Assembly: GCA_027491395.1 (NCBI GenBank)
Contig: JAOZFI010000017.1
Coordinates: 29,672 to 93,671 of the forward strand
Length of the DNA stretch: 64,000 nucleotides
From: Thermoproteota archaeon
Lineage (GTDB): Archaea; Korarchaeota; Korarchaeia; Korarchaeales; Korarchaeaceae
Reading direction: 5' to 3'
Both the position numbers and the translations under genes were made by a program. The notes beneath the pieces are model-generated. The model was not told where the DNA came from. It saw only the letters and a list, made by a program, of their open reading frames with translations, and did not search any database. Shown here piece by piece: positions 1 through 64,000 of the stretch (its first letter is position 1; every line of letters begins with the position of its first letter).

Positions 1-562
1 CGAGAAGCTCGTACCTACCCGGATGATACAGTTTGTCCCTCAAAATACGCTCCAAATCGTCGTAGGATAACTCCTCTATCTTTCTGGCGTCTTGATAACG
101 GGTGGGGTCCTTATCATAAACCCCGTCCACCCCGGTCATCTTCACTAAGAGGCCCAAGCCAAGCCTCTCGGCCATGAGCGCTGCAACAGCGTCCGTGGAC
201 TGCCCGGGCTGCATACCTCCAGATACAGGTATCTTGCCCAATTGAAAAGCGAGAGCAGCCTCATCGTAGTCCTCGATCACTCTTGGGAAGGCGCTCTTCC
301 CCAGAGCTGCTATCATGACCAAGGCATGTAGCCTCGTGGCGAGTATCCCGGCCTGATCCTGCAGGAACTTACTCCCACCTAACGATCCGACGGCCTCTAT
401 GTACCTCCTAGCGGTATCGCTTCCGCCCGTGACTATAGCCAGTTTTCTGTCCTTGGAAAGGTCTCTAACAACTTTAGCCATTCTCTCGATCAGGGTGAAG
501 TCCCCATTGGTGATGCCCTTGAACACGTGTCCTCCCAGAAGTAGGACGAATCCCTCAGTCAT
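1..562 (-). CDS. pyrH: Uridylate (UMP) kinase, 3' end outside window
   Basis: Manual translation from ATG 562: MTEGFVLLLGGHVF..IVTGGNDTARRYI..GGMQPGQSTDAVAALMAE..TGVDGVYDKDP, the amino-acid-kinase motifs of archaeal PyrH; GGTGA RBS upstream. Confidence 0.92.
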   Translation of the reverse strand, partial: MTEGFVLLLGGHVFKGITNGDFTLIERMAKVVRDLSKDRKLAIVTGGSDTARRYIEAVGSLGGSKFLQDQAGILATRLHALVMIAALGKSAFPRVIEDYDEAALAFQLGKIPVSGGMQPGQSTDAVAALMAERLGLGLLVKMTGVDGVYDKDPTRYQDARKIEELSYDDLERILRDKLYHPGRYELL

Positions 563-571
563 GAGATCACC

Positions 572-1558
572 TTAGTAGAATCTTATCGCCCTCTCCAATC
601 TCGATAGGAGCACTATCCTACTATCAGGAGATTCATCTATGATGTTATAACCCGTCAGCTCCGCTATTTTGGATGCGAAAGCCCTGACCTCGTCATGGGT
701 TGGCATGTTCTCCCTCCCTAGCCTCCTTCTAGAGTAGCCTACCCACATGTAAGCCTTGGGCTCCACATAAGTGGGCTGAGATTCCCTTATAATCCGAGAG
801 AATTCTTCTATCACCTTATCATCCATATTAAACCCCTTTATCAAGGGTATCCTCATGACGGTTGGGGAGGAGAAGGACTGAAGCATCTCTAGGGTCTTCT
901 GAAGCCTAGACCATGCGTCAGGCCACAATGGACGGGTTATTTCCATGTAGAGCCTCTCGTTTGGCGCGGGGACGGTGACATATAGTTGAGTAGGCTCTCT
1001 TTCCAAGTTCTCCAGCCTCTCTGGGAGGGTACCATTCGTGACGATAAAGGTGGTCATCCCCCTCTTTGCGTACGCTTCCACGAGTCCACCTATGTGCGGG
1101 TAAAGTGTGGGCTCTCCCGTCAGGGATATGGCTGCATGCTTTGGCTCCTCTGCCTCGTACACCCATTCCTTCCTAAACACCTTCACTCCCTTGTAGCCCT
1201 GTACTACCATCCTCTGCAATCTGATACTCTCATCAGCTATTTCCTCAGGATCATCCCATTTCGCCCCCTCTTCAGGTACCTCCTTCCACCTGAACTCAGC
1301 CGGTACATCGCTCACATTTAACCTCCAGCAGTAGAGGCACTGTAGGTTGCAGAAGGACGCTGTCGGGGTCATCTGGAGGCATCTCCACGAGGGAATGCCG
1401 TAGAACTTGTGCTTGTAGCAAGTTCTTCCCTCCATTAGAGCCTTTCTGAACCAGTAGCATGGCTTCATGGCAGAATGATTCAGAATAATTTTGTACCCCT
1501 GCTTCTCCATGAGTTTCCTTACGTGATCGGGTATCCTCACGAGACCGGTGGATAACAT
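572..1558 (-). CDS. taw1: 4-demethylwyosine synthase TYW1/Taw1 (radical SAM)
   Basis: HSAMKPCYW, CYKHKFYGI, CNLQCLYCWR (CxxxCxxC), HAAISLTGEPTLYP, YVEPKAYM; start moved from GTG 1576 to ATG 1558 on promoter spacing. Confidence 0.93.
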   Translation of the reverse strand: MLSTGLVRIPDHVRKLMEKQGYKIILNHSAMKPCYWFRKALMEGRTCYKHKFYGIPSWRCLQMTPTASFCNLQCLYCWRLNVSDVPAEFRWKEVPEEGAKWDDPEEIADESIRLQRMVVQGYKGVKVFRKEWVYEAEEPKHAAISLTGEPTLYPHIGGLVEAYAKRGMTTFIVTNGTLPERLENLEREPTQLYVTVPAPNERLYMEITRPLWPDAWSRLQKTLEMLQSFSSPTVMRIPLIKGFNMDDKVIEEFSRIIRESQPTYVEPKAYMWVGYSRRRLGRENMPTHDEVRAFASKIAELTGYNIIDESPDSRIVLLSRLERAIRFY

Positions 1559-1593
1559 CTTTATCCATGCTGACACCGAGTTCCCGATAAATA

Positions 1594-2208
1594 ATGATTC
1601 GCCCGAATAAGGTAACCGAACAGCTGAGGAGATCTCGACTCGAACTGGAGAAGCTTAATATCCTCAGAGAGAAGGCCATATCTCTCTCTAGAGGCTGGCT
1701 CACTAGGTGCAGGGAGCTTATATCGAGGGCGAGGGGCATGGAGGATCTGGACAGGGTCGAGAGGGAATTGACGGACATTCTAAAAGAGATAAGGGAATTC
1801 CTCTCAGAGTGTAAGGAGGAGTTGGGATACTTGGATCCCACTCTGAGGAACATCGTCTCCGATCCCATACAAGAGGCGGTCGAAGGGATAGTTCTGTCGA
1901 GATTGCTTTCCGGAAAAGAAGTTCCGTTCCATAAAGATCTGGGAGTTGGTCCCAGAGAGTACGTGCTGGGCATCGGTGATTCGGTGGGCGAGCTCAGGAG
2001 GGTAGCTCTACATTTACTCTTGGAGGGGAGGATTGGCGAGGCTGAACGCCTCGCCGAGATGATGGAGGAGATATATGAAGGACTGAACCTCATAGTGCTT
2101 CCTGACTCACTAGTCCCGGCCAGGAGGAAGGCGGATGTCGCCAGATCCTTGGTCGAGAAGACCCTCTCGGAGATTCTCATGCTCAAGTCATCGGGTGGTG
2201 GGGGATGA
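1594..2208 (+). CDS. Translin/TRAX family RNA-binding protein
   Basis: QEAVEG, EYVLGIGDSVGELRR, RRKADVAR are characteristic of archaeal translin homologues. Confidence 0.85.
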   Translation: MIRPNKVTEQLRRSRLELEKLNILREKAISLSRGWLTRCRELISRARGMEDLDRVERELTDILKEIREFLSECKEELGYLDPTLRNIVSDPIQEAVEGIVLSRLLSGKEVPFHKDLGVGPREYVLGIGDSVGELRRVALHLLLEGRIGEAERLAEMMEEIYEGLNLIVLPDSLVPARRKADVARSLVEKTLSEILMLKSSGGGG

Positions 2209-2882
2209 GCAGGGACTTCAAGGAGCTGGATCCCTACACATCACACCTGCTGCTGGCCGTTATCCTCTTGGGAGGATCGAAAAAACCAGTGAGAGCCTCC
2301 GATTTATGCGAATATCTCAACACCTCCAGAGCTACGATATCTAGGTGGATTTCTAGGGCGGAGGACCTAGGCTTCCTCAGGTCAACCATGGCTAGAAGGG
2401 TCAAGTACGTGATGGCCACTCAGAAGGCATTGGAACTGGTCAGAACCCTTTATGAGATGACTCAGGGTATAAGCTGGGACGAAGAGGTACTTATGGCCGA
2501 GGTATTCTCGGGGATGAAGGAAGGAGCCTATTACATGTCCAGACCAGGCTATGTGATGGGCTTCAAGGAGGTTCTGGGCTACATACCCTTCCCAGGCACG
2601 TTAAACCTCAGAGCGAGGGGAGAAGACATCTCCAAGATAAGGGAATGGAGGAGGAGGGTGAGGCCTAAGGTGGTGCCTGGATTTGTGGAATCGGGCAGGA
2701 CATTCGGGGATGTGGAGGTTCTACCCGTGGTTCTAAACGGATCTGTGGGGGCTCATGCGATTTTCCCGCTCAGGAGACATTACGGAGATGATGTACTGGA
2801 GATAATACACCCTGAAAGCCTGAGGATCAAATTGAACGTTAAAGACGGAGATATAGTAGCCATCACTTTGAAGAAGTGGTAG
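2205..2882 (+). CDS. ribK: CTP-dependent riboflavin kinase with N-terminal HTH (RbkR type)
   Basis: N-terminal wHTH (SRATISRWI); VFSGMKEGAYYMS, PFPGTLN, RTFG, LEIIHPESLR..L..KDGD. Confidence 0.9.
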   Translation: MSRDFKELDPYTSHLLLAVILLGGSKKPVRASDLCEYLNTSRATISRWISRAEDLGFLRSTMARRVKYVMATQKALELVRTLYEMTQGISWDEEVLMAEVFSGMKEGAYYMSRPGYVMGFKEVLGYIPFPGTLNLRARGEDISKIREWRRRVRPKVVPGFVESGRTFGDVEVLPVVLNGSVGAHAIFPLRRHYGDDVLEIIHPESLRIKLNVKDGDIVAITLKKW

Positions 2883-2955
2883 TGGGCCGGGGGGGACTCG
2901 AACCCCCGACCTCCGCCGTGTGAGGGCGGCGTCATAGCCGCTAGACCACCGGCCC
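2883..2955 (-). tRNA. tRNA-Val(CAC), intronless, CCA not encoded
   Basis: Reverse complement GGGCCGGTGGTCTAGCGGCTATGACGCCGCC-CTCACAC-GGCGGAGGTCGGGGGTTCGAGTCCCCCCCGGCCCA folds as a cloverleaf with anticodon CAC and a TTCGA T-loop. Confidence 0.97.
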
Positions 2956-3160
2956 CTTGAGTCCGACCGATCGCTCGATTTTAATCTTTATGTGGTCCTC
3001 TCCCCTAGGTGGATATACCATCGATTTTTTCAGGTAATTAAAATGATGATTAAGGCGATATAGGAAACTTAACAAAAATGACCTACGTTTTTTCATGCCA
3101 TTAGATGGTAATGCCAAAGGAGTAAGGGCAGCTATTTTAATTAACAGGAGCAGGTAGCTG

Positions 3161-4456
3161 ATGGCTGAAATGATTAACGGAATCAGGGGGCTGGAAAGGG
3201 ATCTGAAACTATTGCTCATAGCAAGCATACCCACGGGGCTCTCTGGTGGGATGTTCTACGCCGTCTGGGGTTTATACTTCGAGACAGAAGGTATAAATGT
3301 TAGTCTACTGGGTCTCTACAGCTTCTTGGAAGGTCTATTGATGGCGGTGGTCTTCATTCCGGCCGGTCTCATCACCGATAAGATGGGAAGAAAGAAACCC
3401 GTCCTGATAGGGTACATGCTTTCCGCCGTGTCTCTAGCCATAGTATCGCTCTGGGATCTCAATCTACCGGCAATAATCTTGAGTGGAATCTTGGGAGGCT
3501 GTAGCTCCCTCGCCCTACCCGCTTTCCAAGCTTGGCTAGCCGACCTCGCTGGTAGCAGAATGGAAGAGGCCTCGAGCATCCAGATGTTCCTTTACAACGT
3601 CAGCTTCTCAGCTGGGAGTCTAATGGGATGGATCCCAGAACTCATGGTCATGTCGTCCCAAGACCTGAACTACTCCCAGGCGTACCGGTTGATGATACTC
3701 CTCTCTACGCTCGCGACTCTGATCGCCATACCCTTCTTCCTAACCATTAAAGATAAGAAGATGGCATATTCAACGACTAATCACCCAATAACTTTTAAGG
3801 ACATCCTGAGACCTCTGAACTCCTCTATGATACGAAGGCTTACTTTCCTCTTGGTCCTATCCAGCTTGGCCACAGGATTCTTCTATCCTTTAACCAGCTA
3901 TTACTTAGGAGAGAAGTATGGGGTCGAGTCCGGACCGGTTGGGACCGTTCTCTCCCTGATATACCTTATATCCTCATTCAGTTATCTAGTAGCTCCGGTG
4001 TTCTCCAAGCTCTTGGGACTCGTGAAATTCATCGTACTGTCCCAAGGCTTCGCCATACTCATGATGGCCCTGATCCCCCTAACTCATGACTTCCTGTTAA
4101 CCTCTACTTTACTTATCCTTCAGGTTATGGGGACTTACGCGCCCTTCCCACTGATATGGGCACTTTTCATGGAGTACTCACCTCCTGACGAAAGAGGAAT
4201 GGTTAACTCTCTCTATAACCTCTCGGTAGTGGGTCCTAGGGCCATTTCCTCGCTGGCAGGAGGAAATATGATGAGCATATCACTTGAGTACCCCATATTT
4301 GCCTTCATCCTTCTGTACTCCCTCTATAACTTATTATTCGCCGCTCTCGTGAGGAGTTCCCGTTCCAAGAAGAGTTATCTGGCAAAGATGGCAGAGAACA
4401 CGGGGGATGAGAATGGACTTGAGGGGCAGGATAGATGCAACACTACTGAGGCATGA
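3161..4456 (+). CDS. MFS transporter
   Basis: About 12 hydrophobic segments; motif A GLITDKMGRKK; PPDERG in the C-terminal half. Confidence 0.9.
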   Translation: MAEMINGIRGLERDLKLLLIASIPTGLSGGMFYAVWGLYFETEGINVSLLGLYSFLEGLLMAVVFIPAGLITDKMGRKKPVLIGYMLSAVSLAIVSLWDLNLPAIILSGILGGCSSLALPAFQAWLADLAGSRMEEASSIQMFLYNVSFSAGSLMGWIPELMVMSSQDLNYSQAYRLMILLSTLATLIAIPFFLTIKDKKMAYSTTNHPITFKDILRPLNSSMIRRLTFLLVLSSLATGFFYPLTSYYLGEKYGVESGPVGTVLSLIYLISSFSYLVAPVFSKLLGLVKFIVLSQGFAILMMALIPLTHDFLLTSTLLILQVMGTYAPFPLIWALFMEYSPPDERGMVNSLYNLSVVGPRAISSLAGGNMMSISLEYPIFAFILLYSLYNLLFAALVRSSRSKKSYLAKMAENTGDENGLEGQDRCNTTEA

Positions 4457-5030
4457 TGTCCTCATATCTGCGGTCGTGGAATTCGCGGAAAGGGCGGCAA
4501 GGGAGGGGATGAGGTCTGTTGTGGTTTACCCCTTCTATGCTCAGCGTCTGGCGGCGACAGATATGGGAATACCGATATGTACGGTAGTAGGCTTTCCTCA
4601 CGGCTCTCAACTCAAGGAAGCGAAAGTGGGGGAGGCAAAACTGGCTCGAGAGATTGGCGTCTCCGAGATAGACTATGTGATCAGCATATCTGCGGTGAAG
4701 AACGGACTGTTCGATTACCTGAAGGAGGAAGCTGATCTCATAACTGCCGTCTTCTCAGGTACGGTTAAGGCCATTATTGAGGTACCCCTTCTCTCTGAAA
4801 ATGAGCTGAAGAGCACATTAAGGGCCTTAGAGTCCACTGATGTGGATTACGTGAAGACATCCACAGGACTGTACAGGCCTGTGACATCCGACGATGTCAG
4901 GAGGATAAAAGAGCTCACTGACAAGAAAATAAAAGCTTCCGGAGGAATAAGGACCAAGGAGCAGGCTATTGAGTTGGTTAGGTCGGGAGCCGATGTGTTA
5001 GGGACCAGTAAGCCTTTTGACATACTGTAG
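4407..5030 (+). CDS. deoC: Deoxyribose-phosphate aldolase
   Basis: IDATLL, TVVGFPHG, EIDYV, KAIIE, YVKTSTG (Schiff-base Lys), IKASGGIRT, GTS. Confidence 0.93.
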   Translation: MRMDLRGRIDATLLRHDVLISAVVEFAERAAREGMRSVVVYPFYAQRLAATDMGIPICTVVGFPHGSQLKEAKVGEAKLAREIGVSEIDYVISISAVKNGLFDYLKEEADLITAVFSGTVKAIIEVPLLSENELKSTLRALESTDVDYVKTSTGLYRPVTSDDVRRIKELTDKKIKASGGIRTKEQAIELVRSGADVLGTSKPFDIL

Positions 5031-5035
5031 CGGGA

Positions 5036-6139
5036 TCAGGCTCCTATCACCCAGCGGGCAACGTAGCTCCTAGGGCACTGGACAGTACCCCTGTAATAGG
5101 GGCAGAAGGAACAAGTTGGACTGTTACCCCAACAGTCGAACTCATTGCTGTTGGCTATGTGACAGCCATCCCAGAGGAGGCAGTCGTTGCATGACGGGAA
5201 ATCAGCGATCCTCACCTTAGCCCTGAACGACACGTACTCGGGGGACCACCATATCTCCCTCAAGCTCCTCTCCTTCAGATCGCCGAAAACTAGCTGCTTT
5301 ACCTCCACCTCCCTTCCATCGATCCAAGCCCTGTAGTCGTGAAGGGTGAAGAGGCATGGGACGACCTTCCCATCAAATGAGATGGCAAAGGCCCCCTCCT
5401 CAATGAAGGGACACCTCCTCTCAGTCTTGTAGTAGAAGAAGGGTTCTATCACCCTGATATGGTGGAGCATTGACAAGGTCCTGACCCTTTCCATGATTTT
5501 CGTGACGTTATCGGGATGCACCTTATCATGTATCTGCTCACGAGCGAGGGCAGGGTGAGTAGCTATCAGATTGGACAGGAGGACGCCCCTAGCCCCTACC
5601 TCGGCTGCCCATTCTATTAGATCAGGTAGCTTGCTAACCGTGCTCTTCAGGAGGACGGTGGAGATCCACAGCTCCACTCCATCCCTGTTGGCTAGCTCCC
5701 TGATTCCTTCCTCAACTACATGAAAGCTCGATCCCACCCTAATCCTCCTGTACATCTCCGGATCCGTGACATCCACGCTGACGAAAACCCAAGAGAAATA
5801 GCGACTTATCGTATCGGCTTTCCTCAAGAGGGTGGTTCCGTTGGTAATCATCCCTAGATCAAATCTCTCCGCCGCTTTCCTCGCGAAGTCCTCAAACCTC
5901 GGGTGGATCGTGGGCTCTCCCCATCCGCTGAACCACAGATCTTGGACTCCCACATTGTTGAGCTCCCCAATCACCCGATCAAACAGCTCCTCACCCATGA
6001 ATCCTATCCTCTCATTCCAGCTCTGCCTGTAACAGAATTTGCAGTTGAGGTTGCAGGAGGTCGTGAGCTCTACATGTGCCTCCTTTGGGGGATCAGGGTC
6101 CGGCAGATAAAAGCCTCCATGCACCCTTATCTTCTCCAA
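5036..6139 (-). CDS. Radical SAM/SPASM protein, tungsten-cofactor oxidoreductase maturase-like
   Basis: ELTTSCNLNCKFCYRQSW, GWGEPTIHP, ERRCPF, C-terminal FPSCNDC..C..DCWGNSPTCSFC..CP. Confidence 0.8.
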   Translation of the reverse strand: MEKIRVHGGFYLPDPDPPKEAHVELTTSCNLNCKFCYRQSWNERIGFMGEELFDRVIGELNNVGVQDLWFSGWGEPTIHPRFEDFARKAAERFDLGMITNGTTLLRKADTISRYFSWVFVSVDVTDPEMYRRIRVGSSFHVVEEGIRELANRDGVELWISTVLLKSTVSKLPDLIEWAAEVGARGVLLSNLIATHPALAREQIHDKVHPDNVTKIMERVRTLSMLHHIRVIEPFFYYKTERRCPFIEEGAFAISFDGKVVPCLFTLHDYRAWIDGREVEVKQLVFGDLKERSLREIWWSPEYVSFRAKVRIADFPSCNDCLLWDGCHIANSNEFDCWGNSPTCSFCPYYRGTVQCPRSYVARWVIGA

Positions 6140-6211
6140 TGCTCCTCGACCGCCCCTCCATCAAATCCGTATTAAATGATTGCTATAACTGTGTGTTTAA
6201 GGAAGGAACCA

Positions 6212-6955
6212 TCAGCCGAGGAAGGTACTAGCTGCACCTCTGGGGGACTTACCCCATACCTTTTCGACCTCCTCCACGGGCAGATCCAGCTGCTTGGCTA
6301 CTAACTCCATAGAAATTTCCGGGTTCGTCCTCTTTATATCATCGACGGCGTGGATCAAGTAATCCTCATATGGAATGGCTTCCTCCCACAGCTTATCGAA
6401 TCTCTCCTTGAAGATCTTCGCCAGACTCTCCGACTCCACCTTTATACCAGTTCTCGTGGGCTGTTCCACCCCTATCTTCTCCGGGAATCCCATGACCACG
6501 ACTCTGTCGTCAACCACCATATGCCTGAGATCGTACACTACGAGTCCTCCGTGGTACCTCACCTCGGCCCCGGCCTTCGAATACCTGTAGCCCACGTAGA
6601 GCTTCTCCCTTCCCTTGGGCATCATGTACCTTATTTTCACACCCCTCGATGCGGCCGCTTCTATCTCCTTGACGATCTTGTCGAAGAATTCAGTAGAGTC
6701 CTTGGGCTTAGCGCCCGTCACAGACCCGAAGATCTCCTTAGTAGCTCCTCTCATGGCCTCCAGCACCGCGTTAAAGTACTGGGTTCTAGTGAGCATCTTG
6801 GTCACCTCCATGAGGTGCTCCACGAGCCTCTTCCTACCTTCGAGTTCGTGTCTGCTGAGGTAGAGCAGGATTATAGTGGCTATTAGCAGGGTGAGCTCCA
6901 CTATCAGAAGAGCTAAGGCCACTAAGTCCTCCATATGGGGTCCCTCATATCTCAT
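6212..6955 (-). CDS. Membrane-anchored protein with TrmB/PLD-like domain and C-terminal HTH-like segment
   Basis: N-terminal TM helix; AASRGVKIRY, DLRHMVVDDRVVVMG, FKERFDKLWEEA (PLD-fold-like); ISMELVAKQLDLPVEEVEK. Start at 6955 or 6934. Confidence 0.6.
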   Translation of the reverse strand: MRYEGPHMEDLVALALLIVELTLLIATIILLYLSRHELEGRKRLVEHLMEVTKMLTRTQYFNAVLEAMRGATKEIFGSVTGAKPKDSTEFFDKIVKEIEAAASRGVKIRYMMPKGREKLYVGYRYSKAGAEVRYHGGLVVYDLRHMVVDDRVVVMGFPEKIGVEQPTRTGIKVESESLAKIFKERFDKLWEEAIPYEDYLIHAVDDIKRTNPEISMELVAKQLDLPVEEVEKVWGKSPRGAASTFLG

Positions 6956-7844
6956 CCGCGCCGCCAGCCGGCGCCACATTCATCACCGTTGCTGGTATAC
7001 CTAGCCCTTTATAAGCCCGCCTCACCTCTTCGACAATTCGGTCGCACTCCTCGCATAGGAACAGCATGCTCGGTCCGGCTCCGCTGATGGACACACCTAG
7101 GGCCCCAGATTTCATAGCTATATCCTTAACTTCCCTATATCCCGGGATGAGCTTGGATCGGGACTCGTCTATTAAGGAGTAGGACATCCCCTCGCCTGCT
7201 AATCTCAAATCGCCTGTAGCAAGTCCGAGCAGCAGGGAGGCCAAGTGGGAGTAGTGCCTGATCATCTCTTCAATATTCACTCTTCTTGGGACGAGGGACC
7301 TCATTTTCTCAGTCTTCCTCTCGGGAATAGGTGTCCAAGGAACGGATAAGACGAACCTAACATCAGGATCTAGCTTCACGATCCTCCTTCCTATGACGAC
7401 CAATCCTCCGAACAAAGAGGGGGCGACGTTATCTGGGTGAGGAGAACCCGATGCCTCTCTCTCCCCTTCAGCCGCTGCTCTCACGAGATCCTCTTCCGAT
7501 AGCACACCACCCAGCTCCAAGTCCACTGCCCTCACTGCTGCGGCCGAGGACGCGCCACTGCTTCCTAGACCCCTGCCTGGCGGAACTCCCTTCCAAAGCT
7601 TTATCCTAGCGGTTAAATGCTGCTCCGAAGCTTTCAATGCGGCTCTCGCGGCAGCGGCGGCACTGTTTCTTCTTCCGAGGGGTACGGACTTCGCATAGGG
7701 GCCCTTAACCTCAGTGACTACAGCGTCCGGGCCACCGCTAACAAGCTCGACCTCGACCGTGTCGGAGAACGCATTAATCGCTATCCCCATTATGTCATAA
7801 CCGGGCCCCAAGTTGGCACTAGTGCTCCAGGCTCTGACCCTCAT
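6945..7844 (-). CDS. thrB: Homoserine kinase
   Basis: STSANLGPGYD, PPGRGLGSSGASSAA (GHMP), HPDNVAPSLFGG, ISGAGPS. Confidence 0.95.
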   Translation of the reverse strand: MRVRAWSTSANLGPGYDIMGIAINAFSDTVEVELVSGGPDAVVTEVKGPYAKSVPLGRRNSAAAAARAALKASEQHLTARIKLWKGVPPGRGLGSSGASSAAAVRAVDLELGGVLSEEDLVRAAAEGEREASGSPHPDNVAPSLFGGLVVIGRRIVKLDPDVRFVLSVPWTPIPERKTEKMRSLVPRRVNIEEMIRHYSHLASLLLGLATGDLRLAGEGMSYSLIDESRSKLIPGYREVKDIAMKSGALGVSISGAGPSMLFLCEECDRIVEEVRRAYKGLGIPATVMNVAPAGGADEI

Positions 7845-9022
7845 AGGGCTAGCCTCCTTATCTTATTCACGGCCTCATCAATGCTGGAAGCCCTCACCGG
7901 CTCGGGGAATGGAAAGGCATCCGGATCCTTCAGGGCGTGGCCGGTGGTCACAAGCACAACCCTGTCGTCTGGGAAGATCTCCCTTCCCAGTAACTTCAAG
8001 TAACCCGCATACGATGCGGCCGAAGCTGGTTCTACCCCTACGCCCATCTTCCCTAGCTTCCTCTGAGCCTCCAGAATCTCTTCATCTGTCACGATCTCGA
8101 CGACGCCTCTGCTCTCCCTGAGGGCCTTGAAGGCCTTCGGCCAATTCACGGGCCTCCCTATTCTTATCGCGGTGGCCACGGTCTCGGGATTATCAGTAAA
8201 GATAGGCTCGCTCAGCCCCTCTTTGAGAGCTCTAGCTATTGGAGAGGCACCCGCTGCCTGTATGCCCGCCAACCTAGGCACCTTATCGATCAGACCAAGC
8301 TCCCTCATCTCTTTGAATCCCTTCCATATCGCTGAAATGTTGCCAGCGTTTCCCACGGGCAGCACGACCCAGTCCGGCACGCCTATCTCATCGGCTATCT
8401 CGAAGGCGAGGGTCTTCTGACCCTCCAACCTCCAGGGATTGATTGAATTGAGGGGATAAAGCCCGCTCTCCCTCCCAGATACTTTCATCACCACATCCAA
8501 TGCGGCATCGAAGGGACCGTCTATCTCCACGATGGTGGCACCGTGAAGCACCGCCTGAGCCAGCTTCCCCTTGGCTACCTTTTCCCTCGGCAGTACGACG
8601 AAGCTCCTCATGCCCGCTCTGGAGGCGTAAGCAGCGACGGAGGCAGAGGTGTTACCAGTGGATGCGCATATGACGCTCTTCACACCGGCTTCCTTGGCCA
8701 AGGACACTGCTACAGTCATTCCCCTATCTTTGAAGGATCCTGTTGGGTTGCTCCCCTCGAATTTCACCCAGAGTCCCTCGCCTATCTTTATGAGGGGGGT
8801 ACCTCCCTCACCCATTGTTATGGGCCTCACTCTGGGTAGAAGCTCCTTATACCTCCATACCCCGAACCTCCTCGTCCTGAAAAGAGCCCAAGATACGCCG
8901 AGGGGTTTCCTCCTGAAGACGGGCTCCAGCAGGCCTCCGCAGTGAGGGCAAACTATGGTCCAAGGGTCGGCTCTGTAGGTCCTGCCGCATTTGATGCAGC
9001 GAAGCTCGTATTCCCCGAGCAT
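7841..9022 (-). CDS. thrC: Threonine synthase
   Basis: N-terminal Zn ribbon, GEGGTPL, NPTGSFKDRG (PLP Lys), ASTGNTSAS, PVGNAGN, TGHALKD; start set at ATG 9022 to avoid overlap with glyA. Confidence 0.95.
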   Translation of the reverse strand: MLGEYELRCIKCGRTYRADPWTIVCPHCGGLLEPVFRRKPLGVSWALFRTRRFGVWRYKELLPRVRPITMGEGGTPLIKIGEGLWVKFEGSNPTGSFKDRGMTVAVSLAKEAGVKSVICASTGNTSASVAAYASRAGMRSFVVLPREKVAKGKLAQAVLHGATIVEIDGPFDAALDVVMKVSGRESGLYPLNSINPWRLEGQKTLAFEIADEIGVPDWVVLPVGNAGNISAIWKGFKEMRELGLIDKVPRLAGIQAAGASPIARALKEGLSEPIFTDNPETVATAIRIGRPVNWPKAFKALRESRGVVEIVTDEEILEAQRKLGKMGVGVEPASAASYAGYLKLLGREIFPDDRVVLVTTGHALKDPDAFPFPEPVRASSIDEAVNKIRRLAL

Positions 9023-9042
9023 CTCGGCTTTCTTCGACACAC

Positions 9043-9052
9043 AGTTATAACT
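9043..9052. promoter_or_regulatory. Palindromic TATA-like box AGTTATAACT between divergent thrC and glyA
   Basis: Perfect 10-bp palindrome about 20-30 nt from both start codons (9022 and 9082). Confidence 0.6.
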
Positions 9053-9081
9053 TCTCCCCTCGGTGGAAACTGGGTGGGTGT

Positions 9082-10386
9082 TTGGATCCGGAGGATGCTT
9101 ACAGGAGAGTCCTATCCTCAATTGAGGAGCACCATAGGTGGTTCGACTCGTCTCTACCCATGATAGCCAGCGAGAATGTCGCTAGTCCTGCAGTTAGGAG
9201 GGCGATGACCAGCGATTTCGGTCACAGGTACGCCGAGGGATGGGTGGGGGAGAGAGTCTACGCCGGGACAAAGTACATCGACTATGTCGAATCGCTTGCG
9301 ATGGAGCTCATAAAGAAGCTGTACGGGGTGAAGTTCGCAGATGTACGTCCAATAAGCGGGGTAGTTGCTAACCTATCCGTATATACGGCCCTCACACAGC
9401 CAGGAGACGTCGTGATGGCGCTGCCCATAACCAAGGGAGGGCACATCAGCATGGGACCCCTGAAGGGGTCCAAGGGACAGTTCATAGGGGGAACAGCAGG
9501 GGCCGTCAGGGGCTTGGATGTGAAGTACATAGCCTTCGACGACGAGAACATGAACATAGATGTCGATAGAACCATCAACAGGATGGAAAAGTACAAGCCC
9601 AAACTGATAATGATGGGAGGCAGCGTGATACTCTTCCCTCAACCGGTGAAAGAGCTAGTGGAGGCGGCTAAGTCCATAGGAGCTGCGGTTAACTACGATG
9701 CCGCTCATGTCGCTGGTTTAATTGCGGGAGGTAAGTTCCAGCGTCCCTTGGAGGAAGGAGCCGATGTGATGACCTTCAGCACTCACAAGACCTTCTTCGG
9801 CCCCCAGCACGGTGCGGTGATAACTAACGACGAGGAAAAATTCGAACTGATCAAACTGGCCAACTTCCCGGGTCTCTTGAGCAACCACCATCTCCATGCG
9901 GTGGCAGCGCTGGCAATAGCGGCCGCGGAACTGCTCGCATTTGGTAAGGAGTACGCTGAAGCTGTTGTTAAGAACGCGAAAGCCCTGGCCCAGGCGTTGC
10001 ACGACGAGGGATTCAAGGTGGTCGCAGAGCACTTGGGGTTCACCGAGAGCCATCAGGTCCTACTCGATGTTGACGATCTGGGTGGGGGATACAAGTGCGA
10101 GAAGCTGCTGGAGGAGGCCAACATAATTGTGAACAGGAATCTCCTTCCTTGGGACATAAAGAGGGGAAGGGGCTTCAAGGATCCGGGCGGCCTGAGGCTG
10201 GGGGTCTCCGAACTCACCAGGCTCGGCATGGGACCGGACGAGATGAGGGAGGTGGCGAAGTTCTACAGGGAGGTCCTTATAGACGGAAAGGATCCAAAGG
10301 AAGTCGCTAGAGAGGTTTCAGAACTCAGGAAAGATTTCAAGACCGTTAAATATACGTTCGAGGAGGGCCCAGCCTACGAATACTGA
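9082..10386 (+). CDS. glyA: Serine hydroxymethyltransferase (archaeal)
   Basis: MIASEN, RYAEG, GGHIS, YDAAH, STHKTFFGPQHG (PLP Lys), GLRLG; TTG start. Confidence 0.96.
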   Translation: MDPEDAYRRVLSSIEEHHRWFDSSLPMIASENVASPAVRRAMTSDFGHRYAEGWVGERVYAGTKYIDYVESLAMELIKKLYGVKFADVRPISGVVANLSVYTALTQPGDVVMALPITKGGHISMGPLKGSKGQFIGGTAGAVRGLDVKYIAFDDENMNIDVDRTINRMEKYKPKLIMMGGSVILFPQPVKELVEAAKSIGAAVNYDAAHVAGLIAGGKFQRPLEEGADVMTFSTHKTFFGPQHGAVITNDEEKFELIKLANFPGLLSNHHLHAVAALAIAAAELLAFGKEYAEAVVKNAKALAQALHDEGFKVVAEHLGFTESHQVLLDVDDLGGGYKCEKLLEEANIIVNRNLLPWDIKRGRGFKDPGGLRLGVSELTRLGMGPDEMREVAKFYREVLIDGKDPKEVAREVSELRKDFKTVKYTFEEGPAYEY

Positions 10387-11194
10387 TATTCGCCGCCTGA
10401 TAGAGGACAGGACGAGGGGCTCGCTGGAGATATTCGAGGAGGCCCTGATCTTACTCAATAAGTCGAGAGATCCGTGCAAAGATGCTAGAGTCCTCAGAGA
10501 AGCTCATCCAGAGATGACGGCCCTGGAATACTTGGAGATGGCAGCGTGCTCCGGCTCTCTGTTCAAGTTAAGGGAGTTCTACGGTAGATCCAAGGAGGAA
10601 TTGGCTTCTACATGCTCTAACCTCCTATCTGAGCTGGGAATCGAAGTTATAGCTACCTTAAGCAGGAGCTCCGCAGTCATAAACTGTCTGAAGAGGTCCT
10701 CCGTGAGCGAGGTGATAGTCGGGGAATCTAGACCGGGAAGAGAGGGGCTAAGGACCGCAGAAATTCTCAGAGACGCGGGGTTCAAGGTGACTCTAGTGGT
10801 TGATGCCCTCCTCCCATGGTACTCCAAGAGGAAAGGGGCCGTGGGCTTGGTTGGCGCGGACAGGGTCACCCCATCCCATCTGATAAACAAGGCTGGTACC
10901 TTGCCACTCGCAACCCTGATCAAGACGATAGCGGTTCCCGGACTTCTCAAGCTTCACAGGGATAGTTACACCATAGAGAGGAGGGATCCAAGGGAAGTGG
11001 CAGTGTTGGAGGGTGTGGAAGTGGTGAACATCTACTTCGACGAGACACCCCTGAATTCTCTCCACAGGCTGGTGTTCGAGGAACTCGTGCTTAAACCTAA
11101 AGAGATAGGAAAGGCCTTCGAAAAATTGGAGACGGTGCTGGGAATCAGAGCAGATGGAGGATCATTAGGAAGAAACCTATCACAGCCGAGATGA
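10376..11194 (+). CDS. eIF-2B alpha/beta/delta-like (ribose-1,5-bisphosphate isomerase-like) protein; probable start upstream of ATG 10514
   Basis: TLSRSSAV, ESRPGREG, VGADRV, INKAGT, YFDETP; frame is open upstream with IEDRTRGS..AHPEM. Confidence 0.75.
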   Translation, partial: TNTDIRRLIEDRTRGSLEIFEEALILLNKSRDPCKDARVLREAHPEMTALEYLEMAACSGSLFKLREFYGRSKEELASTCSNLLSELGIEVIATLSRSSAVINCLKRSSVSEVIVGESRPGREGLRTAEILRDAGFKVTLVVDALLPWYSKRKGAVGLVGADRVTPSHLINKAGTLPLATLIKTIAVPGLLKLHRDSYTIERRDPREVAVLEGVEVVNIYFDETPLNSLHRLVFEELVLKPKEIGKAFEKLETVLGIRADGGSLGRNLSQPR

Positions 11195-11501
11195 TCCAAG
11201 CGACTATCGAGATGGCCGCAGCAGTCAACCACCCGACCCTAAACCACACCTTCAGCACCCAGATCCAGATCACTATGATTAAGATCTTCTCTAGTATCCA
11301 CAGGGGGAGCAATACGAAGATGATCCCGAGCACAAAGTCTATCACTGACCAAACGAAGGCGAGGGCCAGAGCTGATAGGAAGGACCGCTCCTTCTTCTCG
11401 GGAAGCACTATCTTCTGAGCTAACCATAGGACGACGGCACTCACAACTAGGGTCACGAGGAACCTCACGAGGGAACCGAAGATACCTGTCATCGAGATCA
11501 T
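11145..11501 (-). CDS. Small 4-TM membrane protein, unknown function
   Basis: Four hydrophobic helices; co-oriented downstream of lhr. Confidence 0.7.
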   Translation of the reverse strand: MISMTGIFGSLVRFLVTLVVSAVVLWLAQKIVLPEKKERSFLSALALAFVWSVIDFVLGIIFVLLPLWILEKILIIVIWIWVLKVWFRVGWLTAAAISIVAWIISAVIGFFLMILHLL

Positions 11502-11546
11502 GTAACTCCCAGAATTCCTCTCTAAGGAAGTTAAAAACGGAGGCGG

Positions 11547-14174
11547 TCAGCCGACCTCACCCCTTATAATTTTCTCTATCTCACTCTGGAACCTCCTCAA
11601 AGCTGCCATCTTATCCTCCATGAATATCAGGTCACTCAGACCCTCCAGAACTATGTTGTGGGCGAAGGGCGTGGGCACATCCACCATGCCTATGTCAACG
11701 ACCCTTATCCTACCGCTCTCTATGCCGCCCACCACCTCCTCAGCCCTCTCAACATCCATGTAATCCTCCAATATCTCTCTATAAGCTTCCTTAAGCAGGG
11801 GAAATCCTTCTATCTTCTCGACTATCCTGAGGAGACTCTGAGCACTTATCTGCTGCTTGTTAACGCTGATCTCATATCCCTTGTAGTTTCTGAGGACCAT
11901 CAATCCCCTAGCAGCTACGTGCCTGAACCTCCTCCTGAGGAGCTCCGTCTTCGCCAGAGCCTTCTCCAGTACATCCCTGAGGTCCCGTCCCACCAAATCC
12001 TCTATCGTTGCGACAGGCTTAACTCCCCTAGGATATATAATCGCGAATCCAGTATCTTTAACCGCTATCCCCAGGTTTCTCCTCACCTTCCTCCCAGCTA
12101 TATAGGCTAGGGCTCTCGAGAGGGCGTCGTTGGTCCTCCGGCCGTAGAGGGAGTGGGTCACTTGGTGTATCCTCCCCTCCTCATCTACGTAGCTCTCAAC
12201 CAAGATGACCTCGTGGGACGGCATATCCTCCACGCTCACGCCGAGAGACTTCAGGTAGAGGTACTGCTGTCTCAGGTAGTTGTATATGGCGAGGGCCGCC
12301 ATCCTGTTCGCATTGCTCATCCTCATTATCATGCTAACAAGCTCCCTCTTAGTGGCCCCCTCCTCGAGCATCTTGAAGAACTCGCCCCTGAACTTCCCAA
12401 TCTCCAAGGCGAGCTCGTAGCTGAGAGGAAGCATCTCCGAGAACCACGCAGGCACTGTCGGCTTCTGATCGAAGGCTGGCCTGACCTTGACCCTCAGCCC
12501 TCTCGCCGATACGAACTCATAGACCTTTCCGCCCAGCACGAACCTGTCCCCAGGCATGAGCCTCTCTAGAAAGCCCTCTTCCAAGTTCCCCACGTACCTG
12601 CCCTCCGTGGTGTACACCTTGGCGGCGACCTCGTCGGGTATCGTCCCTATGTTGGTGGCGTAGATCACCCTAGCGTACTTCCCCCTCCTACCGAATACCC
12701 CCTCCTCCGGGTCGTACCATATCTTCCCGTACACCTTCCTGCTCTCCAGCTGGGTGTACTCCCCGGCTAGGTACCTGAGGACGGACTCGAAGTCCTCCCA
12801 GCTCAGGTCCACGTAGGGATAGGCCGACCTCACGAGATTGTAGGCGTCCTCGACCCTCCACTTGCTCTCGACGGCCATTCCCACTATATGCTGCGCCAGC
12901 ACGTCGAGGGGCCTCCTAGGAATGTGCACCCTGTCCAGCCTGCCCGCTAACGCTTCACGGAGCATGACCGCAACCTCGACAGCATCGTCTCTATCCACGA
13001 CAATGAACCTGCCCTTAGAGACCTCGTGGAGCCTGTGACCAGCCCTACCGATCCTCTGCAATGCCCTAGTCACTGATTTGGGACTGCCTATCTGCACCAC
13101 CAGATCTATGTAGCCTATATCGATGCCGAGCTCCAAGCTAGTGGAGCTCACTATTGCCTTGAGCTCCCCTCTCTTCAGTCTCTCCTCCACCTCGCCCCTC
13201 ACATCCCTAGAGAGGGAGCTGTGGTGAGCAGCTATCTTCTCGTCTATGTCCTCCACACTATCCTTCAGGACCTTCTTCAGGTGGAAGACGACCCTCTCGG
13301 TTCCGCTCCTCGTGTTGGTGAATATGAGGGTAGTGGTATGCTCCTTTATGAGCTTGGAAATGAGCTTGTACATCCTAGCCGAGACCACTTCCGTGGATGT
13401 GTTCACCAGATCGCTCACTGGTGATAGCAGAGCTAGATCGAGGGCCTTGGCCCAGTTGGTCTCGACTATCAAGCAGTCCCTAGCCCTGCCATTCTCGTAG
13501 CCCACCAAGAACTTGGCGACCTCATCGAGGGGATTTATCGTGGCCGATAGACCTATCCTGATGAAGTTCCTGCCTACCAGCCACCTCAACCTCTCTAGAG
13601 AGAGGGAGAGATGGGTACCCCTCTTGTTCTCCACTAAGCTGTGGATCTCATCCACTATGACCCACTTAACGGTCTTCAGCTTCTCCCTGAACTTGGGAGC
13701 CGTTAGAATGATGCCCAGCGTCTCGGGAGTCGTTATGAGTATGTGAGGCGGTTTTCTAAGCTGCTTGGCTTTTTCACTGGAAGGAGTATCACCAGTCCTT
13801 ACTGCATGTCTTATCTCCGGTAGATTAGGCGAAAGCTCCCTTATCTCTCTGAGAGGGACCTCTAGGTTCCTGTATATGTCGTTGTTCAGCGCCCTCAGCG
13901 GGGAAATGTATATGGCGTAAACCGAGTCCTGGAGTTCCCCCCTCTCACCCATCTCCAAGAGCTCACTTATTATGGACAGGAAGGCCGTCAGGGTCTTGCC
14001 CGTGCCCGTGGGGCTGGTGACCAAGACATTCCTACCCTCATGGATTGGAACCACAGCGTATCTCTGTGGAGGACTTAGATCGACGAACTTGGAGTCGAAC
14101 CAGAGGGCTACAGCCGGGTGGAGCACCTCCAGCACTTCCGCTTTAGTGTACTCTCTGAGGGCCCTAGCTATCAT
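11547..14174 (-). CDS. lhr: ATP-dependent helicase Lhr (Lhr-core)
   Basis: SPTGTGKT, ISPLRALNND, TTPET, DEIH, GLSAT, AHHSSL, SSTSLELGIDIG, QRIGRAGH, GTIPDE, VPAWFSE. Confidence 0.93.
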   Translation of the reverse strand: MIARALREYTKAEVLEVLHPAVALWFDSKFVDLSPPQRYAVVPIHEGRNVLVTSPTGTGKTLTAFLSIISELLEMGERGELQDSVYAIYISPLRALNNDIYRNLEVPLREIRELSPNLPEIRHAVRTGDTPSSEKAKQLRKPPHILITTPETLGIILTAPKFREKLKTVKWVIVDEIHSLVENKRGTHLSLSLERLRWLVGRNFIRIGLSATINPLDEVAKFLVGYENGRARDCLIVETNWAKALDLALLSPVSDLVNTSTEVVSARMYKLISKLIKEHTTTLIFTNTRSGTERVVFHLKKVLKDSVEDIDEKIAAHHSSLSRDVRGEVEERLKRGELKAIVSSTSLELGIDIGYIDLVVQIGSPKSVTRALQRIGRAGHRLHEVSKGRFIVVDRDDAVEVAVMLREALAGRLDRVHIPRRPLDVLAQHIVGMAVESKWRVEDAYNLVRSAYPYVDLSWEDFESVLRYLAGEYTQLESRKVYGKIWYDPEEGVFGRRGKYARVIYATNIGTIPDEVAAKVYTTEGRYVGNLEEGFLERLMPGDRFVLGGKVYEFVSARGLRVKVRPAFDQKPTVPAWFSEMLPLSYELALEIGKFRGEFFKMLEEGATKRELVSMIMRMSNANRMAALAIYNYLRQQYLYLKSLGVSVEDMPSHEVILVESYVDEEGRIHQVTHSLYGRRTNDALSRALAYIAGRKVRRNLGIAVKDTGFAIIYPRGVKPVATIEDLVGRDLRDVLEKALAKTELLRRRFRHVAARGLMVLRNYKGYEISVNKQQISAQSLLRIVEKIEGFPLLKEAYREILEDYMDVERAEEVVGGIESGRIRVVDIGMVDVPTPFAHNIVLEGLSDLIFMEDKMAALRRFQSEIEKIIRGEVG

Positions 14175-14437
14175 GAATACCGCGCTTCATACAGGGAGGG
14201 TTTGATAACCTTGGTGGGCACCGCTTCCGATCTTAAACGAAAATGTAGAACATTAAATGGTAATGGTAAACAATTTAATGATACTTATTTTAGCTTCCTT
14301 AAACGACATACTAATATCGTATAATTACCTAAATTGGTAACATTGTTCCGGAAAGGCAGGCCATCGCATGGTATCGGTGAGGAAAGTTGGAGGAGTCCCC
14401 TGCAAATGACCACTTAGCGTTGCAAGCTCGATGGGAT

Positions 14438-14944
14438 CTAATCTTTCCCAACTAGCATTTCGAAGGTTCCATCGGGCCTGTGCAGGAAGAGAAGAGCTTC
14501 GGGAAAGATCTTTCTAACCTCCAACAGCGTCTCCAAATCGTCATCGTGATACTCGACCACCTCGCAGCCCAGTTTCCTAACTAAGGAGGGTTTCAGTTCC
14601 CTATCCACTTGATAGTTGTCATTGGGCCTCATGACCAGCTCGTCGAAGGGAATGCCAGCGGCCATGAGCTGGAGGATGGTATCCCTTCTGAGCCACTCGT
14701 ATCTCCCTGTAATCAAAACGACCCTCAAACCTCTCTTCTTTGCATCGTGGACCATCTCTATAGCCCTGTATAACGGTCTATCCAGTTTCAGGAGGTTGGG
14801 ATCCATGAAATCCCTCCAAAACTCCTTCTGAAGTTCGAACGGCAGCTCCCTCGGAGACCTCACTCCGAATCGGCTTATGGCCACCTCGAACCTGTTCCTA
14901 GCATCGAATAACGTGTTATCTATATCGAACACCGCGCATCTCAT
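14438..14944 (-). CDS. HAD-superfamily phosphatase resembling the PNKP 3'-phosphatase domain
   Basis: FDIDNT (DxDxT), ITGR, LVMRP..D..ELK, HDDD. Confidence 0.75.
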   Translation of the reverse strand: MRCAVFDIDNTLFDARNRFEVAISRFGVRSPRELPFELQKEFWRDFMDPNLLKLDRPLYRAIEMVHDAKKRGLRVVLITGRYEWLRRDTILQLMAAGIPFDELVMRPNDNYQVDRELKPSLVRKLGCEVVEYHDDDLETLLEVRKIFPEALLFLHRPDGTFEMLVGKD

Positions 14945-15699
14945 TAGAGCACCCTAGCAGCCCTCTTCACCACGCCGAGGGGACCCAGCTCCTCTACACC
15001 CACCTCCTCGTCAACAATATAAACGATGAAATTTTCCAAGTCCACCCGCCTCAATAGGGGTGAGAGCAGATCGCTACTTCCCACCTTCAGCATATCCGTT
15101 CCAGGGGCTAGGGGGGAAAGGGCAGGCAGAACCAGAACCTCAATCCCCATGTAGTTCCCCCTGAGGAACACCTTGAACTTGTGTCCTCCACCCAGATCAT
15201 CCCTAACCGATATAGCCGGATGCTCATGCCCCATCACTACGAGGTTCACCCCTTCTGGGATTGCCAGCAGTTCCTTGTGCCCATGAAAGTACATCACGCC
15301 GTCCAGAATGAGGTAGGGGTCCCTTATCTCAATACCCTCCTTGAGAAGGATGGGGATCAAATAGTTGTCGTGGTTCCCTCTGACGACTTCGATCCTCACT
15401 CTCTCTTCCCTTAAAGTCCTTATCAGGTCTAGGACCTCTCTCCACTCCTGACCGAGGGCCCCTCCGAACTCGTGCTTTACGTCACCGTTGAGAACCACCA
15501 CTTCAGGATCTTTCTCCCTAATGTACCCTAGGATTTCCCTCTTTATCCACGGGTACTGCTCGTAAGGGAGCTCCACCCCCCTCTCCCTCAATGCATCCTC
15601 GTAGCCCAAGTGGAGATCCGCCACTACCAGCGTGCTGTTCACCATGGCTCCGTAGGGGAACACTTCGATACTGTTCGTGAGCAGGTATTTCCTCATCAC
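14944..15699 (-). CDS. Metallophosphoesterase (Lhr-associated MPE type)
   Basis: ADLHLG, NGDVKH, RGNHD, HGH, GHEHPAI, VLPALSP. Confidence 0.88.
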   Translation of the reverse strand: MMRKYLLTNSIEVFPYGAMVNSTLVVADLHLGYEDALRERGVELPYEQYPWIKREILGYIREKDPEVVVLNGDVKHEFGGALGQEWREVLDLIRTLREERVRIEVVRGNHDNYLIPILLKEGIEIRDPYLILDGVMYFHGHKELLAIPEGVNLVVMGHEHPAISVRDDLGGGHKFKVFLRGNYMGIEVLVLPALSPLAPGTDMLKVGSSDLLSPLLRRVDLENFIVYIVDEEVGVEELGPLGVVKRAARVL

Positions 15700-16041
15700 G
15701 GGATAGTCTAGGAGACTGATTAATAAGCTCTAACCGAAAATGGATTGAGACCGAACTTTCCTTCTTGTCTTGTTGGCAAGGGAAAGGCGAAACACTTTCT
15801 TGAATGGCATAGATGTAGGGTGTCACACTAGTAAATGCTGTGGAATGAAGAAGGTAGAGCGAAAACGGATTAGTAATAATATCTTAACATAGCGAAGCAC
15901 AGCGAATTATGTGGAAATGTCCCTGTTTACGATCTAACGATGTCCAATAATATGATGTTCCAAAGTATATCGATTCCATCTTTCGTCAAAAATTGAAGAA
16001 TATTTAAGTATGTAGCAATTCAAATATTTTGGTAGACATCA

Positions 16042-16773
16042 ATGATCTCGAAAAGTAGAGTAACCGTCTTGATAATATCCGCCTCTTTGTTAATCATTTT
16101 GTCAGTTATCCTATCGTTCGCGCTTAACCCTCCGGAATCAATGAGCCTTTCGATGGGACCCGTCTACTCCACTCCCATCTCAAAGGTCAAGAAGGACCTA
16201 TTGGACAGCTTCATGAATGTCACATTAGAGAAATTAAAGGAAGACAGGGAATATAGTTTAAAGTATCTGAATTTCACGCGATGGTTAGGTGAAACATACG
16301 GCCTCGCTTACGATGAACTTTTCTGGACCAGAGAAGAGCTTGTCAAGATAATGGAGAAGGCCAAGCAATTAGACGAGGAGGCCGCCGACTGGCTCAAACA
16401 GGTGAACGCAACTCTCATCGTGGCCTTTAGCCTGCCGCCGGATACTAACCTGTCATATGCTAATATGATGGCGGATCTCATCTCCAAATATGCCCCAAAC
16501 TTCAAGGCGGTCAAGGTGCAGGTCCTCTATAGCATAGACAGGTACAAGGTGAAGTACAAGGAAGGGTCCATGGATCTGCACCTGAGCATCATCAGGGCGT
16601 TCCTCCAGAGGAACCTCAGTATTAGAGTAAAGACCATTGAGCCATACGGAATAGGAAGCGTGGAAATCACGCCAGCAGATCTGGACAAGCTCACACCACA
16701 ATATCTGGAAAAGGCATTGGATGCGACCGAGGAAGCGGCAAAGGGCGGGAAACCTAAAGCTTACCGACTATAA
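16042..16773 (+). CDS. Hypothetical N-terminally anchored/secreted protein
   Basis: 243-aa ORF with one N-terminal hydrophobic helix; TATA-like TTTAAGT about 35 nt upstream; AT-rich islet. Confidence 0.7.
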   Translation: MISKSRVTVLIISASLLIILSVILSFALNPPESMSLSMGPVYSTPISKVKKDLLDSFMNVTLEKLKEDREYSLKYLNFTRWLGETYGLAYDELFWTREELVKIMEKAKQLDEEAADWLKQVNATLIVAFSLPPDTNLSYANMMADLISKYAPNFKAVKVQVLYSIDRYKVKYKEGSMDLHLSIIRAFLQRNLSIRVKTIEPYGIGSVEITPADLDKLTPQYLEKALDATEEAAKGGKPKAYRL

Positions 16774-17116
16774 GTCAGCTTGGGAATGTGGACAATGGTA
16801 TCAGGGACCTGTAACGGTCTATAACGCGAATTTTCACTGGAAGTGGTGGTTCTGGCATTTCTGCGGAGATTGGGGTGAATCAGGCTGTAAGATGTACGCA
16901 CGTGAGGAGATCGAGGGGTGTGACATTCATTACATTCGCCGGATGCATTTTCTTATGGAAGGAGATTATATCTTCGGCCTTATAGACTCTCCGGGGTGCG
17001 AATACGCAAGTAACTGTGGAGGAACCTGCGGGTCAGCTAATACTAAATTTCATGGTTTTTACTCCGTTACACACGCGAAAATGAGCCCCTACATAAGGTT
17101 TTACTCTTTATTATGA
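16721..17116 (+). CDS. Cys/Trp-rich hypothetical domain, possibly the frameshifted C-terminus of 16042..16773
   Basis: 7 Cys and 7 Trp in 131 aa; overlaps the upstream ORF in the +1 frame with no clear RBS. Confidence 0.5.
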   Translation: MRPRKRQRAGNLKLTDYKSAWECGQWYQGPVTVYNANFHWKWWFWHFCGDWGESGCKMYAREEIEGCDIHYIRRMHFLMEGDYIFGLIDSPGCEYASNCGGTCGSANTKFHGFYSVTHAKMSPYIRFYSLL

Positions 17117-17137
17117 TAGCTGATTATAAACTGACCT

Positions 17138-17235
17138 ATCACAGCACATTTAATGAACTATATACGTTGCTGTGATGCTCCATGACTTATGCTATTGCTA
17201 TTTTTATTAAGTGGGGAGTGGTTACCCCCACTTAA
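17138..17235. repeat. Two inverted repeats downstream of the Cys-rich ORF
   Basis: ATCACAGCA(17138-46)/TGCTGTGAT(17168-76) and TTAAGTGGGG(17207-16)/CCCCACTTAA(17226-35). Confidence 0.7.
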
Positions 17236-17510
17236 GAGGTTCAGCCACCCAGGCTTGTCAAGTAAATTTGATACTATACCTCCTATCCCTTCCGATTAAT
17301 TCTTCTCTTATCTTCAATAATTAATAATTTCCTCTTTCTTTTTAGTACGAGCAACGAACTTTTAATCGAACAACAGGGACAGCTGGGCGCAAAAGGAAGG
17401 GTCAATATACAACAAGGAGAAAAGGTTAGAGATCCCTTTAGATACATTTGTATATTTGATGCCAGTGTAGATACTAGGAAAAATGGAAAAATGAAAGGGG
17501 AAGAGAGCAT

Positions 17511-17912
17511 ATGTCCTCCCTCACAAATAGACTTAAGTTAATAGAGCGAAAATTGAAGAGGAGAGGTATAGTAGCGATTATACTCTTCGGTTCCTCGCTA
17601 AAAGGAAGAATTCATCCACTTAGCGATGTGGACATCGCTGTTCTCTTCAAAGATGAACCGCTAGAGCGTGATATCGAATGGCTATATCTGGAGCTTCAAA
17701 GATATCTCAGGAGAGAAGTAGATCTCATCATCCTCAATAAGGCTCCTCCCAGAATAAGATTTTCTGCCTTGAAAGGTGAACTGCTTTACGTTGGAGACGA
17801 GAGAGAACTAATCCACTTCATGACTAAGGTTTACGACGAGTGGGCTGATTTGGAGTATCTCAGGAGAGTGATCTGGAATTACACGGAGAGGTGGCTGACC
17901 GTTGGAGGTTGA
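17511..17912 (+). CDS. Minimal nucleotidyltransferase (MNT/MntA antitoxin)
   Basis: ILFGS..G..HPLSDVDIAV, VDLIILNKAPP. Confidence 0.9.
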   Translation: MSSLTNRLKLIERKLKRRGIVAIILFGSSLKGRIHPLSDVDIAVLFKDEPLERDIEWLYLELQRYLRREVDLIILNKAPPRIRFSALKGELLYVGDERELIHFMTKVYDEWADLEYLRRVIWNYTERWLTVGG

Positions 17913-18324
17913 CATGGAAGCGGTCAAGTCCAGAATAGAGCTACTGAGGGGATATTTATCCTCCTTAGAGGAACTGAAATCGAACGAGGAAGAATTTTAC
18001 AAATCCTTGGTATACCGAATGGCGGTGGAAAGGCTTTTGCATCTGTCTATTGAATGTCTTTTAGACATACCGCAGCACATAGCTGCGGCTAAGGGACATA
18101 GGCCTCCTGAGAGTTATGCTGATACCATCACAGTGCTCGAGGAAGCCGGACTTGTACCTCCTGAGAAAGCAGACAATTATAGGAGAATTGCTAGGTTCCG
18201 AGATGTCCTAGTTCACGCGTACGTATCAATAGACCCAGATAGAGTTTTTGAGGTTTGGATGAGAGAGTTGGAGGATCTCAGGGAAATGGCGAGGGACCTC
18301 ATGAACGCCGCTACTGATCCCTAG
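17902..18324 (+). CDS. HEPN (DUF86/HepT-like) toxin
   Basis: AVERLL..SIEC.LDI..HI, P.SYAD, RFRDVLVHAY (RX4H); overlaps MNT. Confidence 0.88.
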   Translation: MEVDMEAVKSRIELLRGYLSSLEELKSNEEEFYKSLVYRMAVERLLHLSIECLLDIPQHIAAAKGHRPPESYADTITVLEEAGLVPPEKADNYRRIARFRDVLVHAYVSIDPDRVFEVWMRELEDLREMARDLMNAATDP

Positions 18325-18378
18325 TGCATCGTGTTCCTCATGGGGAACCACTTTTACTGAGAGTAGAGGTTATGATCG

Positions 18379-20220
18379 ATGTCTTGGGAAGATGCCGTGG
18401 AGTACTTTCCCTACAAGCCCCGTAGATTTCAGAGGGAAGCCATAGCCTCCATAAGATCCACCGTGGAGGAAGGCAGGAGGTTCTGCCTCCATGCCCCAAC
18501 TGGATTTGGGAAGACACCAGTGGTCCTCGCGGCATTGCTTCCGATAATAGAGGAGATGGATGGAGCCATTATATGGGCTGTCAGGACTGGGAACGAGACA
18601 GACAGACCTATAGAGGAGCTGAAACTGATTAGCAGGAGGAAGTCCGTTTTCGGCCTATCCTTCAGGGGTAAAAGGGACATGTGTCCCCTCGCTAGGGATC
18701 TAGGAGTCACCAGCTACGAGGGAGTAGGGACCCTCTGCAGGATGAGGAGGGACAAGTGCCCCTACCACAGGAACCTGAAGAGGTTGAAGGGCGAGGAAGT
18801 AGCCCCCCCTCCTAAGCCCCTCACGTTCTCTGAGACTTTCGAGCTCGCAAGGGAGATGAAGGTATGCCCTTACTTCCTCCAGATTGCCTTTCTAGAGTAC
18901 TCCCACGTGATCTCACTCAGCTACAACTACGTCCTCTCTCCCTTGGGATGGGTCATCAGGCATAAGGTACCCTTCAGGGAGTCCGTACTCGTCGTCGATG
19001 AGGCCCATAACATAGAGAGGGCCGCAATGGAGTTGAATAGCAAGAGTGTGACCTCGACAACCGTGGAGAGGTCCCTGAGGGAGGTTGAGAGGCACGATCC
19101 GGATGACGAGACCGGTTTAAGAGAGAAGCTCTCCTCAACCCTCACATTCATGTCCCAAGTAGCGGTCTCGGAGGACGGAGTGTTCGACCTGGATTCCTTC
19201 CTCGGGGAGACGGGTCTGGGTCCGGACGACATAAAGGCCATGTACGCGATAGCGGAGGAGGTGTATCGGGACCAGATGAGGAGGGGCAAGGAACCGCGCT
19301 CCTACCTCAACTCCATGGCGGAGTTCCTCATCGTGGCCTTGGAGAAGAGCGGGCAGGAGGGGGTGGCCTACCTCTACTCCAAGGAGAGGTCGGGTATCAA
19401 GCTGGAGGTGTGGGACATGAGGACCAAGGAGTCCTTGGCCCCGGTATGGGACGACTTCTACAGCGTCGTCTTCATGTCAGGCACGCTTGAGCCAATAGAC
19501 GCATTCGCCGAAACCGCGGGCGTCGAGGATTGCGCCAGGATGAGCATACCCTCGATGGCCGATCCCGAGAAAGTGAGGAGCCTTATAGTGAGCGGAGTAA
19601 GCACCAAGGGAGAGGAACTCTCGGCTGAGATGGTCAGGAGATATCTAAGAGTTGTGGACGCGTTTCTATCGCTCCCAGGAAACTTAGCTATATTCACGGC
19701 CAGCTACAGGATTCAAGAGGAGGTACTCCCCGGAATAAAGGAGCTCGCAGAGGACCACGGGAGGCACATGTTCGTAGAGAGGAGAGATATGCCCGGTGAT
19801 GAGGCGAGCTGGATACTCAGGGAGTTCAAGTCCCTACCTAAACTAGGGAAGGAAGGCCTTCTGGTGGCGCCTGCCGGGGGTAGATTCGCGGAGGGAGCCG
19901 ATTTCCCCGGAGAGGAGTTGGAGGGGGTGATGCTCTTGGGAATACCATTCGATCGCCTCACCACAAAGACCAGACTCTTCATCGAGTACAATCAGAGGAT
20001 CTACGGGAAGAAGAGAGGAAGATACCTGTCATACGTGGTTCCAGCCCTCAGAAGAGCTTCCCAAGCGTTGGGAAGGGTCATCAGATCGGAAGAGGACGAA
20101 GGAGTCTTCGTTCTGGCGGATGAAAGATATATGAGGCGCACTTACTTCAAACTACTCCCGGACTTCGTCAAACAAAATGTGAGCTTGGCCAGGTGGGATG
20201 AGATAAAACCCCCATACTGA
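18379..20220 (+). CDS. xpd: XPD/Rad3-family Fe-S DNA helicase
   Basis: Q motif FPY.PR..Q, APTGFGKT, Fe-S cysteines (MCP..LC..CPY..CPYF), DEAHN, MSGT, EGADF, QALGRVIRS. Confidence 0.88.
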   Translation: MSWEDAVEYFPYKPRRFQREAIASIRSTVEEGRRFCLHAPTGFGKTPVVLAALLPIIEEMDGAIIWAVRTGNETDRPIEELKLISRRKSVFGLSFRGKRDMCPLARDLGVTSYEGVGTLCRMRRDKCPYHRNLKRLKGEEVAPPPKPLTFSETFELAREMKVCPYFLQIAFLEYSHVISLSYNYVLSPLGWVIRHKVPFRESVLVVDEAHNIERAAMELNSKSVTSTTVERSLREVERHDPDDETGLREKLSSTLTFMSQVAVSEDGVFDLDSFLGETGLGPDDIKAMYAIAEEVYRDQMRRGKEPRSYLNSMAEFLIVALEKSGQEGVAYLYSKERSGIKLEVWDMRTKESLAPVWDDFYSVVFMSGTLEPIDAFAETAGVEDCARMSIPSMADPEKVRSLIVSGVSTKGEELSAEMVRRYLRVVDAFLSLPGNLAIFTASYRIQEEVLPGIKELAEDHGRHMFVERRDMPGDEASWILREFKSLPKLGKEGLLVAPAGGRFAEGADFPGEELEGVMLLGIPFDRLTTKTRLFIEYNQRIYGKKRGRYLSYVVPALRRASQALGRVIRSEEDEGVFVLADERYMRRTYFKLLPDFVKQNVSLARWDEIKPPY

Positions 20221-20335
20221 GGTCGAACATGGAAACTCTAGGGAAGGATCGATCGTGGTCCTCTCCCATCCTGAGACTGCTTGTATTATCTGGATCGAAC
20301 TCAAAAGTTATTATTGCGGGCAGCCGTAACCTTGG

Positions 20336-21028
20336 ATGCTCGGAACCATCATTAACACGGTCACTGTGCTGGTTGGATCGTCTGCTGGTCTCCTCCTAGG
20401 TAAGAGGATGGGAGATTCGGGGAAGGAGACGGTATTTCAGGTCGTAGGTCTTTTCACGTTCTATCTAGGGACAAGCATGGCGCTGGAAACGAGGAACCCC
20501 ATTGGTCTGATCTTGGGGCTGCTTACAGGAACTCTGCTCGGTGAGAGTCTCGAACTGGAGGAGATCTTGGAGGGTGCGGCGGAGCGCCTGAGACAAAGGA
20601 TAGGAGTAGACTCAAACTTCGTGGAAGGACTCATGACAGCTTTCCTCACGTTTTGCGTAGGTCCCATGACTATTATCGGCTCCATAAGGGATGGAATGGG
20701 CGATCCATCCATAATAATGGCCAAATCCGTGATGGACGGCTTCGCCTCCATGGCCTACGCGACAGCCCTCGGTCCTGGTGTAGTGTTCTCCTCCATCCCG
20801 CTCTTCCTGTTCCAAGGATCGCTGTCCATTGTGGGCTCTCTAATAGGTGCTTCCCTCCCAGAAGCGGCCATAGGTGACCTCACCGGAGCCGGTGGGGTGA
20901 TATTACTGGGATTGGCGCTCAACCTCCTCAAGGTCAGGAGGATAAAGGTGGGAAACATGCTCCCCAGTCTTCTAATGGCTCCACTGATCTCCATCCTCTG
21001 GTCCGGCCTTCCCATTCCTACTCCCTAA
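20336..21028 (+). CDS. DUF554 family membrane protein
   Basis: GTIIN...G, FCVGPMTIIGS, KSVMDG, G.GV.FS, FQG, NMLPSL. Confidence 0.88.
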   Translation: MLGTIINTVTVLVGSSAGLLLGKRMGDSGKETVFQVVGLFTFYLGTSMALETRNPIGLILGLLTGTLLGESLELEEILEGAAERLRQRIGVDSNFVEGLMTAFLTFCVGPMTIIGSIRDGMGDPSIIMAKSVMDGFASMAYATALGPGVVFSSIPLFLFQGSLSIVGSLIGASLPEAAIGDLTGAGGVILLGLALNLLKVRRIKVGNMLPSLLMAPLISILWSGLPIPTP

Positions 21029-21842
21029 TTCTCGCCCTCCTATTCGTGATCCTCCTCTTAATGACTCTTCCCAAGGCGAACCATGCCTCTTCTATCTCCT
21101 CACAGCTCTCACATACGGCCGCCATAGCCGGACCTGTACCGGACAGGCCCGCTCCCAATGCTCCGAGTCTCACCGCCTCCAGAGCTGGAGAAGGGTCATA
21201 ACCTAATAGTAGTGAGTAAAGTAAGCCGTTCAGCGTCATGGCATCCCATATCCTTCTCGGGAGAAGAGAGAATATGGAATCAACAGTCCCAGCGTAGGAT
21301 CTCAGGAGATCCCCATCGACCTCGATAGTGGACTTTGGAGCGTGACTCTCGGGCAGGAGCACTAGAACCTCCATCTCTTTTATAGGAGCCCTCATGAGCA
21401 GCTCATCCCTCGAGTTATCGGTCATAACGAAGCCTCCCAGCATGGAAGCGGCCGCGTCATCTAGAGCACCGGTGATGGTAACTCCCGCCGACCTGGCAGC
21501 TTTAACTGAAATTTTCAAGGCCTCAAAGAGGTCCCTCCTGCCGTGAAGAGCCATAATTGAGAGTACAACAGCGTTAGCCACGGCACTACTGCTCTTCAAA
21601 CCCCAGCCCGCTGGGATCTCCGAGTCCACCCGAACCCTTACCCCATCACCACCCACCTCTTTCAGGGCTAGGAGGGCCGCCTCTCTGACCAGAGGGTCCC
21701 CAGGTTCCACCTCCAATTCGTTGGAAGGTTCGGCTCGAGCCCTCACTTCGAAATCAATCGAGATAGCTGCCCCCTTCCAGCTGGCTATCGCATTAACGAC
21801 GGTTATAGCTCCATTCACCCGAACCTCAACCATTTCCACCAC
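21018..21842 (-). CDS. aroK: Archaeal (GHMP) shikimate kinase
   Basis: GAITVVNAIA..KGAA, SEIPAGWGLKSSSA, TITGALDDA, GLSGTGP. Confidence 0.93.
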   Translation of the reverse strand: MVEMVEVRVNGAITVVNAIASWKGAAISIDFEVRARAEPSNELEVEPGDPLVREAALLALKEVGGDGVRVRVDSEIPAGWGLKSSSAVANAVVLSIMALHGRRDLFEALKISVKAARSAGVTITGALDDAAASMLGGFVMTDNSRDELLMRAPIKEMEVLVLLPESHAPKSTIEVDGDLLRSYAGTVDSIFSLLPRRIWDAMTLNGLLYSLLLGYDPSPALEAVRLGALGAGLSGTGPAMAAVCESCEEIEEAWFALGRVIKRRITNRRARIRE

Positions 21843-22662
21843 CTAGGAGAGACTCAGCCACCTCCATCATCAGATTCTCATCTGGATCGATGCCGAACCA
21901 TATCCTCTCAGCCTCGGCCGCCTGTCTCACGAGCATGGGGAGACCACCGACAGCCTTGCAACCCCTCCTCTTGGCCTCCCTCACAAGTACAGTCTCAGGA
22001 GGATTGTACACGAGATCGAACACGTAACAACCCGGCTTCAAGTAGTCGGGATCCAATGGAATCCCCTCACCTAGCGTGCCTAGAGGAGTGGCGTTGATCA
22101 GGAGGTCAGCTTTTTCAGCGACTCGAGATCTCTCTTCCCATTCCACGGTCACCGCATCGAACCCAAGCTTATCGCATAGAGGGAGGACCCTCTTCACCCG
22201 CTCTATCCTCCTAGAGGTTACGTAGACCCTTTCAACCCTTCCAGAAAGCCCCACGAGGACGGAACGGGCAGCGCCACCGGCACCTAGAAGCAGCGCGTTC
22301 TCAATGCTGCGTATCCCTAGAATTTCTAGGCTATAGAGGACGCCGCTGACATCCGTGTTATAGCCCAATGCCTTCTCCTCGAATCTTATCGTGTTCACAG
22401 CACCTACTAGTTTGGCCTCATCGCTCAACCAGTCAACGGAGTCGTGAGCCATCTCCTTATACGGGATCGTCACATTACAGCCAACGGTCCCCAGAGCCCT
22501 CAACCCATCCAAGGCCTTAGGGAAATCGAGCACATCGAAGGCCAAGTAGATGGCATTTATCCCCATCCTCTCATAGGAGGCGTTGTGGATGGCCGGTGAG
22601 ATCGAGTGGTGCACCGGATGCCCGAGAAGGCATGTGAGCCTCGTACTCGAGTCTATCCTCAT
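21826..22662 (-). CDS. aroE: Shikimate dehydrogenase
   Basis: HSISPAIHN, NVTIPYK, GAVNT, GYNTD, GAGGAA, NATPLG, DLVYNP, QA. Confidence 0.95.
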   Translation of the reverse strand: MRIDSSTRLTCLLGHPVHHSISPAIHNASYERMGINAIYLAFDVLDFPKALDGLRALGTVGCNVTIPYKEMAHDSVDWLSDEAKLVGAVNTIRFEEKALGYNTDVSGVLYSLEILGIRSIENALLLGAGGAARSVLVGLSGRVERVYVTSRRIERVKRVLPLCDKLGFDAVTVEWEERSRVAEKADLLINATPLGTLGEGIPLDPDYLKPGCYVFDLVYNPPETVLVREAKRRGCKAVGGLPMLVRQAAEAERIWFGIDPDENLMMEVAESLLGGGNG

Positions 22663-22754
22663 CCCATCATAGAATCCGTCCCTCCTTTTAAGGGATGAGT
22701 GCGTCGCCGCCAGCAGATGAGAAGACTTAATTCCTCAACTCACTCACTGGCTGG

Positions 22755-23714
22755 GTGTCTATGAGGACCTCCCATGTGGGCAGCTACCCCTTGGACCACT
22801 CCCCGGATAATCTGAGAAGGGCGTTCCTCGACACGGTAGATGCAGGAATTACTGTCCCACCAGTTCCCCAGCTCAGACCCTTCACGGACATGTACTTGGA
22901 ACCTTTGGCGGAGATGGGTCAACTCGAGCCCATAGGGGGCGGCAAGTATAGGCCCATCGACCTTCACGGCGAGCCTGAACTACCCAAGTTGGATGAGGTA
23001 GAATGGTTCCTCGAACTTGCCAACGAGATGAACTTCGACTTGTCCACAGTCAGGCTCCCCCTAACGGGCCCCTTCACACTGGCGAGCAGGGTAGAGGTAG
23101 GGGATGGCGGGGTCTTTAACTCACTCTTGGCGGACAAGAAAGCTCTATTCGACTTCTTCGTCCCCTACGTGTCAAAGATAGCCGAGAGAATGGATTCCGT
23201 TGGGTTCGGATACATCTTCGTCGATGAGCCGGTCATAGGGCTCTTGGTGGGGAGGAGGATCCTCTTCGATTACAGGGAGGAGGACATAATAGAATCATAT
23301 GAGCGGGTCTTCTCCAGCGTAAAGGCCGAGAAAGGCACCCATATATGCGGGAAATTATCTCCCAAGCTCTCGGAATTGCTGATGAAGGTTCCCGTGAGGT
23401 ATCTGAGCCACGAGTTCTTCGACTCCAGATCTAATCTCGAGAGGTTCTCCCGACAGAAGCTGGAGGATGCTGACAAGGTTATCTCCCCCGGTGTGGTGAG
23501 CGCGCAGAGCATGGAGGTGGAGGGGAGAGAGGTGGTAAGCGGTCTCCTCAAGGAGTTGATGGAGAGGTTCGGGGCTGAGAGAATAGACTTGATCAGCGGG
23601 GATTGTGGGTTCGGTGGATTGAAGGCCGCTGGACCCCGAGCGTATGAAGTGGCCATAAGTAAGCTCAGAGTAATAGTGGAGGTGGTCACATCCCTACAGA
23701 GCGAGTGCGGGTGA
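22755..23714 (+). CDS. Core (single-domain) methionine synthase, MetE C-terminal-like
   Basis: HVGSYP, LTGPFTLA, VDEP, Zn ligands HICG / HE / DCGFG; only about 320 aa, no N-terminal folate-binding barrel. Confidence 0.75.
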   Translation: MSMRTSHVGSYPLDHSPDNLRRAFLDTVDAGITVPPVPQLRPFTDMYLEPLAEMGQLEPIGGGKYRPIDLHGEPELPKLDEVEWFLELANEMNFDLSTVRLPLTGPFTLASRVEVGDGGVFNSLLADKKALFDFFVPYVSKIAERMDSVGFGYIFVDEPVIGLLVGRRILFDYREEDIIESYERVFSSVKAEKGTHICGKLSPKLSELLMKVPVRYLSHEFFDSRSNLERFSRQKLEDADKVISPGVVSAQSMEVEGREVVSGLLKELMERFGAERIDLISGDCGFGGLKAAGPRAYEVAISKLRVIVEVVTSLQSECG

Positions 23715-25327
23715 AGATTCTACCCGCTGGCGTGGAGGTCGAGGCGGACAAGGGCGAGCTACTATCCAATATACTCAGCAGAACCGTATCATTCCCCCTG
23801 CCGTGTGGAGGCGCTGGGTACTGCGGAGGATGCGCCGTGAGAGTGCTCGAGGGAAAGGTGACCCCTCCTACTAGGGAAGAGCGACTGACCGGTGTGATAG
23901 AGAGGGGGATGAGGCTAGCTTGCAGGACTAAAGTGATGGGGAGTGTAGTTGTCGAGGTCCCCAGAATAGCCCCCGTGGCCACAGTCTCGGGAATGATGCC
24001 CCGATTCGAGCTGAGCCCTCTGATCAGGAAATCCGGACTTGGAGATATGGCCCTCCCCAGGTCTCTCCCTCAACCCTCATTCAGCTTCAAAGGAATCGCC
24101 TTCCGCTCCGGAGGGGGAGAAATCGGACTTGCGGTGGATCTTGGGACTACCAACATATCCGGATCGCTGCTCGACCTGAGGAACGGGAGACCTCTGATTG
24201 AGGGTTTCGTGAGGAACCCCCAAGTGTCGAGGGGAGCTGATGTGATCACTAGGATGGAGAAGGCCTTGGAAGGTGAGAGGGAGGCGTTGAGGAACATGGC
24301 GATTCAAGGCATAGAGGATCTGTCCTCGAAACTCTGCAAAGCTGTAGATGTCAGGGAGGAGGATGTATCCATAGTCTCGGTAGTCGGAAACTCGGTGATG
24401 CATGCTCTCCTTCTTGGATTGCCCGTCGATTCCCTATCTGCAGCGCCGTTCGAGCCCCCCCTCAAGATGTGGGTCTCAGGGCCAGCGGATGAGGCCGGAT
24501 TTGAGAGGCTCTCCGAGAGCTGGCTCTTGGTTCCCCCGCCCTTGGCAGGCTTCGTTGGCTCCGACGCCTTATCCGACCTTGTAGTTGCGGAGATGCTTGA
24601 GCTGGAGAGGCCCTACCTCCTGATCGACTTGGGAACGAACACGGAGGTGATGCTGGTGACGGACGATGTGCTGGCGACCAGCGCACCAGCAGGCTCTGCC
24701 TTTGAATCTAACGTTCCGTCGGGGGTGGGTGGCGTTCGGGGGACAATAAACAGGGTGAGAATCACCGAGGAGGGAATCGAGGTGGAGGTAGAGGGTAGAC
24801 CCGTGGGCCTGAGCGGCTCAGGACTCATCTCAGCCGTGGCTGAGATGCTGAGATGGGATCTTCTCTCAGAGAACGGGAGGATGTCTAGGGAGCTTGAGGG
24901 GAAGCTCAGGCTAGTGGACTCCCCGAGGATAGAGGTGACGCAGAGGGATGTGAGAGAGGTCCAGAAGGCGGTGGCTGCGGTGTACTCGGCTTGGAGGATC
25001 CTCATGCGGAGGAAAGGCTTGAGCCATGAGGACTTAAAAGGGGTCTACCTCGCCGGTACCTTCGGGAGTCACGTGGATCCGTCGGATGCCATCGAGATAG
25101 GCCTCATCCCACCAGTTGATCCGGAAACGGTAGTCTCCCTAGGTAACACAGCGTTATCAGGGGCTAAACTCTTAATACTGAGTGAGGATGCGTTCACCAA
25201 GTTCAACGAGCTGTACTCCATGGTCACTTATGTGGATCTGGCCAGAGACCCTGAATTTAGTGAAGCCTTCATAGAGGGAACGTACCTGAGGGGGCCCCCT
25301 CCTGATCCTTCATCCGGCAACCTTTAA
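23705..25327 (+). CDS. Reductive activator of corrinoid proteins (RACo/RamA-like ASKHA ATPase with N-terminal [2Fe-2S])
   Basis: PCGGAGYCGGC..RLAC; DLGTT, NPQ...GADVITR, VGNSVM, GFVGSD, DLGTNTE, AGSAFE, GSG, TQRDVREVQKA, LAGTFG, GNTAL.GA. Confidence 0.9.
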   Translation: MRVKILPAGVEVEADKGELLSNILSRTVSFPLPCGGAGYCGGCAVRVLEGKVTPPTREERLTGVIERGMRLACRTKVMGSVVVEVPRIAPVATVSGMMPRFELSPLIRKSGLGDMALPRSLPQPSFSFKGIAFRSGGGEIGLAVDLGTTNISGSLLDLRNGRPLIEGFVRNPQVSRGADVITRMEKALEGEREALRNMAIQGIEDLSSKLCKAVDVREEDVSIVSVVGNSVMHALLLGLPVDSLSAAPFEPPLKMWVSGPADEAGFERLSESWLLVPPPLAGFVGSDALSDLVVAEMLELERPYLLIDLGTNTEVMLVTDDVLATSAPAGSAFESNVPSGVGGVRGTINRVRITEEGIEVEVEGRPVGLSGSGLISAVAEMLRWDLLSENGRMSRELEGKLRLVDSPRIEVTQRDVREVQKAVAAVYSAWRILMRRKGLSHEDLKGVYLAGTFGSHVDPSDAIEIGLIPPVDPETVVSLGNTALSGAKLLILSEDAFTKFNELYSMVTYVDLARDPEFSEAFIEGTYLRGPPPDPSSGNL

Positions 25328-25328
25328 T

Positions 25329-25364
25329 AGTTCCGGGGCGGAACTAAGTTCCGGGGCGGAACTA
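25329..25364. repeat. Two tandem 18-bp palindromic units (AGTTCCG-GGG-CGGAACT-A), probable operator
   Basis: Identical units at 25329-25346 and 25347-25364, between TTTAATA (25323) and ATG 25365. Confidence 0.9.
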
Positions 25365-26378
25365 ATGCTATTCGACCTGAGGCCCAAGAAATCTAGGAAA
25401 GACCTCTTCGACAGGGAATGGGAGCTAGAGGAGCTGGAAAGGGCCTCTGGCAGATATCCTCTCATCCTACTACTGGGTATTAGGAGGATAGGTAAGACCA
25501 GCGTGGCTTGGTGCTTCTTAGAGGGGAAGAGGGGATTCTTAGTTGACATGAGAGGTGTCATCCGGCGGGCTGATCTCTACGAGAGGGTGGCTAGGGGACT
25601 TGAGGAATCATTAAGCAAGATGAGAAGGTTCCTGAGGGGTATAAGGGGCATTAAGATAGCAGGCGCTGAGGTTGAGATCCAGTGGAGAGGAATGGATTCC
25701 CTGAGCCTCGCAGGTCTTCTGACAGAATTGAACAAGCTGGACGAGTTCGTTGTGATCTTGGACGAGGTCCAGCATCTGAGGCAACCCCTCATGTCCGAGG
25801 TGAGGGAGATGATAGCCTACGCCTACGACAATCTGGACAATGTGACCCTCATCCTCACGGGCTCGGAGATAGGCATGCTCAGAAGGTTCCTCAGACTCGA
25901 AGATCCATCTTCCCCCCTCTATGGGAGGTACGCATATGAGGTCGAGGTGAGAAGGTTCACCAAGGAGCAATCTAAGGAGTTCTTGGTGAGGGGATTCAGA
26001 GAAGTAGGAATGGAACCGCCGATGGAGGAAGTGGAGAAGGCCGTGGAATTCTTCGACGGGATAGTGGGGTGGCTCGTCATTTTCGGTAAATCCTACTCAG
26101 AGGGTAAAGGGGGCTTCGAGGCCATAGCGGAGATGGCCATTGGGATGGCCATCACCGAATTGATGAAACTCGATCCTAGGGAGAAACTCGTCCTCAAGGC
26201 CGTTGCCAGGGGGGCGAGGAGCTGGAGCCAAGTAAGAGAGCTGATAGAGGAGAAGGAAGGAGCCGTAATACCTAAATCCTCCCTGTCCAGAACAATCAAG
26301 AGGCTGGAGAGGCTAAGCCTCATCAAGGACTATGAGTTCTTGGATCCCGTTTACGAGAAGGCTGCACTGAGACTGTAG
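25365..26378 (+). CDS. Archaeal ATPase (COG1672/STAND-like) with C-terminal wHTH
   Basis: MLFDLRPK..LFDRE.E, Walker A GIRRIGKTS, Walker B ILDEVQ, LTGSEIG, PLYGR, GIVGWL, C-terminal wHTH ending FLDPVY. Confidence 0.88.
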   Translation: MLFDLRPKKSRKDLFDREWELEELERASGRYPLILLLGIRRIGKTSVAWCFLEGKRGFLVDMRGVIRRADLYERVARGLEESLSKMRRFLRGIRGIKIAGAEVEIQWRGMDSLSLAGLLTELNKLDEFVVILDEVQHLRQPLMSEVREMIAYAYDNLDNVTLILTGSEIGMLRRFLRLEDPSSPLYGRYAYEVEVRRFTKEQSKEFLVRGFREVGMEPPMEEVEKAVEFFDGIVGWLVIFGKSYSEGKGGFEAIAEMAIGMAITELMKLDPREKLVLKAVARGARSWSQVRELIEEKEGAVIPKSSLSRTIKRLERLSLIKDYEFLDPVYEKAALRL

Positions 26379-26446
26379 CTCCTACTCCATGATGTGCGGA
26401 GCGAATCGCACTTTAACTTAAATTAGTTGGATAGCCCCCTAGAGCA

Positions 26447-27460
26447 ATGCCAGCGAGCTCCAAGGAGTTCTTCCTATTGGCTGATGGTTCTCCGGATGAC
26501 GTGATCAGGAAAGCTAGTGAGATGGGCTTTAAGATAGTTGCTCTATCCTCGGGAGCTAAGGAGAAGGTCAAAGACCTCGTGGATCCGGCGCACATCGTGA
26601 GAGTTGAGGAGTGGCCCTCTAAGGGAGAGATCACCCTAGTGAGGATAAAGGGGCCCGAAGACATGTCGGTGGTCGAGGAGACAGCCTCTACAGGCAAGGT
26701 GCTTATAGATAGCGAGGGGTGGAAGATAATCCCCCTAGAGAACCTGATAGCTAGTCTGGGGGGAGGCGACAGGATATACGCGATTGCTGAAACATTGGAT
26801 GAGGCTAGATCCCTGCTGGGAGTGCTGGAAGTGGGAATAAAAGGCGTTGTGATGCCGCTGAAGGATCCCAGCGAGTTGAAAGACGTAAGGAGAATGTTGG
26901 AGGAAGCCTCTCCCCTTCAACTGGTCGTGGCCGAGGTCACAGAGGTCAAAGAGGTCGGGATGGGAGATAGAGTTTGCGTGGATACCACATCAATCCTCTC
27001 CAAGGGCGAAGGGATGCTTGTAGGGGGGTCAGCCTCCTTCTTCCTGCTGGTCCACAGTGAGAACGTAGAATCCCCGTTCACCTCACCTAGAGAATTCAGG
27101 GTGAACGCGGGAGCGGTCTCCAACTACATCTTGGTGCCCGGCGGTAGGACCAAGTACCTGTCGGAGGTCAAGTCCGGGACTGAAGTGCTTGCCGTCACGA
27201 AGGACGGTAAGAGGAGGGCGGTGAGCGTCGGAAGGGCCAAGGTGGAGAGGAGGCCCTTGGTGCTGGTGCGAGCTAGGTCTCAGGATGCCGAGGGATGGGC
27301 AGTGCTGCAGCTTGCTGAAACGGTACCCCTCATGAAACCTGACGGGACCCCCATACCGGTCAGTGAGGTGAAGCCAGGGGATCAGGTCTTAGCGTACGTG
27401 GAGGAGAAGAAGGCGAGGCACTTTGGGATGGCAGTGAACGAGTTCATAGAAGAGAGGTAA
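26447..27460 (+). CDS. aroB': 3-dehydroquinate synthase II
   Basis: WKIIPLENLIA, GMGDRVCVDT, GEGMLVG, FRVNAGAV, TKYLSE, GRAKVERRP, ARHFG. Confidence 0.93.
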   Translation: MPASSKEFFLLADGSPDDVIRKASEMGFKIVALSSGAKEKVKDLVDPAHIVRVEEWPSKGEITLVRIKGPEDMSVVEETASTGKVLIDSEGWKIIPLENLIASLGGGDRIYAIAETLDEARSLLGVLEVGIKGVVMPLKDPSELKDVRRMLEEASPLQLVVAEVTEVKEVGMGDRVCVDTTSILSKGEGMLVGGSASFFLLVHSENVESPFTSPREFRVNAGAVSNYILVPGGRTKYLSEVKSGTEVLAVTKDGKRRAVSVGRAKVERRPLVLVRARSQDAEGWAVLQLAETVPLMKPDGTPIPVSEVKPGDQVLAYVEEKKARHFGMAVNEFIEER

Positions 27461-27505
27461 AGAGAAACGAGGGGGCTTAAGAGGAGCTGACTAGATTAAC
27501 ACCGC

Positions 27506-27937
27506 TCAGGGCTCTATCCCGAACTTAGGAGCTATTTCCTGTCTGAAGTAGTCTATCGCGAAGACAACCGAGTTGAACTCGCTGGCGAAAATTTCTTTGT
27601 TCATTCCCGAGACAGGAATGGTCTTGCTGGATCCCAAGTTGCCCTCCTCATCCACATCGTACCTTACTTCCGCTAGCGTATAGTGGGCGTTGAGCAGGGC
27701 CCTGTAGAACTCCGCGCTTTCCGGTACCTTCTCACTCTCCAGTATGGTGGTCCTTATAGCCACCCAGTCGTCACCTACGAGGACGAACACCCAGTACTCA
27801 CCGTCCCCGACCTTCCAGAGGGAGGCTATGACACCCTCCTCCTTCTGATACTTCACACTCATTCCGTTGAGGAATTCCTCTATCTGGGATTCCACTTCTA
27901 CAGACAGAAGATCACCACTATGACCCACAGTGAGCAA
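27506..27937 (-). CDS. YbjN/T3SS-chaperone-like hypothetical protein
   Basis: [10 protein letters not shown]...VRYDVDEEG pattern; start uncertain. Confidence 0.6.
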
Positions 27938-27971
27938 TAATAAGTATGCCTATACTGTCGGGGCGATAGAG

Positions 27972-28490
27972 ATGCTCGTGGCAGTGGGCTCGACCAATCC
28001 CGTGAAGATCGAAGCAGTTAGGAGGGCCTTCTCCTCGGTTTGGGAGGTCGAAGTGAGGGGCGTTGAAGTGAACAGCGGTGTCTCTCCAGAGCCAGTCGGT
28101 CAGGAGGCCATTATAGGTGCTATGAACAGAGCTAGAAAAGCGATGGCCACTCTGAACGCGGATTTCGGCGTGGGCATAGAGGGGGGCGTCTTTCACTTGG
28201 GTGGCTGGTACTACTGCGCCGGCTTCGTCTGGGTGGAGAGGAAGGATGGCGTTTACGGCACGGGCACCAGCGGGTGGTTCGAATGCCCAAAGAGTTTCAC
28301 AGCTAGCTTGCTCACCGGAGTGGAGCTCGGGGACCTCATGGCAAGGATAAGCGGGAAGGCCGAGATAAAGAGGGAGGAGGGGGCGATAGGCTACTTCACC
28401 AAGGGCGTGGTGAGCAGGACCGACCTGTACACACACGGCGTGCTTATGGCCCTAGCCAAGTTCATCGCAGGTGACAGGTGGCCGGGATGA
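27972..28490 (+). CDS. yjjX: Inosine/xanthosine triphosphatase
   Basis: [41 protein letters not shown]. Confidence 0.9.
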
Positions 28491-29010
28491 TAGCATGATG
28501 ATCGTGGCTCTCTTAGGAGGTAGGAGGGATCTACTCTATAAACCGCTGGTCAACATGCTGGCCAGCTCCGGATACAGGGTCGCTGCGGCCGTTCAGCTGA
28601 GGAAGGTCGGACTCGCCAAGGACATGAGGGAGCTGGCTGAAGCAGGAGCCGGTCTGATAGTGGCACATTCAACCAACAGGGTGGTCCTATCGACGACGTA
28701 CGTGCCAGACGCCTTGGATGAGATCAGCAAGATGGTGGGCTGCCTTGCACCTGTGGGTCCCGATGCCCTCATCCTACTCGGATTCCAGAAGTTGGTGCGA
28801 GACGATGAGAGGGTTCTAAAAGCCTTAGCTGTTTGGAGCGCCAAGGAAGCCGAGTCCCTACTTGCCGAGATCGCCCCTCCAGTAGTAGGAGTGTACTCCG
28901 AGAGAAGGGACTATCTTGGGGGGTACTCCACACCGGATGAGCTGGCAAATGCTATAGTAGATGAGGGGATGAAAAGAAGACTAATCCAACCGAGAGTCAG
29001 GAAGGCCTGA
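28471..29010 (+). CDS. MobB-like protein lacking Walker A
   Basis: [17 protein letters not shown]...[22 protein letters not shown] resemble MobB, but GKT is absent. Confidence 0.5.
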
Positions 29011-29033
29011 GCACTGATCAGGGGACCTTCCTG

Positions 29034-29216
29034 ATGAGGAGGACTCATCTAGTCTTCGCAGCGTTCGTCCTCTACTGGATCTCCCTGCTACTCAGGTGGA
29101 GGTTGGATTCGATCTTATCCTCTGTATGTCTGATAGCATTTCTTTTCCCAAATCTTGATTATTATCTGAGGAGCCTTCCCCTAGTTGAGCACAGGAAGAC
29201 CCTCCACAACGTCTAG
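29034..29216 (+). pseudogene. Truncated metal-dependent membrane hydrolase (YdjM/DUF457-like)
   Basis: MRRTH..., FPNLD, HRKTLHN motifs followed by TAG after 60 codons. Confidence 0.65.
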
Positions 29217-29279
29217 GTCCTATCGATCACGACGTACATGCTCCATCTGTATAGGCTCCCAGCTCCTTGATGATTGCGC

Positions 29280-29722
29280 GCTGCTTTATAATTCACTGAC
29301 AAACCTCCTCGCCAGCTCCGGGTATAGGGTTACCACTGCTATCCAGCTGAGAAAAGTAAGCATGATAGAGGAAATGATAGAGCTGGTCGAGGCCGGAGCA
29401 GGACTGATCATGGCCCATTCCATCAACAAAACTCCACTCTCCACTACCTACATTCCGAACACTTTGGAAGAAGTAAAAAGGATCATAAGCTGCTTAACTC
29501 CTGTTGATCCCGATGCCTTAATCCTGCTGGGATTTCATAAACTCGTAAATGGAGAGGAGAAGTACTCAAGGCGCTCGCCGTGTGGAGCTTGAATGAGGCG
29601 AAATCGCTCCCATAAGAGCTCTCCTCTCCCATTATGGGGGTGTACTCAGACAGGAGGGATTATGAGAGGGGTACAAGTCTCCTGAGGAACTCGCGAGGGC
29701 TATCGTCTAGGAGGGGATGATA
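29280..29722 (+). pseudogene. Degenerate tandem paralogue of 28471..29010
   Basis: [29 protein letters not shown], then frameshift to [33 protein letters not shown], then second frameshift to KSPEELARAIV*EGM. Confidence 0.85.
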
Positions 29723-30096
29723 CTTCCTAGGATCCTCAGATTCAGATCCTAACACCGGCAAAGTGGAGGCGTAGGGTATCATCTCTTATTCGCAGACTTT
29801 TCATGTAAGTTGTCGTCATTCGCCTAGGAGCGCCTATCTATTGGGCTCTCTTTTCTTTTATCTTGTTATATTACATCTCCCCAAAACTTACTAGATTACT
29901 ATCTAGAGAAGTTTGCTTTAATTAAGCATAGAAAGGATATTTAGAGCGTTTGGGCTTCGCTGCTGATCTCTCTTCTTTTAACATATAAGGCTCTGTTATA
30001 CAGCGAATTACCGAGTACACTGGGCGTCTATTGCTCGATCCCCTCACTAAGTAGAGAGATAAAGGACCCTAAGCTATGGGTTAGTGGATGTGAAAT

Positions 30097-30137
30097 TTCT
30101 AATTAGAATTTCTTTACGGAACAAAAACTTTATAAAA
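30097..30137 (+). promoter_or_regulatory. Palindrome TTCTAATTAGAA plus TATA box TTTATAAAA
   Basis: Perfect 12-bp palindrome 30097-30108; TATA at about 30129-30137, ~25 nt before ORF 30160. Confidence 0.55.
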
Positions 30138-30159
30138 CATAAAGTAGTTATATTAGACG

Positions 30160-30534
30160 GTGATAGCGTTGTTACATGAAGGAAACCGTGGAATATCATT
30201 TATGTTAGTTGCCTTAATAGCCGTGTTAGTTATAGCTATTCCCTCTGTTACTCAAGTAAAGGCATCGCCGAATAGCTACGATTTTGAACCCGAGACCATC
30301 TACTCGTGCTTTACCGATCACAGGCTTTTACCACCTGGAGGGGGAGATGTGGTCAGATATAGGATAGAGTATCCTTACTCAGAACTTGTTAGTGTTAGAG
30401 TTATCTACGCATCTCATGATGATTACTATTGGGGATGGCGATGGGATCACCACTATCTTAGGATAGTCATAATAAATTACTCTGAAGCGCTTCCACTATA
30501 CATAAAATGGAGAATTTGTGTGATATATCACTGA
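30160..30534 (+). CDS. Small secreted Tyr/Trp-rich protein
   Basis: Hydrophobic signal peptide ending VKA|SP; mature part ~90 aa with 2 Cys. Confidence 0.65.
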   Translation: MIALLHEGNRGISFMLVALIAVLVIAIPSVTQVKASPNSYDFEPETIYSCFTDHRLLPPGGGDVVRYRIEYPYSELVSVRVIYASHDDYYWGWRWDHHYLRIVIINYSEALPLYIKWRICVIYH

Positions 30535-30555
30535 GACTAGATAGGGGATGTTTTC

Positions 30556-31284
30556 ATGAAGAGAAAATTGAGCCTATCAATTATGACTTCCCTTTTAGTG
30601 ATACTTCTGCTTATTCTTTCACTGCTGAATCCAGCATGGGTATTTGGAAAGGGATACCCATACCTGATATCCACCTATAAGATGAATGACATTGATTCAA
30701 TCCTCAAAAAGCTCGAAAAATACGGGATACCCTATACAACTCTCTTAAGAGTGAAGGGGTCCCTCCCCAGCGAGGTACTCATGGCCACGGACGAAGGTGC
30801 TTTTATTGAATCGCTCCTATCTGGGAGTGGGAATATCCAGTCCAAGGTCGATTTAGAGAATTTCCATCTGGCAGTGGATGTGTTAGGCATGGACAGAGCG
30901 ACCATGGCTATGCTATTCGGATATAATTACCTGCTCAGCAGCCCACAGGACTGTATAGTATCAAAACCGCTTTTCGAGGCCCTAAAAAAAGCTTATGGGA
31001 AGAAGATGGGAGATTGGATAGAGGTCGATGTTTACACGGGAGTATCCCACCTGAATCTCTCATGCAGGATGATAAGCACATTCCCCGAGAAGAATCTCAT
31101 GCTATCCTATATTGTAGCTATGGATAGGGGATATCTGGAGAGCGCGGTTTATCCACTCAAAGACTCTCATTGGTTTAATCAGTTTGCTGATGAGGTCATT
31201 CTAGTCTATGTGGACGGCGTCGACGAGCTAAGAGAGGTAGAAAAGGCAGTAGGATGCAGCGATTGCTTAGTACCGATAGGATGA
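30556..31284 (+). CDS. Membrane-anchored protein resembling a stand-alone MacB-type extracytoplasmic domain
   Basis: N-terminal TM; VDVLGMD..CIVSKPLFEAL...KMGDWIEV..VAMDRGYL..ILVYV; GGGGA RBS. Confidence 0.5.
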   Translation: MKRKLSLSIMTSLLVILLLILSLLNPAWVFGKGYPYLISTYKMNDIDSILKKLEKYGIPYTTLLRVKGSLPSEVLMATDEGAFIESLLSGSGNIQSKVDLENFHLAVDVLGMDRATMAMLFGYNYLLSSPQDCIVSKPLFEALKKAYGKKMGDWIEVDVYTGVSHLNLSCRMISTFPEKNLMLSYIVAMDRGYLESAVYPLKDSHWFNQFADEVILVYVDGVDELREVEKAVGCSDCLVPIG

Positions 31285-31428
31285 ATGAGACACTCGCCTA
31301 AGCCCCCTCTCTTTGTCCATCTTTTGATCATGAAAACTCCTTTGTGGAGCCACCTCGGACCTAGTTTGCTATGCTACACTTAGCGCGATTCCTAAGCTAA
31401 ACCTTAAGTAGGAGAGGAGATCGAATGG

Positions 31429-31764
31429 GTGATCCAAATGCTGGAACTCTACTTGGAGGTGACCGAGGTCAGGAAGACTCCCTCTGGGATAGTCCTCTCC
31501 CTCAGCAGGCCTAGAGGCGTGGAGGAGGTCCCACCTCCGGAGAGCGAGGAGGAGGCTATGATGTTCCAGGTAGTCAGGGCCATGGAGAAGTACATGAAAA
31601 TCCCCCTGCCCATGGGCCAAGTGCAGATGCCCACCGTTACAATAACCCTCACGATAGACGAGTACGAGACTCTCGGCAGACCTACCGTAGGAGATATGCT
31701 GAAGCTCACCATGAAGAAAGGGGAGGTCAGGACATTCTCCCCGGACAGCGGCATGGAGTACTGA
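31429..31764 (+). CDS. Arcadin-1-like protein
   Basis: PPPESEEEAMMFQVVRAM..P.P...PTVTITLTIDEYETLGRPTVGDML matches recalled arcadin-1 pattern (PRITLWLTEEE..G...VGD). Confidence 0.6.
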   Translation: MIQMLELYLEVTEVRKTPSGIVLSLSRPRGVEEVPPPESEEEAMMFQVVRAMEKYMKIPLPMGQVQMPTVTITLTIDEYETLGRPTVGDMLKLTMKKGEVRTFSPDSGMEY

Positions 31765-31806
31765 TTAAAGGGAACTGTTTTAACGGATCACCGTCCAATC
31801 TAATCG

Positions 31807-32103
31807 ATGTCGATAGAGGAAGCTATAACCGTAAGCAAGAAGGGTAAGAGGGAGATTAGGACAATCGTTTCTAGGGGGAGGTTCGCTCTGATAGAGTACA
31901 GGGATCCGATAACCAAGGAGAGAACGGAGGACAAGTACAAGCTTGTCCTCTACCACGACGACGGAAGAGTAGATGAGTACTTCATAATCCCAACTAGGAC
32001 GCCACACCGTCAACTCCTGATAGAGCCCAAGGAGAAGAAGGGTATGAAGCTGAAGGTTTGGAACCCGAAGACGAATCAAATCGAGGACATGTTTCCCGAG
32101 TAA
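31807..32103 (+). CDS. Hypothetical basic, beta-rich protein
   Basis: 98-aa ORF with genome-typical codon usage; TATA-like TTTTAA about 25 nt upstream. Confidence 0.75.
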   Translation: MSIEEAITVSKKGKREIRTIVSRGRFALIEYRDPITKERTEDKYKLVLYHDDGRVDEYFIIPTRTPHRQLLIEPKEKKGMKLKVWNPKTNQIEDMFPE

Positions 32104-32113
32104 AAATAGAGAA

Positions 32114-32545
32114 TTAGGAGGGAGCGAGCACCTCCAGCAGCAACCAAGCAACGTCTATTATATCTCTCATCGTGATCATGCCGATAGGCTTGCCTTCCCC
32201 GTCCACCACCGGTAGGTGCTTAATGTCAGCATCTCTCATCTTCTTCATGGCATCGATCACCAGATCGCTGGGCGAGATGGTTATTGGATTCTCGGTCATG
32301 AGCATATGAATTGGAAGTCCCTTCCCCACCTTGCCCTCAGCCACGGCGAACCTCAGATCCCTGTCGGTGAATATGCCCACAAGCTTACCGTCCTTATCCA
32401 CGACCATCACGCTGCTGATCCTGTTGTCGTCCATCACCTTAGCGGCCTGCTCTATAGGGGTTTCCTTATCCACCGTTATGGGAGGGGTGCTCATCACATC
32501 CTCCACCCTCAGGGGGAGGTGCCTCTTTCTCCTCAAGAGCGGCAA
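32114..32545 (-). CDS. CBS-domain pair protein
   Basis: VEDVMS.PPITV, LVGIFTDRDL, MTENPITI, HLPVVD..GMITMRDI. Confidence 0.92.
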   Translation of the reverse strand: MPLLRRKRHLPLRVEDVMSTPPITVDKETPIEQAAKVMDDNRISSVMVVDKDGKLVGIFTDRDLRFAVAEGKVGKGLPIHMLMTENPITISPSDLVIDAMKKMRDADIKHLPVVDGEGKPIGMITMRDIIDVAWLLLEVLAPS

Positions 32546-32608
32546 TATCCCACCTCCGCTAGAAATACTCTGTTCATAGCTAAAACCTTTTACAAGCGGG
32601 GGGAGCGC

Positions 32609-33652
32609 TCATGAGATGACCTCTCCCACGTTATCGGGGATCCGGTAACCCCTCAGCTCAGAGGCCGACCTCCTCACATCTCCCGATTTGAGTCTGTGGA
32701 GGAACTCCTTTATAGAGGGTTTCTTGAACGATTCTTTCCGTACGACGAAATCGTAACTCTCCCACATGACCCGCAGGAATCCCAAACCGAAAGATTCCGC
32801 CACCTCCCTTATGCCGAACCCAACGTCAGCCTCACCCTTGACTATTTTCTTCGCCACTCCCACGTGAGTTCTGACCTGAACATCGTATCCCTTCACTAAC
32901 TTGGACGGGTCGGTCTCCTCGAGACCCATCCTCCTCATCTCCATTATCAACATTCTATCTGCCAACAACCTAGTGGCTGATCCGGGAGACATGTTGATGT
33001 ACCTTAACCCCCTCTCTATGATGTCGGATATGCACTCCAGTCCTGCATCCTCCCTGAACATTACCCCTAACTCCCTGTCGTACCCCCTAATTAATGCCAC
33101 CGTTTTTGACAGCCAGAACCTGCCGATGAACGGTTTGTTGAAGTCGCCGCTTTCGGGGTCGTAAAGGTGAACGGCCGCTATGTCTGCCTCACCCGTGATG
33201 AGTTTAGCTATTCCTCCGAGAGAACCGCTCCATGTGAGATCTATTTTATCCCTTAGGGTTTCCACGACCTTCTCCAACAGGGGATCATACCCTCCAGCTA
33301 AGGTGGACTCCTTCCTGGGTTCGGTCCTGCCTTCGGTCAGATTCTCCATGTAGAGGTCGAGGAGCTCCTTTCCTACATCTGTCAGGACGGCACCGCCACC
33401 CTTCGATCCCCCTCGCCTCACTGATATTAGCTTCTCCCCCAACAGTTCCTCTACCCTATTGATTTTGCTCCAGACCCAAGAATAGGATATACCTTGGGAT
33501 CTAGCGGCAGCGAGAAGGGATCCCCTCCTCTCGACCTCTTCGAGTATCTTGACGAGTCTCGCATCCAAAATTACATGCCCTCTATATAGCAGCATCACAT
33601 CTTTGCGAACCCTTATCTCCCTCAGCTTCTTTCTCAGTTCCGTTTCCATCAT
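32609..33652 (-). CDS. ModE-type HTH plus PBP-like domain transcriptional regulator
   Basis: GSLLAAARSQGISYSWVW..RRGGSKGGGAVLT; GSLGGI..GEADIAAVHL, PGSATR, TH.GVA..G.ADVGFG, ESYDFV. Confidence 0.85.
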   Translation of the reverse strand: MMETELRKKLREIRVRKDVMLLYRGHVILDARLVKILEEVERRGSLLAAARSQGISYSWVWSKINRVEELLGEKLISVRRGGSKGGGAVLTDVGKELLDLYMENLTEGRTEPRKESTLAGGYDPLLEKVVETLRDKIDLTWSGSLGGIAKLITGEADIAAVHLYDPESGDFNKPFIGRFWLSKTVALIRGYDRELGVMFREDAGLECISDIIERGLRYINMSPGSATRLLADRMLIMEMRRMGLEETDPSKLVKGYDVQVRTHVGVAKKIVKGEADVGFGIREVAESFGLGFLRVMWESYDFVVRKESFKKPSIKEFLHRLKSGDVRRSASELRGYRIPDNVGEVIS

Positions 33653-33753
33653 TATTCGGGACAGCCTACAGGGATTTCTAATAATTCTAGTGGTGAGGAT
33701 AATGACACGCGTGAAACGCTATTCACGCTACCAATAACCACGGGATCTCTAAG

Positions 33754-34575
33754 CTAGGGACGACTGCTCCTAGAATTCGTACGTTCGAGTCTATCTAGGA
33801 GATCCTCAAACCTCAGCACGGGAGGATCGGCGGGGAAGATCATCCTAGAAACTGAAGGGACCAGTGGAGGCCTTATCCCAATCTCACGAAGCTCTTCCAC
33901 TCTCACCAGCAGGTCGGAAGCTAAGCCACTCATGACCAGCTCGCCATTCTTCAGAATGTGGACTGTATCGGAGATCTCGGCGGCCATGTCGGAGTTCTGG
34001 GAACTGATTACTACGATTCTATTCCTCTCCTTGAAGAGCTTTATAAGCTCGAGGAGATGCTCCGTTCCTTCTGCATCGAGAGAAGACCAAGGTTCATCCA
34101 GAAGAAGGACCTCGGGATCGTGGGCGAGGAGCCCCGCTAAGATCACCTTGGCGGCCTGTCCCCTGCTCAATCTCAGTGGAGATTTTGACGCTAGGTCCTC
34201 TATCCCGAAGAACCGGAGGGCCTCCTCGACCCTGCTCATCACCTCTCCCTCATCCAATCCAAGCTGCTTAGGCGCCAGAGCGACATCCTCCCATACAGTT
34301 GGAGCTAGGAGCTGATCTCTAGGATCTTGAAACAGTATTCCGCAGTGTTTTCTGAACCAATTTCCTAGGGGCTTTCCATAGAAGGTCACCCCCCCTTCGG
34401 TTGGAGTCAGGAGGCCAGCCATCAAGAGGAGCAGAGTGGTCTTTCCCGAGCCGTTAGGTCCCAGAACGAATGCTATCTCTCCCGACCTGACCTCTAAGTT
34501 CACATCCCTTAGAGCAGGCGTTCCGTCTGGATAGGAGTAGCTGACATTCCTCAGGGAAAGTATCACAGGACCCAC
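33754..34575 (-). CDS. nikO: ECF transporter ATPase (CbiO/NikO)
   Basis: GPNGSGKTT, FQDPRDQL..PTV.EDVA, LLDEP. Confidence 0.88.
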   Translation of the reverse strand: MGPVILSLRNVSYSYPDGTPALRDVNLEVRSGEIAFVLGPNGSGKTTLLLLMAGLLTPTEGGVTFYGKPLGNWFRKHCGILFQDPRDQLLAPTVWEDVALAPKQLGLDEGEVMSRVEEALRFFGIEDLASKSPLRLSRGQAAKVILAGLLAHDPEVLLLDEPWSSLDAEGTEHLLELIKLFKERNRIVVISSQNSDMAAEISDTVHILKNGELVMSGLASDLLVRVEELREIGIRPPLVPSVSRMIFPADPPVLRFEDLLDRLERTNSRSSRP

Positions 34576-35291
34576 CTCGCGCAGGACATGGATATGGAGA
34601 GGAGGAATACCGCAATCAAAATGATATCCCTCTTCTCAAGGGAACTATCGGGTATGGAGTTCCATACTCTCGATCTCTTGGCCAGGGAGATGGAGAAAGC
34701 TCTCTCCCTCCCGCGGTTGAGCAGTTCAGAGGCCGCGAGTGATATAACCTCGTACCCCATAGAAGGACTCTCGTCGAAGTTCCTGGATCCCTTTGCAATT
34801 ATCAGCCAACCTACATTCCTCAAATAGTACGAGATCTGCCCGAGCATTATGTCTAAAGATTCGGGGAGCTGGGGAGCTATCAATGCAAGCCCCTCAAGTA
34901 TGGACTTGATCCCCAAGAGGGTCGCGGAAGCTTCTAGGACTAGGAGGCTGGACAGGACCCTGAGAGGCGTCATTAGGGGATCTAGGGACCCGGACAGGTA
35001 CACCTTGGGGAGCATTATCACCGAGGTGAAGATCGCCCACATCATCGAGATCTTCAGGAACCTCGTCCACGCGCGGCCAATGAGCCAAAATCCCCATAGG
35101 GTGGATACGATGGAGAGGTACGCGAGCTGGATCACATCGGAGGAGAATGAGGGGATAGATGCCAGAAAAACGGTTATGGGGAGGGATAGAATCGGGGAGA
35201 CGTTTACCTTTCCCCTGAGCAGTTCGAAGGACGTTACCCAGTCTCCCAGTCTCCTCATCAGACCGGTAAAGGTCTTCTCCAACCATGTCAA
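34563..35291 (-). CDS. nikQ: ECF transporter T component (CbiQ/NikQ-like)
   Basis: Multi-TM protein with AKGSR and AKRSR motifs, between NikN and NikO. Confidence 0.7.
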   Translation of the reverse strand: MTWLEKTFTGLMRRLGDWVTSFELLRGKVNVSPILSLPITVFLASIPSFSSDVIQLAYLSIVSTLWGFWLIGRAWTRFLKISMMWAIFTSVIMLPKVYLSGSLDPLMTPLRVLSSLLVLEASATLLGIKSILEGLALIAPQLPESLDIMLGQISYYLRNVGWLIIAKGSRNFDESPSMGYEVISLAASELLNRGRERAFSISLAKRSRVWNSIPDSSLEKRDIILIAVFLLSISMSCARWVL

Positions 35292-35554
35292 TCTCTTCTA
35301 CCCCTCAGCAAGGCGGGCAGTAGGAGGACCCCTACACCAACAAACCCCGATATCATGTATCCCATCACATCCGGTACACCAGGTACCGTGTAGTCCGGGA
35401 AGATCCCCGTCCAGATAGGTTCACTCTCGCCAAGCCCGATCAGTTCCGCGGCTACATCCAGTGGCTCGTGATATCCTACAATATCTGCCCCGATTACCCC
35501 GAAGATGGGGCTCACGAGGACCAATATAAGTATCAAGAGATAGGGTCTGCTCAC
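35288..35554 (-). CDS. PDGLE-domain (NikN-like) component
   Basis: HEPLDVAAE, FPDYTVPG, two TM helices. Confidence 0.8.
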   Translation of the reverse strand: MSRPYLLILILVLVSPIFGVIGADIVGYHEPLDVAAELIGLGESEPIWTGIFPDYTVPGVPDVMGYMISGFVGVGVLLLPALLRGRRD

Positions 35555-36156
35555 TTACCGATCACCCTCACCCGGCTGACGATGAACCCAGTGGCCACCC
35601 CTTCCACCAGTCCTAGGAGGAGGTGCCAAGTCCCTATAACGGGAACGGTCACGCTCAGCGGATAGCCGAACTGAGGAGAGAGTCCTATCTCCACCCCACA
35701 GACTACGGCGGCTGCAGCTATGGCCAGCCAACCTGCGAGGAAACCGGCTAAGAATTTCTTTCCACCCGATATGCGCATCACCATCTTGTAAATGAGGTAG
35801 CCTAGGAATACATCCACCACGGCCATGTTGAATGCGTTCGCGCCCAGCGCGGTGATCCCCCCGTCACCCATGAGGATGCACTGGACAAGCAGGTTCATGA
35901 ACATGGCCAAACATCCACCGAATGGGCCCAATAGAATGCCAGCAAGAGCTCCTCCCACTAGGTGCGCGGAGGTTCCTCCGGGTATCGGCCAGTTCAGCAT
36001 CTGGGCAGCGAAGATACCTGCTGCCATCACCGATAAGTAGTAGATATCACCTCCCTCCTTGAAATACCTCCTTCCCGAGTACGTGACCACAAGTAGGGAA
36101 ATGATGTAGAGGGACAGGGCTACTGGGGGGCTCAGGAATCCATCAGGTATGTGCAC
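35551..36156 (-). CDS. nikM: ECF S component CbiM/NikM
   Basis: GTG start gives MHIPDGFL; GGTSAHLVG, GDGGITALGAN, H..G.VEG. Confidence 0.92.
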   Translation of the reverse strand: MHIPDGFLSPPVALSLYIISLLVVTYSGRRYFKEGGDIYYLSVMAAGIFAAQMLNWPIPGGTSAHLVGGALAGILLGPFGGCLAMFMNLLVQCILMGDGGITALGANAFNMAVVDVFLGYLIYKMVMRISGGKKFLAGFLAGWLAIAAAAVVCGVEIGLSPQFGYPLSVTVPVIGTWHLLLGLVEGVATGFIVSRVRVIGK

Positions 36157-36192
36157 GGTGCATCCCCTTACAGCTCCGGGGAACACTCATAA

Positions 36193-36221
36193 GTATTACC
36201 AAATGTATGTTATAGTGTTAC
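36193..36221. promoter_or_regulatory. Candidate NikR-type operator GTATTAC-N15-GTGTTAC
   Basis: GTAnnAC/GTnnTAC dyad directly upstream of nikM. Confidence 0.55.
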
Positions 36222-36222
36222 T

Positions 36223-37374
36223 TTAAGGTCGAGAGAACTCTTCCCTGAGCCCCCTGAGCAGCTCATCACCACCGTACTTGGCCCATATGAGGCACGTACC
36301 CTCCGATGAGACCATGCAGGGACCATAAGGCCTCTCAGGCGTGCATATTTTCTTGAATAGGGGACAATCGGTGGGTTTGGCCATGCCTAGAGTGACCTCA
36401 GCACACCTGCACCCGGGTGGGAGGTCCTCCATCCACCTCTCCTCAGATAGCTCTGGTATACCGTACTTGAGTAGAGCATCGTACCTCTTGTAAGCATCCT
36501 TCAATTGGAGGCCGCTATCGGGAACAAAGCCTATCCCCCTCCATCCAGCGTCGACCACTTCGCATGTGGATTTCATGACCTCCTTAGCCCTCAAGTTCCC
36601 CTCCCACCTAACCACTCTCGAGTACTCGTTGACCAACTCAGCGCGACCTTCCCTTATCTGCCTCAATATCTCCAGTATGGAGAGGAGCACATCCACCGGC
36701 TCAAAACCTGACACTACAACTGGAATTCCGTAGTCCTTGGCCACGAACTCCCACTCTGATGCACCAGTTATGGCCGAAACATGCCCGGGAGCTATTATCC
36801 CCCTTATAGGCGATTGAGGATAGTTCTCTAGGACGTACTTGGTTATGGGCGGGGTCAGCCTATGGACGATGATGAAGCTCAGGTTATCCGGAACATCTCC
36901 CCTATGAATGGGGCCCAACGTAGCAGGAGCTGTGGTCTCGAAGCCGACGGCGAGGAAAATGGATTCCTTACCGTCTCCTGACAGCTTTATGGCATCGGCC
37001 ACACTGTAAACTATTTTAACGTCAGCTCCTTCTGATTTAGCCTCCTCCAAGTTCTTAGGAGCGCCTTTAGAGCTTCCTGATAACCTGTATACGTCTCCGA
37101 ATGTGAAAACCCTCACTCCCTCCATGGCAAACTTGACGGCGATTTCCACATAGTATCCCGGTGTGATGCAAACCGGGCATCCGGGGCCAGCGATGAGCTC
37201 AACGTTCTGGGGCATCAGGGACCTTATGCCGTAATGGGTGATGGTCCACTCGTGGGTTCCGCAGAAGTCCATTATCTTAACATGATCTTCCAGCTCGCTA
37301 GCTATCTTGGCAATCTCACCCACGATCAACCGGGAGATCTTGGGATCCCTATAGGGGCTGGAGATCTCCATCAT
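36223..37374 (-). CDS. hypD: Hydrogenase maturation protein HypD
   Basis: CGTHE, GPGCPVC, GFETT, PGHVS, GFEP, GPCMVSSEGTC. Confidence 0.97.
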   Translation of the reverse strand: MMEISSPYRDPKISRLIVGEIAKIASELEDHVKIMDFCGTHEWTITHYGIRSLMPQNVELIAGPGCPVCITPGYYVEIAVKFAMEGVRVFTFGDVYRLSGSSKGAPKNLEEAKSEGADVKIVYSVADAIKLSGDGKESIFLAVGFETTAPATLGPIHRGDVPDNLSFIIVHRLTPPITKYVLENYPQSPIRGIIAPGHVSAITGASEWEFVAKDYGIPVVVSGFEPVDVLLSILEILRQIREGRAELVNEYSRVVRWEGNLRAKEVMKSTCEVVDAGWRGIGFVPDSGLQLKDAYKRYDALLKYGIPELSEERWMEDLPPGCRCAEVTLGMAKPTDCPLFKKICTPERPYGPCMVSSEGTCLIWAKYGGDELLRGLREEFSRP

Positions 37375-39680
37375 CCATCACCCAATTGAGTTGCAACCTG
37401 GCCCAAGGCGATTCCACCATCGCCTGGAGGTACCTTAGAGTTCAGAACGAGTTGGACGTCCTCCCTACTAAGTGCATCTTCCATACCCTTGATCAGTAAG
37501 GTGTTGACAGCCGCCCCTCCGGATACCATCACCATCCCGGAATCCGTCCTATTCAGAGCTCTAAGGGCAACCTCACCCAAGGCCTTTCCAAGCAGGTAAA
37601 TTGATGTGTACGCCAGATCCCTCCTGCTTCCATCCTCGTTGTAGAGGATCCGCTTCAGGAGCTCGCTGGTGTCCACTACACCTCCCTCCACGGGAATATC
37701 CAAGTCCTGAACGAGAGATCCCTTTTCAGCGAAGGCCTCGAGTTTCATTGCTGGCTCTCCCTCATAAGTCCTCTCGAAGCAAACTCCAAGCAGAGCCGAC
37801 ACGGAATCCAAGACCCTCCCGACGCTTGATATTAGAGGAGCCCTAGAACACTGCCTCAGAGCCAGTTCTCCCTCCACCTCTCCACCAGGAAGCTTATCCA
37901 TCAAGTGTCTTTCTCTCAGGACCTCCCGTATCTCTGACTCAGAGAGGAACGTGCTCAACATTCCTATCAGCATCCTGACCGGGTACTTGGAAGCCCTGTC
38001 TCCTCCGGGCATGGGCTGGGGTCTGAGATGTCCGATCCTCCTATATCCTTCATAACTCGCAACGAGAACCTCTCCTCCCCAAAGCGTACCGTCATCTCCG
38101 TAACCTAGCCCATCGATCGCTATCCCTACGACCTCCTCTCCGGGTCTGACCCTCATCTCGGACATCACAGAGGTTATATGAGCATGGTGGTGCTGTACAA
38201 GCTTGAGTTCGGATCCGTGGAGATCAGCCCATCTCTCAGCCAACTTTCTCGTGGTGTAGCTGGGGTGCATGTCCGCTACCAGTATCGCCTCCTCCGGGTC
38301 TATCCCGTAAATTCCCGTGAAGAACCTGAGCATCCTCTCGAGAAACTCTAGGTTCTCCAATTCATCCGTATCTCCTATGTACTGGGTGAGCACGACTTTA
38401 TCGGAGAATCCCACGGCGCCGCTGGTCTGCAATTCAGCACCGAACGCTATGACAGGCCGTTCCAGCTGAGAGGGAAGCCTTATCCAGGCGGGAGCGTATC
38501 CCCTTCCCCTCCTCAGCATGGTTACCCTTCCGGCCGTGAACCTGACGACGCTATCGTCCACCCTGTTAACTATGCGCCTGTCGTGATGCAGGAAGTAATC
38601 AGCAATGCCCCTCAACCGCTTCCTAGCGCATTCGATTGTGGTGCACATCGGTTTATTGTGCTCGTTTCCGCTCGTCATAATCAAGATCTTGTCTCTCGTA
38701 TTATTGAGCAGCATATGGTGTAAAGGTGTGTAGGGAAGCATCACACCTACAGTTCCCAGTCCGGGAGCCACCTGTCCTGAGATGAGACTCCCTTTTTTCT
38801 TGGGAACAAGTAAGATTGGCCTCTCTGGGCTTGTAAGGATGATCTCAGCGATCCGATCTAGGTAGAAGTGTGAGCGAGCGACATTCAAGTCTAGAGCCAT
38901 GAGGGCGAAGGGCTTCTCCCTCCGCCTCTTCCTCCTCCTGAGTTCCGAAACGGTATCGTCGTCCGTGGCTAGGCAAGCGATGTGATAGCCCCCCAACCCC
39001 TTTATCGCAACTATCCCTCCCTCGTCTATGATCCTTGCGACCTCCTCTATGGGATCCTCCACATCTATCCTTCTCCCATCAGCGTCCTCAAGCCAGAGGC
39101 TTGGACCGCATCGCGGGCACGAGATTCCCTGAGCGTGGAACCTTCTCGGGTTGGAAGGATCCTCGTACTCTCCCCTACAATCATTGCATAGCGGGAAATC
39201 GACCATTGCAGTGTTCTGTCTATCGTAGGGTACGTCCATCATCATGGAGAACCTAGGGCCGCACCAGGCGCAGCTGTTGAAGGCGTACCTGTAGTGCCTA
39301 TCCGTTGGATCATATACTTCCTCAAGGCAATGGTCACAAACAGCTATGTCTGGAGGGATCATCGAGTAAACATGCTTCTCCTCACCACTCGGAAGTATGC
39401 GGAAATCCGAGTAGCCAGCGGGAGGGACCGCTCTGAACTCTAACTCCTCTATCTTGGCGGGAGGCGGTTTCTCAACGAATATAAGCTTGAGAAAGTCAGC
39501 AATGCTCTCATAGCTACCCTCAATGAAAATCTCCACCTCGCTCCCACCCATGTTCCTTATATGGCCCTTCAATCCTGTTCTCGTAGCGATCCTGTATATG
39601 AAAGGCCTGAAACCGACTCCTTGTACTATGCCACTCACTCTGAGCATCGCAGCAGTCCGTGAACCCCTCGAATGCACCAA
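37371..39680 (-). CDS. hypF: Carbamoyltransferase HypF
   Basis: GIVQGVGFRPF, zinc fingers CxxC, CGPR, KGLGGYH, HHHAH, DGLGYG, PPGDGGIALGQ. Confidence 0.97.
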   Translation of the reverse strand: MVHSRGSRTAAMLRVSGIVQGVGFRPFIYRIATRTGLKGHIRNMGGSEVEIFIEGSYESIADFLKLIFVEKPPPAKIEELEFRAVPPAGYSDFRILPSGEEKHVYSMIPPDIAVCDHCLEEVYDPTDRHYRYAFNSCAWCGPRFSMMMDVPYDRQNTAMVDFPLCNDCRGEYEDPSNPRRFHAQGISCPRCGPSLWLEDADGRRIDVEDPIEEVARIIDEGGIVAIKGLGGYHIACLATDDDTVSELRRRKRRREKPFALMALDLNVARSHFYLDRIAEIILTSPERPILLVPKKKGSLISGQVAPGLGTVGVMLPYTPLHHMLLNNTRDKILIMTSGNEHNKPMCTTIECARKRLRGIADYFLHHDRRIVNRVDDSVVRFTAGRVTMLRRGRGYAPAWIRLPSQLERPVIAFGAELQTSGAVGFSDKVVLTQYIGDTDELENLEFLERMLRFFTGIYGIDPEEAILVADMHPSYTTRKLAERWADLHGSELKLVQHHHAHITSVMSEMRVRPGEEVVGIAIDGLGYGDDGTLWGGEVLVASYEGYRRIGHLRPQPMPGGDRASKYPVRMLIGMLSTFLSESEIREVLRERHLMDKLPGGEVEGELALRQCSRAPLISSVGRVLDSVSALLGVCFERTYEGEPAMKLEAFAEKGSLVQDLDIPVEGGVVDTSELLKRILYNEDGSRRDLAYTSIYLLGKALGEVALRALNRTDSGMVMVSGGAAVNTLLIKGMEDALSREDVQLVLNSKVPPGDGGIALGQVATQLGDG

Positions 39681-39699
39681 GAAAGTAACCCCAGTGGAA

Positions 39700-40019
39700 C
39701 CTAATAAGCGGGACGACGGCTTCCTAGCAGGACTATTTTTACAAATATTTGAATTAATAACGGTGAATTACCTTAGTTAATCTTGAAATATGTTGCCGTT
39801 ATACATTATATTAAATTTTTTGATTTTTTTAATCTTTTAATTTGAACTCCACGTTAAGCATCAAAATAAGTGAATAAAACGTCCTATTCTCCTAATTCGC
39901 CTTTTTTATCTTAAAATACAATCATATTTCCAGACTTATGGCTGAACATTTAACAAAATTTATAGGTATACCAGTTCACTACTACAGTGGCGCACATGTA
40001 CATGTGAGGTGTTTTTGGG
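39700..40019. promoter_or_regulatory. AT-rich divergent promoter region between hypF and the hydrogenase operon
   Basis: ~320 nt strongly AT-rich; TTTATA at ~39959; GAGGTG RBS before 40020. Confidence 0.6.
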
Positions 40020-41279
40020 ATGAAGCGTCGAGAGGGAGGTTCACTAGCTTCTATCTCCCTTACTAGAAGGGACTTTCTGAAACTCTCTGCAGCCGCTTCA
40101 CTACTTTTAGCAGACTTTCAGAAACTCCAAAAGGCAGCTGCTGAGACGCTTAAACAGGGATCCGTTAATCTTATCTGGTTTGAGTCCCAGGACTGCGCTG
40201 GTAACACGATCTCGATGATTGAGGGTAGCGCTCCCGATCTGATACAAGTGCTGGTCGGGGAGAACCCGGCGATAGGACCCGGGAAGGTCAGAGTAGTGTT
40301 CCATGAGACCATAATGCCCGAGTGGGGTGAAGCAGCTATAGAATATCTCCACAAGGCAGAAGCCGGGGAGCTCGATCCCTACGTGCTCGTCTTGGAGGGT
40401 TCCTTCCCGGATGAGGACGCCGCCGCTAAGACGGGTGGCTGGTGGTTCGTTCTTGGGGAGGAGGACGGGAGACCCATCACGGGGAATGAATGGGTCAGAC
40501 GCCTCCTCAAGAGGGCTGTGGCCGTGGTCGCAGTAGGCAATTGCGCGTGTTACGGCGGCATCGTCGCCAGTCAGGTGCTGGATAGCACCAGCTATTCCGC
40601 CGATGGGTGGAGCCCCACGGGAGCTTTCGGTTTCTTTGATGATCCACTTAAAGGAATAAAGGGCGCTGTGAGCAGGTGGCCAGAAGCTAGGCCATTCTTA
40701 AACTTCATAGAGGGAAAGGGCAAGCTTGAGGTATCTCCTACCGGGGAGGCGAGACCTGCCGTTGCCATCCCCGGATGCCCAGCTAATGGCAACGCGATAC
40801 TCAGGGTGCTGGGACACTTGATCCTCGCGGTTGACGGCCTGCTCCCCTTGCCAGAGCTGGACGAGTACTGGAGGCCCGTTTACATATTTGGGAGGACCAC
40901 GCACGAGCAATGTCCTAGGGCAGGCTTCTATGCTGCCGGAGACTTCAGGGAGAACCCTGGAGACAACGATTTCAAGTGTCTCTTCCAAGTGGGATGCAAG
41001 GGACCGGTGAGCAACTGCCCGTGGAACAGAGTTGGATGGATAGACGGGATCGGTGGCCCTACCAGAACGGGAGGCGTCTGCATTGGATGTACCATGCCAG
41101 GGTTCCCAGACAGGTTCGAACCCTTCTACAAACCTCTGCAGGCTCCCTCCATGCCTGACACAGTAACTCTGACCGGCATAACCGCTGGAGCTGCTGCGGT
41201 GGGGCTGGCTGCTGGCTACATAATGAGCGAACCGGCTAGGAAGGGTGGAAAGGGGGAGAAAGAGGGGGGAGGTGGTTAG
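40020..41279 (+). CDS. hynS: Group 1 [NiFe] hydrogenase small subunit (Tat signal, C-terminal TM anchor)
   Basis: TRRDFLK; QDCAGN, GNCACYGG, PGCP, HEQC, CLFQVGCKG, NC..GGP..CIGC; C-terminal hydrophobic helix. Confidence 0.93.
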   Translation: MKRREGGSLASISLTRRDFLKLSAAASLLLADFQKLQKAAAETLKQGSVNLIWFESQDCAGNTISMIEGSAPDLIQVLVGENPAIGPGKVRVVFHETIMPEWGEAAIEYLHKAEAGELDPYVLVLEGSFPDEDAAAKTGGWWFVLGEEDGRPITGNEWVRRLLKRAVAVVAVGNCACYGGIVASQVLDSTSYSADGWSPTGAFGFFDDPLKGIKGAVSRWPEARPFLNFIEGKGKLEVSPTGEARPAVAIPGCPANGNAILRVLGHLILAVDGLLPLPELDEYWRPVYIFGRTTHEQCPRAGFYAAGDFRENPGDNDFKCLFQVGCKGPVSNCPWNRVGWIDGIGGPTRTGGVCIGCTMPGFPDRFEPFYKPLQAPSMPDTVTLTGITAGAAAVGLAAGYIMSEPARKGGKGEKEGGGG

Positions 41280-43049
41280 ATGGGGGAGAGGACCATATTC
41301 ATAGACCCCATAACTAGGATTGAGGGTCATCTGGGTTTGAATGCTGTGGTCGATACAGCCACCAAGGTGGTGAAGGAAGCTTGGGCCTTTTCCGCGATGT
41401 TCAGGGGGTTCGAGGTCTTCCTCAGGGGCAGGGAGCCGCCAGATGCGGTTCACCTGACCAGCAGGATATGCGGGGTCTGCGCGGCTTCTCACGCCAACGC
41501 GTCGGTGAGGGCCAACGACATGGCGCTTGGGGCTGTGCCCAAGCCCTTCGGCGTGGTGATCAGGAACCTCGCTTGGGCTGCCACAGACCACATGTACGAC
41601 CACCCGACTCACCTGAACATACTGGCTGGTCCCGACTACAGCGGGATGGTAGTTTCCAAGTTGACGCCCTCCGTTTACGAGGAGGCCAAGGCCACGAAGG
41701 CCGAGAACTCCGACATACACGGTTTCTCCACTATTGCTGACCTGCTGGATGGCCTGAATCCCCTCCAAGGGAAGATCTACATCCTTGCTTTGAAGATGCA
41801 GAGGATAGCCAGGCAAGCTGGAGTCCTATTTTATGGCACCCACCCGCACCCGAGAACCCTCATTCCTGGAGGCATAGGGGCCACTGTAACTACTGAGAAC
41901 CTGATCGAGTACTCTTACCGCCTTACCAAGCTCACAGCGTGGGTCAAGATGGTCGTTGCGGTCTGGGAGGATATAGCGAACTTCTACAACTCCATAGGGT
42001 ACGAGAAGCAGGGAATGACCTATGATAAGCCCAACCTCCTCAGCGTCGGAATATTCGAGGATCCAGAGATCTACTCGTCACTTGGAGAGAGCCCGGACGA
42101 GATATACGCTAATATAGATGAGGCCGGAAGGAAGAGGTTCATAAAACCGGGTCTCATACTGGACGGAGAGCTAGTCACGGACAAGCTGACCGACATGAAC
42201 TTGGGCACGATCGAGCTGGTTGATAGGGGCTTCTACAAGGACTGGGACACGACCTTCGTGGACAAGGATCCGATGGGCAATCCAGTCGTCTGGGGCAACG
42301 CCGAACTGGCGAAGTACCACCCGTGGAACAAGACCACCATCCCCAACCCGAAGGCTCAGGACTGGCAGTCCAAGTACACTTGGACCGGGACGGTCAGGTT
42401 CGTCTGGAGGGGGAATATCTACCCGATAGAGGTCGGTCCCATTGCTAGGATGTGGGCTCACGCCCTCCACAACGGCGGGAAGGTCAAGATAGAACTCCCA
42501 CGCACGAACGGCGTTCTCGAGCTGCCCTCGGGCACTTGGGATGCTATCACCTTTGAGTGGGACCTTCCGAAGGTCGGTGCCTCCACGACCATAGAGAGGA
42601 TGAGGGCGAGGGCCTACAACGTCGCCCTCGATGTGGCAGCAGCATGGCACAACCTCTTGATGGGCTTAGAGCTAGCTAAGGCCGGTAAGACAGAGACGTC
42701 AAGGCCTTGGAAGAAGCCCTCGTTCTCCGTGGCCTTCGGATTCGACGAGGCACCGAGGGGAAGCGTGAGGCACTGGATGGTCGTGGAGAGCTATAGGATA
42801 AAGAACTACCAGATACACGCTCCCACGACGGCGAACCTATCACCCAAGGGCAGGTGGGGCAAGACCGGACCCTACGAGGAGTCGGTGATAGGTACCGCAA
42901 TAACTGAGGAAGTACCCGAGGACCAGTGGACCGGATTAGACTTGGTCAGGGCCATAAGGAGCTTCGACCCGTGCATAGCGTGCTCAGTGCATGTATTCGT
43001 TGGAAACAGGAGAATAGAGAAGCTCATCACCCCCGTGTGCAGTGTATGA
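41280..43049 (+). CDS. hynL: Group 1 [NiFe] hydrogenase large subunit
   Basis: DPITRIEGH, L1 SRICGVCAASH, EAPRG, L2 SFDPCIACSVH plus cleavable C-terminal extension. Confidence 0.96.
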   Translation: MGERTIFIDPITRIEGHLGLNAVVDTATKVVKEAWAFSAMFRGFEVFLRGREPPDAVHLTSRICGVCAASHANASVRANDMALGAVPKPFGVVIRNLAWAATDHMYDHPTHLNILAGPDYSGMVVSKLTPSVYEEAKATKAENSDIHGFSTIADLLDGLNPLQGKIYILALKMQRIARQAGVLFYGTHPHPRTLIPGGIGATVTTENLIEYSYRLTKLTAWVKMVVAVWEDIANFYNSIGYEKQGMTYDKPNLLSVGIFEDPEIYSSLGESPDEIYANIDEAGRKRFIKPGLILDGELVTDKLTDMNLGTIELVDRGFYKDWDTTFVDKDPMGNPVVWGNAELAKYHPWNKTTIPNPKAQDWQSKYTWTGTVRFVWRGNIYPIEVGPIARMWAHALHNGGKVKIELPRTNGVLELPSGTWDAITFEWDLPKVGASTTIERMRARAYNVALDVAAAWHNLLMGLELAKAGKTETSRPWKKPSFSVAFGFDEAPRGSVRHWMVVESYRIKNYQIHAPTTANLSPKGRWGKTGPYEESVIGTAITEEVPEDQWTGLDLVRAIRSFDPCIACSVHVFVGNRRIEKLITPVCSV

Positions 43050-43060
43050 GGGGGGTAGGA

Positions 43061-43849
43061 ATGGGACTCTATGAGTTCGCGGTCTACGATATGTTCGTGC
43101 CGACCGTAGCTATCTTCGCGTTCGGCATGGTCTACAGACTATCTAGGTACGTGTTCCTATACAAGAGGGCAGCTCAGCCGATGTGGAGGAAGACATCCGT
43201 ACCTCACAAGATCTATCTGCTCATAGACGCCTTCGTACACGCGATAGTGGCCGCAATAAAGAGATCTAAGGTGACCTTCGTCTCTGGAATCTTCCTCTTA
43301 CACTTCTTTGGAGTCATTCCAATCCTCTTCCTGCTCTCCCACCATATCGTCTGGTGGTCCTACTACTTCCCGCCGTACAGCATCCTGAGTCCCCTCGCGA
43401 TACCCACGAGCGCAACCTCCTCGGCCCTGACGCTCACTGCTCCATTCGCGCCTGTGACGGGGATGTCCCATGGCTTCGTCAACACCATTTGGGGCCCGTT
43501 GACTGTGGTACTCAACGGGGACGTCTTGGCGATCTTGGCAATTATAGGGACGACCTTCAAGCTGTTGGAGAAGATACCCGAGAAGTTCAAGGAGAAGCTC
43601 GCTAGGGTGAGGCTGGGGGACTTCGTCGCCCTCCTGCTCCTGCTTGCCATATTGATAAGTGGGTACATGGCGACCCATCACCTCCCCTCTGGCGATATAG
43701 AGACCTACAAGTTCATGCTGGGCCTGCACATCCTCACCGCCGAGATCCTCGTGTTACTACTGCCATTCACAAAGTTCTTCCACTTCGTGTTCAGCTTCTG
43801 GTACGGGAAGCTCCACGAGGCCTATGATCTGTGGAGGAGAGGGTTATGA
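43061..43849 (+). CDS. Isp1/DsrM/NarI-like membrane cytochrome b
   Basis: Multi-TM; LH, SHH, LHIL.AE..PFTKFFH; start set at ATG 43061. Confidence 0.82.
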   Translation: MGLYEFAVYDMFVPTVAIFAFGMVYRLSRYVFLYKRAAQPMWRKTSVPHKIYLLIDAFVHAIVAAIKRSKVTFVSGIFLLHFFGVIPILFLLSHHIVWWSYYFPPYSILSPLAIPTSATSSALTLTAPFAPVTGMSHGFVNTIWGPLTVVLNGDVLAILAIIGTTFKLLEKIPEKFKEKLARVRLGDFVALLLLLAILISGYMATHHLPSGDIETYKFMLGLHILTAEILVLLLPFTKFFHFVFSFWYGKLHEAYDLWRRGL

Positions 43850-45186
43850 TAGAGGGAATTGAGAAGGCCATTGATACTGTGCTCTCCGATCTGGACTCGG
43901 TCACGTTACACTTCTTGGAGTCATGTGTCTCCTGCGGCATCTGCGCACCGTTCTGTCCCTACACGATAGCTGGCCCGATTTATGAGCCAGCGGACAAGGC
44001 GGAGGAGATGAGGTATATATACAGGAAGAAGATGACGATAGCTGGCAAGGTCCTAGGTCCTCTAGTGGGGGCTAAGTACCCCAAAGACGAGAAGGACTTG
44101 GATAGAATGATTAACATGGCCTACAGGTGCGTCAACTGTAGGTACTGCTACCAGACCTGCGCCTTCGGGATATACAGCGGCAAACTGGTCATAATGCTGA
44201 GGAGGATCCTTGACAAGGTGGGCAGGACCCCCTCAACCCTCAAGTACCTCCAGTCCATCGAGCTCTCTGATAGCGTACTGATCAATGATAAGGTCAGAGA
44301 GAAGTGGGATGGAATATTGAAGGAGGCTAAGGAGGCGATAGGAAAGGATCTGCCCCTCGATAAGCAGGGGGCTGAGATAGTCTATCTCCCGTGGCTCGTG
44401 GAGGCTTTACTCACCCCTGAAGTGATAGTTTCCACGATAAAAATCTTGGACATGGTCGGCGAGAACTGGACCATGCCCTCCGAGCCCCTCGGATTCGAAC
44501 CCCCGATGGGCGTGATCGTAGGGGACAGGGAGTCCGAGAGGAAGGTTTTCAGGAGGATCAACTCCTACATAGCTAAGGTGGGTGGGAAGAAGGCGCTCAT
44601 ATCACATGGTGGGACGCCGTACATGGAAATGAGGTTTGAAATGCCCTTCGTGATGAATGAGAAGCCTTCTTACGATGTGATCCATGTGACCGAGTACCTA
44701 TCCGACCTGTACGAGAAGGGGAAGATCAGGATAAGAAGGGAGGAGAACGGAAAGGTGACGTGGCACGATCCTTGCAAGCTGGCTAGGGGAAGTGGTGTGG
44801 TAGAGCAGCCTAGGATATTGATCAAGGCGTCCACCTCGAACTACGAGGACCTGCCCCGTGGCACGGGAATGTACTCACACTGCTGTGGAGGCGGCACGGG
44901 CATCGCCCTCATAACTTGCGATGGTAGGAAGCTGGTGGAAGAGTTCACAGGGGAGAAGATAAAACCGGCTGAATGGGAGGAGAGATTCTGTCCTCCACTT
45001 GAGGAGGACTACAAGAAGGCCATAAAGCAGAAGGTAGACGAGATCTCCGAGATAAACGCCAACATCGTGGTTACCGGGTGCTCGACCTGCATATACAACA
45101 TAAACAAGGGAGCGACCCTTTACGACAGGGACTTCCAGGCCGTTCACATCGTTCAGTACCTCCTAGATAAAATCGAGGTGACCTGA
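43846..45186 (+). CDS. Isp2/HdrD/DsrK-like Fe-S protein with CCG domain
   Basis: CVSCGICAPFCP, CVNCRYCYQTC, WHDPCKLARG, HCCGGG, GCSTC; ATGA coupling. Confidence 0.87.
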   Translation: MIEGIEKAIDTVLSDLDSVTLHFLESCVSCGICAPFCPYTIAGPIYEPADKAEEMRYIYRKKMTIAGKVLGPLVGAKYPKDEKDLDRMINMAYRCVNCRYCYQTCAFGIYSGKLVIMLRRILDKVGRTPSTLKYLQSIELSDSVLINDKVREKWDGILKEAKEAIGKDLPLDKQGAEIVYLPWLVEALLTPEVIVSTIKILDMVGENWTMPSEPLGFEPPMGVIVGDRESERKVFRRINSYIAKVGGKKALISHGGTPYMEMRFEMPFVMNEKPSYDVIHVTEYLSDLYEKGKIRIRREENGKVTWHDPCKLARGSGVVEQPRILIKASTSNYEDLPRGTGMYSHCCGGGTGIALITCDGRKLVEEFTGEKIKPAEWEERFCPPLEEDYKKAIKQKVDEISEINANIVVTGCSTCIYNINKGATLYDRDFQAVHIVQYLLDKIEVT

Positions 45187-45204
45187 CCCCCTTCCCCATT
45201 TTTA

Positions 45205-45936
45205 GTGATCTGTATGGATCTGAAGGGCTTGGCAAGGTTCTTGGGAGGTCTGGTAGGTCAAGTGAACGAGCTGGAAGAATCGGTGAAGCAGGCCCTCATG
45301 AGGAGGCTGGAGGTTGATAAGCTCCTCCTCTACAACATGCCAGATGCCGAGAGAGAGGACGTCAACGAATTGGAGGAGGAGGTCAAGAGGGCTTTAGGTG
45401 GAGATTCGCTGGAAGAAGCTATAAGAAATGCCTTTAGTGCGGAGAAGAGGCGCAGGATCAGAATGGGCGGGAGGAGGTTAGCGGTCATTTTCTCGGGTAA
45501 CGAATTTGAGGGCGACAGGTCGATACCCCTGAAGATAATGGAGAGGCTGGAGGTGAGGGGAAATGCCAAGAAATTCGACGCGAGCTCCTATCCTTTAGCC
45601 ACTATCCAAGAGGTCGTGGAGTTCGATCCTGACGTGGTGGTGATAGTCTCGGTCGAGCGCGGCGAGGGGATGTCGCTCGTGATGGAGCGCATGGAATTGG
45701 AGGTCCCAACAGATCGCTTAAAAGCTAGTGATATGATTGCCCCTCCCCTGTTGGGAGTCAACGATCCCGAGTCCCTCGCCTCCGCTCTCATCGCTATGAT
45801 GGGATCTAGGGAGATCTGGAAGGTCGTGTGCTTATCACCTCACGTGGAGGGTGATGGTGTCTCAGAGGTGAGCAGGAAGTGCTCGGAGGATCTGCAGAGG
45901 AGTCTGGAGAAGCTAATAAGGGAGCTAGGATTCTAA
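45205..45936 (+). CDS. Hypothetical protein: helical N-terminal repeat plus degenerate hydrogenase-protease-like domain
   Basis: VNELEESVKQAL/VNELEEEVKRAL repeat; LAVIFSGNEFEGD..PDVVVIVS. Confidence 0.6.
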   Translation: MICMDLKGLARFLGGLVGQVNELEESVKQALMRRLEVDKLLLYNMPDAEREDVNELEEEVKRALGGDSLEEAIRNAFSAEKRRRIRMGGRRLAVIFSGNEFEGDRSIPLKIMERLEVRGNAKKFDASSYPLATIQEVVEFDPDVVVIVSVERGEGMSLVMERMELEVPTDRLKASDMIAPPLLGVNDPESLASALIAMMGSREIWKVVCLSPHVEGDGVSEVSRKCSEDLQRSLEKLIRELGF

Positions 45937-46469
45937 TCTTGGGAATAGGGAACAGGCTCCTCACCGATGAAGGCGTGGGATCCTGCTTCGCCGAGGCTCT
46001 ATCTACCTTCGATCTCCCCAAGTGGATAGAGGTGGTCGACGGGGGCTTGGGGGGGCTAAATTTGATAGACTACATGGAGGGGAAGGAGATCCTCTTCTTA
46101 GTAGATGCCCTCGACCCACGAGATGGAGAACCGGGTGAGGTGAGGCTCTTCAAAGTGAATCCCAAGGCAGTCGAGCCGACTGAAGCGGTTAGAATGCTGG
46201 TTGAGGCTGGGAGCCACGGAGTAGTTCCGGAGCTGCTCGTGGCAGCTGCAGATGCCATGGGCTACCTTCCCGAGGAGTCGTATGTGCTCGGAATAGTACC
46301 CTGCCTCATCGATCTGGGGGAGGGGATAACCGTACCAGCGGCCCGAGGTTGTTTAAAAGCCCTCCACATACTCAGGGAAACGCTCCTCGGTAGGGATTTC
46401 CATCTCCCGGTTGACGATCACCGTTTTAAGGAAAGGTTAAGGGAGATATGTCCTGAGATCAACTGTTGA
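45879..46469 (+). CDS. Hydrogenase maturation endopeptidase (HyaD/HupD family)
   Basis: ILGIGNRLLTDEGVG, VDGG, VDA, PGEV, GSH, LGIVP; start uncertain. Confidence 0.9.
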   Translation: MLGGSAEESGEANKGARILILGIGNRLLTDEGVGSCFAEALSTFDLPKWIEVVDGGLGGLNLIDYMEGKEILFLVDALDPRDGEPGEVRLFKVNPKAVEPTEAVRMLVEAGSHGVVPELLVAAADAMGYLPEESYVLGIVPCLIDLGEGITVPAARGCLKALHILRETLLGRDFHLPVDDHRFKERLREICPEINC

Positions 46470-46478
46470 GGTGATCGC

Positions 46479-46910
46479 ATGCACGAGTGGTCGCTGGCGG
46501 ATGCCGTCGTCAGATCGCTCTTGGGATTTATGGCCTCGGAGGGACTGAGCTCGATTAAGGAGGTAGAGGTCACTTGGGGGGAGATATTGGAGCTCGATAC
46601 CGGTATATTCGAGCAGGCCTTCTACGAGTTATCCAAGGGGACTCCGCTGGAGGGAGCGAAACTGATTCTCATGGAGGAAAAGGCGTACTTCAGGTGCAAC
46701 TCCTGCGGTGCGGAGTGGGACTTCAAGACCGCTGACGAAATACTCTCGAGGGAGTTCGAGATATTGGAGGAACCGGCAGGTGTGAAGGAAAGCCCGCTTC
46801 ACTTTCTTCCGGATCTGGCTAGGGCTCTTCTAAAGTGCCCCAAGTGCAGCAGCAGGGATTTCGACCTGATCAGCGGCAAGGACCTTAGGGTGTCCAAGGT
46901 GGTGGCATGA
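46479..46910 (+). CDS. hypA: Nickel metallochaperone HypA
   Basis: MHEWSLA, CNSC, CPKC. Confidence 0.95.
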   Translation: MHEWSLADAVVRSLLGFMASEGLSSIKEVEVTWGEILELDTGIFEQAFYELSKGTPLEGAKLILMEEKAYFRCNSCGAEWDFKTADEILSREFEILEEPAGVKESPLHFLPDLARALLKCPKCSSRDFDLISGKDLRVSKVVA

Positions 46911-47683
46911 TGCGGATCCCCGATGTACTACAGGACGAGGCCCTTAGGAGGGTCTCAAGGGCGAAGAGGCTTCTCATGGTGGCCTCAGGAAAAGGAGGCG
47001 TTGGTAAGAGCCTTATATCCATGGCACTCGCCTCCACTCTGTCGGAGATGGGGACGAAGGTGGGCCTGCTGGATTTGGACGTGCACGGGCCCTCGATTCC
47101 CCAAATATTCCGATCCGAGCTCCTCATTAAGGCGACGAGGCATGGGCTCGAGCCCCTGAGGATAGATGGACTCGAGCTCATGTCACTGGGCTACATAGTT
47201 GGGGACTCTCCCGTCCCGCTCAGGGGCGAGGACAAGATGTCTCTCCTGAAGATGATGATAGCCCTGACCAATTGGAGCCCCCTGGACTATTTAGTGGTCG
47301 ATCTACCTCCGGGAACCGGGGATGAAATGACACTGGCGATCAGAGCCCTCAAGAAGCATCCTAGGTCTGGCACGGTCCTCATCACGCTTCCCTCGAGGCT
47401 CTCGCTCTCCGTCGTCAAACGGGCTCTGGACCTGCTGAGGGACGAGGGCGTGAGGGTCTTGGGGATAATAGAAAATATGGCCTACATCAGATGCGGTGAG
47501 GACGTTGTGAGGCCCTTCGGTTCCTTAGACTACTCCTCACTCGGTACTGAGGTGTTGGGAAGTCTCCCCTTGGATCCAGCTGTTGAGGAAGCGCTTGCCT
47601 CAGGAAGACCACTGCACAAGGCCTCTAGGGAGGTAATGGAGTCCATCTCGGCTATAGCCTCGAAGATAGAGGTGATGATGTGA
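46907..47683 (+). CDS. Mrp/NBP35-family ATPase (probable HypB substitute)
   Basis: ASGKGGVGKS, DLDVHGPS, DLPPGTGD, GIIENM. Confidence 0.9.
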   Translation: MMRIPDVLQDEALRRVSRAKRLLMVASGKGGVGKSLISMALASTLSEMGTKVGLLDLDVHGPSIPQIFRSELLIKATRHGLEPLRIDGLELMSLGYIVGDSPVPLRGEDKMSLLKMMIALTNWSPLDYLVVDLPPGTGDEMTLAIRALKKHPRSGTVLITLPSRLSLSVVKRALDLLRDEGVRVLGIIENMAYIRCGEDVVRPFGSLDYSSLGTEVLGSLPLDPAVEEALASGRPLHKASREVMESISAIASKIEVMM

Positions 47684-47910
47684 TGTGCTTGGGAATACCG
47701 GGGAAGGTGGTTGAGATCAGAGAGAGGACCGCCATAGTGGACTTCGGCGGGGTACTCAGGGAGGTAGACGCGACTCTAGAGGAGGTGAATCCGGGAGACT
47801 ATGTGATAGTCCACGTGGGAGTGATAATCTCGAGGATGGATCCCGAAACGGCTAGGGAGACGATAGAAGCTTGGGAAGAGATGATAAAGGCGCTAGAGGG
47901 ATCCCAGTGA
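47683..47910 (+). CDS. hypC: HypC chaperone
   Basis: MCLGIPG, VDFGG, GDYVIVHVG. Confidence 0.95.
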   Translation: MCLGIPGKVVEIRERTAIVDFGGVLREVDATLEEVNPGDYVIVHVGVIISRMDPETARETIEAWEEMIKALEGSQ

Positions 47911-48938
47911 CGGAAGAGGTCAGGCTAGCCCACGGATCCGGTGGTAAAGAGACGCAGGGGCTCCTGAACGAGGTGATCCTCTCTTTATTGGGGGAGGATA
48001 TGAAGAAGGTGAAAGGAGGCGTCGGCACCGACGAGCTGGACGACGGAGCCGCGATACCCATCCCGGGCGGATACGCAGTCATCACGGTAGATTCCTACAC
48101 CGTGAAACCATACTTCTTCCCGGGAGGCGATATAGGTGAGTTGGCTGCCTCGGGCACGATAAACGATCTGCTGATGATGGGCGCCAAGCCCTTGGCGATA
48201 GTCGACTCGATAGTCGTTGAGGAGGGATTCCCCCTAGAAGATTTGAGGAGGATAACGGGGAGCATGGTGGAGACACTTAAGCGAGTCGGCGTCAAGCTCG
48301 TGGGCGGTGATTTGAAGGTAATCCCTAAGGGTGGACTCGACGGTATAGTGATCACAACTGCTGGTCTCGGTTTCGCCGAGAGGATAATAGTGGACTCCAA
48401 TCTCAGGCCGGGGGACAAGATCATAGTCAGCGGTACAGTAGGAGATCATGGCGCCGCTATACTAGCGGCTCAGGAGGGGCTGGAGGTGGAGGGAGGGATA
48501 GAGAGTGATGTGGCACCCCTGCACGACCTCATGATGCCCCTTATAGAGGAATACGGCCCCGCCATACACGCCGCCCAAGATCCCACTAGAGGGGGATTGG
48601 CTCAGGCCCTCAATGAATGGGCATCCAAAACCGGCTACCTGATCACAGTGGAGGAGGATAAAATACCGGTGAGGGAGAAGGTGAGAGCCTTCACAGAAAT
48701 GCTTGGTGTGGATCCTCTTACCTTAGCGTGTGAGGGAAGGGCCGTCTTGGGGGTGTCCGGGGACAACGCCGAGGATGTCCTCGGCGTTGTGAGGGACTTG
48801 GGTTTTGAGGAAGCATCTATCATAGGTGAGGTTAGGGAGTCCGAGAGGTACGGCGGGATGGTAGTCATTAAAGCAATTACAGGCGGATTGAGGATATTAG
48901 AACCTCCATCAGGTGTTATCGTTCCCAGAATATGCTGA
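47907..48938 (+). CDS. hypE: Carbamoyl dehydratase HypE
   Basis: LAHGSGG, DSYTV..FFPGGDIG, GGD.KV, DPTRGG, C-terminal PRIC. Confidence 0.96.
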   Translation: MTEEVRLAHGSGGKETQGLLNEVILSLLGEDMKKVKGGVGTDELDDGAAIPIPGGYAVITVDSYTVKPYFFPGGDIGELAASGTINDLLMMGAKPLAIVDSIVVEEGFPLEDLRRITGSMVETLKRVGVKLVGGDLKVIPKGGLDGIVITTAGLGFAERIIVDSNLRPGDKIIVSGTVGDHGAAILAAQEGLEVEGGIESDVAPLHDLMMPLIEEYGPAIHAAQDPTRGGLAQALNEWASKTGYLITVEEDKIPVREKVRAFTEMLGVDPLTLACEGRAVLGVSGDNAEDVLGVVRDLGFEEASIIGEVRESERYGGMVVIKAITGGLRILEPPSGVIVPRIC

Positions 48939-48941
48939 ACT

Positions 48942-49097
48942 CTACCTACTTACGAATTTATCCCTCTTTTTGGCCCCTCTCTTCCTGCATTTGGACCTCA
49001 CCGGGTATAGCATTTCCTCATAAGCGAACTCGTCCTCTGGGATCTCTTCTACGAAGCTCTCATCTCCATTCTCAAGGTCCTCATCCGATTCTTTCAT
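48942..49097 (-). CDS. Unannotated 51-aa protein with acidic N-half and basic C-half
   Basis: MKESDEDLENGDESFVEEIPEDEFAYEEMLYPVRSKCRKRGAKKRDKFVSR*; TTTTATAAG 23-31 nt upstream on the minus strand. Confidence 0.6.
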   Translation of the reverse strand: MKESDEDLENGDESFVEEIPEDEFAYEEMLYPVRSKCRKRGAKKRDKFVSR

Positions 49098-49226
49098 CGA
49101 TCTCAACTTAATGGGAAAGCTTATAAAAGACCGCGGTCACTAGGCTCCTCTCAGAAATCTTTAAATATTTATACTGTATCATATGTTAGAGTTATACTAA
49201 AATAAATTGAGGTTATCTCCGTTAAA

Positions 49227-49252
49227 TATAACGAAAATGGATATTCGTTATA
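49227..49252. promoter_or_regulatory. Operator-like inverted repeat TATAACGAA-N8-TTCGTTATA
   Basis: Perfect 9-bp arms upstream of the fdh TATA box (TTATAAAA ~49289). Confidence 0.7.
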
Positions 49253-49357
49253 CAATTCATTGATAATCAAGATAATAAACAGCATTCCTTATAAAATAAC
49301 CCTGATGCATTTCTGCTGGAGCTGGTGCTCCGTTCCCCCTTGGGGGGGTGATATTTT

Positions 49358-52300
49358 TTGATGCAAAGTCCCAGAATATCGAGAAGAACCTTTCTAAAGA
49401 TGGCGGGCCTAGGCACTTTCTCACTACTCTTCTCCGGCTCAATCCGGAAGGTCTTGGGGGTACCCAAGCCCAAGAGATACAGGCTGGGAGAGATAGGAGG
49501 CAAGGATCTGCAGCTCACTAGGGAAGTCAGGGGGGTCTGCGGCTACTGCTCTGTGGGCTGCGGCATAATCTTCTATAGGGCAGGCGACAAGGTGATCCAC
49601 CTAGAGGGCGACCCGGACAATCCGTTGAACGAGGGCAAGCTCTGTTCTAAGGGAGAGGCCTCCCTGGAGCTGTTCGGGCAGCATAATCCGAGGAGACTTA
49701 GGACTCCGCTTATAAGGGTTAACCCCAAGCCTCCAGCCGAAGAGCTCAAGAAGGTTAAAACGCAAGATGAACTCAGGGCCATCTTGGATAAATACAAGCC
49801 GATATGGAGACCCGCCACTTGGGATGAGGCCTTCAGGTACATAGCCGAGAGGATGAGGGAGATCCTTGATGAGGTAGGATGGGATCCGAGGAAGGAGGAC
49901 GGCTACTACCACTTAGGCAAGAAGTTCCCGTTGTGGATAGAGGCGGGCGCCAAGCTCACCAACGAGGAGGCCTACATAATAAAGAAGATCGCCACCATGC
50001 TGGGAAGCTACAACATAGACCACGACGCTAGGAGGTGCCACTCCACCACCGTGGCCGGTTTGGCCGGGACGGTTGGCTTCGGGGCCCAGACTCAGAGCTT
50101 CATAGATACCCAGTTCATCTCCACGTATCTGATCTTCGGCGGCAATCCCGCGGAGAATCATCCGGTCAGCATGAGGCATACCCTCAAAGGTAAGGAGAGG
50201 GGGACCCTCAAGCTGGTAGTCGTTGATCCCAGATACAATAGGACCGCCTCCCAGGCTGACGTGTTCGCCTTCTTCAGACCGGGCTCGGACCTAGCGTTCC
50301 TCCTATACATCCTTCACTACGCCTTCTGGGAGAGGAATCCACCGGTGGATCAACTGGACACTTTCAAGGAGTTCGTCACCAGGTTTAACGTGGATCTGGA
50401 GGAGATAAAGGAGTTCAAGGAGATAACCAAGGATTACACGGCTGAGGAGGTTTCGAGGATAACGGGAATACCGGTGGACAAACTCAGGAAGATAGCAGAA
50501 CTCTACGTGGAAAACAGTGGAGTGACTACCAACTTCAAGAGGTTCGGTTCCATCCAGTGGGCAATGGGGCAGACCCAGCACCATGTGGGGACCCAGATCA
50601 CGAGGCTCAGCACCCTCGTGCAGCTGACCTTGGGAAACATGGGATTCCCGGGCGGAGGCCTGAATCCGTACAGGGGCCACAGCAACGTGCAGGGGACCAC
50701 CGACATGTGCATACTCTCGCACATACTGCCGGGTTACATAAAGCAACCCTCCAACCCTCTCCAGATAAGGGTTTATCAGGACTGGAAGAATCAGGGCTTC
50801 CCCGACGCCTGGCACTGGGAGATCCCCGATTGGGCTGGCAGCAGCTTCGGTCCCAATGAGAGGGGTAAGGTGAACTCGACCAAGGTGCTCTGGTCGTGGT
50901 GGTTCCAGAACTGGAGGAGGTTCGAGTTGACTTGGGGCATCTTCGTCGGTACAGATCCTGAATCGGATCCGAAGAACGGGACCGTGATAAGCGACTTCCC
51001 ATTCGGAAAGGGATACACCGAGAACACCTGGTGGCAGGGAGTCCTCTTCGACGACGTGCTGAAGGCAGCGATCATAATGGCGGAGAACATAGCTGTCAGC
51101 GACGGGGATGCGATAACTACCTATATAGCCCTAGCATCGCTCAAGCTGCTTGTTGTGGTTGACCTGTGGGAGGCTGAGACAGCAACTTTCGCTGATGTTC
51201 TCCTACCTGGCGCATTCCAGTACGAGAAGTACGGGTCGATAACGAACAGCAACCGCTGGGTCCAATGGCAGGACAGGGTCGTGCCACCAGCAGGCGATGC
51301 CAAACCCGATCTCTGGATAATGCTCAAACTCTGGGACTACTTCAAGAGCTACGGGATTGTGAGGCTTCCAAGCCAGATATACGGCAAGAGGGAGGAGAAG
51401 GTCTCCATAAAGAATCCCAATACAGGAGAGATGGTCGAGCTTTACGAGAGGAAGATAGAGCCCTTCATGGACTACGCGACCGGCAGATTCGCTGATCCCG
51501 ACTACGCATATGCTGATCCCGAGCTGATATACAAGGAGATAGACTTGGCAGTTGATCTGTACAACGGGATGTATGATTGGGTTGACGGGAAGATACTGGC
51601 GAAGAGGAGGAAGCCCCTGCTGAGGACTGAGTCAGACATAGATGGCATTCTGGACAGGGAGTTCCTGATGTACAAGGACTGGGCGTGGACGTGGCCCAAG
51701 AATGTGAGGATACTCTATGACCTCTGGACTCTCTCCAAGACCTTGGGGAGGACCTTCCAGTTCACCTTCACTCCCGGCGAATATTCCGTTGGGGACACGC
51801 TTAATGGTAAGACTGTGTCCATAACTGGAGAAACCGGAGAGATCAGGGACGCAAAGAGCGGTAAGTGGAGGCCAGCTTTCATACCCGGCCATAACTTCGT
51901 GGTCGGCAAGATGTACAAGAGGCTGTGGTCCGGCATGACCGACCTGCTGACCGGCGCCGTTACGGCGAAAGACCTCCTCTGGTATGGGAAGGTGGTGGGG
52001 AAGTTCGTGATATTCAGCGGGGAATCCCACACCGTGACCACCTACGAGGATCTGGGCATCAAGTGTCCCCTCTGCGAGAGCTTCTACTACGATGAGGACG
52101 TGATAAATGTCGGTAAGGCGAACTACAAGAAGCCCTATTTCAAGGGGACGAAGGACTACAAAGGGAAGAAGATAAAGTACGTGGGATTCTATGACTGGAA
52201 GAAGGTGAGAGACAAGTTCTCTGAGGAGTTTAGGAGTCTAGCCAAGTCCTTGGGCATAAGAGAAGCGGTCAAGAGCATGAAGGAGAAGTACGGCGAGTGG

Positions 52301-52981
52301 TACGCCTATCCTAATCCGAGCAATTCCGGTGAGATCCTAGCTTGGGATATGAGGTACCCGATCCACTACGAACCTGTGGAGTCTCCAGACTTCGAGCTGG
52401 CCACCAAGTATCCAGCGATGGCTTGGAGGAGAGCAGAGAATTACAGATTCTTGGAACCACCTAAGGGATTCGAGCACCTCAAGGATACGGTCACCATGAT
52501 CCCGGAGGATATGTCACCGCCCGAGGGTGCTGAGGTAGTTGTGGTGACCACGAACAGGATGACGGAGCATTTCCACACCGGTCAGCTCACTAGGAATGTC
52601 CCTCTCCTAGCGGAGCTCGTCCCGGAGCCGTTCGCTGAGATACCTAAGCCCCTAGCGGATAAGCTCGGAATAAAGCCCGGAGATATCGTCGAGGTGGGAA
52701 ACAAGAGGAACGTGATTTACGTGAGGGCGATGGTTACCCACAGGGTCCCCAAGCTATCAGTCAATGGTAAGGAGGTCTACGTGATAAACCTGCCCTGGCA
52801 CTGGGGATGGGCCGGGGCTCACAGCACCTATGCGGTGGTGAATACGATAACGGACGTGTACATGGACGTGGTCACCACTATGCAGGAGACCAAGGCGTTC
52901 CTGGCCTACGTTAGGAAGGCTCCCATCGAGAAATACGACTACAGGGCAAAGGAGGAGAATTTACCGGGGATAAGGCCGTGA
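49358..52981 (+). CDS. fdnG: Formate dehydrogenase alpha subunit (FdnG-like, Tat, Cys active site)
   Basis: SRRTFLK; CGYCSVGCG..LCSKG; ARRCHSTTVAGL; GGNPAENHP; RGHSNVQG; EHFHTG. Confidence 0.88.
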   Translation: MMQSPRISRRTFLKMAGLGTFSLLFSGSIRKVLGVPKPKRYRLGEIGGKDLQLTREVRGVCGYCSVGCGIIFYRAGDKVIHLEGDPDNPLNEGKLCSKGEASLELFGQHNPRRLRTPLIRVNPKPPAEELKKVKTQDELRAILDKYKPIWRPATWDEAFRYIAERMREILDEVGWDPRKEDGYYHLGKKFPLWIEAGAKLTNEEAYIIKKIATMLGSYNIDHDARRCHSTTVAGLAGTVGFGAQTQSFIDTQFISTYLIFGGNPAENHPVSMRHTLKGKERGTLKLVVVDPRYNRTASQADVFAFFRPGSDLAFLLYILHYAFWERNPPVDQLDTFKEFVTRFNVDLEEIKEFKEITKDYTAEEVSRITGIPVDKLRKIAELYVENSGVTTNFKRFGSIQWAMGQTQHHVGTQITRLSTLVQLTLGNMGFPGGGLNPYRGHSNVQGTTDMCILSHILPGYIKQPSNPLQIRVYQDWKNQGFPDAWHWEIPDWAGSSFGPNERGKVNSTKVLWSWWFQNWRRFELTWGIFVGTDPESDPKNGTVISDFPFGKGYTENTWWQGVLFDDVLKAAIIMAENIAVSDGDAITTYIALASLKLLVVVDLWEAETATFADVLLPGAFQYEKYGSITNSNRWVQWQDRVVPPAGDAKPDLWIMLKLWDYFKSYGIVRLPSQIYGKREEKVSIKNPNTGEMVELYERKIEPFMDYATGRFADPDYAYADPELIYKEIDLAVDLYNGMYDWVDGKILAKRRKPLLRTESDIDGILDREFLMYKDWAWTWPKNVRILYDLWTLSKTLGRTFQFTFTPGEYSVGDTLNGKTVSITGETGEIRDAKSGKWRPAFIPGHNFVVGKMYKRLWSGMTDLLTGAVTAKDLLWYGKVVGKFVIFSGESHTVTTYEDLGIKCPLCESFYYDEDVINVGKANYKKPYFKGTKDYKGKKIKYVGFYDWKKVRDKFSEEFRSLAKSLGIREAVKSMKEKYGEWYAYPNPSNSGEILAWDMRYPIHYEPVESPDFELATKYPAMAWRRAENYRFLEPPKGFEHLKDTVTMIPEDMSPPEGAEVVVVTTNRMTEHFHTGQLTRNVPLLAELVPEPFAEIPKPLADKLGIKPGDIVEVGNKRNVIYVRAMVTHRVPKLSVNGKEVYVINLPWHWGWAGAHSTYAVVNTITDVYMDVVTTMQETKAFLAYVRKAPIEKYDYRAKEENLPGIRP

Positions 52982-52994
52982 TGAGGGTGATGTT

Positions 52995-53798
52995 ATGGGA
53001 GAGATGGCAATAGCCTTCAATGTGGATAACTGTATCTTCTGCAGGGCATGTCAGGTTGCCTGCCACGTGTGGAACAACACTAGACCCCAAGTAACTGAAT
53101 TTTCCCCTACATTGACGAATCCCCCAGATCTTCTGCCTAACGTCTGGATGGTGATGGAGGCTAAGGAGGTAGTGGAGGGAGATGAATTCCACTGGCTATT
53201 CCTCAAGAGGCAATGCATGCACTGCAGCGAGGCCCCCTGCGCTAAAGCTTGTCCAGTAAATGCCATAGAGATCCATCCGGAGGGGGCTGTCGTAATAAGA
53301 GAGGACAAGTGTACCGGATGCAGGTTCTGCATAGAGGCATGTCCCTACGATGTCCCCAAGTACGATGAAAGTAGTGAGAAGGTGTACAAGTGTACTTTCT
53401 GCATAGACAGGATACAGAACGGCTTGGAGCCCGCTTGCGTCGCTGCATGCCCCACTGATGCCTTGGTATTCGGCGATTACGATGAACTGGTCAACAGGTA
53501 CAGGTCTCAGGGCTTTGAGGTGTATGGTGACTCGGTCAACGACTACGTGGGTAGGACCCACTACATCTACGTCACTAGGAAATTCAAGGGCAAGCTGACC
53601 GACCCCAAGTACTTCGGTGAGAGGTTGAAGAAGGATCCGAGAAAGGCGTCAGTACAGGTCGGAACCAACGTGGTAGAACCTGTCGGCTGGGGCCTTATTG
53701 GTCTCACTTTACTGGCCGCAGCCGGCCACTTCATCTACTGGAGGGCCAAGAGGATCGAGGAGAAGTCCGAATCTGAAGGTGAGAAGGGAGGTGAGTGA
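52995..53798 (+). CDS. fdnH: Formate dehydrogenase Fe-S beta subunit
   Basis: Four Cys clusters (CIFCRACQVAC, CMHC..C..CP, CTGCRFC..CP, KCTFC..PACV..CP); C-terminal TM. Confidence 0.9.
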   Translation: MGEMAIAFNVDNCIFCRACQVACHVWNNTRPQVTEFSPTLTNPPDLLPNVWMVMEAKEVVEGDEFHWLFLKRQCMHCSEAPCAKACPVNAIEIHPEGAVVIREDKCTGCRFCIEACPYDVPKYDESSEKVYKCTFCIDRIQNGLEPACVAACPTDALVFGDYDELVNRYRSQGFEVYGDSVNDYVGRTHYIYVTRKFKGKLTDPKYFGERLKKDPRKASVQVGTNVVEPVGWGLIGLTLLAAAGHFIYWRAKRIEEKSESEGEKGGE

Positions 53799-54530
53799 AT
53801 GACCGAGGAGTATGTGAGCCTTGCGGAGTGGAGGAGCAAGTGCGAGGCAGTGAAGGCGTTCAGCGAGGCCCAGATATGGGTACACAAGCATCTGATACAC
53901 TTCACCCTGTTCTTCTTCATCACAGGCTTACCCTTAATTAGCAGAGAGTGGTTCGGCTGGCTTGCTTTCGTCTTCGGCTATCCGCTTTCCACTGTGATAG
54001 GGAGCTACGATCCCTACAGCCTCGGCATACAGGTGGCCAGGTTCATACACAGGATCTCGGCCATAGGGCTGGCTCTAGTGCTGGTACCCTTCCTCCTCAA
54101 AATGCTGGGAGAGCTCAGGCGTATGGAGATATGGCCCGAATGCTGGAGATTTTCCTGCTTCAAGAAAGGTTTCGAGGACATTATAGATTTCTACGTGCAC
54201 AGGAAGAAGGTGACATTCCCCAAGTATAATGTGGGACAGAAGGGATGGATCTGGACCGTAGTAGTAGGGATGGTGATAATGTACGTAACTGGAACCGTGA
54301 TGTGGCTGAGGGACCTCTTCCCGCCCAGCGCTTGGGAGGTGGCCCATCTCCTCCACGATATAGGGTTCTTCATAGCAGCCATAGGCCTCATAATTCACGT
54401 GTACATGGCCCTGTTGATTCCAGAACATAGGCCTTTCGTCAGGGCCATGTTCAGAACGGGTAGATTGACTGAGGAGTACGTTAAGGAGCACCATCCCGAG
54501 TGGCACGAGAAGATCGAGAAGGAAGGCTGA
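53799..54530 (+). CDS. fdnI: Formate dehydrogenase cytochrome b gamma subunit
   Basis: H..TG, IHR, KYNVGQK, LLHD, HVYM, AM..G..EHHP.W. Confidence 0.9.
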   Translation: MTEEYVSLAEWRSKCEAVKAFSEAQIWVHKHLIHFTLFFFITGLPLISREWFGWLAFVFGYPLSTVIGSYDPYSLGIQVARFIHRISAIGLALVLVPFLLKMLGELRRMEIWPECWRFSCFKKGFEDIIDFYVHRKKVTFPKYNVGQKGWIWTVVVGMVIMYVTGTVMWLRDLFPPSAWEVAHLLHDIGFFIAAIGLIIHVYMALLIPEHRPFVRAMFRTGRLTEEYVKEHHPEWHEKIEKEG

Positions 54531-54548
54531 TCCTCACCCCACTTTTTT

Positions 54549-55475
54549 ATGCCCTCCTATGTCTCTGGGATAGGTGAGGTCATAGTGTCGGACGCGTCGA
54601 GCAAGTTCAAGCAAGCAGTCGACCTGATTTCGATCGAAACTCCCGAGCTGAGGCCTTCCCTCCTATTCTACGCTGATATGATCTCTCTATTGAACGAGTT
54701 ATCCGACGAGGTTGTATCAGAACTGGAGGATAGAAGGGAGCTTATTGAAGAGCTCGCCAAGAGGGTCAGCGAGGAGGGATCTCCGCTCCTGAATTTACTC
54801 GGTACAATACCCGTATCCGCAGGGATATGGCAAAGGATACTCGAATCAGTTGTATCAATAGTGAGAGATCACCGGGAGGAGCTAACGGAAGATCTAAATA
54901 AGCTATTAGAGGCGTCGGGAGGTGGTTCCTTTAGTATACGCGACCTAGCCACCTACTCCCTAAAAGGGGATCCGAATTACGCTAGGGGGGTGGCTGCCGG
55001 ACTTGATGTGGACTTGGACTTAGTGAACGCAATTGCCCTATGGACAATACAGCCCCTCCTCATCGCCCTGAGGAGGATCACAGAAAGGAAGATAGATGCT
55101 AACAACTGGTTGAGAGGCTATTGTCCGGTCTGCGGAAGCTACACGAGGACCGGATTCATGGAAGGGGAGGGTAGGAAGCTACACCTCAAATGCGAGATAT
55201 GCGGGATGGAGTGGCCCTTCCTCAGGTTGAAATGTCCCTTCTGTGGTAACGAAGATGAGAAGAAGTTGGGTTTCTACTCTCTAAACGACAATAAGTTCCG
55301 CCTTTACGTATGCGAAAGTTGCGGAGAATACTGGAAGGTGGTCGACGAGGAACTAGCTGGTAAGAACGTTCCTAGGGAACTCTATCCAGTCTGGACCTTT
55401 GAACTAGATGAGCTGGCCTCCAAGCTCAGCAAGGAGAGATCATCAGAAGACGAGGAAGGTGACATAAAGAGCTGA
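54549..55475 (+). CDS. fdhE: Formate dehydrogenase accessory protein FdhE
   Basis: CPVCGS, CEICGMEW...KCPFCG, CESC..Y.K. Confidence 0.9.
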   Translation: MPSYVSGIGEVIVSDASSKFKQAVDLISIETPELRPSLLFYADMISLLNELSDEVVSELEDRRELIEELAKRVSEEGSPLLNLLGTIPVSAGIWQRILESVVSIVRDHREELTEDLNKLLEASGGGSFSIRDLATYSLKGDPNYARGVAAGLDVDLDLVNAIALWTIQPLLIALRRITERKIDANNWLRGYCPVCGSYTRTGFMEGEGRKLHLKCEICGMEWPFLRLKCPFCGNEDEKKLGFYSLNDNKFRLYVCESCGEYWKVVDEELAGKNVPRELYPVWTFELDELASKLSKERSSEDEEGDIKS

Positions 55476-55477
55476 GG

Positions 55478-56248
55478 TCAGCAGAGAGGGCTGTCTGCCT
55501 CCTTCCCATGCCATCTCACTAGGGGTCCCCCCTTGGACACCATGGGACCTCCCCTCACCCTCTCCGGATAAGTGAAGACTTTCAACTCCCTAGTGAAGTC
55601 TTTCGATATGAGGGTTATCCCCCTCTGATCTGCTGATGCCGCTCCACTAACTAAAACGTGCCTCATGCTAGCAACGATCCTTATCCCCGTCAGAGATAGG
55701 AGCTTTATGATGTCGCCCGAGATCCTCCCGGTGCTTATCATAACTGGTGTAAGCTCCCTAAGATCGTCACTGCGCTTCATTATCCAACCAGCAATCTTCA
55801 TTGCAGCGGTATGCCTACTTATATCGACAAGCAGCATCTTTTGAACTACGGAGGATCCCTTCAGGGCGTATAGCCCGGTGACGTGAAAGGCGAAGGGGCA
55901 TATGCTCTTGGGAATGGATTTGGATACATCGGACATCAGGCTCAGGATCGTGCCCCATTCGACTGGCTCGTTCCTCCATCTAGGGGGACTCAATTCCCCC
56001 TCGTCAGTGATCCTCAGCAGATACTCTAGGTCGCTCAGTCTTATTTCCTCCACCCTGACATCCCTTGTAATCCCCTTCATCAGCAAGTAACCTATTACTG
56101 CCTCCTCGATCATATTTGGGCTAGCGAAGAAGCTCCCTACCTTTCGGCCATCCACCCACTCCACCTCGTACCTGAAGTCGGCAGCCATCTGCGTACCTCT
56201 CCAGCGAACGACGGACCTTTCACACACCCTCCTCAGTTCATCTTGCAT
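55478..56248 (-). CDS. fdhD: Divergent FdhD-like sulfurtransferase
   Basis: SP..IEEAVIGYL..GI, DISRHTAAMKIAG, STGRIS, GITLI, VFTYPER. Confidence 0.7.
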   Translation of the reverse strand: MQDELRRVCERSVVRWRGTQMAADFRYEVEWVDGRKVGSFFASPNMIEEAVIGYLLMKGITRDVRVEEIRLSDLEYLLRITDEGELSPPRWRNEPVEWGTILSLMSDVSKSIPKSICPFAFHVTGLYALKGSSVVQKMLLVDISRHTAAMKIAGWIMKRSDDLRELTPVMISTGRISGDIIKLLSLTGIRIVASMRHVLVSGAASADQRGITLISKDFTRELKVFTYPERVRGGPMVSKGGPLVRWHGKEADSPLC

Positions 56249-56289
56249 TTAGGGGACACCCTTGGTGCTCAATATTAAGTGCATGCACT

Positions 56290-56649
56290 CTAGATGAGCC
56301 CTAACTCCCCAACCACCTTAACAGCTAGATTGCACTTTTCCCTGAACTCCTGCTCGCTCACAGTATGAGTAGCAGGACAGTACTCATCCAGTACGCACTT
56401 ACCAGCGTCGAGATCGTAGATCACGGGATAGGCCCTGCACCCCAGAGGCCTATGCTCATAGACGGAACACATCCCGTTCTTTAGGAAGTAGCACTTTCCA
56501 TCAACGTTCTTGAGCCTGATGAATCCTCCTCTAAGCTCGGAGAAATCCTCTCTTCTATATCCTAGGGACTCAAGTCTCCTTATGTCGCTTTCAGTGAGGA
56601 TCATCTCGGTCTCAAGGCAGCAGAGGTGGCACCCCTCGGGACATATCAT
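56290..56649 (-). CDS. YkgJ-family cysteine-cluster protein
   Basis: CPEGCHLCC, CYFL..CSVYEHRPLGCRAYP; start set at ATG 56649. Confidence 0.88.
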   Translation of the reverse strand: MICPEGCHLCCLETEMILTESDIRRLESLGYRREDFSELRGGFIRLKNVDGKCYFLKNGMCSVYEHRPLGCRAYPVIYDLDAGKCVLDEYCPATHTVSEQEFREKCNLAVKVVGELGLI

Positions 56650-56683
56650 CAGGGTTATATCGGTCTCTCCATTAAAATTCCGT

Positions 56684-58042
56684 ATGGATTTGGAGGACGC
56701 GGTATCCCTAGGTCTCGATGAAGGGGCTGACTTCATCGAGGTCAGGGAAGAGAGAACCTACATGACCATGATCAGGATGATCGACGGAGTAGTGAGGGAG
56801 TTGAATAGGGGAAGGGAGTTCAGGATAAGTGTCCGGGCCCTATACAGAGGTGGATGGGGCTTCGGCATAGCTAACTCCCCTAATGAGATAGCCGACGCGG
56901 TTAAAGATGCAGTGAGCCTAGCTAAACTCTCATCTAGGTGGGCAGAGCCGATAGAAGTGAATTGGCCCTCCTTCAAGGGAAGCTACGAGGTTAAAGGGAG
57001 GAAGCCCGCGTGGCAGATTCCGATAGAGGAGAAGATAGGGATAGTCGAGGAGCAGGATCGACTCGCCAAATCCGTGGAGAAGGTGACCAACAGGAACATA
57101 ATGATGGGAGACACGCTCAGGGAGACCAGAGTAATCAACTCCTTAGGAACTGACATCAGGCAGACACTGCCTAGGATCAGGCTGGCCGCCTACATATTCG
57201 CTCACGAGGCGGGAGTGACGGAAAGCGCGTTCGAATCGAGGGGAGGGATAGGAGGGCTGGAGGTAGTTGAAGGGACTGGGATCGCGGAGGAGGCAGCCAA
57301 AAGGGCCGTGGAAGCTCTATCGGCCAAACCAGCCCCTCCTGGGCCCCATCCCGCGATACTGGATCCAAAGCTGGCTGGTGTGTTCATACACGAGGCCTTC
57401 GGTCACGCGGCCGAGGGAGACGCGGTAGTTAACAACGAGAGCATCCTCACAGGAAAGCTGGGTGAAAAGGTGGGCTCCGAGGTGGTCAGCGTCGTCGACG
57501 ATCCCACCATAGAAGGGTTATATGGGTTCTACAGGTACGATGATGAGGGCACCGAGTCAAGGCGCAAGTACATAGTGAAGGAAGGCATACTTTCCGGCTA
57601 CATGACCAACTTGGAGACCGCTTCCAAGCTCGGGATTGAACCTACCGGAAACGCCCGCTCGATGGATTATAGCAACCCACCCATCGTGAGGATGTCCAAC
57701 ACATTCATAGATAGGGGGGATTGGACGTTCGAGGAGATGCTGTCCGATATGAAGCGGGGAATATACGCGTTCGGGTCCCTTTACGGATACACCGATCCGG
57801 CTAAGGGACAATTCATGTTCAAGGCTGAGGGAGGCTGGCTGATAGAGAACGGGGAGCTCAAGCAGAGGTTGAGGGAGGTGGCCATAACCGGTATGACCCT
57901 CGAGGTCCTGAACAACATGGATGCGGTCGGGAAGGACTTATCCCACGATCCAGGGATGTGCGGGAAGATGGGCCAGTGGGTTCCCGTAACCACTGGGGCG
58001 CCCCATGTTAGGGTGAGCAGGCTTGTGTTCGGGGGGAGGTAA
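56684..58042 (+). CDS. tldD: TldD metalloprotease
   Basis: HEAFGHAAE (HExxxH), DDEG, GNAR, RMSNT, CGK.GQ.VPV..G.P. Confidence 0.93.
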   Translation: MDLEDAVSLGLDEGADFIEVREERTYMTMIRMIDGVVRELNRGREFRISVRALYRGGWGFGIANSPNEIADAVKDAVSLAKLSSRWAEPIEVNWPSFKGSYEVKGRKPAWQIPIEEKIGIVEEQDRLAKSVEKVTNRNIMMGDTLRETRVINSLGTDIRQTLPRIRLAAYIFAHEAGVTESAFESRGGIGGLEVVEGTGIAEEAAKRAVEALSAKPAPPGPHPAILDPKLAGVFIHEAFGHAAEGDAVVNNESILTGKLGEKVGSEVVSVVDDPTIEGLYGFYRYDDEGTESRRKYIVKEGILSGYMTNLETASKLGIEPTGNARSMDYSNPPIVRMSNTFIDRGDWTFEEMLSDMKRGIYAFGSLYGYTDPAKGQFMFKAEGGWLIENGELKQRLREVAITGMTLEVLNNMDAVGKDLSHDPGMCGKMGQWVPVTTGAPHVRVSRLVFGGR

Positions 58043-58043
58043 G

Positions 58044-59363
58044 ATGCTGAGGGAAGAAGCAGTTAAGGCCGCTCTCTCCTCCGGAGCTGAGGAGGCGGAG
58101 GCTTTCGAGCTCTTTACCCGCGAGATCTCCATACATGTGGAAAAGGGGAAGGTCAAGACGGCCAGTTCGGTTAGGATGGTGGGTTTAGGAGTGAGGGCAG
58201 CCATGGGGAAAAAGCTGGGCTTTGCATTCGCTACTAACCCCACCTCAGGCGTAGAGGTTGGGAGGGAGGCGGCCGAGAACTCCAAGGCAGCTCCAGAGGA
58301 TCCGGATTTCGGGGGACTCCCAGATGCCAGGAAGGTGGACTACCTCAGCGAGCTCATGGACCCGAAGCTCAGGGACTTGGATCTGAACGAGGCCGCCGAC
58401 CTGTTCCTCGCGGCTGTGGAGTCCGCTCGTCTCTCGGACAAGGTGATCTCAGTCTCCGGCAAACTGGAGGTGTCCTTCTCCAAGGTGGCGGTGTTCAGCT
58501 CCAAGGGTGTCGATGCCCTTGAGGAGAGGACCTACCTGATCGCATACATCGAAGCGGCCAGCAAGGACGGTGATAGGAGGGGATCTGGCTTCGGCTTCGC
58601 CGATGGAAGGAGGTTGGACATGTTCGATCCCGAGAAGGTGGGTAGAGAGGCCGGAGATCTGGCCATCAGGACTCTGGATGCCACCACTATAGGAGTGGAG
58701 GAGCTGCCCGTGGTATTCCAGCCAAAGGCCCAGTTCACCTTGATCCCCTTCTTGGTGGGCCAGGCGGCTAACGCCGAGAACCTGCAGTACGGCAGGAGCT
58801 TCCTGACCAACAGGATAGGAGATCAGATAGCTAGGGAGGAGGTAAGCATAGTCGACGACGGGCGCATCCCTTGGCTCCCCGGCAGCTCGAGCTTCGACGC
58901 GGAGGGGATCCCCACCGGGAGAACTTACGTCATCGAAAATGGTGTCTTCAAGTCGCCGATACACAACTGGTACACAGCTATGAAGGAGGGTGTGGAGAGC
59001 ACGGGCAACGCTTCCAGAGATCACACTAGGCCACCGGCGATCTCATCCCACACGGTCAGTATCGAGGCCCCGTCCCTGCAGATGAAGAAGGATGAGTTGC
59101 TTGACGTAAAGAGAGGGGTACTAGTGGTCTACACCATGGATACCCCCAACCTATCCACCGGGGAGTTCAGCGGGATGGCGGAGACGGCCTTCCTCATAGA
59201 GAGCGGGGAGGTGACAAAGTCACTGAGGCAGACCAGCATGGGCTTCCGGATCGAGGACTTTCTGAAGACCATGGACGCTGTAGGTGATGATGTGGAGACT
59301 TTAATGGGATTCAAGGGCGGCTCCGTCAGGGTGAAGATCAAGGTAGCGGGTCCGGGTGCCTGA
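58044..59363 (+). CDS. pmbA: TldE/PmbA
   Basis: FDAEG, STGNA, TGEFSG; lacks HExxxH; follows tldD. Confidence 0.88.
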   Translation: MLREEAVKAALSSGAEEAEAFELFTREISIHVEKGKVKTASSVRMVGLGVRAAMGKKLGFAFATNPTSGVEVGREAAENSKAAPEDPDFGGLPDARKVDYLSELMDPKLRDLDLNEAADLFLAAVESARLSDKVISVSGKLEVSFSKVAVFSSKGVDALEERTYLIAYIEAASKDGDRRGSGFGFADGRRLDMFDPEKVGREAGDLAIRTLDATTIGVEELPVVFQPKAQFTLIPFLVGQAANAENLQYGRSFLTNRIGDQIAREEVSIVDDGRIPWLPGSSSFDAEGIPTGRTYVIENGVFKSPIHNWYTAMKEGVESTGNASRDHTRPPAISSHTVSIEAPSLQMKKDELLDVKRGVLVVYTMDTPNLSTGEFSGMAETAFLIESGEVTKSLRQTSMGFRIEDFLKTMDAVGDDVETLMGFKGGSVRVKIKVAGPGA

Positions 59364-60880
59364 TGATTCTGGTGGTGAACTTCGGTGGGCAGTACGCCCA
59401 CCTAATCACCCGGAGGATAAGGGACATAGGCGTCTACGCCGAGATAATTCCCTACACGGATATCTCCCCATCCATCATAGAGGAGAAGAAACCAAAGGCT
59501 CTCATTCTGTCAGGGGGTCCTAGCAGCGTTTACGGGCCTTCAGCTCCTAGGATAGGGAGCTGGGTCTTGGAGATGGATATCCCGGTCTTAGGGATATGCT
59601 ACGGGTTCCAGCTGATAGCCCACATGATGGGGGGAGAAGTGAGGCGCTCCACGGGCGAGTACGGCCCCACCAAGGTGAAGGTTCTGGAGAGGGGAGGGCT
59701 GTTCGCTGGCTGGGGAGAGGAGGAGCTCGTCTGGATGAGTCACTCTGATCACGTTGCTAGAGTTCCTGAGGGATTTGTGGTGACCGCATTGTCTGAGAAC
59801 GGATACGTGGCGGCCTTCAGGCACGAGGAAAAGCCCATATATGGGGTCCAGTTTCACCCGGAGGTCAAGCACACTCCCAAGGGTAAACTCCTCCTCGAGA
59901 ACTTCGCGGCAATGTCGAGGGCCGAGAAGAACTGGAGTCCCGAGAGGATGATTCAGCTGATAGATGAGTACCTGAGGAGAGAGCTAGCTGATTGTAATAA
60001 CATTCTCTCTGCCGTGAGCGGTGGGGTTGACTCCACCGTGGCCACGGTACTAGTCAGTAGAATAGCAGGTGATCGTCTGACCTCCATATTCGTGAATCAC
60101 GGGCTTTTGCGGAAAAACGAGGAGGAAGAGGTCCTCAACCTGCTAAGGGATCTTGGAATAAATCCTATATACGTGGATGCATCCCAAGAGTTCCTCTCTG
60201 CCCTGAGGGGTGTAAAGGACTGCGAGACGAAGAGGAGGATAATCGGGGAGAAATTCGTGGAGGTCTTTTCTAGGGCGCTTGAGGGTAGGAGATTTGATTG
60301 CTTGGTGCAGGGGACCCTCTATCCCGACGTCATAGAGAGCGGTGGAGAGGTAGGAGCTGATAGGATAAAGAGCCATCATAACGTTGCAGCCCTACCGGAG
60401 TGGCTCGAAGCTAAGGTGGTGGAACCCCTGAGGTACCTCTACAAGGACGAGGTTCGATCTCTCTCTAGGCACCTTGGATTACCTGATTGGATCGCCGAGA
60501 GGCATCCGTTCCCCGGACCAGGTTTGGGGGTAAGAATAATTGGCGAGGTGACCGAGGACAAGTTGAGGGTTGTTAGGGAGGCTTCAGTCATAGTGGAGGA
60601 TGTCTTGAGGGAGAGGGAGCTCTACTCAAAGGCCTGGCAGGCGTTCGCTGTAGTAGGAGATGATAGGTGGGTTGGGGTGAAGGGAGACGCTAGGGTAGAG
60701 GGTTACATCGTCACAGTGAGAATCGTGGAGAGCGAGGACGCGATGACCGCGGACTGGCTGAAGTTGCCTCCCGATGTTTTAAACGAGATAGCCAGGAGGA
60801 TAACCTCGGAGATATCGGAAGTCACCATGGTGACTTACGCGATCACGACCAAACCTCCAAGCACGATAGAGCCCTGCTGA
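59363..60880 (+). CDS. guaA: GMP synthase, fused glutaminase plus synthetase
   Basis: FGGQY, GICYG.Q, QFHPE, SGGVDS, QGTLYPDVIES, IKSHHN, RHPFPGPGL, KPPSTIE. Confidence 0.96.
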   Translation: MILVVNFGGQYAHLITRRIRDIGVYAEIIPYTDISPSIIEEKKPKALILSGGPSSVYGPSAPRIGSWVLEMDIPVLGICYGFQLIAHMMGGEVRRSTGEYGPTKVKVLERGGLFAGWGEEELVWMSHSDHVARVPEGFVVTALSENGYVAAFRHEEKPIYGVQFHPEVKHTPKGKLLLENFAAMSRAEKNWSPERMIQLIDEYLRRELADCNNILSAVSGGVDSTVATVLVSRIAGDRLTSIFVNHGLLRKNEEEEVLNLLRDLGINPIYVDASQEFLSALRGVKDCETKRRIIGEKFVEVFSRALEGRRFDCLVQGTLYPDVIESGGEVGADRIKSHHNVAALPEWLEAKVVEPLRYLYKDEVRSLSRHLGLPDWIAERHPFPGPGLGVRIIGEVTEDKLRVVREASVIVEDVLRERELYSKAWQAFAVVGDDRWVGVKGDARVEGYIVTVRIVESEDAMTADWLKLPPDVLNEIARRITSEISEVTMVTYAITTKPPSTIEPC

Positions 60881-60923
60881 CTCCCGAGAAACTTTATCTA
60901 TCTTTCCCACCTAGCACAGTGGG

Positions 60924-61160
60924 ATGAAGGTGGAGGTAAGGGTGGACTCCAAAGGGAGGATCCTTCTCCCCAAGGAAGTCAGAGAGGAGCTGGGAGATGT
61001 TATTGTGATCGAGAAAACGGATGAAGGGTACATCCTCAGGAAGGGTAAGGGATCCTTCTTAGAAGAGTTCAAAGAGGTGATTTCATCGGAGCCTCCACGT
61101 GAGGGAAAACCTGAGAACTGGCCACCCTCCAAGATTAAGGGTATATGGGTGAGCGAGTGA
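60924..61160 (+). CDS. AbrB/MazE-type antitoxin (VapB)
   Basis: VDSKGRILLPKEVREELG. Confidence 0.88.
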   Translation: MKVEVRVDSKGRILLPKEVREELGDVIVIEKTDEGYILRKGKGSFLEEFKEVISSEPPREGKPENWPPSKIKGIWVSE

Positions 61161-61615
61161 TCGTGGGGCTGGATTCGAACATCATATGCTACTCCCTAGA
61201 TCCCGCATATCCCGAGCATAGTTTCGTTAAGGACCTGCTGCTGAATCTCTCTCCAGATAATCTAGTAGCTGTGAACCCTACAGTGATTCACGAGACTTAT
61301 CATGCCTTAGTCTTCGGTCAGAAATGGGTTCCAAAGGAGGCCTCTAGGAGGCTCGGCCTACTGCTAAAGCACCCATACGTGAAATTCCTGAATCAAACAA
61401 AGGAAATTACTTCAATAGGTTTGAGGTTAGCTGTCAAGTATGGACTGGGGGGTAGAGACTCGCTCATCTTGGCCAATTTCATTTCCAATCGCATACCGGT
61501 CATATACACGCATGACTCTGATATCCTCTCTCTAGAGGAGATAAACTGGAGGGGATGGACGCTGAGACCCGTGGATCCAGTAGCACTTGGAGATCAGGGT
61601 GTTACCATCCACTAA
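61145..61615 (+). CDS. PIN-domain toxin (VapC)
   Basis: LDSNII, HE.Y, DSLILA, THDSD; overlaps antitoxin. Confidence 0.88.
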   Translation: MGERVIVGLDSNIICYSLDPAYPEHSFVKDLLLNLSPDNLVAVNPTVIHETYHALVFGQKWVPKEASRRLGLLLKHPYVKFLNQTKEITSIGLRLAVKYGLGGRDSLILANFISNRIPVIYTHDSDILSLEEINWRGWTLRPVDPVALGDQGVTIH

Positions 61616-61729
61616 ATATGCCAGATTGTCGATGGAGTGCCTCGCATCTCTGAAGTATCTTTTTAAGTTCCATTCGAGAGAACCTCAAAATCTTCCAACG
61701 AATTCGTGATGCTCAATGGAGGTGATCAA

Positions 61730-63778
61730 GTGGAGGTCGTAGAACTCGTTCCCTCCGTCATAGGCATAGTGGGAATGGTCTTTGTTGCCTTGATTTACTA
61801 TCTAGTCATGAAAGAGGATCCGGGAACCCCTGAGATGGTTGCCATAGCTTCCTACATACAGGAGGGTGCGAACGCCTACCTTAAGAGGCAGTTCTACACG
61901 ATAATAGTGTTCATAGTGATAATAGCTGCCATCTTGGGAATCCTGCAGGGAGTAATACCCGCGGCCTCGTTCATAGCTGGAGCAGTGCTCTCCCTCATAG
62001 CCGCGTACATAGGGATGAACGCTGCGGTGAGGGCTAACGTGAGGACCACGAATGCAGCGAGGACATCCCCCAAGAAAGCGCTGAAGATAGCCTTCTGGGG
62101 CGGCTCAATCATGGGACTGTCCGTGGTGAGTCTGAGCGTCCTTGGAATAGGCCTCCTCTACTTGGCAATAAGGGCCTTCTTCCCCACCGCAGCTCCCGAG
62201 CAGCTGGAAGCGGCCCTCCACACGATAGTTCCCTTCGGCATGGGAGCCAGTTTGGCCGCCCTGTTCGCGCAACTGGGGGGAGGTATCTACACCAAGGCCG
62301 CCGACATAGCTGCTGACTTGGTGGGCAAGGTCGAGGCCGGGATTCCGGAGGACGATCCTAGGAACCCGGCCGTCATAGCTGACCAAGTGGGTGACAACGT
62401 GGGAGACTGCGCCGGCAGAGGCGCAGACCTCTTCGAGTCCTTCTCAGACAACATAATCGGCATGATGATTCTAGGCGTGGCCTTCTATGCCCTATACGGG
62501 TTCAAGGGGATAATGTTCCCCCTGCTGGCGGAATCCTTGGGGGTCATCTCAACCATAATTGCCATATTCCTCATAAGGGAGAACGTGAAGAACCCGATAA
62601 CTGCCATAAACTTCTCCCTACTCGTGGCCGGCGTACTGAACCTCCTGTTCTTCTACGTACTGGCCGTGAACTACTTGGGCAGGATAGAGGTGTTCTACGC
62701 GGCGGTACTCGGACTGGTAGCTAGCCTAGTGGTGGGCGTACTGATCCAGTACTACACGGGAACCGGATATAGGCCGGTCAAGTATATAGCTGAGTCTGCC
62801 AAATTCGGTCCCGCCTTGGACGTGATAGCCGGGCTCGCCGTCGGGCTGGAGAGCGCATTTCTACCCTTAATAGTGATAGGCGCCGTTGTGTCCCTAGCCT
62901 TCGTGATCGATGGGCTGTACGGTATAGCAGCAGCTACTGCTGGCATACTCTCAACCACCGGGATAATAATGGCGGCCGACACCTTCGGGCCCATCTCCGA
63001 TAACGCTGCGGGAATAGCAGAGATGTCAGGTCTGAGCAAAGAGGTAAGAGAGGGATTGGACCTGCTGGATGCCGTCGGTAACACCACTAAAGCCATAACC
63101 AAGGGATACGCGATGGCATGTGCTCTTCTCTCCGCGTTCGTACTGTTTGCTGCCTATCTAACGGCTGCCGGACTCAAGACATACCTCTTCCATGATAAGG
63201 TGATAAACGCAGCTCAAACTGGCGTTGAGCTCGCGGATCCCCTCATACTTGTAGGTGTGATCCTTGGATCTACACTGGCCTACCTCTTCTCTGCACTAGC
63301 TATGCAGGCCGTTGGTAAGACCGCTAATAAAATGGTCGACGAGGTCAGGAGGCAGTTTAGGGAGATACCCGGTTTGCTGGAGGGTAAGGCCAAGCCCGAC
63401 TATGCTAGGGCCGTGGACATATCCACCAAGCACGCACTGAAGGAGATGATCTTCCCGACGCTGATAACATTCTTGGCGCCCATAGTAATAGGTCTCCTCT
63501 TCGGAAGGAAGCCGTTAGGTTCCTTCGTCGTTGGAGCAACGATAGCAGGAGGACTCTTAGCGATCTTCATGATAAACGCGGGAGGAGCCTTGGACAATGC
63601 AAAGAAGCTGATAGAATCAGGGTTATTCGGAGGAAAGGGATCCGATGCTCACAAGGCCGCTGTGGTCGGAGATACAGTGGGAGATCCGCTCAAGGATACT
63701 GCTGGCCCGTCGCTGCACATATTCGTCAAGCTAGTCACGATAGTCGCCCTGACTTTCGTGGCTTTCTTCCCACCGTGA
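61730..63778 (+). CDS. hppA: Membrane ion-translocating pyrophosphatase, K+-independent signature
   Basis: GGGIYTKAADIAADLVGKVE, EDDPRN, DNVGD, DNAAG, GNTTKA, GDTVGDPLKD; GTG start after GGAGGTGA. Confidence 0.95.
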   Translation: MEVVELVPSVIGIVGMVFVALIYYLVMKEDPGTPEMVAIASYIQEGANAYLKRQFYTIIVFIVIIAAILGILQGVIPAASFIAGAVLSLIAAYIGMNAAVRANVRTTNAARTSPKKALKIAFWGGSIMGLSVVSLSVLGIGLLYLAIRAFFPTAAPEQLEAALHTIVPFGMGASLAALFAQLGGGIYTKAADIAADLVGKVEAGIPEDDPRNPAVIADQVGDNVGDCAGRGADLFESFSDNIIGMMILGVAFYALYGFKGIMFPLLAESLGVISTIIAIFLIRENVKNPITAINFSLLVAGVLNLLFFYVLAVNYLGRIEVFYAAVLGLVASLVVGVLIQYYTGTGYRPVKYIAESAKFGPALDVIAGLAVGLESAFLPLIVIGAVVSLAFVIDGLYGIAAATAGILSTTGIIMAADTFGPISDNAAGIAEMSGLSKEVREGLDLLDAVGNTTKAITKGYAMACALLSAFVLFAAYLTAAGLKTYLFHDKVINAAQTGVELADPLILVGVILGSTLAYLFSALAMQAVGKTANKMVDEVRRQFREIPGLLEGKAKPDYARAVDISTKHALKEMIFPTLITFLAPIVIGLLFGRKPLGSFVVGATIAGGLLAIFMINAGGALDNAKKLIESGLFGGKGSDAHKAAVVGDTVGDPLKDTAGPSLHIFVKLVTIVALTFVAFFPP

Positions 63779-63780
63779 AC

Positions 63781-63875
63781 TCTTTTTAACCTCCCCTTAT
63801 TCCCCTTTTCCTCGGTTCCCTTCTAGAGCGATCCTGCACTGGCTAATGCAAAAATGAGGGAGTCCCTTGACTCCC
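63781..63875. terminator. Pyrimidine/T tract and hairpin between convergent hppA and sui1
   Basis: TCTTTTT after hppA stop; GGGAGTC-CCTT-GACTCCC at 63858-63875. Confidence 0.5.
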
Positions 63876-63903
63876 CTTCGCACGGGATCGGTCGAAGCTG
63901 GTC

Positions 63904-64000
63904 TCACTCCACTTCTATCTGTTCCTCAGGTATCCCCCACTTCTCCTTCAGTAGCTTGGCCACCTTGTACCTATGGTCCCCCTGCAGCAGCACGTATCCA
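63904..64000 (-). CDS. sui1: Translation initiation factor SUI1/aIF1, C-terminal part (5' end outside window)
   Basis: Manual translation ...GYVLLQGDHRYKVAKLLKEKWGIPEEQIEVE* carries the LQGDHR motif. Confidence 0.82.
   Translation of the reverse strand, partial: GYVLLQGDHRYKVAKLLKEKWGIPEEQIEVE

Follow-up and report, generated by a model that had tools for sequence, protein, structure and literature searches.

How a methionine synthase barrel encoded without a folate-binding half might obtain its methyl group is the question raised by a gene pair in the window, the whole 64-kb stretch of archaeal DNA analysed here (Table 1). A preliminary description, made from the sequence alone, had read the pair as a candidate folate-independent module in which a ~320-aa catalytic barrel of the MetE type, with its zinc ligands, is coupled to a [2Fe-2S]-ASKHA activator gene resembling RACo and RamA. 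We therefore examined the two genes, their relatives among known methionine synthases, and the gene neighbourhoods of related loci.

The 10-nt overlap of the two genes was confirmed in the reading frames. Alternative starts are available for both: ATG 22761 is possible for the MetE-like gene and gives MRTSHVGS, matching the relatives, and GTG 23711 for the RACo gene reduces the overlap to 4 nt (GTGA, start/stop). The GTGA overlap with the MetE-like stop also occurs in L001, L002, L003, L004, L006 and L007 and is kept in the window clade; a TAAaATG junction is found in L015, L017 and L028, and in L014 an ATG overlaps the MetE-like stop. Whichever RACo start is used (10 or 4 nt), the arrangement indicates that the two genes are translationally coupled. 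A/T-rich boxes were spotted, by eye only, in the divergent region upstream of the pair. A scan of the window for sigma-70 promoters and terminators returned nothing, the sigma-70 part being not applicable to archaea. The window also encodes hydrogenase maturation and NiFe hydrogenase genes.

Table 1. Positions of the gene pair, its domains and its predicted functional residues in the window.
Feature	Position	Strand	Remarks
Divergent intergenic region, aroE (-) / MetE-like gene	22663..22754	.	92 nt; presumed promoter region
Predicted MetE-type core homocysteine methyltransferase gene	22755..23714	+	319 aa from GTG 22755
Ser10 codon, predicted homocysteine-carboxylate ligand	22782..22784	+	GSfP aligned to GSFP of 1t7l
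Gln39 codon, MetE Glu484 position	22869..22871	+	alignment to 1t7l
Asp157-Glu158-Pro159, MetE DEP motif	23223..23231	+	iDEP aligned to IDEP; codons checked
His196-Ile-Cys198, predicted zinc ligands (HxC)	23340..23348	+	aligned to HMC of 1t7l; codons checked
Glu220, predicted zinc ligand	23412..23414	+	shE aligned to SIE; codon checked
Asp283-Cys284-Gly285, Cys284 predicted zinc ligand	23601..23609	+	DCGF aligned to DCGL; codons checked
Start/stop overlap of MetE-like and RACo genes	23705..23714	+	10 nt from GTG 23705
Predicted RACo-type ATP-dependent reductive activase gene (corrinoid proteins)	23705..25327	+	540 aa, GTG start
[2Fe-2S] ferredoxin domain, Cys34, Cys40, Cys43, Cys73	23717..23935	+	Pfam Fer2, residues 5-77; codons checked
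RACo middle domain	24125..24595	+	Pfam Raco_middle, residues 141-297
DLGTT phosphate-binding motif, RACo middle domain	24137-24151	+	
RACo C-terminal ASKHA domain	24614..25288	+	Pfam RACo_C_ter, residues 304-528
DLGT motif, RACo C-terminal ASKHA domain	24626-24637	+	

The first gene product matched Pfam PF01717 (Meth_synt_2) over residues 143-310 only (30 bits, cut-off 21, E 4.2e-7). Searched as a single sequence against PDB sequences it gave nothing below E 0.44, and a family profile was needed; this aligned residues 4-291 with residues 437-740 of T. maritima MetE (1t7l), its catalytic half, at E 9e-20. The AlphaFold model (pLDDT 95.8) is a (beta/alpha)8 barrel like the C-terminal domain of MetE, and its best Foldseek matches in the PDB (TM 0.72-0.76) were 3rpd (0.72) and the MetE C-terminal barrels 3l7r, 1xpg and 3bq5 (0.73-0.76). 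Although 3rpd was the top fold match, the profile match to it was partial (E 1.5e-8). His196, Cys198, Glu220 and Cys284 all fall in the aligned zinc columns of MetE (HxC, E, C), and each of these residues, like Asp157, is conserved in all 81 family ORFs. Ser10 and Gln39 are each present in 78 of the 81, the remaining three being truncated. In MetE, Glu484 binds the amino group of homocysteine, and the Asp of the DEP motif binds the substrate amino group. The MetE serine aligned with Ser10 binds the homocysteine carboxylate, and Gln at the Glu484 site is reported for MesA and MesC (Price 2021). The barrel with its zinc ligands thus stood as first described, at 319 aa, and the protein is predicted to be a single-barrel core MetE-type enzyme whose zinc- and homocysteine-binding residues are intact. 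The possibility that the ORF encodes the folate-binding part of a split MetE was rejected, as all zinc ligands are kept and the Meth_synt_1 model stayed below its cut-off (17.8 bits, cut-off 27). No longer, fused form of the barrel was found at E <= 1e-10 among 7996 candidates, which is weak evidence.

For placement among methionine synthases, the NCBIfam models NF002119 (PRK00957), NF003317 (PRK04326) and NF004712 (PRK06052) were taken to represent MesA-type proteins, the catalytic subunit of split MetE, and MesC by proxy, respectively. The barrel scored far under the cut-off of every curated methionine synthase model. PRK00957 scored best (67.5 bits, cut-off 258; strong family representatives, 53-138 bits), followed by PRK04326 (59.4 bits, cut-off 406) and PRK06052 (43.5 bits, cut-off 387). 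A quick IQ-TREE analysis of 101 rows, with row labels resting on NCBIfam scores only, placed the window barrel in a starred clade of 20 rows, every one of the 22 PRK00957-passing rows in a distinct starred clade of 41 rows, and the PRK06052-best rows in a starred clade of their own. The window barrel has close kin of 90% identity. The data point to a further core-MetE clade outside the models taken as MesA, MesC and split MetE, set apart in a comparison that included no MesB reference sequence or model. The grouping with split MetE that would have spoken against the preliminary description was thus not seen, and the tree that it had proposed separated the barrel from PRK00957- and PRK06052-type proteins.

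We nevertheless considered whether the barrel could be the catalytic subunit of a split MetE that takes its methyl group directly from methyl-pterin with the help of an unlinked folate-binding subunit, the RACo neighbour being functionally meaningless. Price (2021) could identify no methionine synthase other than split MetE in Thermoprotei and describes its folate-binding subunit as hard to detect and sometimes non-adjacent, and the sub-threshold Meth_synt_1 match fits such a reading. It is opposed by the low scores against PRK04326 and PRK00957, by the fact that none of 115 representatives scanned reached the PRK04326 cut-off, and by the separate starred clade. A family HMM, which could overlook a partner that is strongly diverged or encoded elsewhere, detected no further MetE-like barrel in 388 stop-to-stop frames of the window, where its sole match was the gene itself, and none among 1048 ORFs neighbouring the family genes, where it recovered only the 81 family ORFs. 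Together with the recurrent linkage to RACo, corrinoid and MtrH genes in several gene orders, described below, this makes a split MetE extremely improbable.

The second gene product carries the three domains of a RACo-type protein, all over the Pfam cut-offs (Fer2 38.5, Raco_middle 128.7 and RACo_C_ter 191.8 bits), and its best PDB match was 3zyy/4c1n (3zyy, E 1.6e-55), which bears out the earlier assignment to the [2Fe-2S]-ASKHA activators. Each of the four Fer2 cysteines is retained by 39-41 of the 42 full-length RACo ORFs in related loci, and D145 and G147 of the middle domain and D308, G310 and T311 of the ASKHA domain are invariant across the 42 rows. Divergence from the window copies was weakly correlated between barrel and RACo (Spearman 0.33, p 0.04, 41 loci); no conclusion was drawn from this.

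The surroundings of the MetE-like gene were compared in 80 related Thermoproteota loci, given here as raw counts. Nearby genes encode RACo in 47 loci, a small corrinoid protein resembling MtaC/MtgC in 38, a methyltransferase of the MtrH-like type in 24, MTHFR (5) or a short MTHFR-like protein (19) in 24, and an MttB-like protein in seven. In 54 loci the barrel is accompanied by one or more of the RACo, corrinoid, MtrH and MttB genes, and 26 are without any of the partners; among the 43 loci (window included) flanked by 5 kb or more on each side, 15 lack partners. The partner genes are arranged in at least six gene orders. RACo directly follows the MetE-like gene (MetE>RACo>) in 16 loci, and in another arrangement, also in 16 loci, it lies no more than 1200 bp upstream, on the other strand, mostly as MtrH> <RACo <corrinoid MetE> <MTHFR-like. 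The order MetE> <MttB <corrinoid RACo> is complete in five loci (L041, L044, L047, L055, L061), MTHFR-like> MetE> corrinoid> RACo> and MetE> RACo> MtrH> occur in three each, and MetE> RACo> corrinoid> in two. The association of MetE and RACo, the conservation of which the preliminary description had proposed as a test, is kept across relatives while gene order varies, and this argues for a corrinoid-dependent pair. The barrel can also persist without an adjacent activase, since it is kept in L005 beside an 81-aa RACo remnant only, and no RACo adjoins it in L012. The barrel clade is widespread in Desulfurococcales, Korarchaeia and one further Thermoproteota clade.

The carrier protein of the relatives consists of B12-binding_2 and B12-binding domains, in which the DxHxxG, SxL and GG motifs are invariant. 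The MtrH-like methyltransferase matched Pfam MtrH with 136.7 bits and the NCBIfam models for the MtrH family and MtgA with 212 and 177 bits. The short protein resembles MTHFR by hhalign (94.9%, E 4e-8), TIGR00676 (E 3e-6) and Atlas (0.95); its profile gave nothing significant against PDB sequences.

Because RACo, carrier, MtrH, MTHFR and MttB genes are linked to the barrel in at least six gene orders, the most likely reading is that the pair belongs to a modular corrinoid-dependent methionine synthase, and we regard it as probable that this system is MetH-like with a MetE-type homocysteine module. The methyl group would pass from methyl-pterin through the MtrH-like enzyme to the corrinoid protein, and from there through the MetE-like barrel to homocysteine, with RACo as the repair enzyme. 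MTHFR or the MTHFR-like genes would supply the methyl-pterin. The presumed donor to the barrel is, in relatives, the small MtaC/MtgC-type corrinoid protein, which is His-on (DxHxxG). Methyl loading of this protein would fall to the MtrH-like enzyme, a methyl-pterin:corrinoid methyltransferase, or alternatively, in seven loci, to the MttB-like methyltransferase. As a zinc enzyme, the barrel would bind homocysteine through Ser10, Gln39 and Asp157, activate its thiol on the zinc held by His196, Cys198, Glu220 and Cys284, and transfer the methyl group of the methyl-Co(III) corrinoid protein to it, forming methionine. RACo would use its [2Fe-2S] cluster and ATP to return the oxidised, dead Co(II) corrinoid to Co(I). 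Methylcobalamin serves core MetE enzymes as methyl donor in vitro, and corrinoid proteins are presumed to do so in vivo (Price 2021, Deobald 2020). The split MetH of Phaeobacter genetically requires a combined ferredoxin-DUF4445 protein (Price 2018). The corrinoid-linked pair of the preliminary description is accordingly retained, but its folate-independence stands only in part, given the MtrH-like, MTHFR or MTHFR-like genes beside the barrel in relatives; methyl-pterin is the most likely methyl source of the overall pathway, as it is for MetH. MtrA and CoFeSP had been named as donors of known core methionine synthases, and in the relatives with a linked carrier the MtaC/MtgC-type protein is found instead.

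The window RACo scored best on the AcsV/CoFeSP-type model (NF040756, 273.6 bits, cut-off 800; RamA, TIGR04270, 140.9 bits, cut-off 500), so another carrier is possible. It could then be an AcsV-type activator of CoFeSP, in line with its best PDB match, 3zyy/4c1n, which we take to be the CoFeSP activator of Carboxydothermus. The small corrinoid gene is moreover absent near the pair in nine loci of the window clade and three Korarchaeum-like loci, and Price (2021) connects MesB and MesC with CoFeSP. However, the AcsV score is far under its cut-off, and it does not discriminate, as RACo proteins of relatives beside MtaC-type proteins are also AcsV-best (in L062, 177 against 100 for RamA). Every linked carrier gene, in 38 loci, is of the MtaC/MtgC type, and the 62 window ORFs that were scanned include neither cdh nor acs genes. 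We consider a CoFeSP activator unlikely.

The Pfam scans covered 62 of the 102 window ORFs of at least 100 aa, the rest being shadow ORFs inside longer ones. Neither these scans nor tblastn with all cluster members detected corrinoid, MtrH, MttB or MTHFR genes in the window, in agreement with the earlier remark that it holds no corrinoid protein gene, and mcr or mtr genes were likewise absent among the 62 scanned ORFs. Carrier, MtrH, MttB and MTHFR genes were also lacking within 10 kb in the nine window-clade loci and in the three sister Korarchaeum-like loci. In the window lineage the partner genes are presumed to sit elsewhere in the genome; its contigs were absent among the best 120 of 7952 carrier-profile matches, which is uninformative. 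Since the pair is tight and no carrier gene is nearby in these lineages, barrel and RACo might alternatively form a minimal two-protein cobamide-dependent methionine synthase, with the cobamide at the barrel or at the barrel-RACo interface, RACo reducing it directly, and no dedicated corrinoid protein. We hold this to be highly improbable.

Another possibility is that the barrel methylates a thiol other than homocysteine, or runs in reverse on a methyl-thioether, as part of a catabolic module feeding the pterin pool. The barrel has a weak kinship to MtaA-type enzymes (PRK06252, E 4.4e-5; 4ay7 against the barrel model, TM 0.60), some of its relatives have URO-D Pfam matches, and an MttB-like gene is present in seven loci. 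Clusters of mtrH, mttB, corrinoid and RamA genes are interpreted as quaternary-amine catabolism in the Culexarchaeia paper, and MtgD-type pterin methyltransferases are described as reversible (PNAS 2025). MetE and MesD barrels, however, outrank MtaA in both fold and profile matches, and the linked MTHFR or MTHFR-like genes in 24 loci are expected for methionine synthesis, which renders a catabolic or other-thiol role very unlikely.

The modular corrinoid-dependent methionine synthase can be compared with several known systems. MesD needs its partner MesX (DUF1852) and oxygen and occurs in aerobic bacteria. The window differs from this in having no DUF1852 among its scanned ORFs and in the presence of NiFe hydrogenase genes. 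MesA, the methanogen enzyme that methylates homocysteine from methylcobalamin (Price 2021, Deobald 2020), is likewise a single MetE-type barrel of ~300-320 aa. Its zinc ligands and its Gln at the site of Glu484 agree with those of the window barrel, and a methyl-corrinoid donor is expected for both. The window barrel is distinguished from it by the low PRK00957 score and the separate starred clade, and by its family's apparent occurrence in Thermoproteota rather than methanogens; MesA is tied to the membrane Mtr complex, whereas the genes linked to this family are those for RACo, an MtaC-type carrier and an MtrH-like protein. MesB (Dehalococcoides) and MesC (Methanosarcina, Archaeoglobus) are also core MetE proteins with a predicted corrinoid-protein methyl donor, but the donor proposed for them is CoFeSP. 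Furthermore, His is reported to replace the second zinc Cys in most MesC and Asp the zinc Glu in the Dehalococcoides enzyme (Deobald 2020), while the window barrel has Cys198 and Glu220. Split MetE (Pyrococcus PF1268/PF1269, Pyrolobus) shares the archaeal MetE-type catalytic barrel encoded alone, but has a second, folate-binding barrel, usually adjacent, of which none was found in the window or the 1048 neighbour ORFs; it needs neither corrinoid nor activase, and its model cut-off was not reached by the window barrel.

The same division into modules, namely pterin methyltransferase, small corrinoid protein, homocysteine methyltransferase, and ferredoxin plus DUF4445 activase, is described for split MetH with its RamA-like activase (Phaeobacter inhibens; MtgBCDE of Ruegeria pomeroyi), in which the carrier can also receive methyl groups from an MttB-type enzyme, as would be the case here. 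The homocysteine module is MetH-type (PF02574) in split MetH but MetE-type (PF01717) here, and the pterin module PF00809 there but MtrH-type (PF02007) here; the hosts of split MetH are bacterial and aerobic, those of the present family archaeal and probably anaerobic. The RACo of Carboxydothermus hydrogenoformans (3zyy, 4c1n) and the RamA of methanogens have the same N-terminal [2Fe-2S], middle and ASKHA ATPase domains. The window RACo is shorter (540 against 631 aa, the alignment omitting roughly residues 92-205 of 3zyy), reaches neither the AcsV nor the RamA curated cut-off, and is partnered by a methionine synthase barrel, where C. hydrogenoformans RACo and RamA are partnered by acs or methylamine genes. 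The MtgABC and mtrH-mttB-corrinoid-RamA clusters of Desulfitobacterium and Culexarchaeia similarly combine an MtrH/MtgA-like methyltransferase, an MtgC-like carrier and an activase, and MttB-like genes are shared with the seven loci here; no MetE-type barrel is reported in the parts of that literature covered, which interprets these clusters as catabolic, whereas here the homocysteine barrel is the constant member.

Methionine synthase is a core enzyme, and the one form that Price (2021) identified for Thermoprotei is split MetE. Searches of the literature covered yielded no prior description of the clade, the module or the putative B12-dependent multi-protein methionine route in these archaea. 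If the proposal is true, archaea have combined parts of the MetE and Mtr types into a B12-dependent methionine synthase resembling MetH. Carriers of the module would be predicted to be cobamide-dependent, and the automatic label "cobalamin-independent" methionine synthase would be physiologically wrong for these genes. The stand-alone MtrH of non-methanogens such as Ignisphaera, the role of which has been termed unclear (Berghuis 2019), would gain a concrete, testable role. Cultured Thermogladius carries the full module (L032, L037), so the idea is testable at the bench. Among the best 120 of 7952 carrier-profile matches, those with names came from relatives within Desulfurococcales or from one unclassified MAG of Thermoprotei; the carrier protein was also found in Staphylothermus.

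The preliminary description had reported a 10-nt overlap between the MetE-like barrel gene and the activase gene RACo just 3' of it, and this overlap is present between the two listed ORFs. The junction reads ...GAG TGC GGG TGA and offers two possible GTG starts, at 23705 and 23711; a GTGA, in which the GTG runs over the barrel-gene stop, is kept in the loci of the nearest barrel relatives (L001, L002, L003, L004, L006 and L007). The overlap is therefore perhaps 4 nt and not 10 nt; the two genes are translationally coupled in either case. The barrel may also start at an alternative ATG (22761), giving MRTSHVGS, which matches the relatives. The coordinates of these genes and of further features are collected in the table.

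Positions of features in the window and in loci with relatives of the barrel (L-numbers)
Feature	Sequence	Position	Strand	Remarks
MetE-like barrel gene	window	22755..23714	+	319 aa, GTG start (ORF list)
RACo gene	window	23705..25327	+	540 aa, GTG start (ORF list)
Serine hydroxymethyltransferase gene	window	9082-10386
Low-GC stretch	window	16001-18000		GC 0.436 vs about 0.53 elsewhere
Nucleotidyltransferase (Polbeta/NTP_transf_2) and HepT-like RNase pair	window	17511-18324		toxin-antitoxin-like module
Archaeal ATPase_2/AAA gene	window	25365-26378		winged-helix tail; between RACo and DHQ synthase II
Tandem paralogous ORFs	window	28471-29010, 29185-29592		179 aa and, for the shorter second copy, 135 aa; 62% identical over 94 aa; no Pfam family
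CbiM-type transporter gene and ABC ATPase	window	33754-36186		unassigned ORF between; adjoins hyp genes
Hydrogenase island	window	36223-48938		hypD, hypF, NiFe hydrogenase small and large subunits, hypA; HdrD-like Fe-S/CCG protein, HycI-type protease, Mrp/ParA-type ATPase, AIR-synthase-like (hypE-type) gene
Molybdopterin oxidoreductase set	window	49358-56248		1207-aa oxidoreductase, 4Fe-4S subunit, cytochrome b subunit, FdhE-like gene; FdhD on other strand
RACo remnant	L005	10959-11201		81 aa, ferredoxin domain
PLDc_2 gene	L010	4191-4724	opposite to barrel	just 3' of barrel
PLDc_2 gene	L011	10915-11448	opposite to barrel	just 3' of barrel
PLDc_2 gene	L012	1412-1972	opposite to barrel	just 3' of barrel

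As a single sequence, the barrel gave no match among PDB sequences. Pfam assigned Meth_synt_2 to residues 143-310 only (30 bits vs a cut-off of 21), and the MetE N-terminal-domain model remained sub-threshold (17.8 vs 27). A profile built on 39 family members (A1) matched MetE of T. maritima in its catalytic half (1t7l, residues 437-740; E-value 9e-20), aligning the family motifs GSfP, PQL, iDEP, HvC, shE and DCGF with MetE GSFP, GEF, IDEP, HMC, SIE and DCGL, respectively. These motifs hold the MetE zinc ligands (H641, C643, E665 and C726 in E. coli) and the homocysteine-binding residues (S433, E484 and D599), as described in Price 2021 (PMC7857596). Within the barrel family, D157, H196, C198, E220 and C284 are kept in all 81 ORFs (80 loci and the window), and S10 and Q39 in 78, the remaining three being cut by contig ends. 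With Q39, the window barrel carries Gln at the E484 position, as reported for MesA and MesC (Price 2021). An AlphaFold model of the barrel from A1 (pLDDT 95.8, pTM 0.92) had 3rpd, cited as a MesD structure by Price (2021), and the C-terminal barrels of MetE as its closest PDB folds (TM 0.72-0.76). MtaA-type 4ay7 (TM 0.60) and uroporphyrinogen decarboxylases ranked below both.

MesA-D and split MetE have been defined as methionine synthases, and MesA is said to resemble split MetE (Price 2021). From this likeness, the protein lengths and the MtrA-like tail of one profile-search representative, P0249, we infer that the NCBIfam "methionine synthase" models PRK00957, PRK04326 and PRK06052 correspond to MesA, the catalytic subunit of split MetE and MesC. 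The barrel scored 67.5, 59.4 and 43.5 bits on these models, under their cut-offs of 258, 406 and 387, respectively. When 1.84 billion representatives were searched with the profile, 1150 matched at E ≤ 1e-3, 381 at ≤ 1e-10 and 95 at ≤ 1e-30. The NCBIfam scan covered 115 of the 150 listed representatives, the 35 left out being fragments or proteins in A1. Among those scanned, strong family-profile matches scored just 53-138 bits on PRK00957, 23 weak ones passed this model, PRK06052 was the best model for six, and the PRK04326 cut-off was reached by none. A quick IQ-TREE (mixture model, unrooted) was calculated from 101 rows: 27 from A1, among them the window, a further 46, 22 of the 23 PRK00957-passing proteins and the six PRK06052-best proteins, with MesB, MesD and split-MetE references not among the rows. 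Three starred clades were separated: one of 20 rows with the window barrel, one of 41 rows with every PRK00957-passing protein in the tree, and a third formed by the PRK06052 rows. By these sequence comparisons, the barrel lies outside the named core families as represented by the three models, whose family names are our own assignment. P0249 itself (412 aa) is a PRK00957-type core methionine synthase (247 bits) with C-terminal residues 306-406 matching MtrA, a fusion that fits the MtrA donor proposed for methanogen enzymes.

Split MetE and MesC are listed as predictions in GapMind 2026 (PMC13759103), in which we found no mention of a Thermoproteota family like the barrel, and PMC10418091 treats MtaA-like proteins, not the barrel family. 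For Thermoprotei, Price (2021) identified no methionine synthase other than split MetE. Our literature search found no description of the barrel clade or of the module proposed below; work beyond the searched literature may exist.

Species-representative genomes were scanned for loci with one peptide pattern around DCGF, a sample that excludes more distant relatives, and the best 80 of 116 confirmed relatives were analyzed, many on short contigs. The loci were labelled Thermoproteota (79, of which 54 Desulfurococcales and one Korarchaeum) or Nitrososphaerota (one). Neighbour ORFs within 7 kb (1048) were clustered, recurrent clusters were named via Pfam and NCBIfam, and partners were counted from tblastn hits at E ≤ 1e-8, each cluster being represented by several queries. 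RACo was found in 47 of the 80 loci (in L005 only as a remnant), a small MtaC/MtgC-type corrinoid protein ("carrier") in 38, an MtrH-like methyltransferase in 24, a short (about 235 aa) MTHFR-like protein in 19, an MttB-superfamily methyltransferase in 7 and full-length MTHFR in 5. One or more of RACo, carrier, MtrH and MttB occurred in 54 loci, and 26 lacked all four; of the 43 loci flanked by 5 kb or more on each side (window included), 28 had a partner and 15 had none. In the carrier, a B12-binding_2 domain is combined with a B12-binding domain, and the DxHxxG, SxL and GG motifs are invariant. Four lines of weak to moderate strength make the short protein a remote MTHFR relative: Pfam (E 0.005), TIGR00676 (E 3e-6), an hhalign match to the MTHFR cluster (94.9%, E 4e-8, 110 columns) and an Atlas score of 0.95 to Thermoproteota "MTHFR domain" clusters.

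The gene order varied. Barrel> RACo> were adjacent in 16 loci, and in another arrangement, also seen in 16 loci, RACo was located 5' on the opposite strand within 1200 bp, mostly as MtrH> <RACo <carrier barrel> <MTHFR-like. Further orders were barrel> <MttB <carrier RACo>, MTHFR-like> barrel> carrier> RACo>, barrel> RACo> carrier> and barrel> RACo> MtrH>. Loci with the full module proposed below include L032 and L037 of Thermogladius, which has been cultured. The barrel-RACo association first described for the window is conserved, and the association of the barrel with its partners survives rearrangement. On a FastTree of 79 barrels, the label "RACo nearby" needs 10 changes and "carrier nearby" 6. 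As RACo genes are probably few per genome, it seems very unlikely that chance alone would place one no more than a few kb from a given gene in 59% of the loci, a judgement and not a calculation. This recurrent linkage, the model scores, the tree position and the fact that no second barrel was found in the window or among the 1048 neighbour ORFs make it unlikely that the barrel is a split-MetE subunit with RACo as a coincidental neighbour.

From the gene pair, the domains, fold and residues of its products and the conserved linkage with genes for carrier, loader, reductase and activase, we propose a methionine synthesis module. An MTHFR-type enzyme would reduce methylene-pterin, the MtrH-like enzyme would methylate the Co(I) carrier, and the barrel would pass the methyl group of CH3-Co(III) to zinc-bound homocysteine. 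Carrier oxidised to Co(II) would be returned to Co(I) by RACo, with ATP and its [2Fe-2S] cluster. MetH and the split MetH of Phaeobacter and Ruegeria follow the same logic, whereas the families differ here, the homocysteine module being MetE-type and the pterin module MtrH-type. A protein that combines ferredoxin and DUF4445 is genetically required for split MetH (Price 2018), and in a split-MetH system the same carrier is used for methionine synthesis and for demethylation of glycine betaine (PNAS 2025). A core-MetE of Dehalococcoides has been characterised, with a corrinoid-protein donor argued (Deobald 2020, PMC7005905), and what MtrH does in non-methanogens, Ignisphaera for example, has been called unclear (Berghuis 2019, PMC6421429).

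An MttB-superfamily gene (about 478 aa) lies beside the corrinoid gene, near the barrel, in L033, L036, L041, L044, L047, L055 and L061; the ORF is uninterrupted and so has no in-frame amber codon. In these seven loci, a methylamine-type compound could serve the MttB-like enzyme as methyl source for loading the same carrier, which hints at methionine synthesis fed by such a donor. Clusters of mtrH, mttB, corrinoid protein and RamA genes have been interpreted as quaternary-amine catabolism (Culexarchaeia preprint, 10.1101/2022.04.06.487207). A catabolic role of the barrel, or another thiol as its substrate, is less likely because the homocysteine-binding residues are conserved and the barrel is linked to MTHFR.

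The window barrel is 90-91% identical to those of L001-L003. In the 79-barrel FastTree, the window and L001-L009 form a starred clade of ten, with three Korarchaeum-like loci as sister. The common order is XPD helicase> (DUF554>) <shikimate kinase <aroE barrel> RACo> ... DHQ synthase II>, with RACo directly 3' of the barrel in all nine clade loci. In L005, a 73% identical relative with the same gene order, the barrel is intact and RACo has shrunk to its ferredoxin domain. In L010 and L011, a PLD-like gene of opposite orientation lies between barrel and RACo, and L012 has no RACo beside the barrel. Genes for carrier, MtrH, MttB or MTHFR were found neither in the window nor in the nine clade and three Korarchaeum-like loci, in agreement with the earlier statement that the window lacks a corrinoid-protein gene. 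An extra ORF occupies the position of the ATPase_2/AAA gene in L002, L006 and L007, but L004, L008 and L009 lack it; this patchy distribution suggests an insertion.

The RACo protein matched Fer2 (38.5 bits), Raco_middle (128.7) and RACo_C_ter (191.8), all above the Pfam cut-offs, and PDB 3zyy (E 1.6e-55). We take 3zyy/4c1n, described only as "iron-sulfur cluster binding protein", to be the Carboxydothermus RACo that activates CoFeSP. Conserved among 42 full-length relatives, the four cluster cysteines and both ASKHA phosphate motifs also occur in the window protein. The curated cut-offs of AcsV (273.6 vs 800) and RamA (140.9 vs 500) were not reached. Since AcsV is nevertheless the best-scoring model, CoFeSP keeps a small probability as the methyl donor in the window lineage. 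AcsV also scores best for RACo genes that adjoin MtaC-type carriers.

Besides the serine hydroxymethyltransferase gene, the window contains homoserine kinase-like and threonine synthase-like genes. The cargo of the CbiM-type transporter could be cobalt or nickel, and the transporter may be relevant to cobamide or nickel supply. The molybdopterin oxidoreductase set is a predicted membrane-bound respiratory complex. The tandem-ORF family is conserved 3' of a DUF84 NTPase gene in the window clade, and the nucleotidyltransferase/HepT-like pair is situated in the low-GC stretch.
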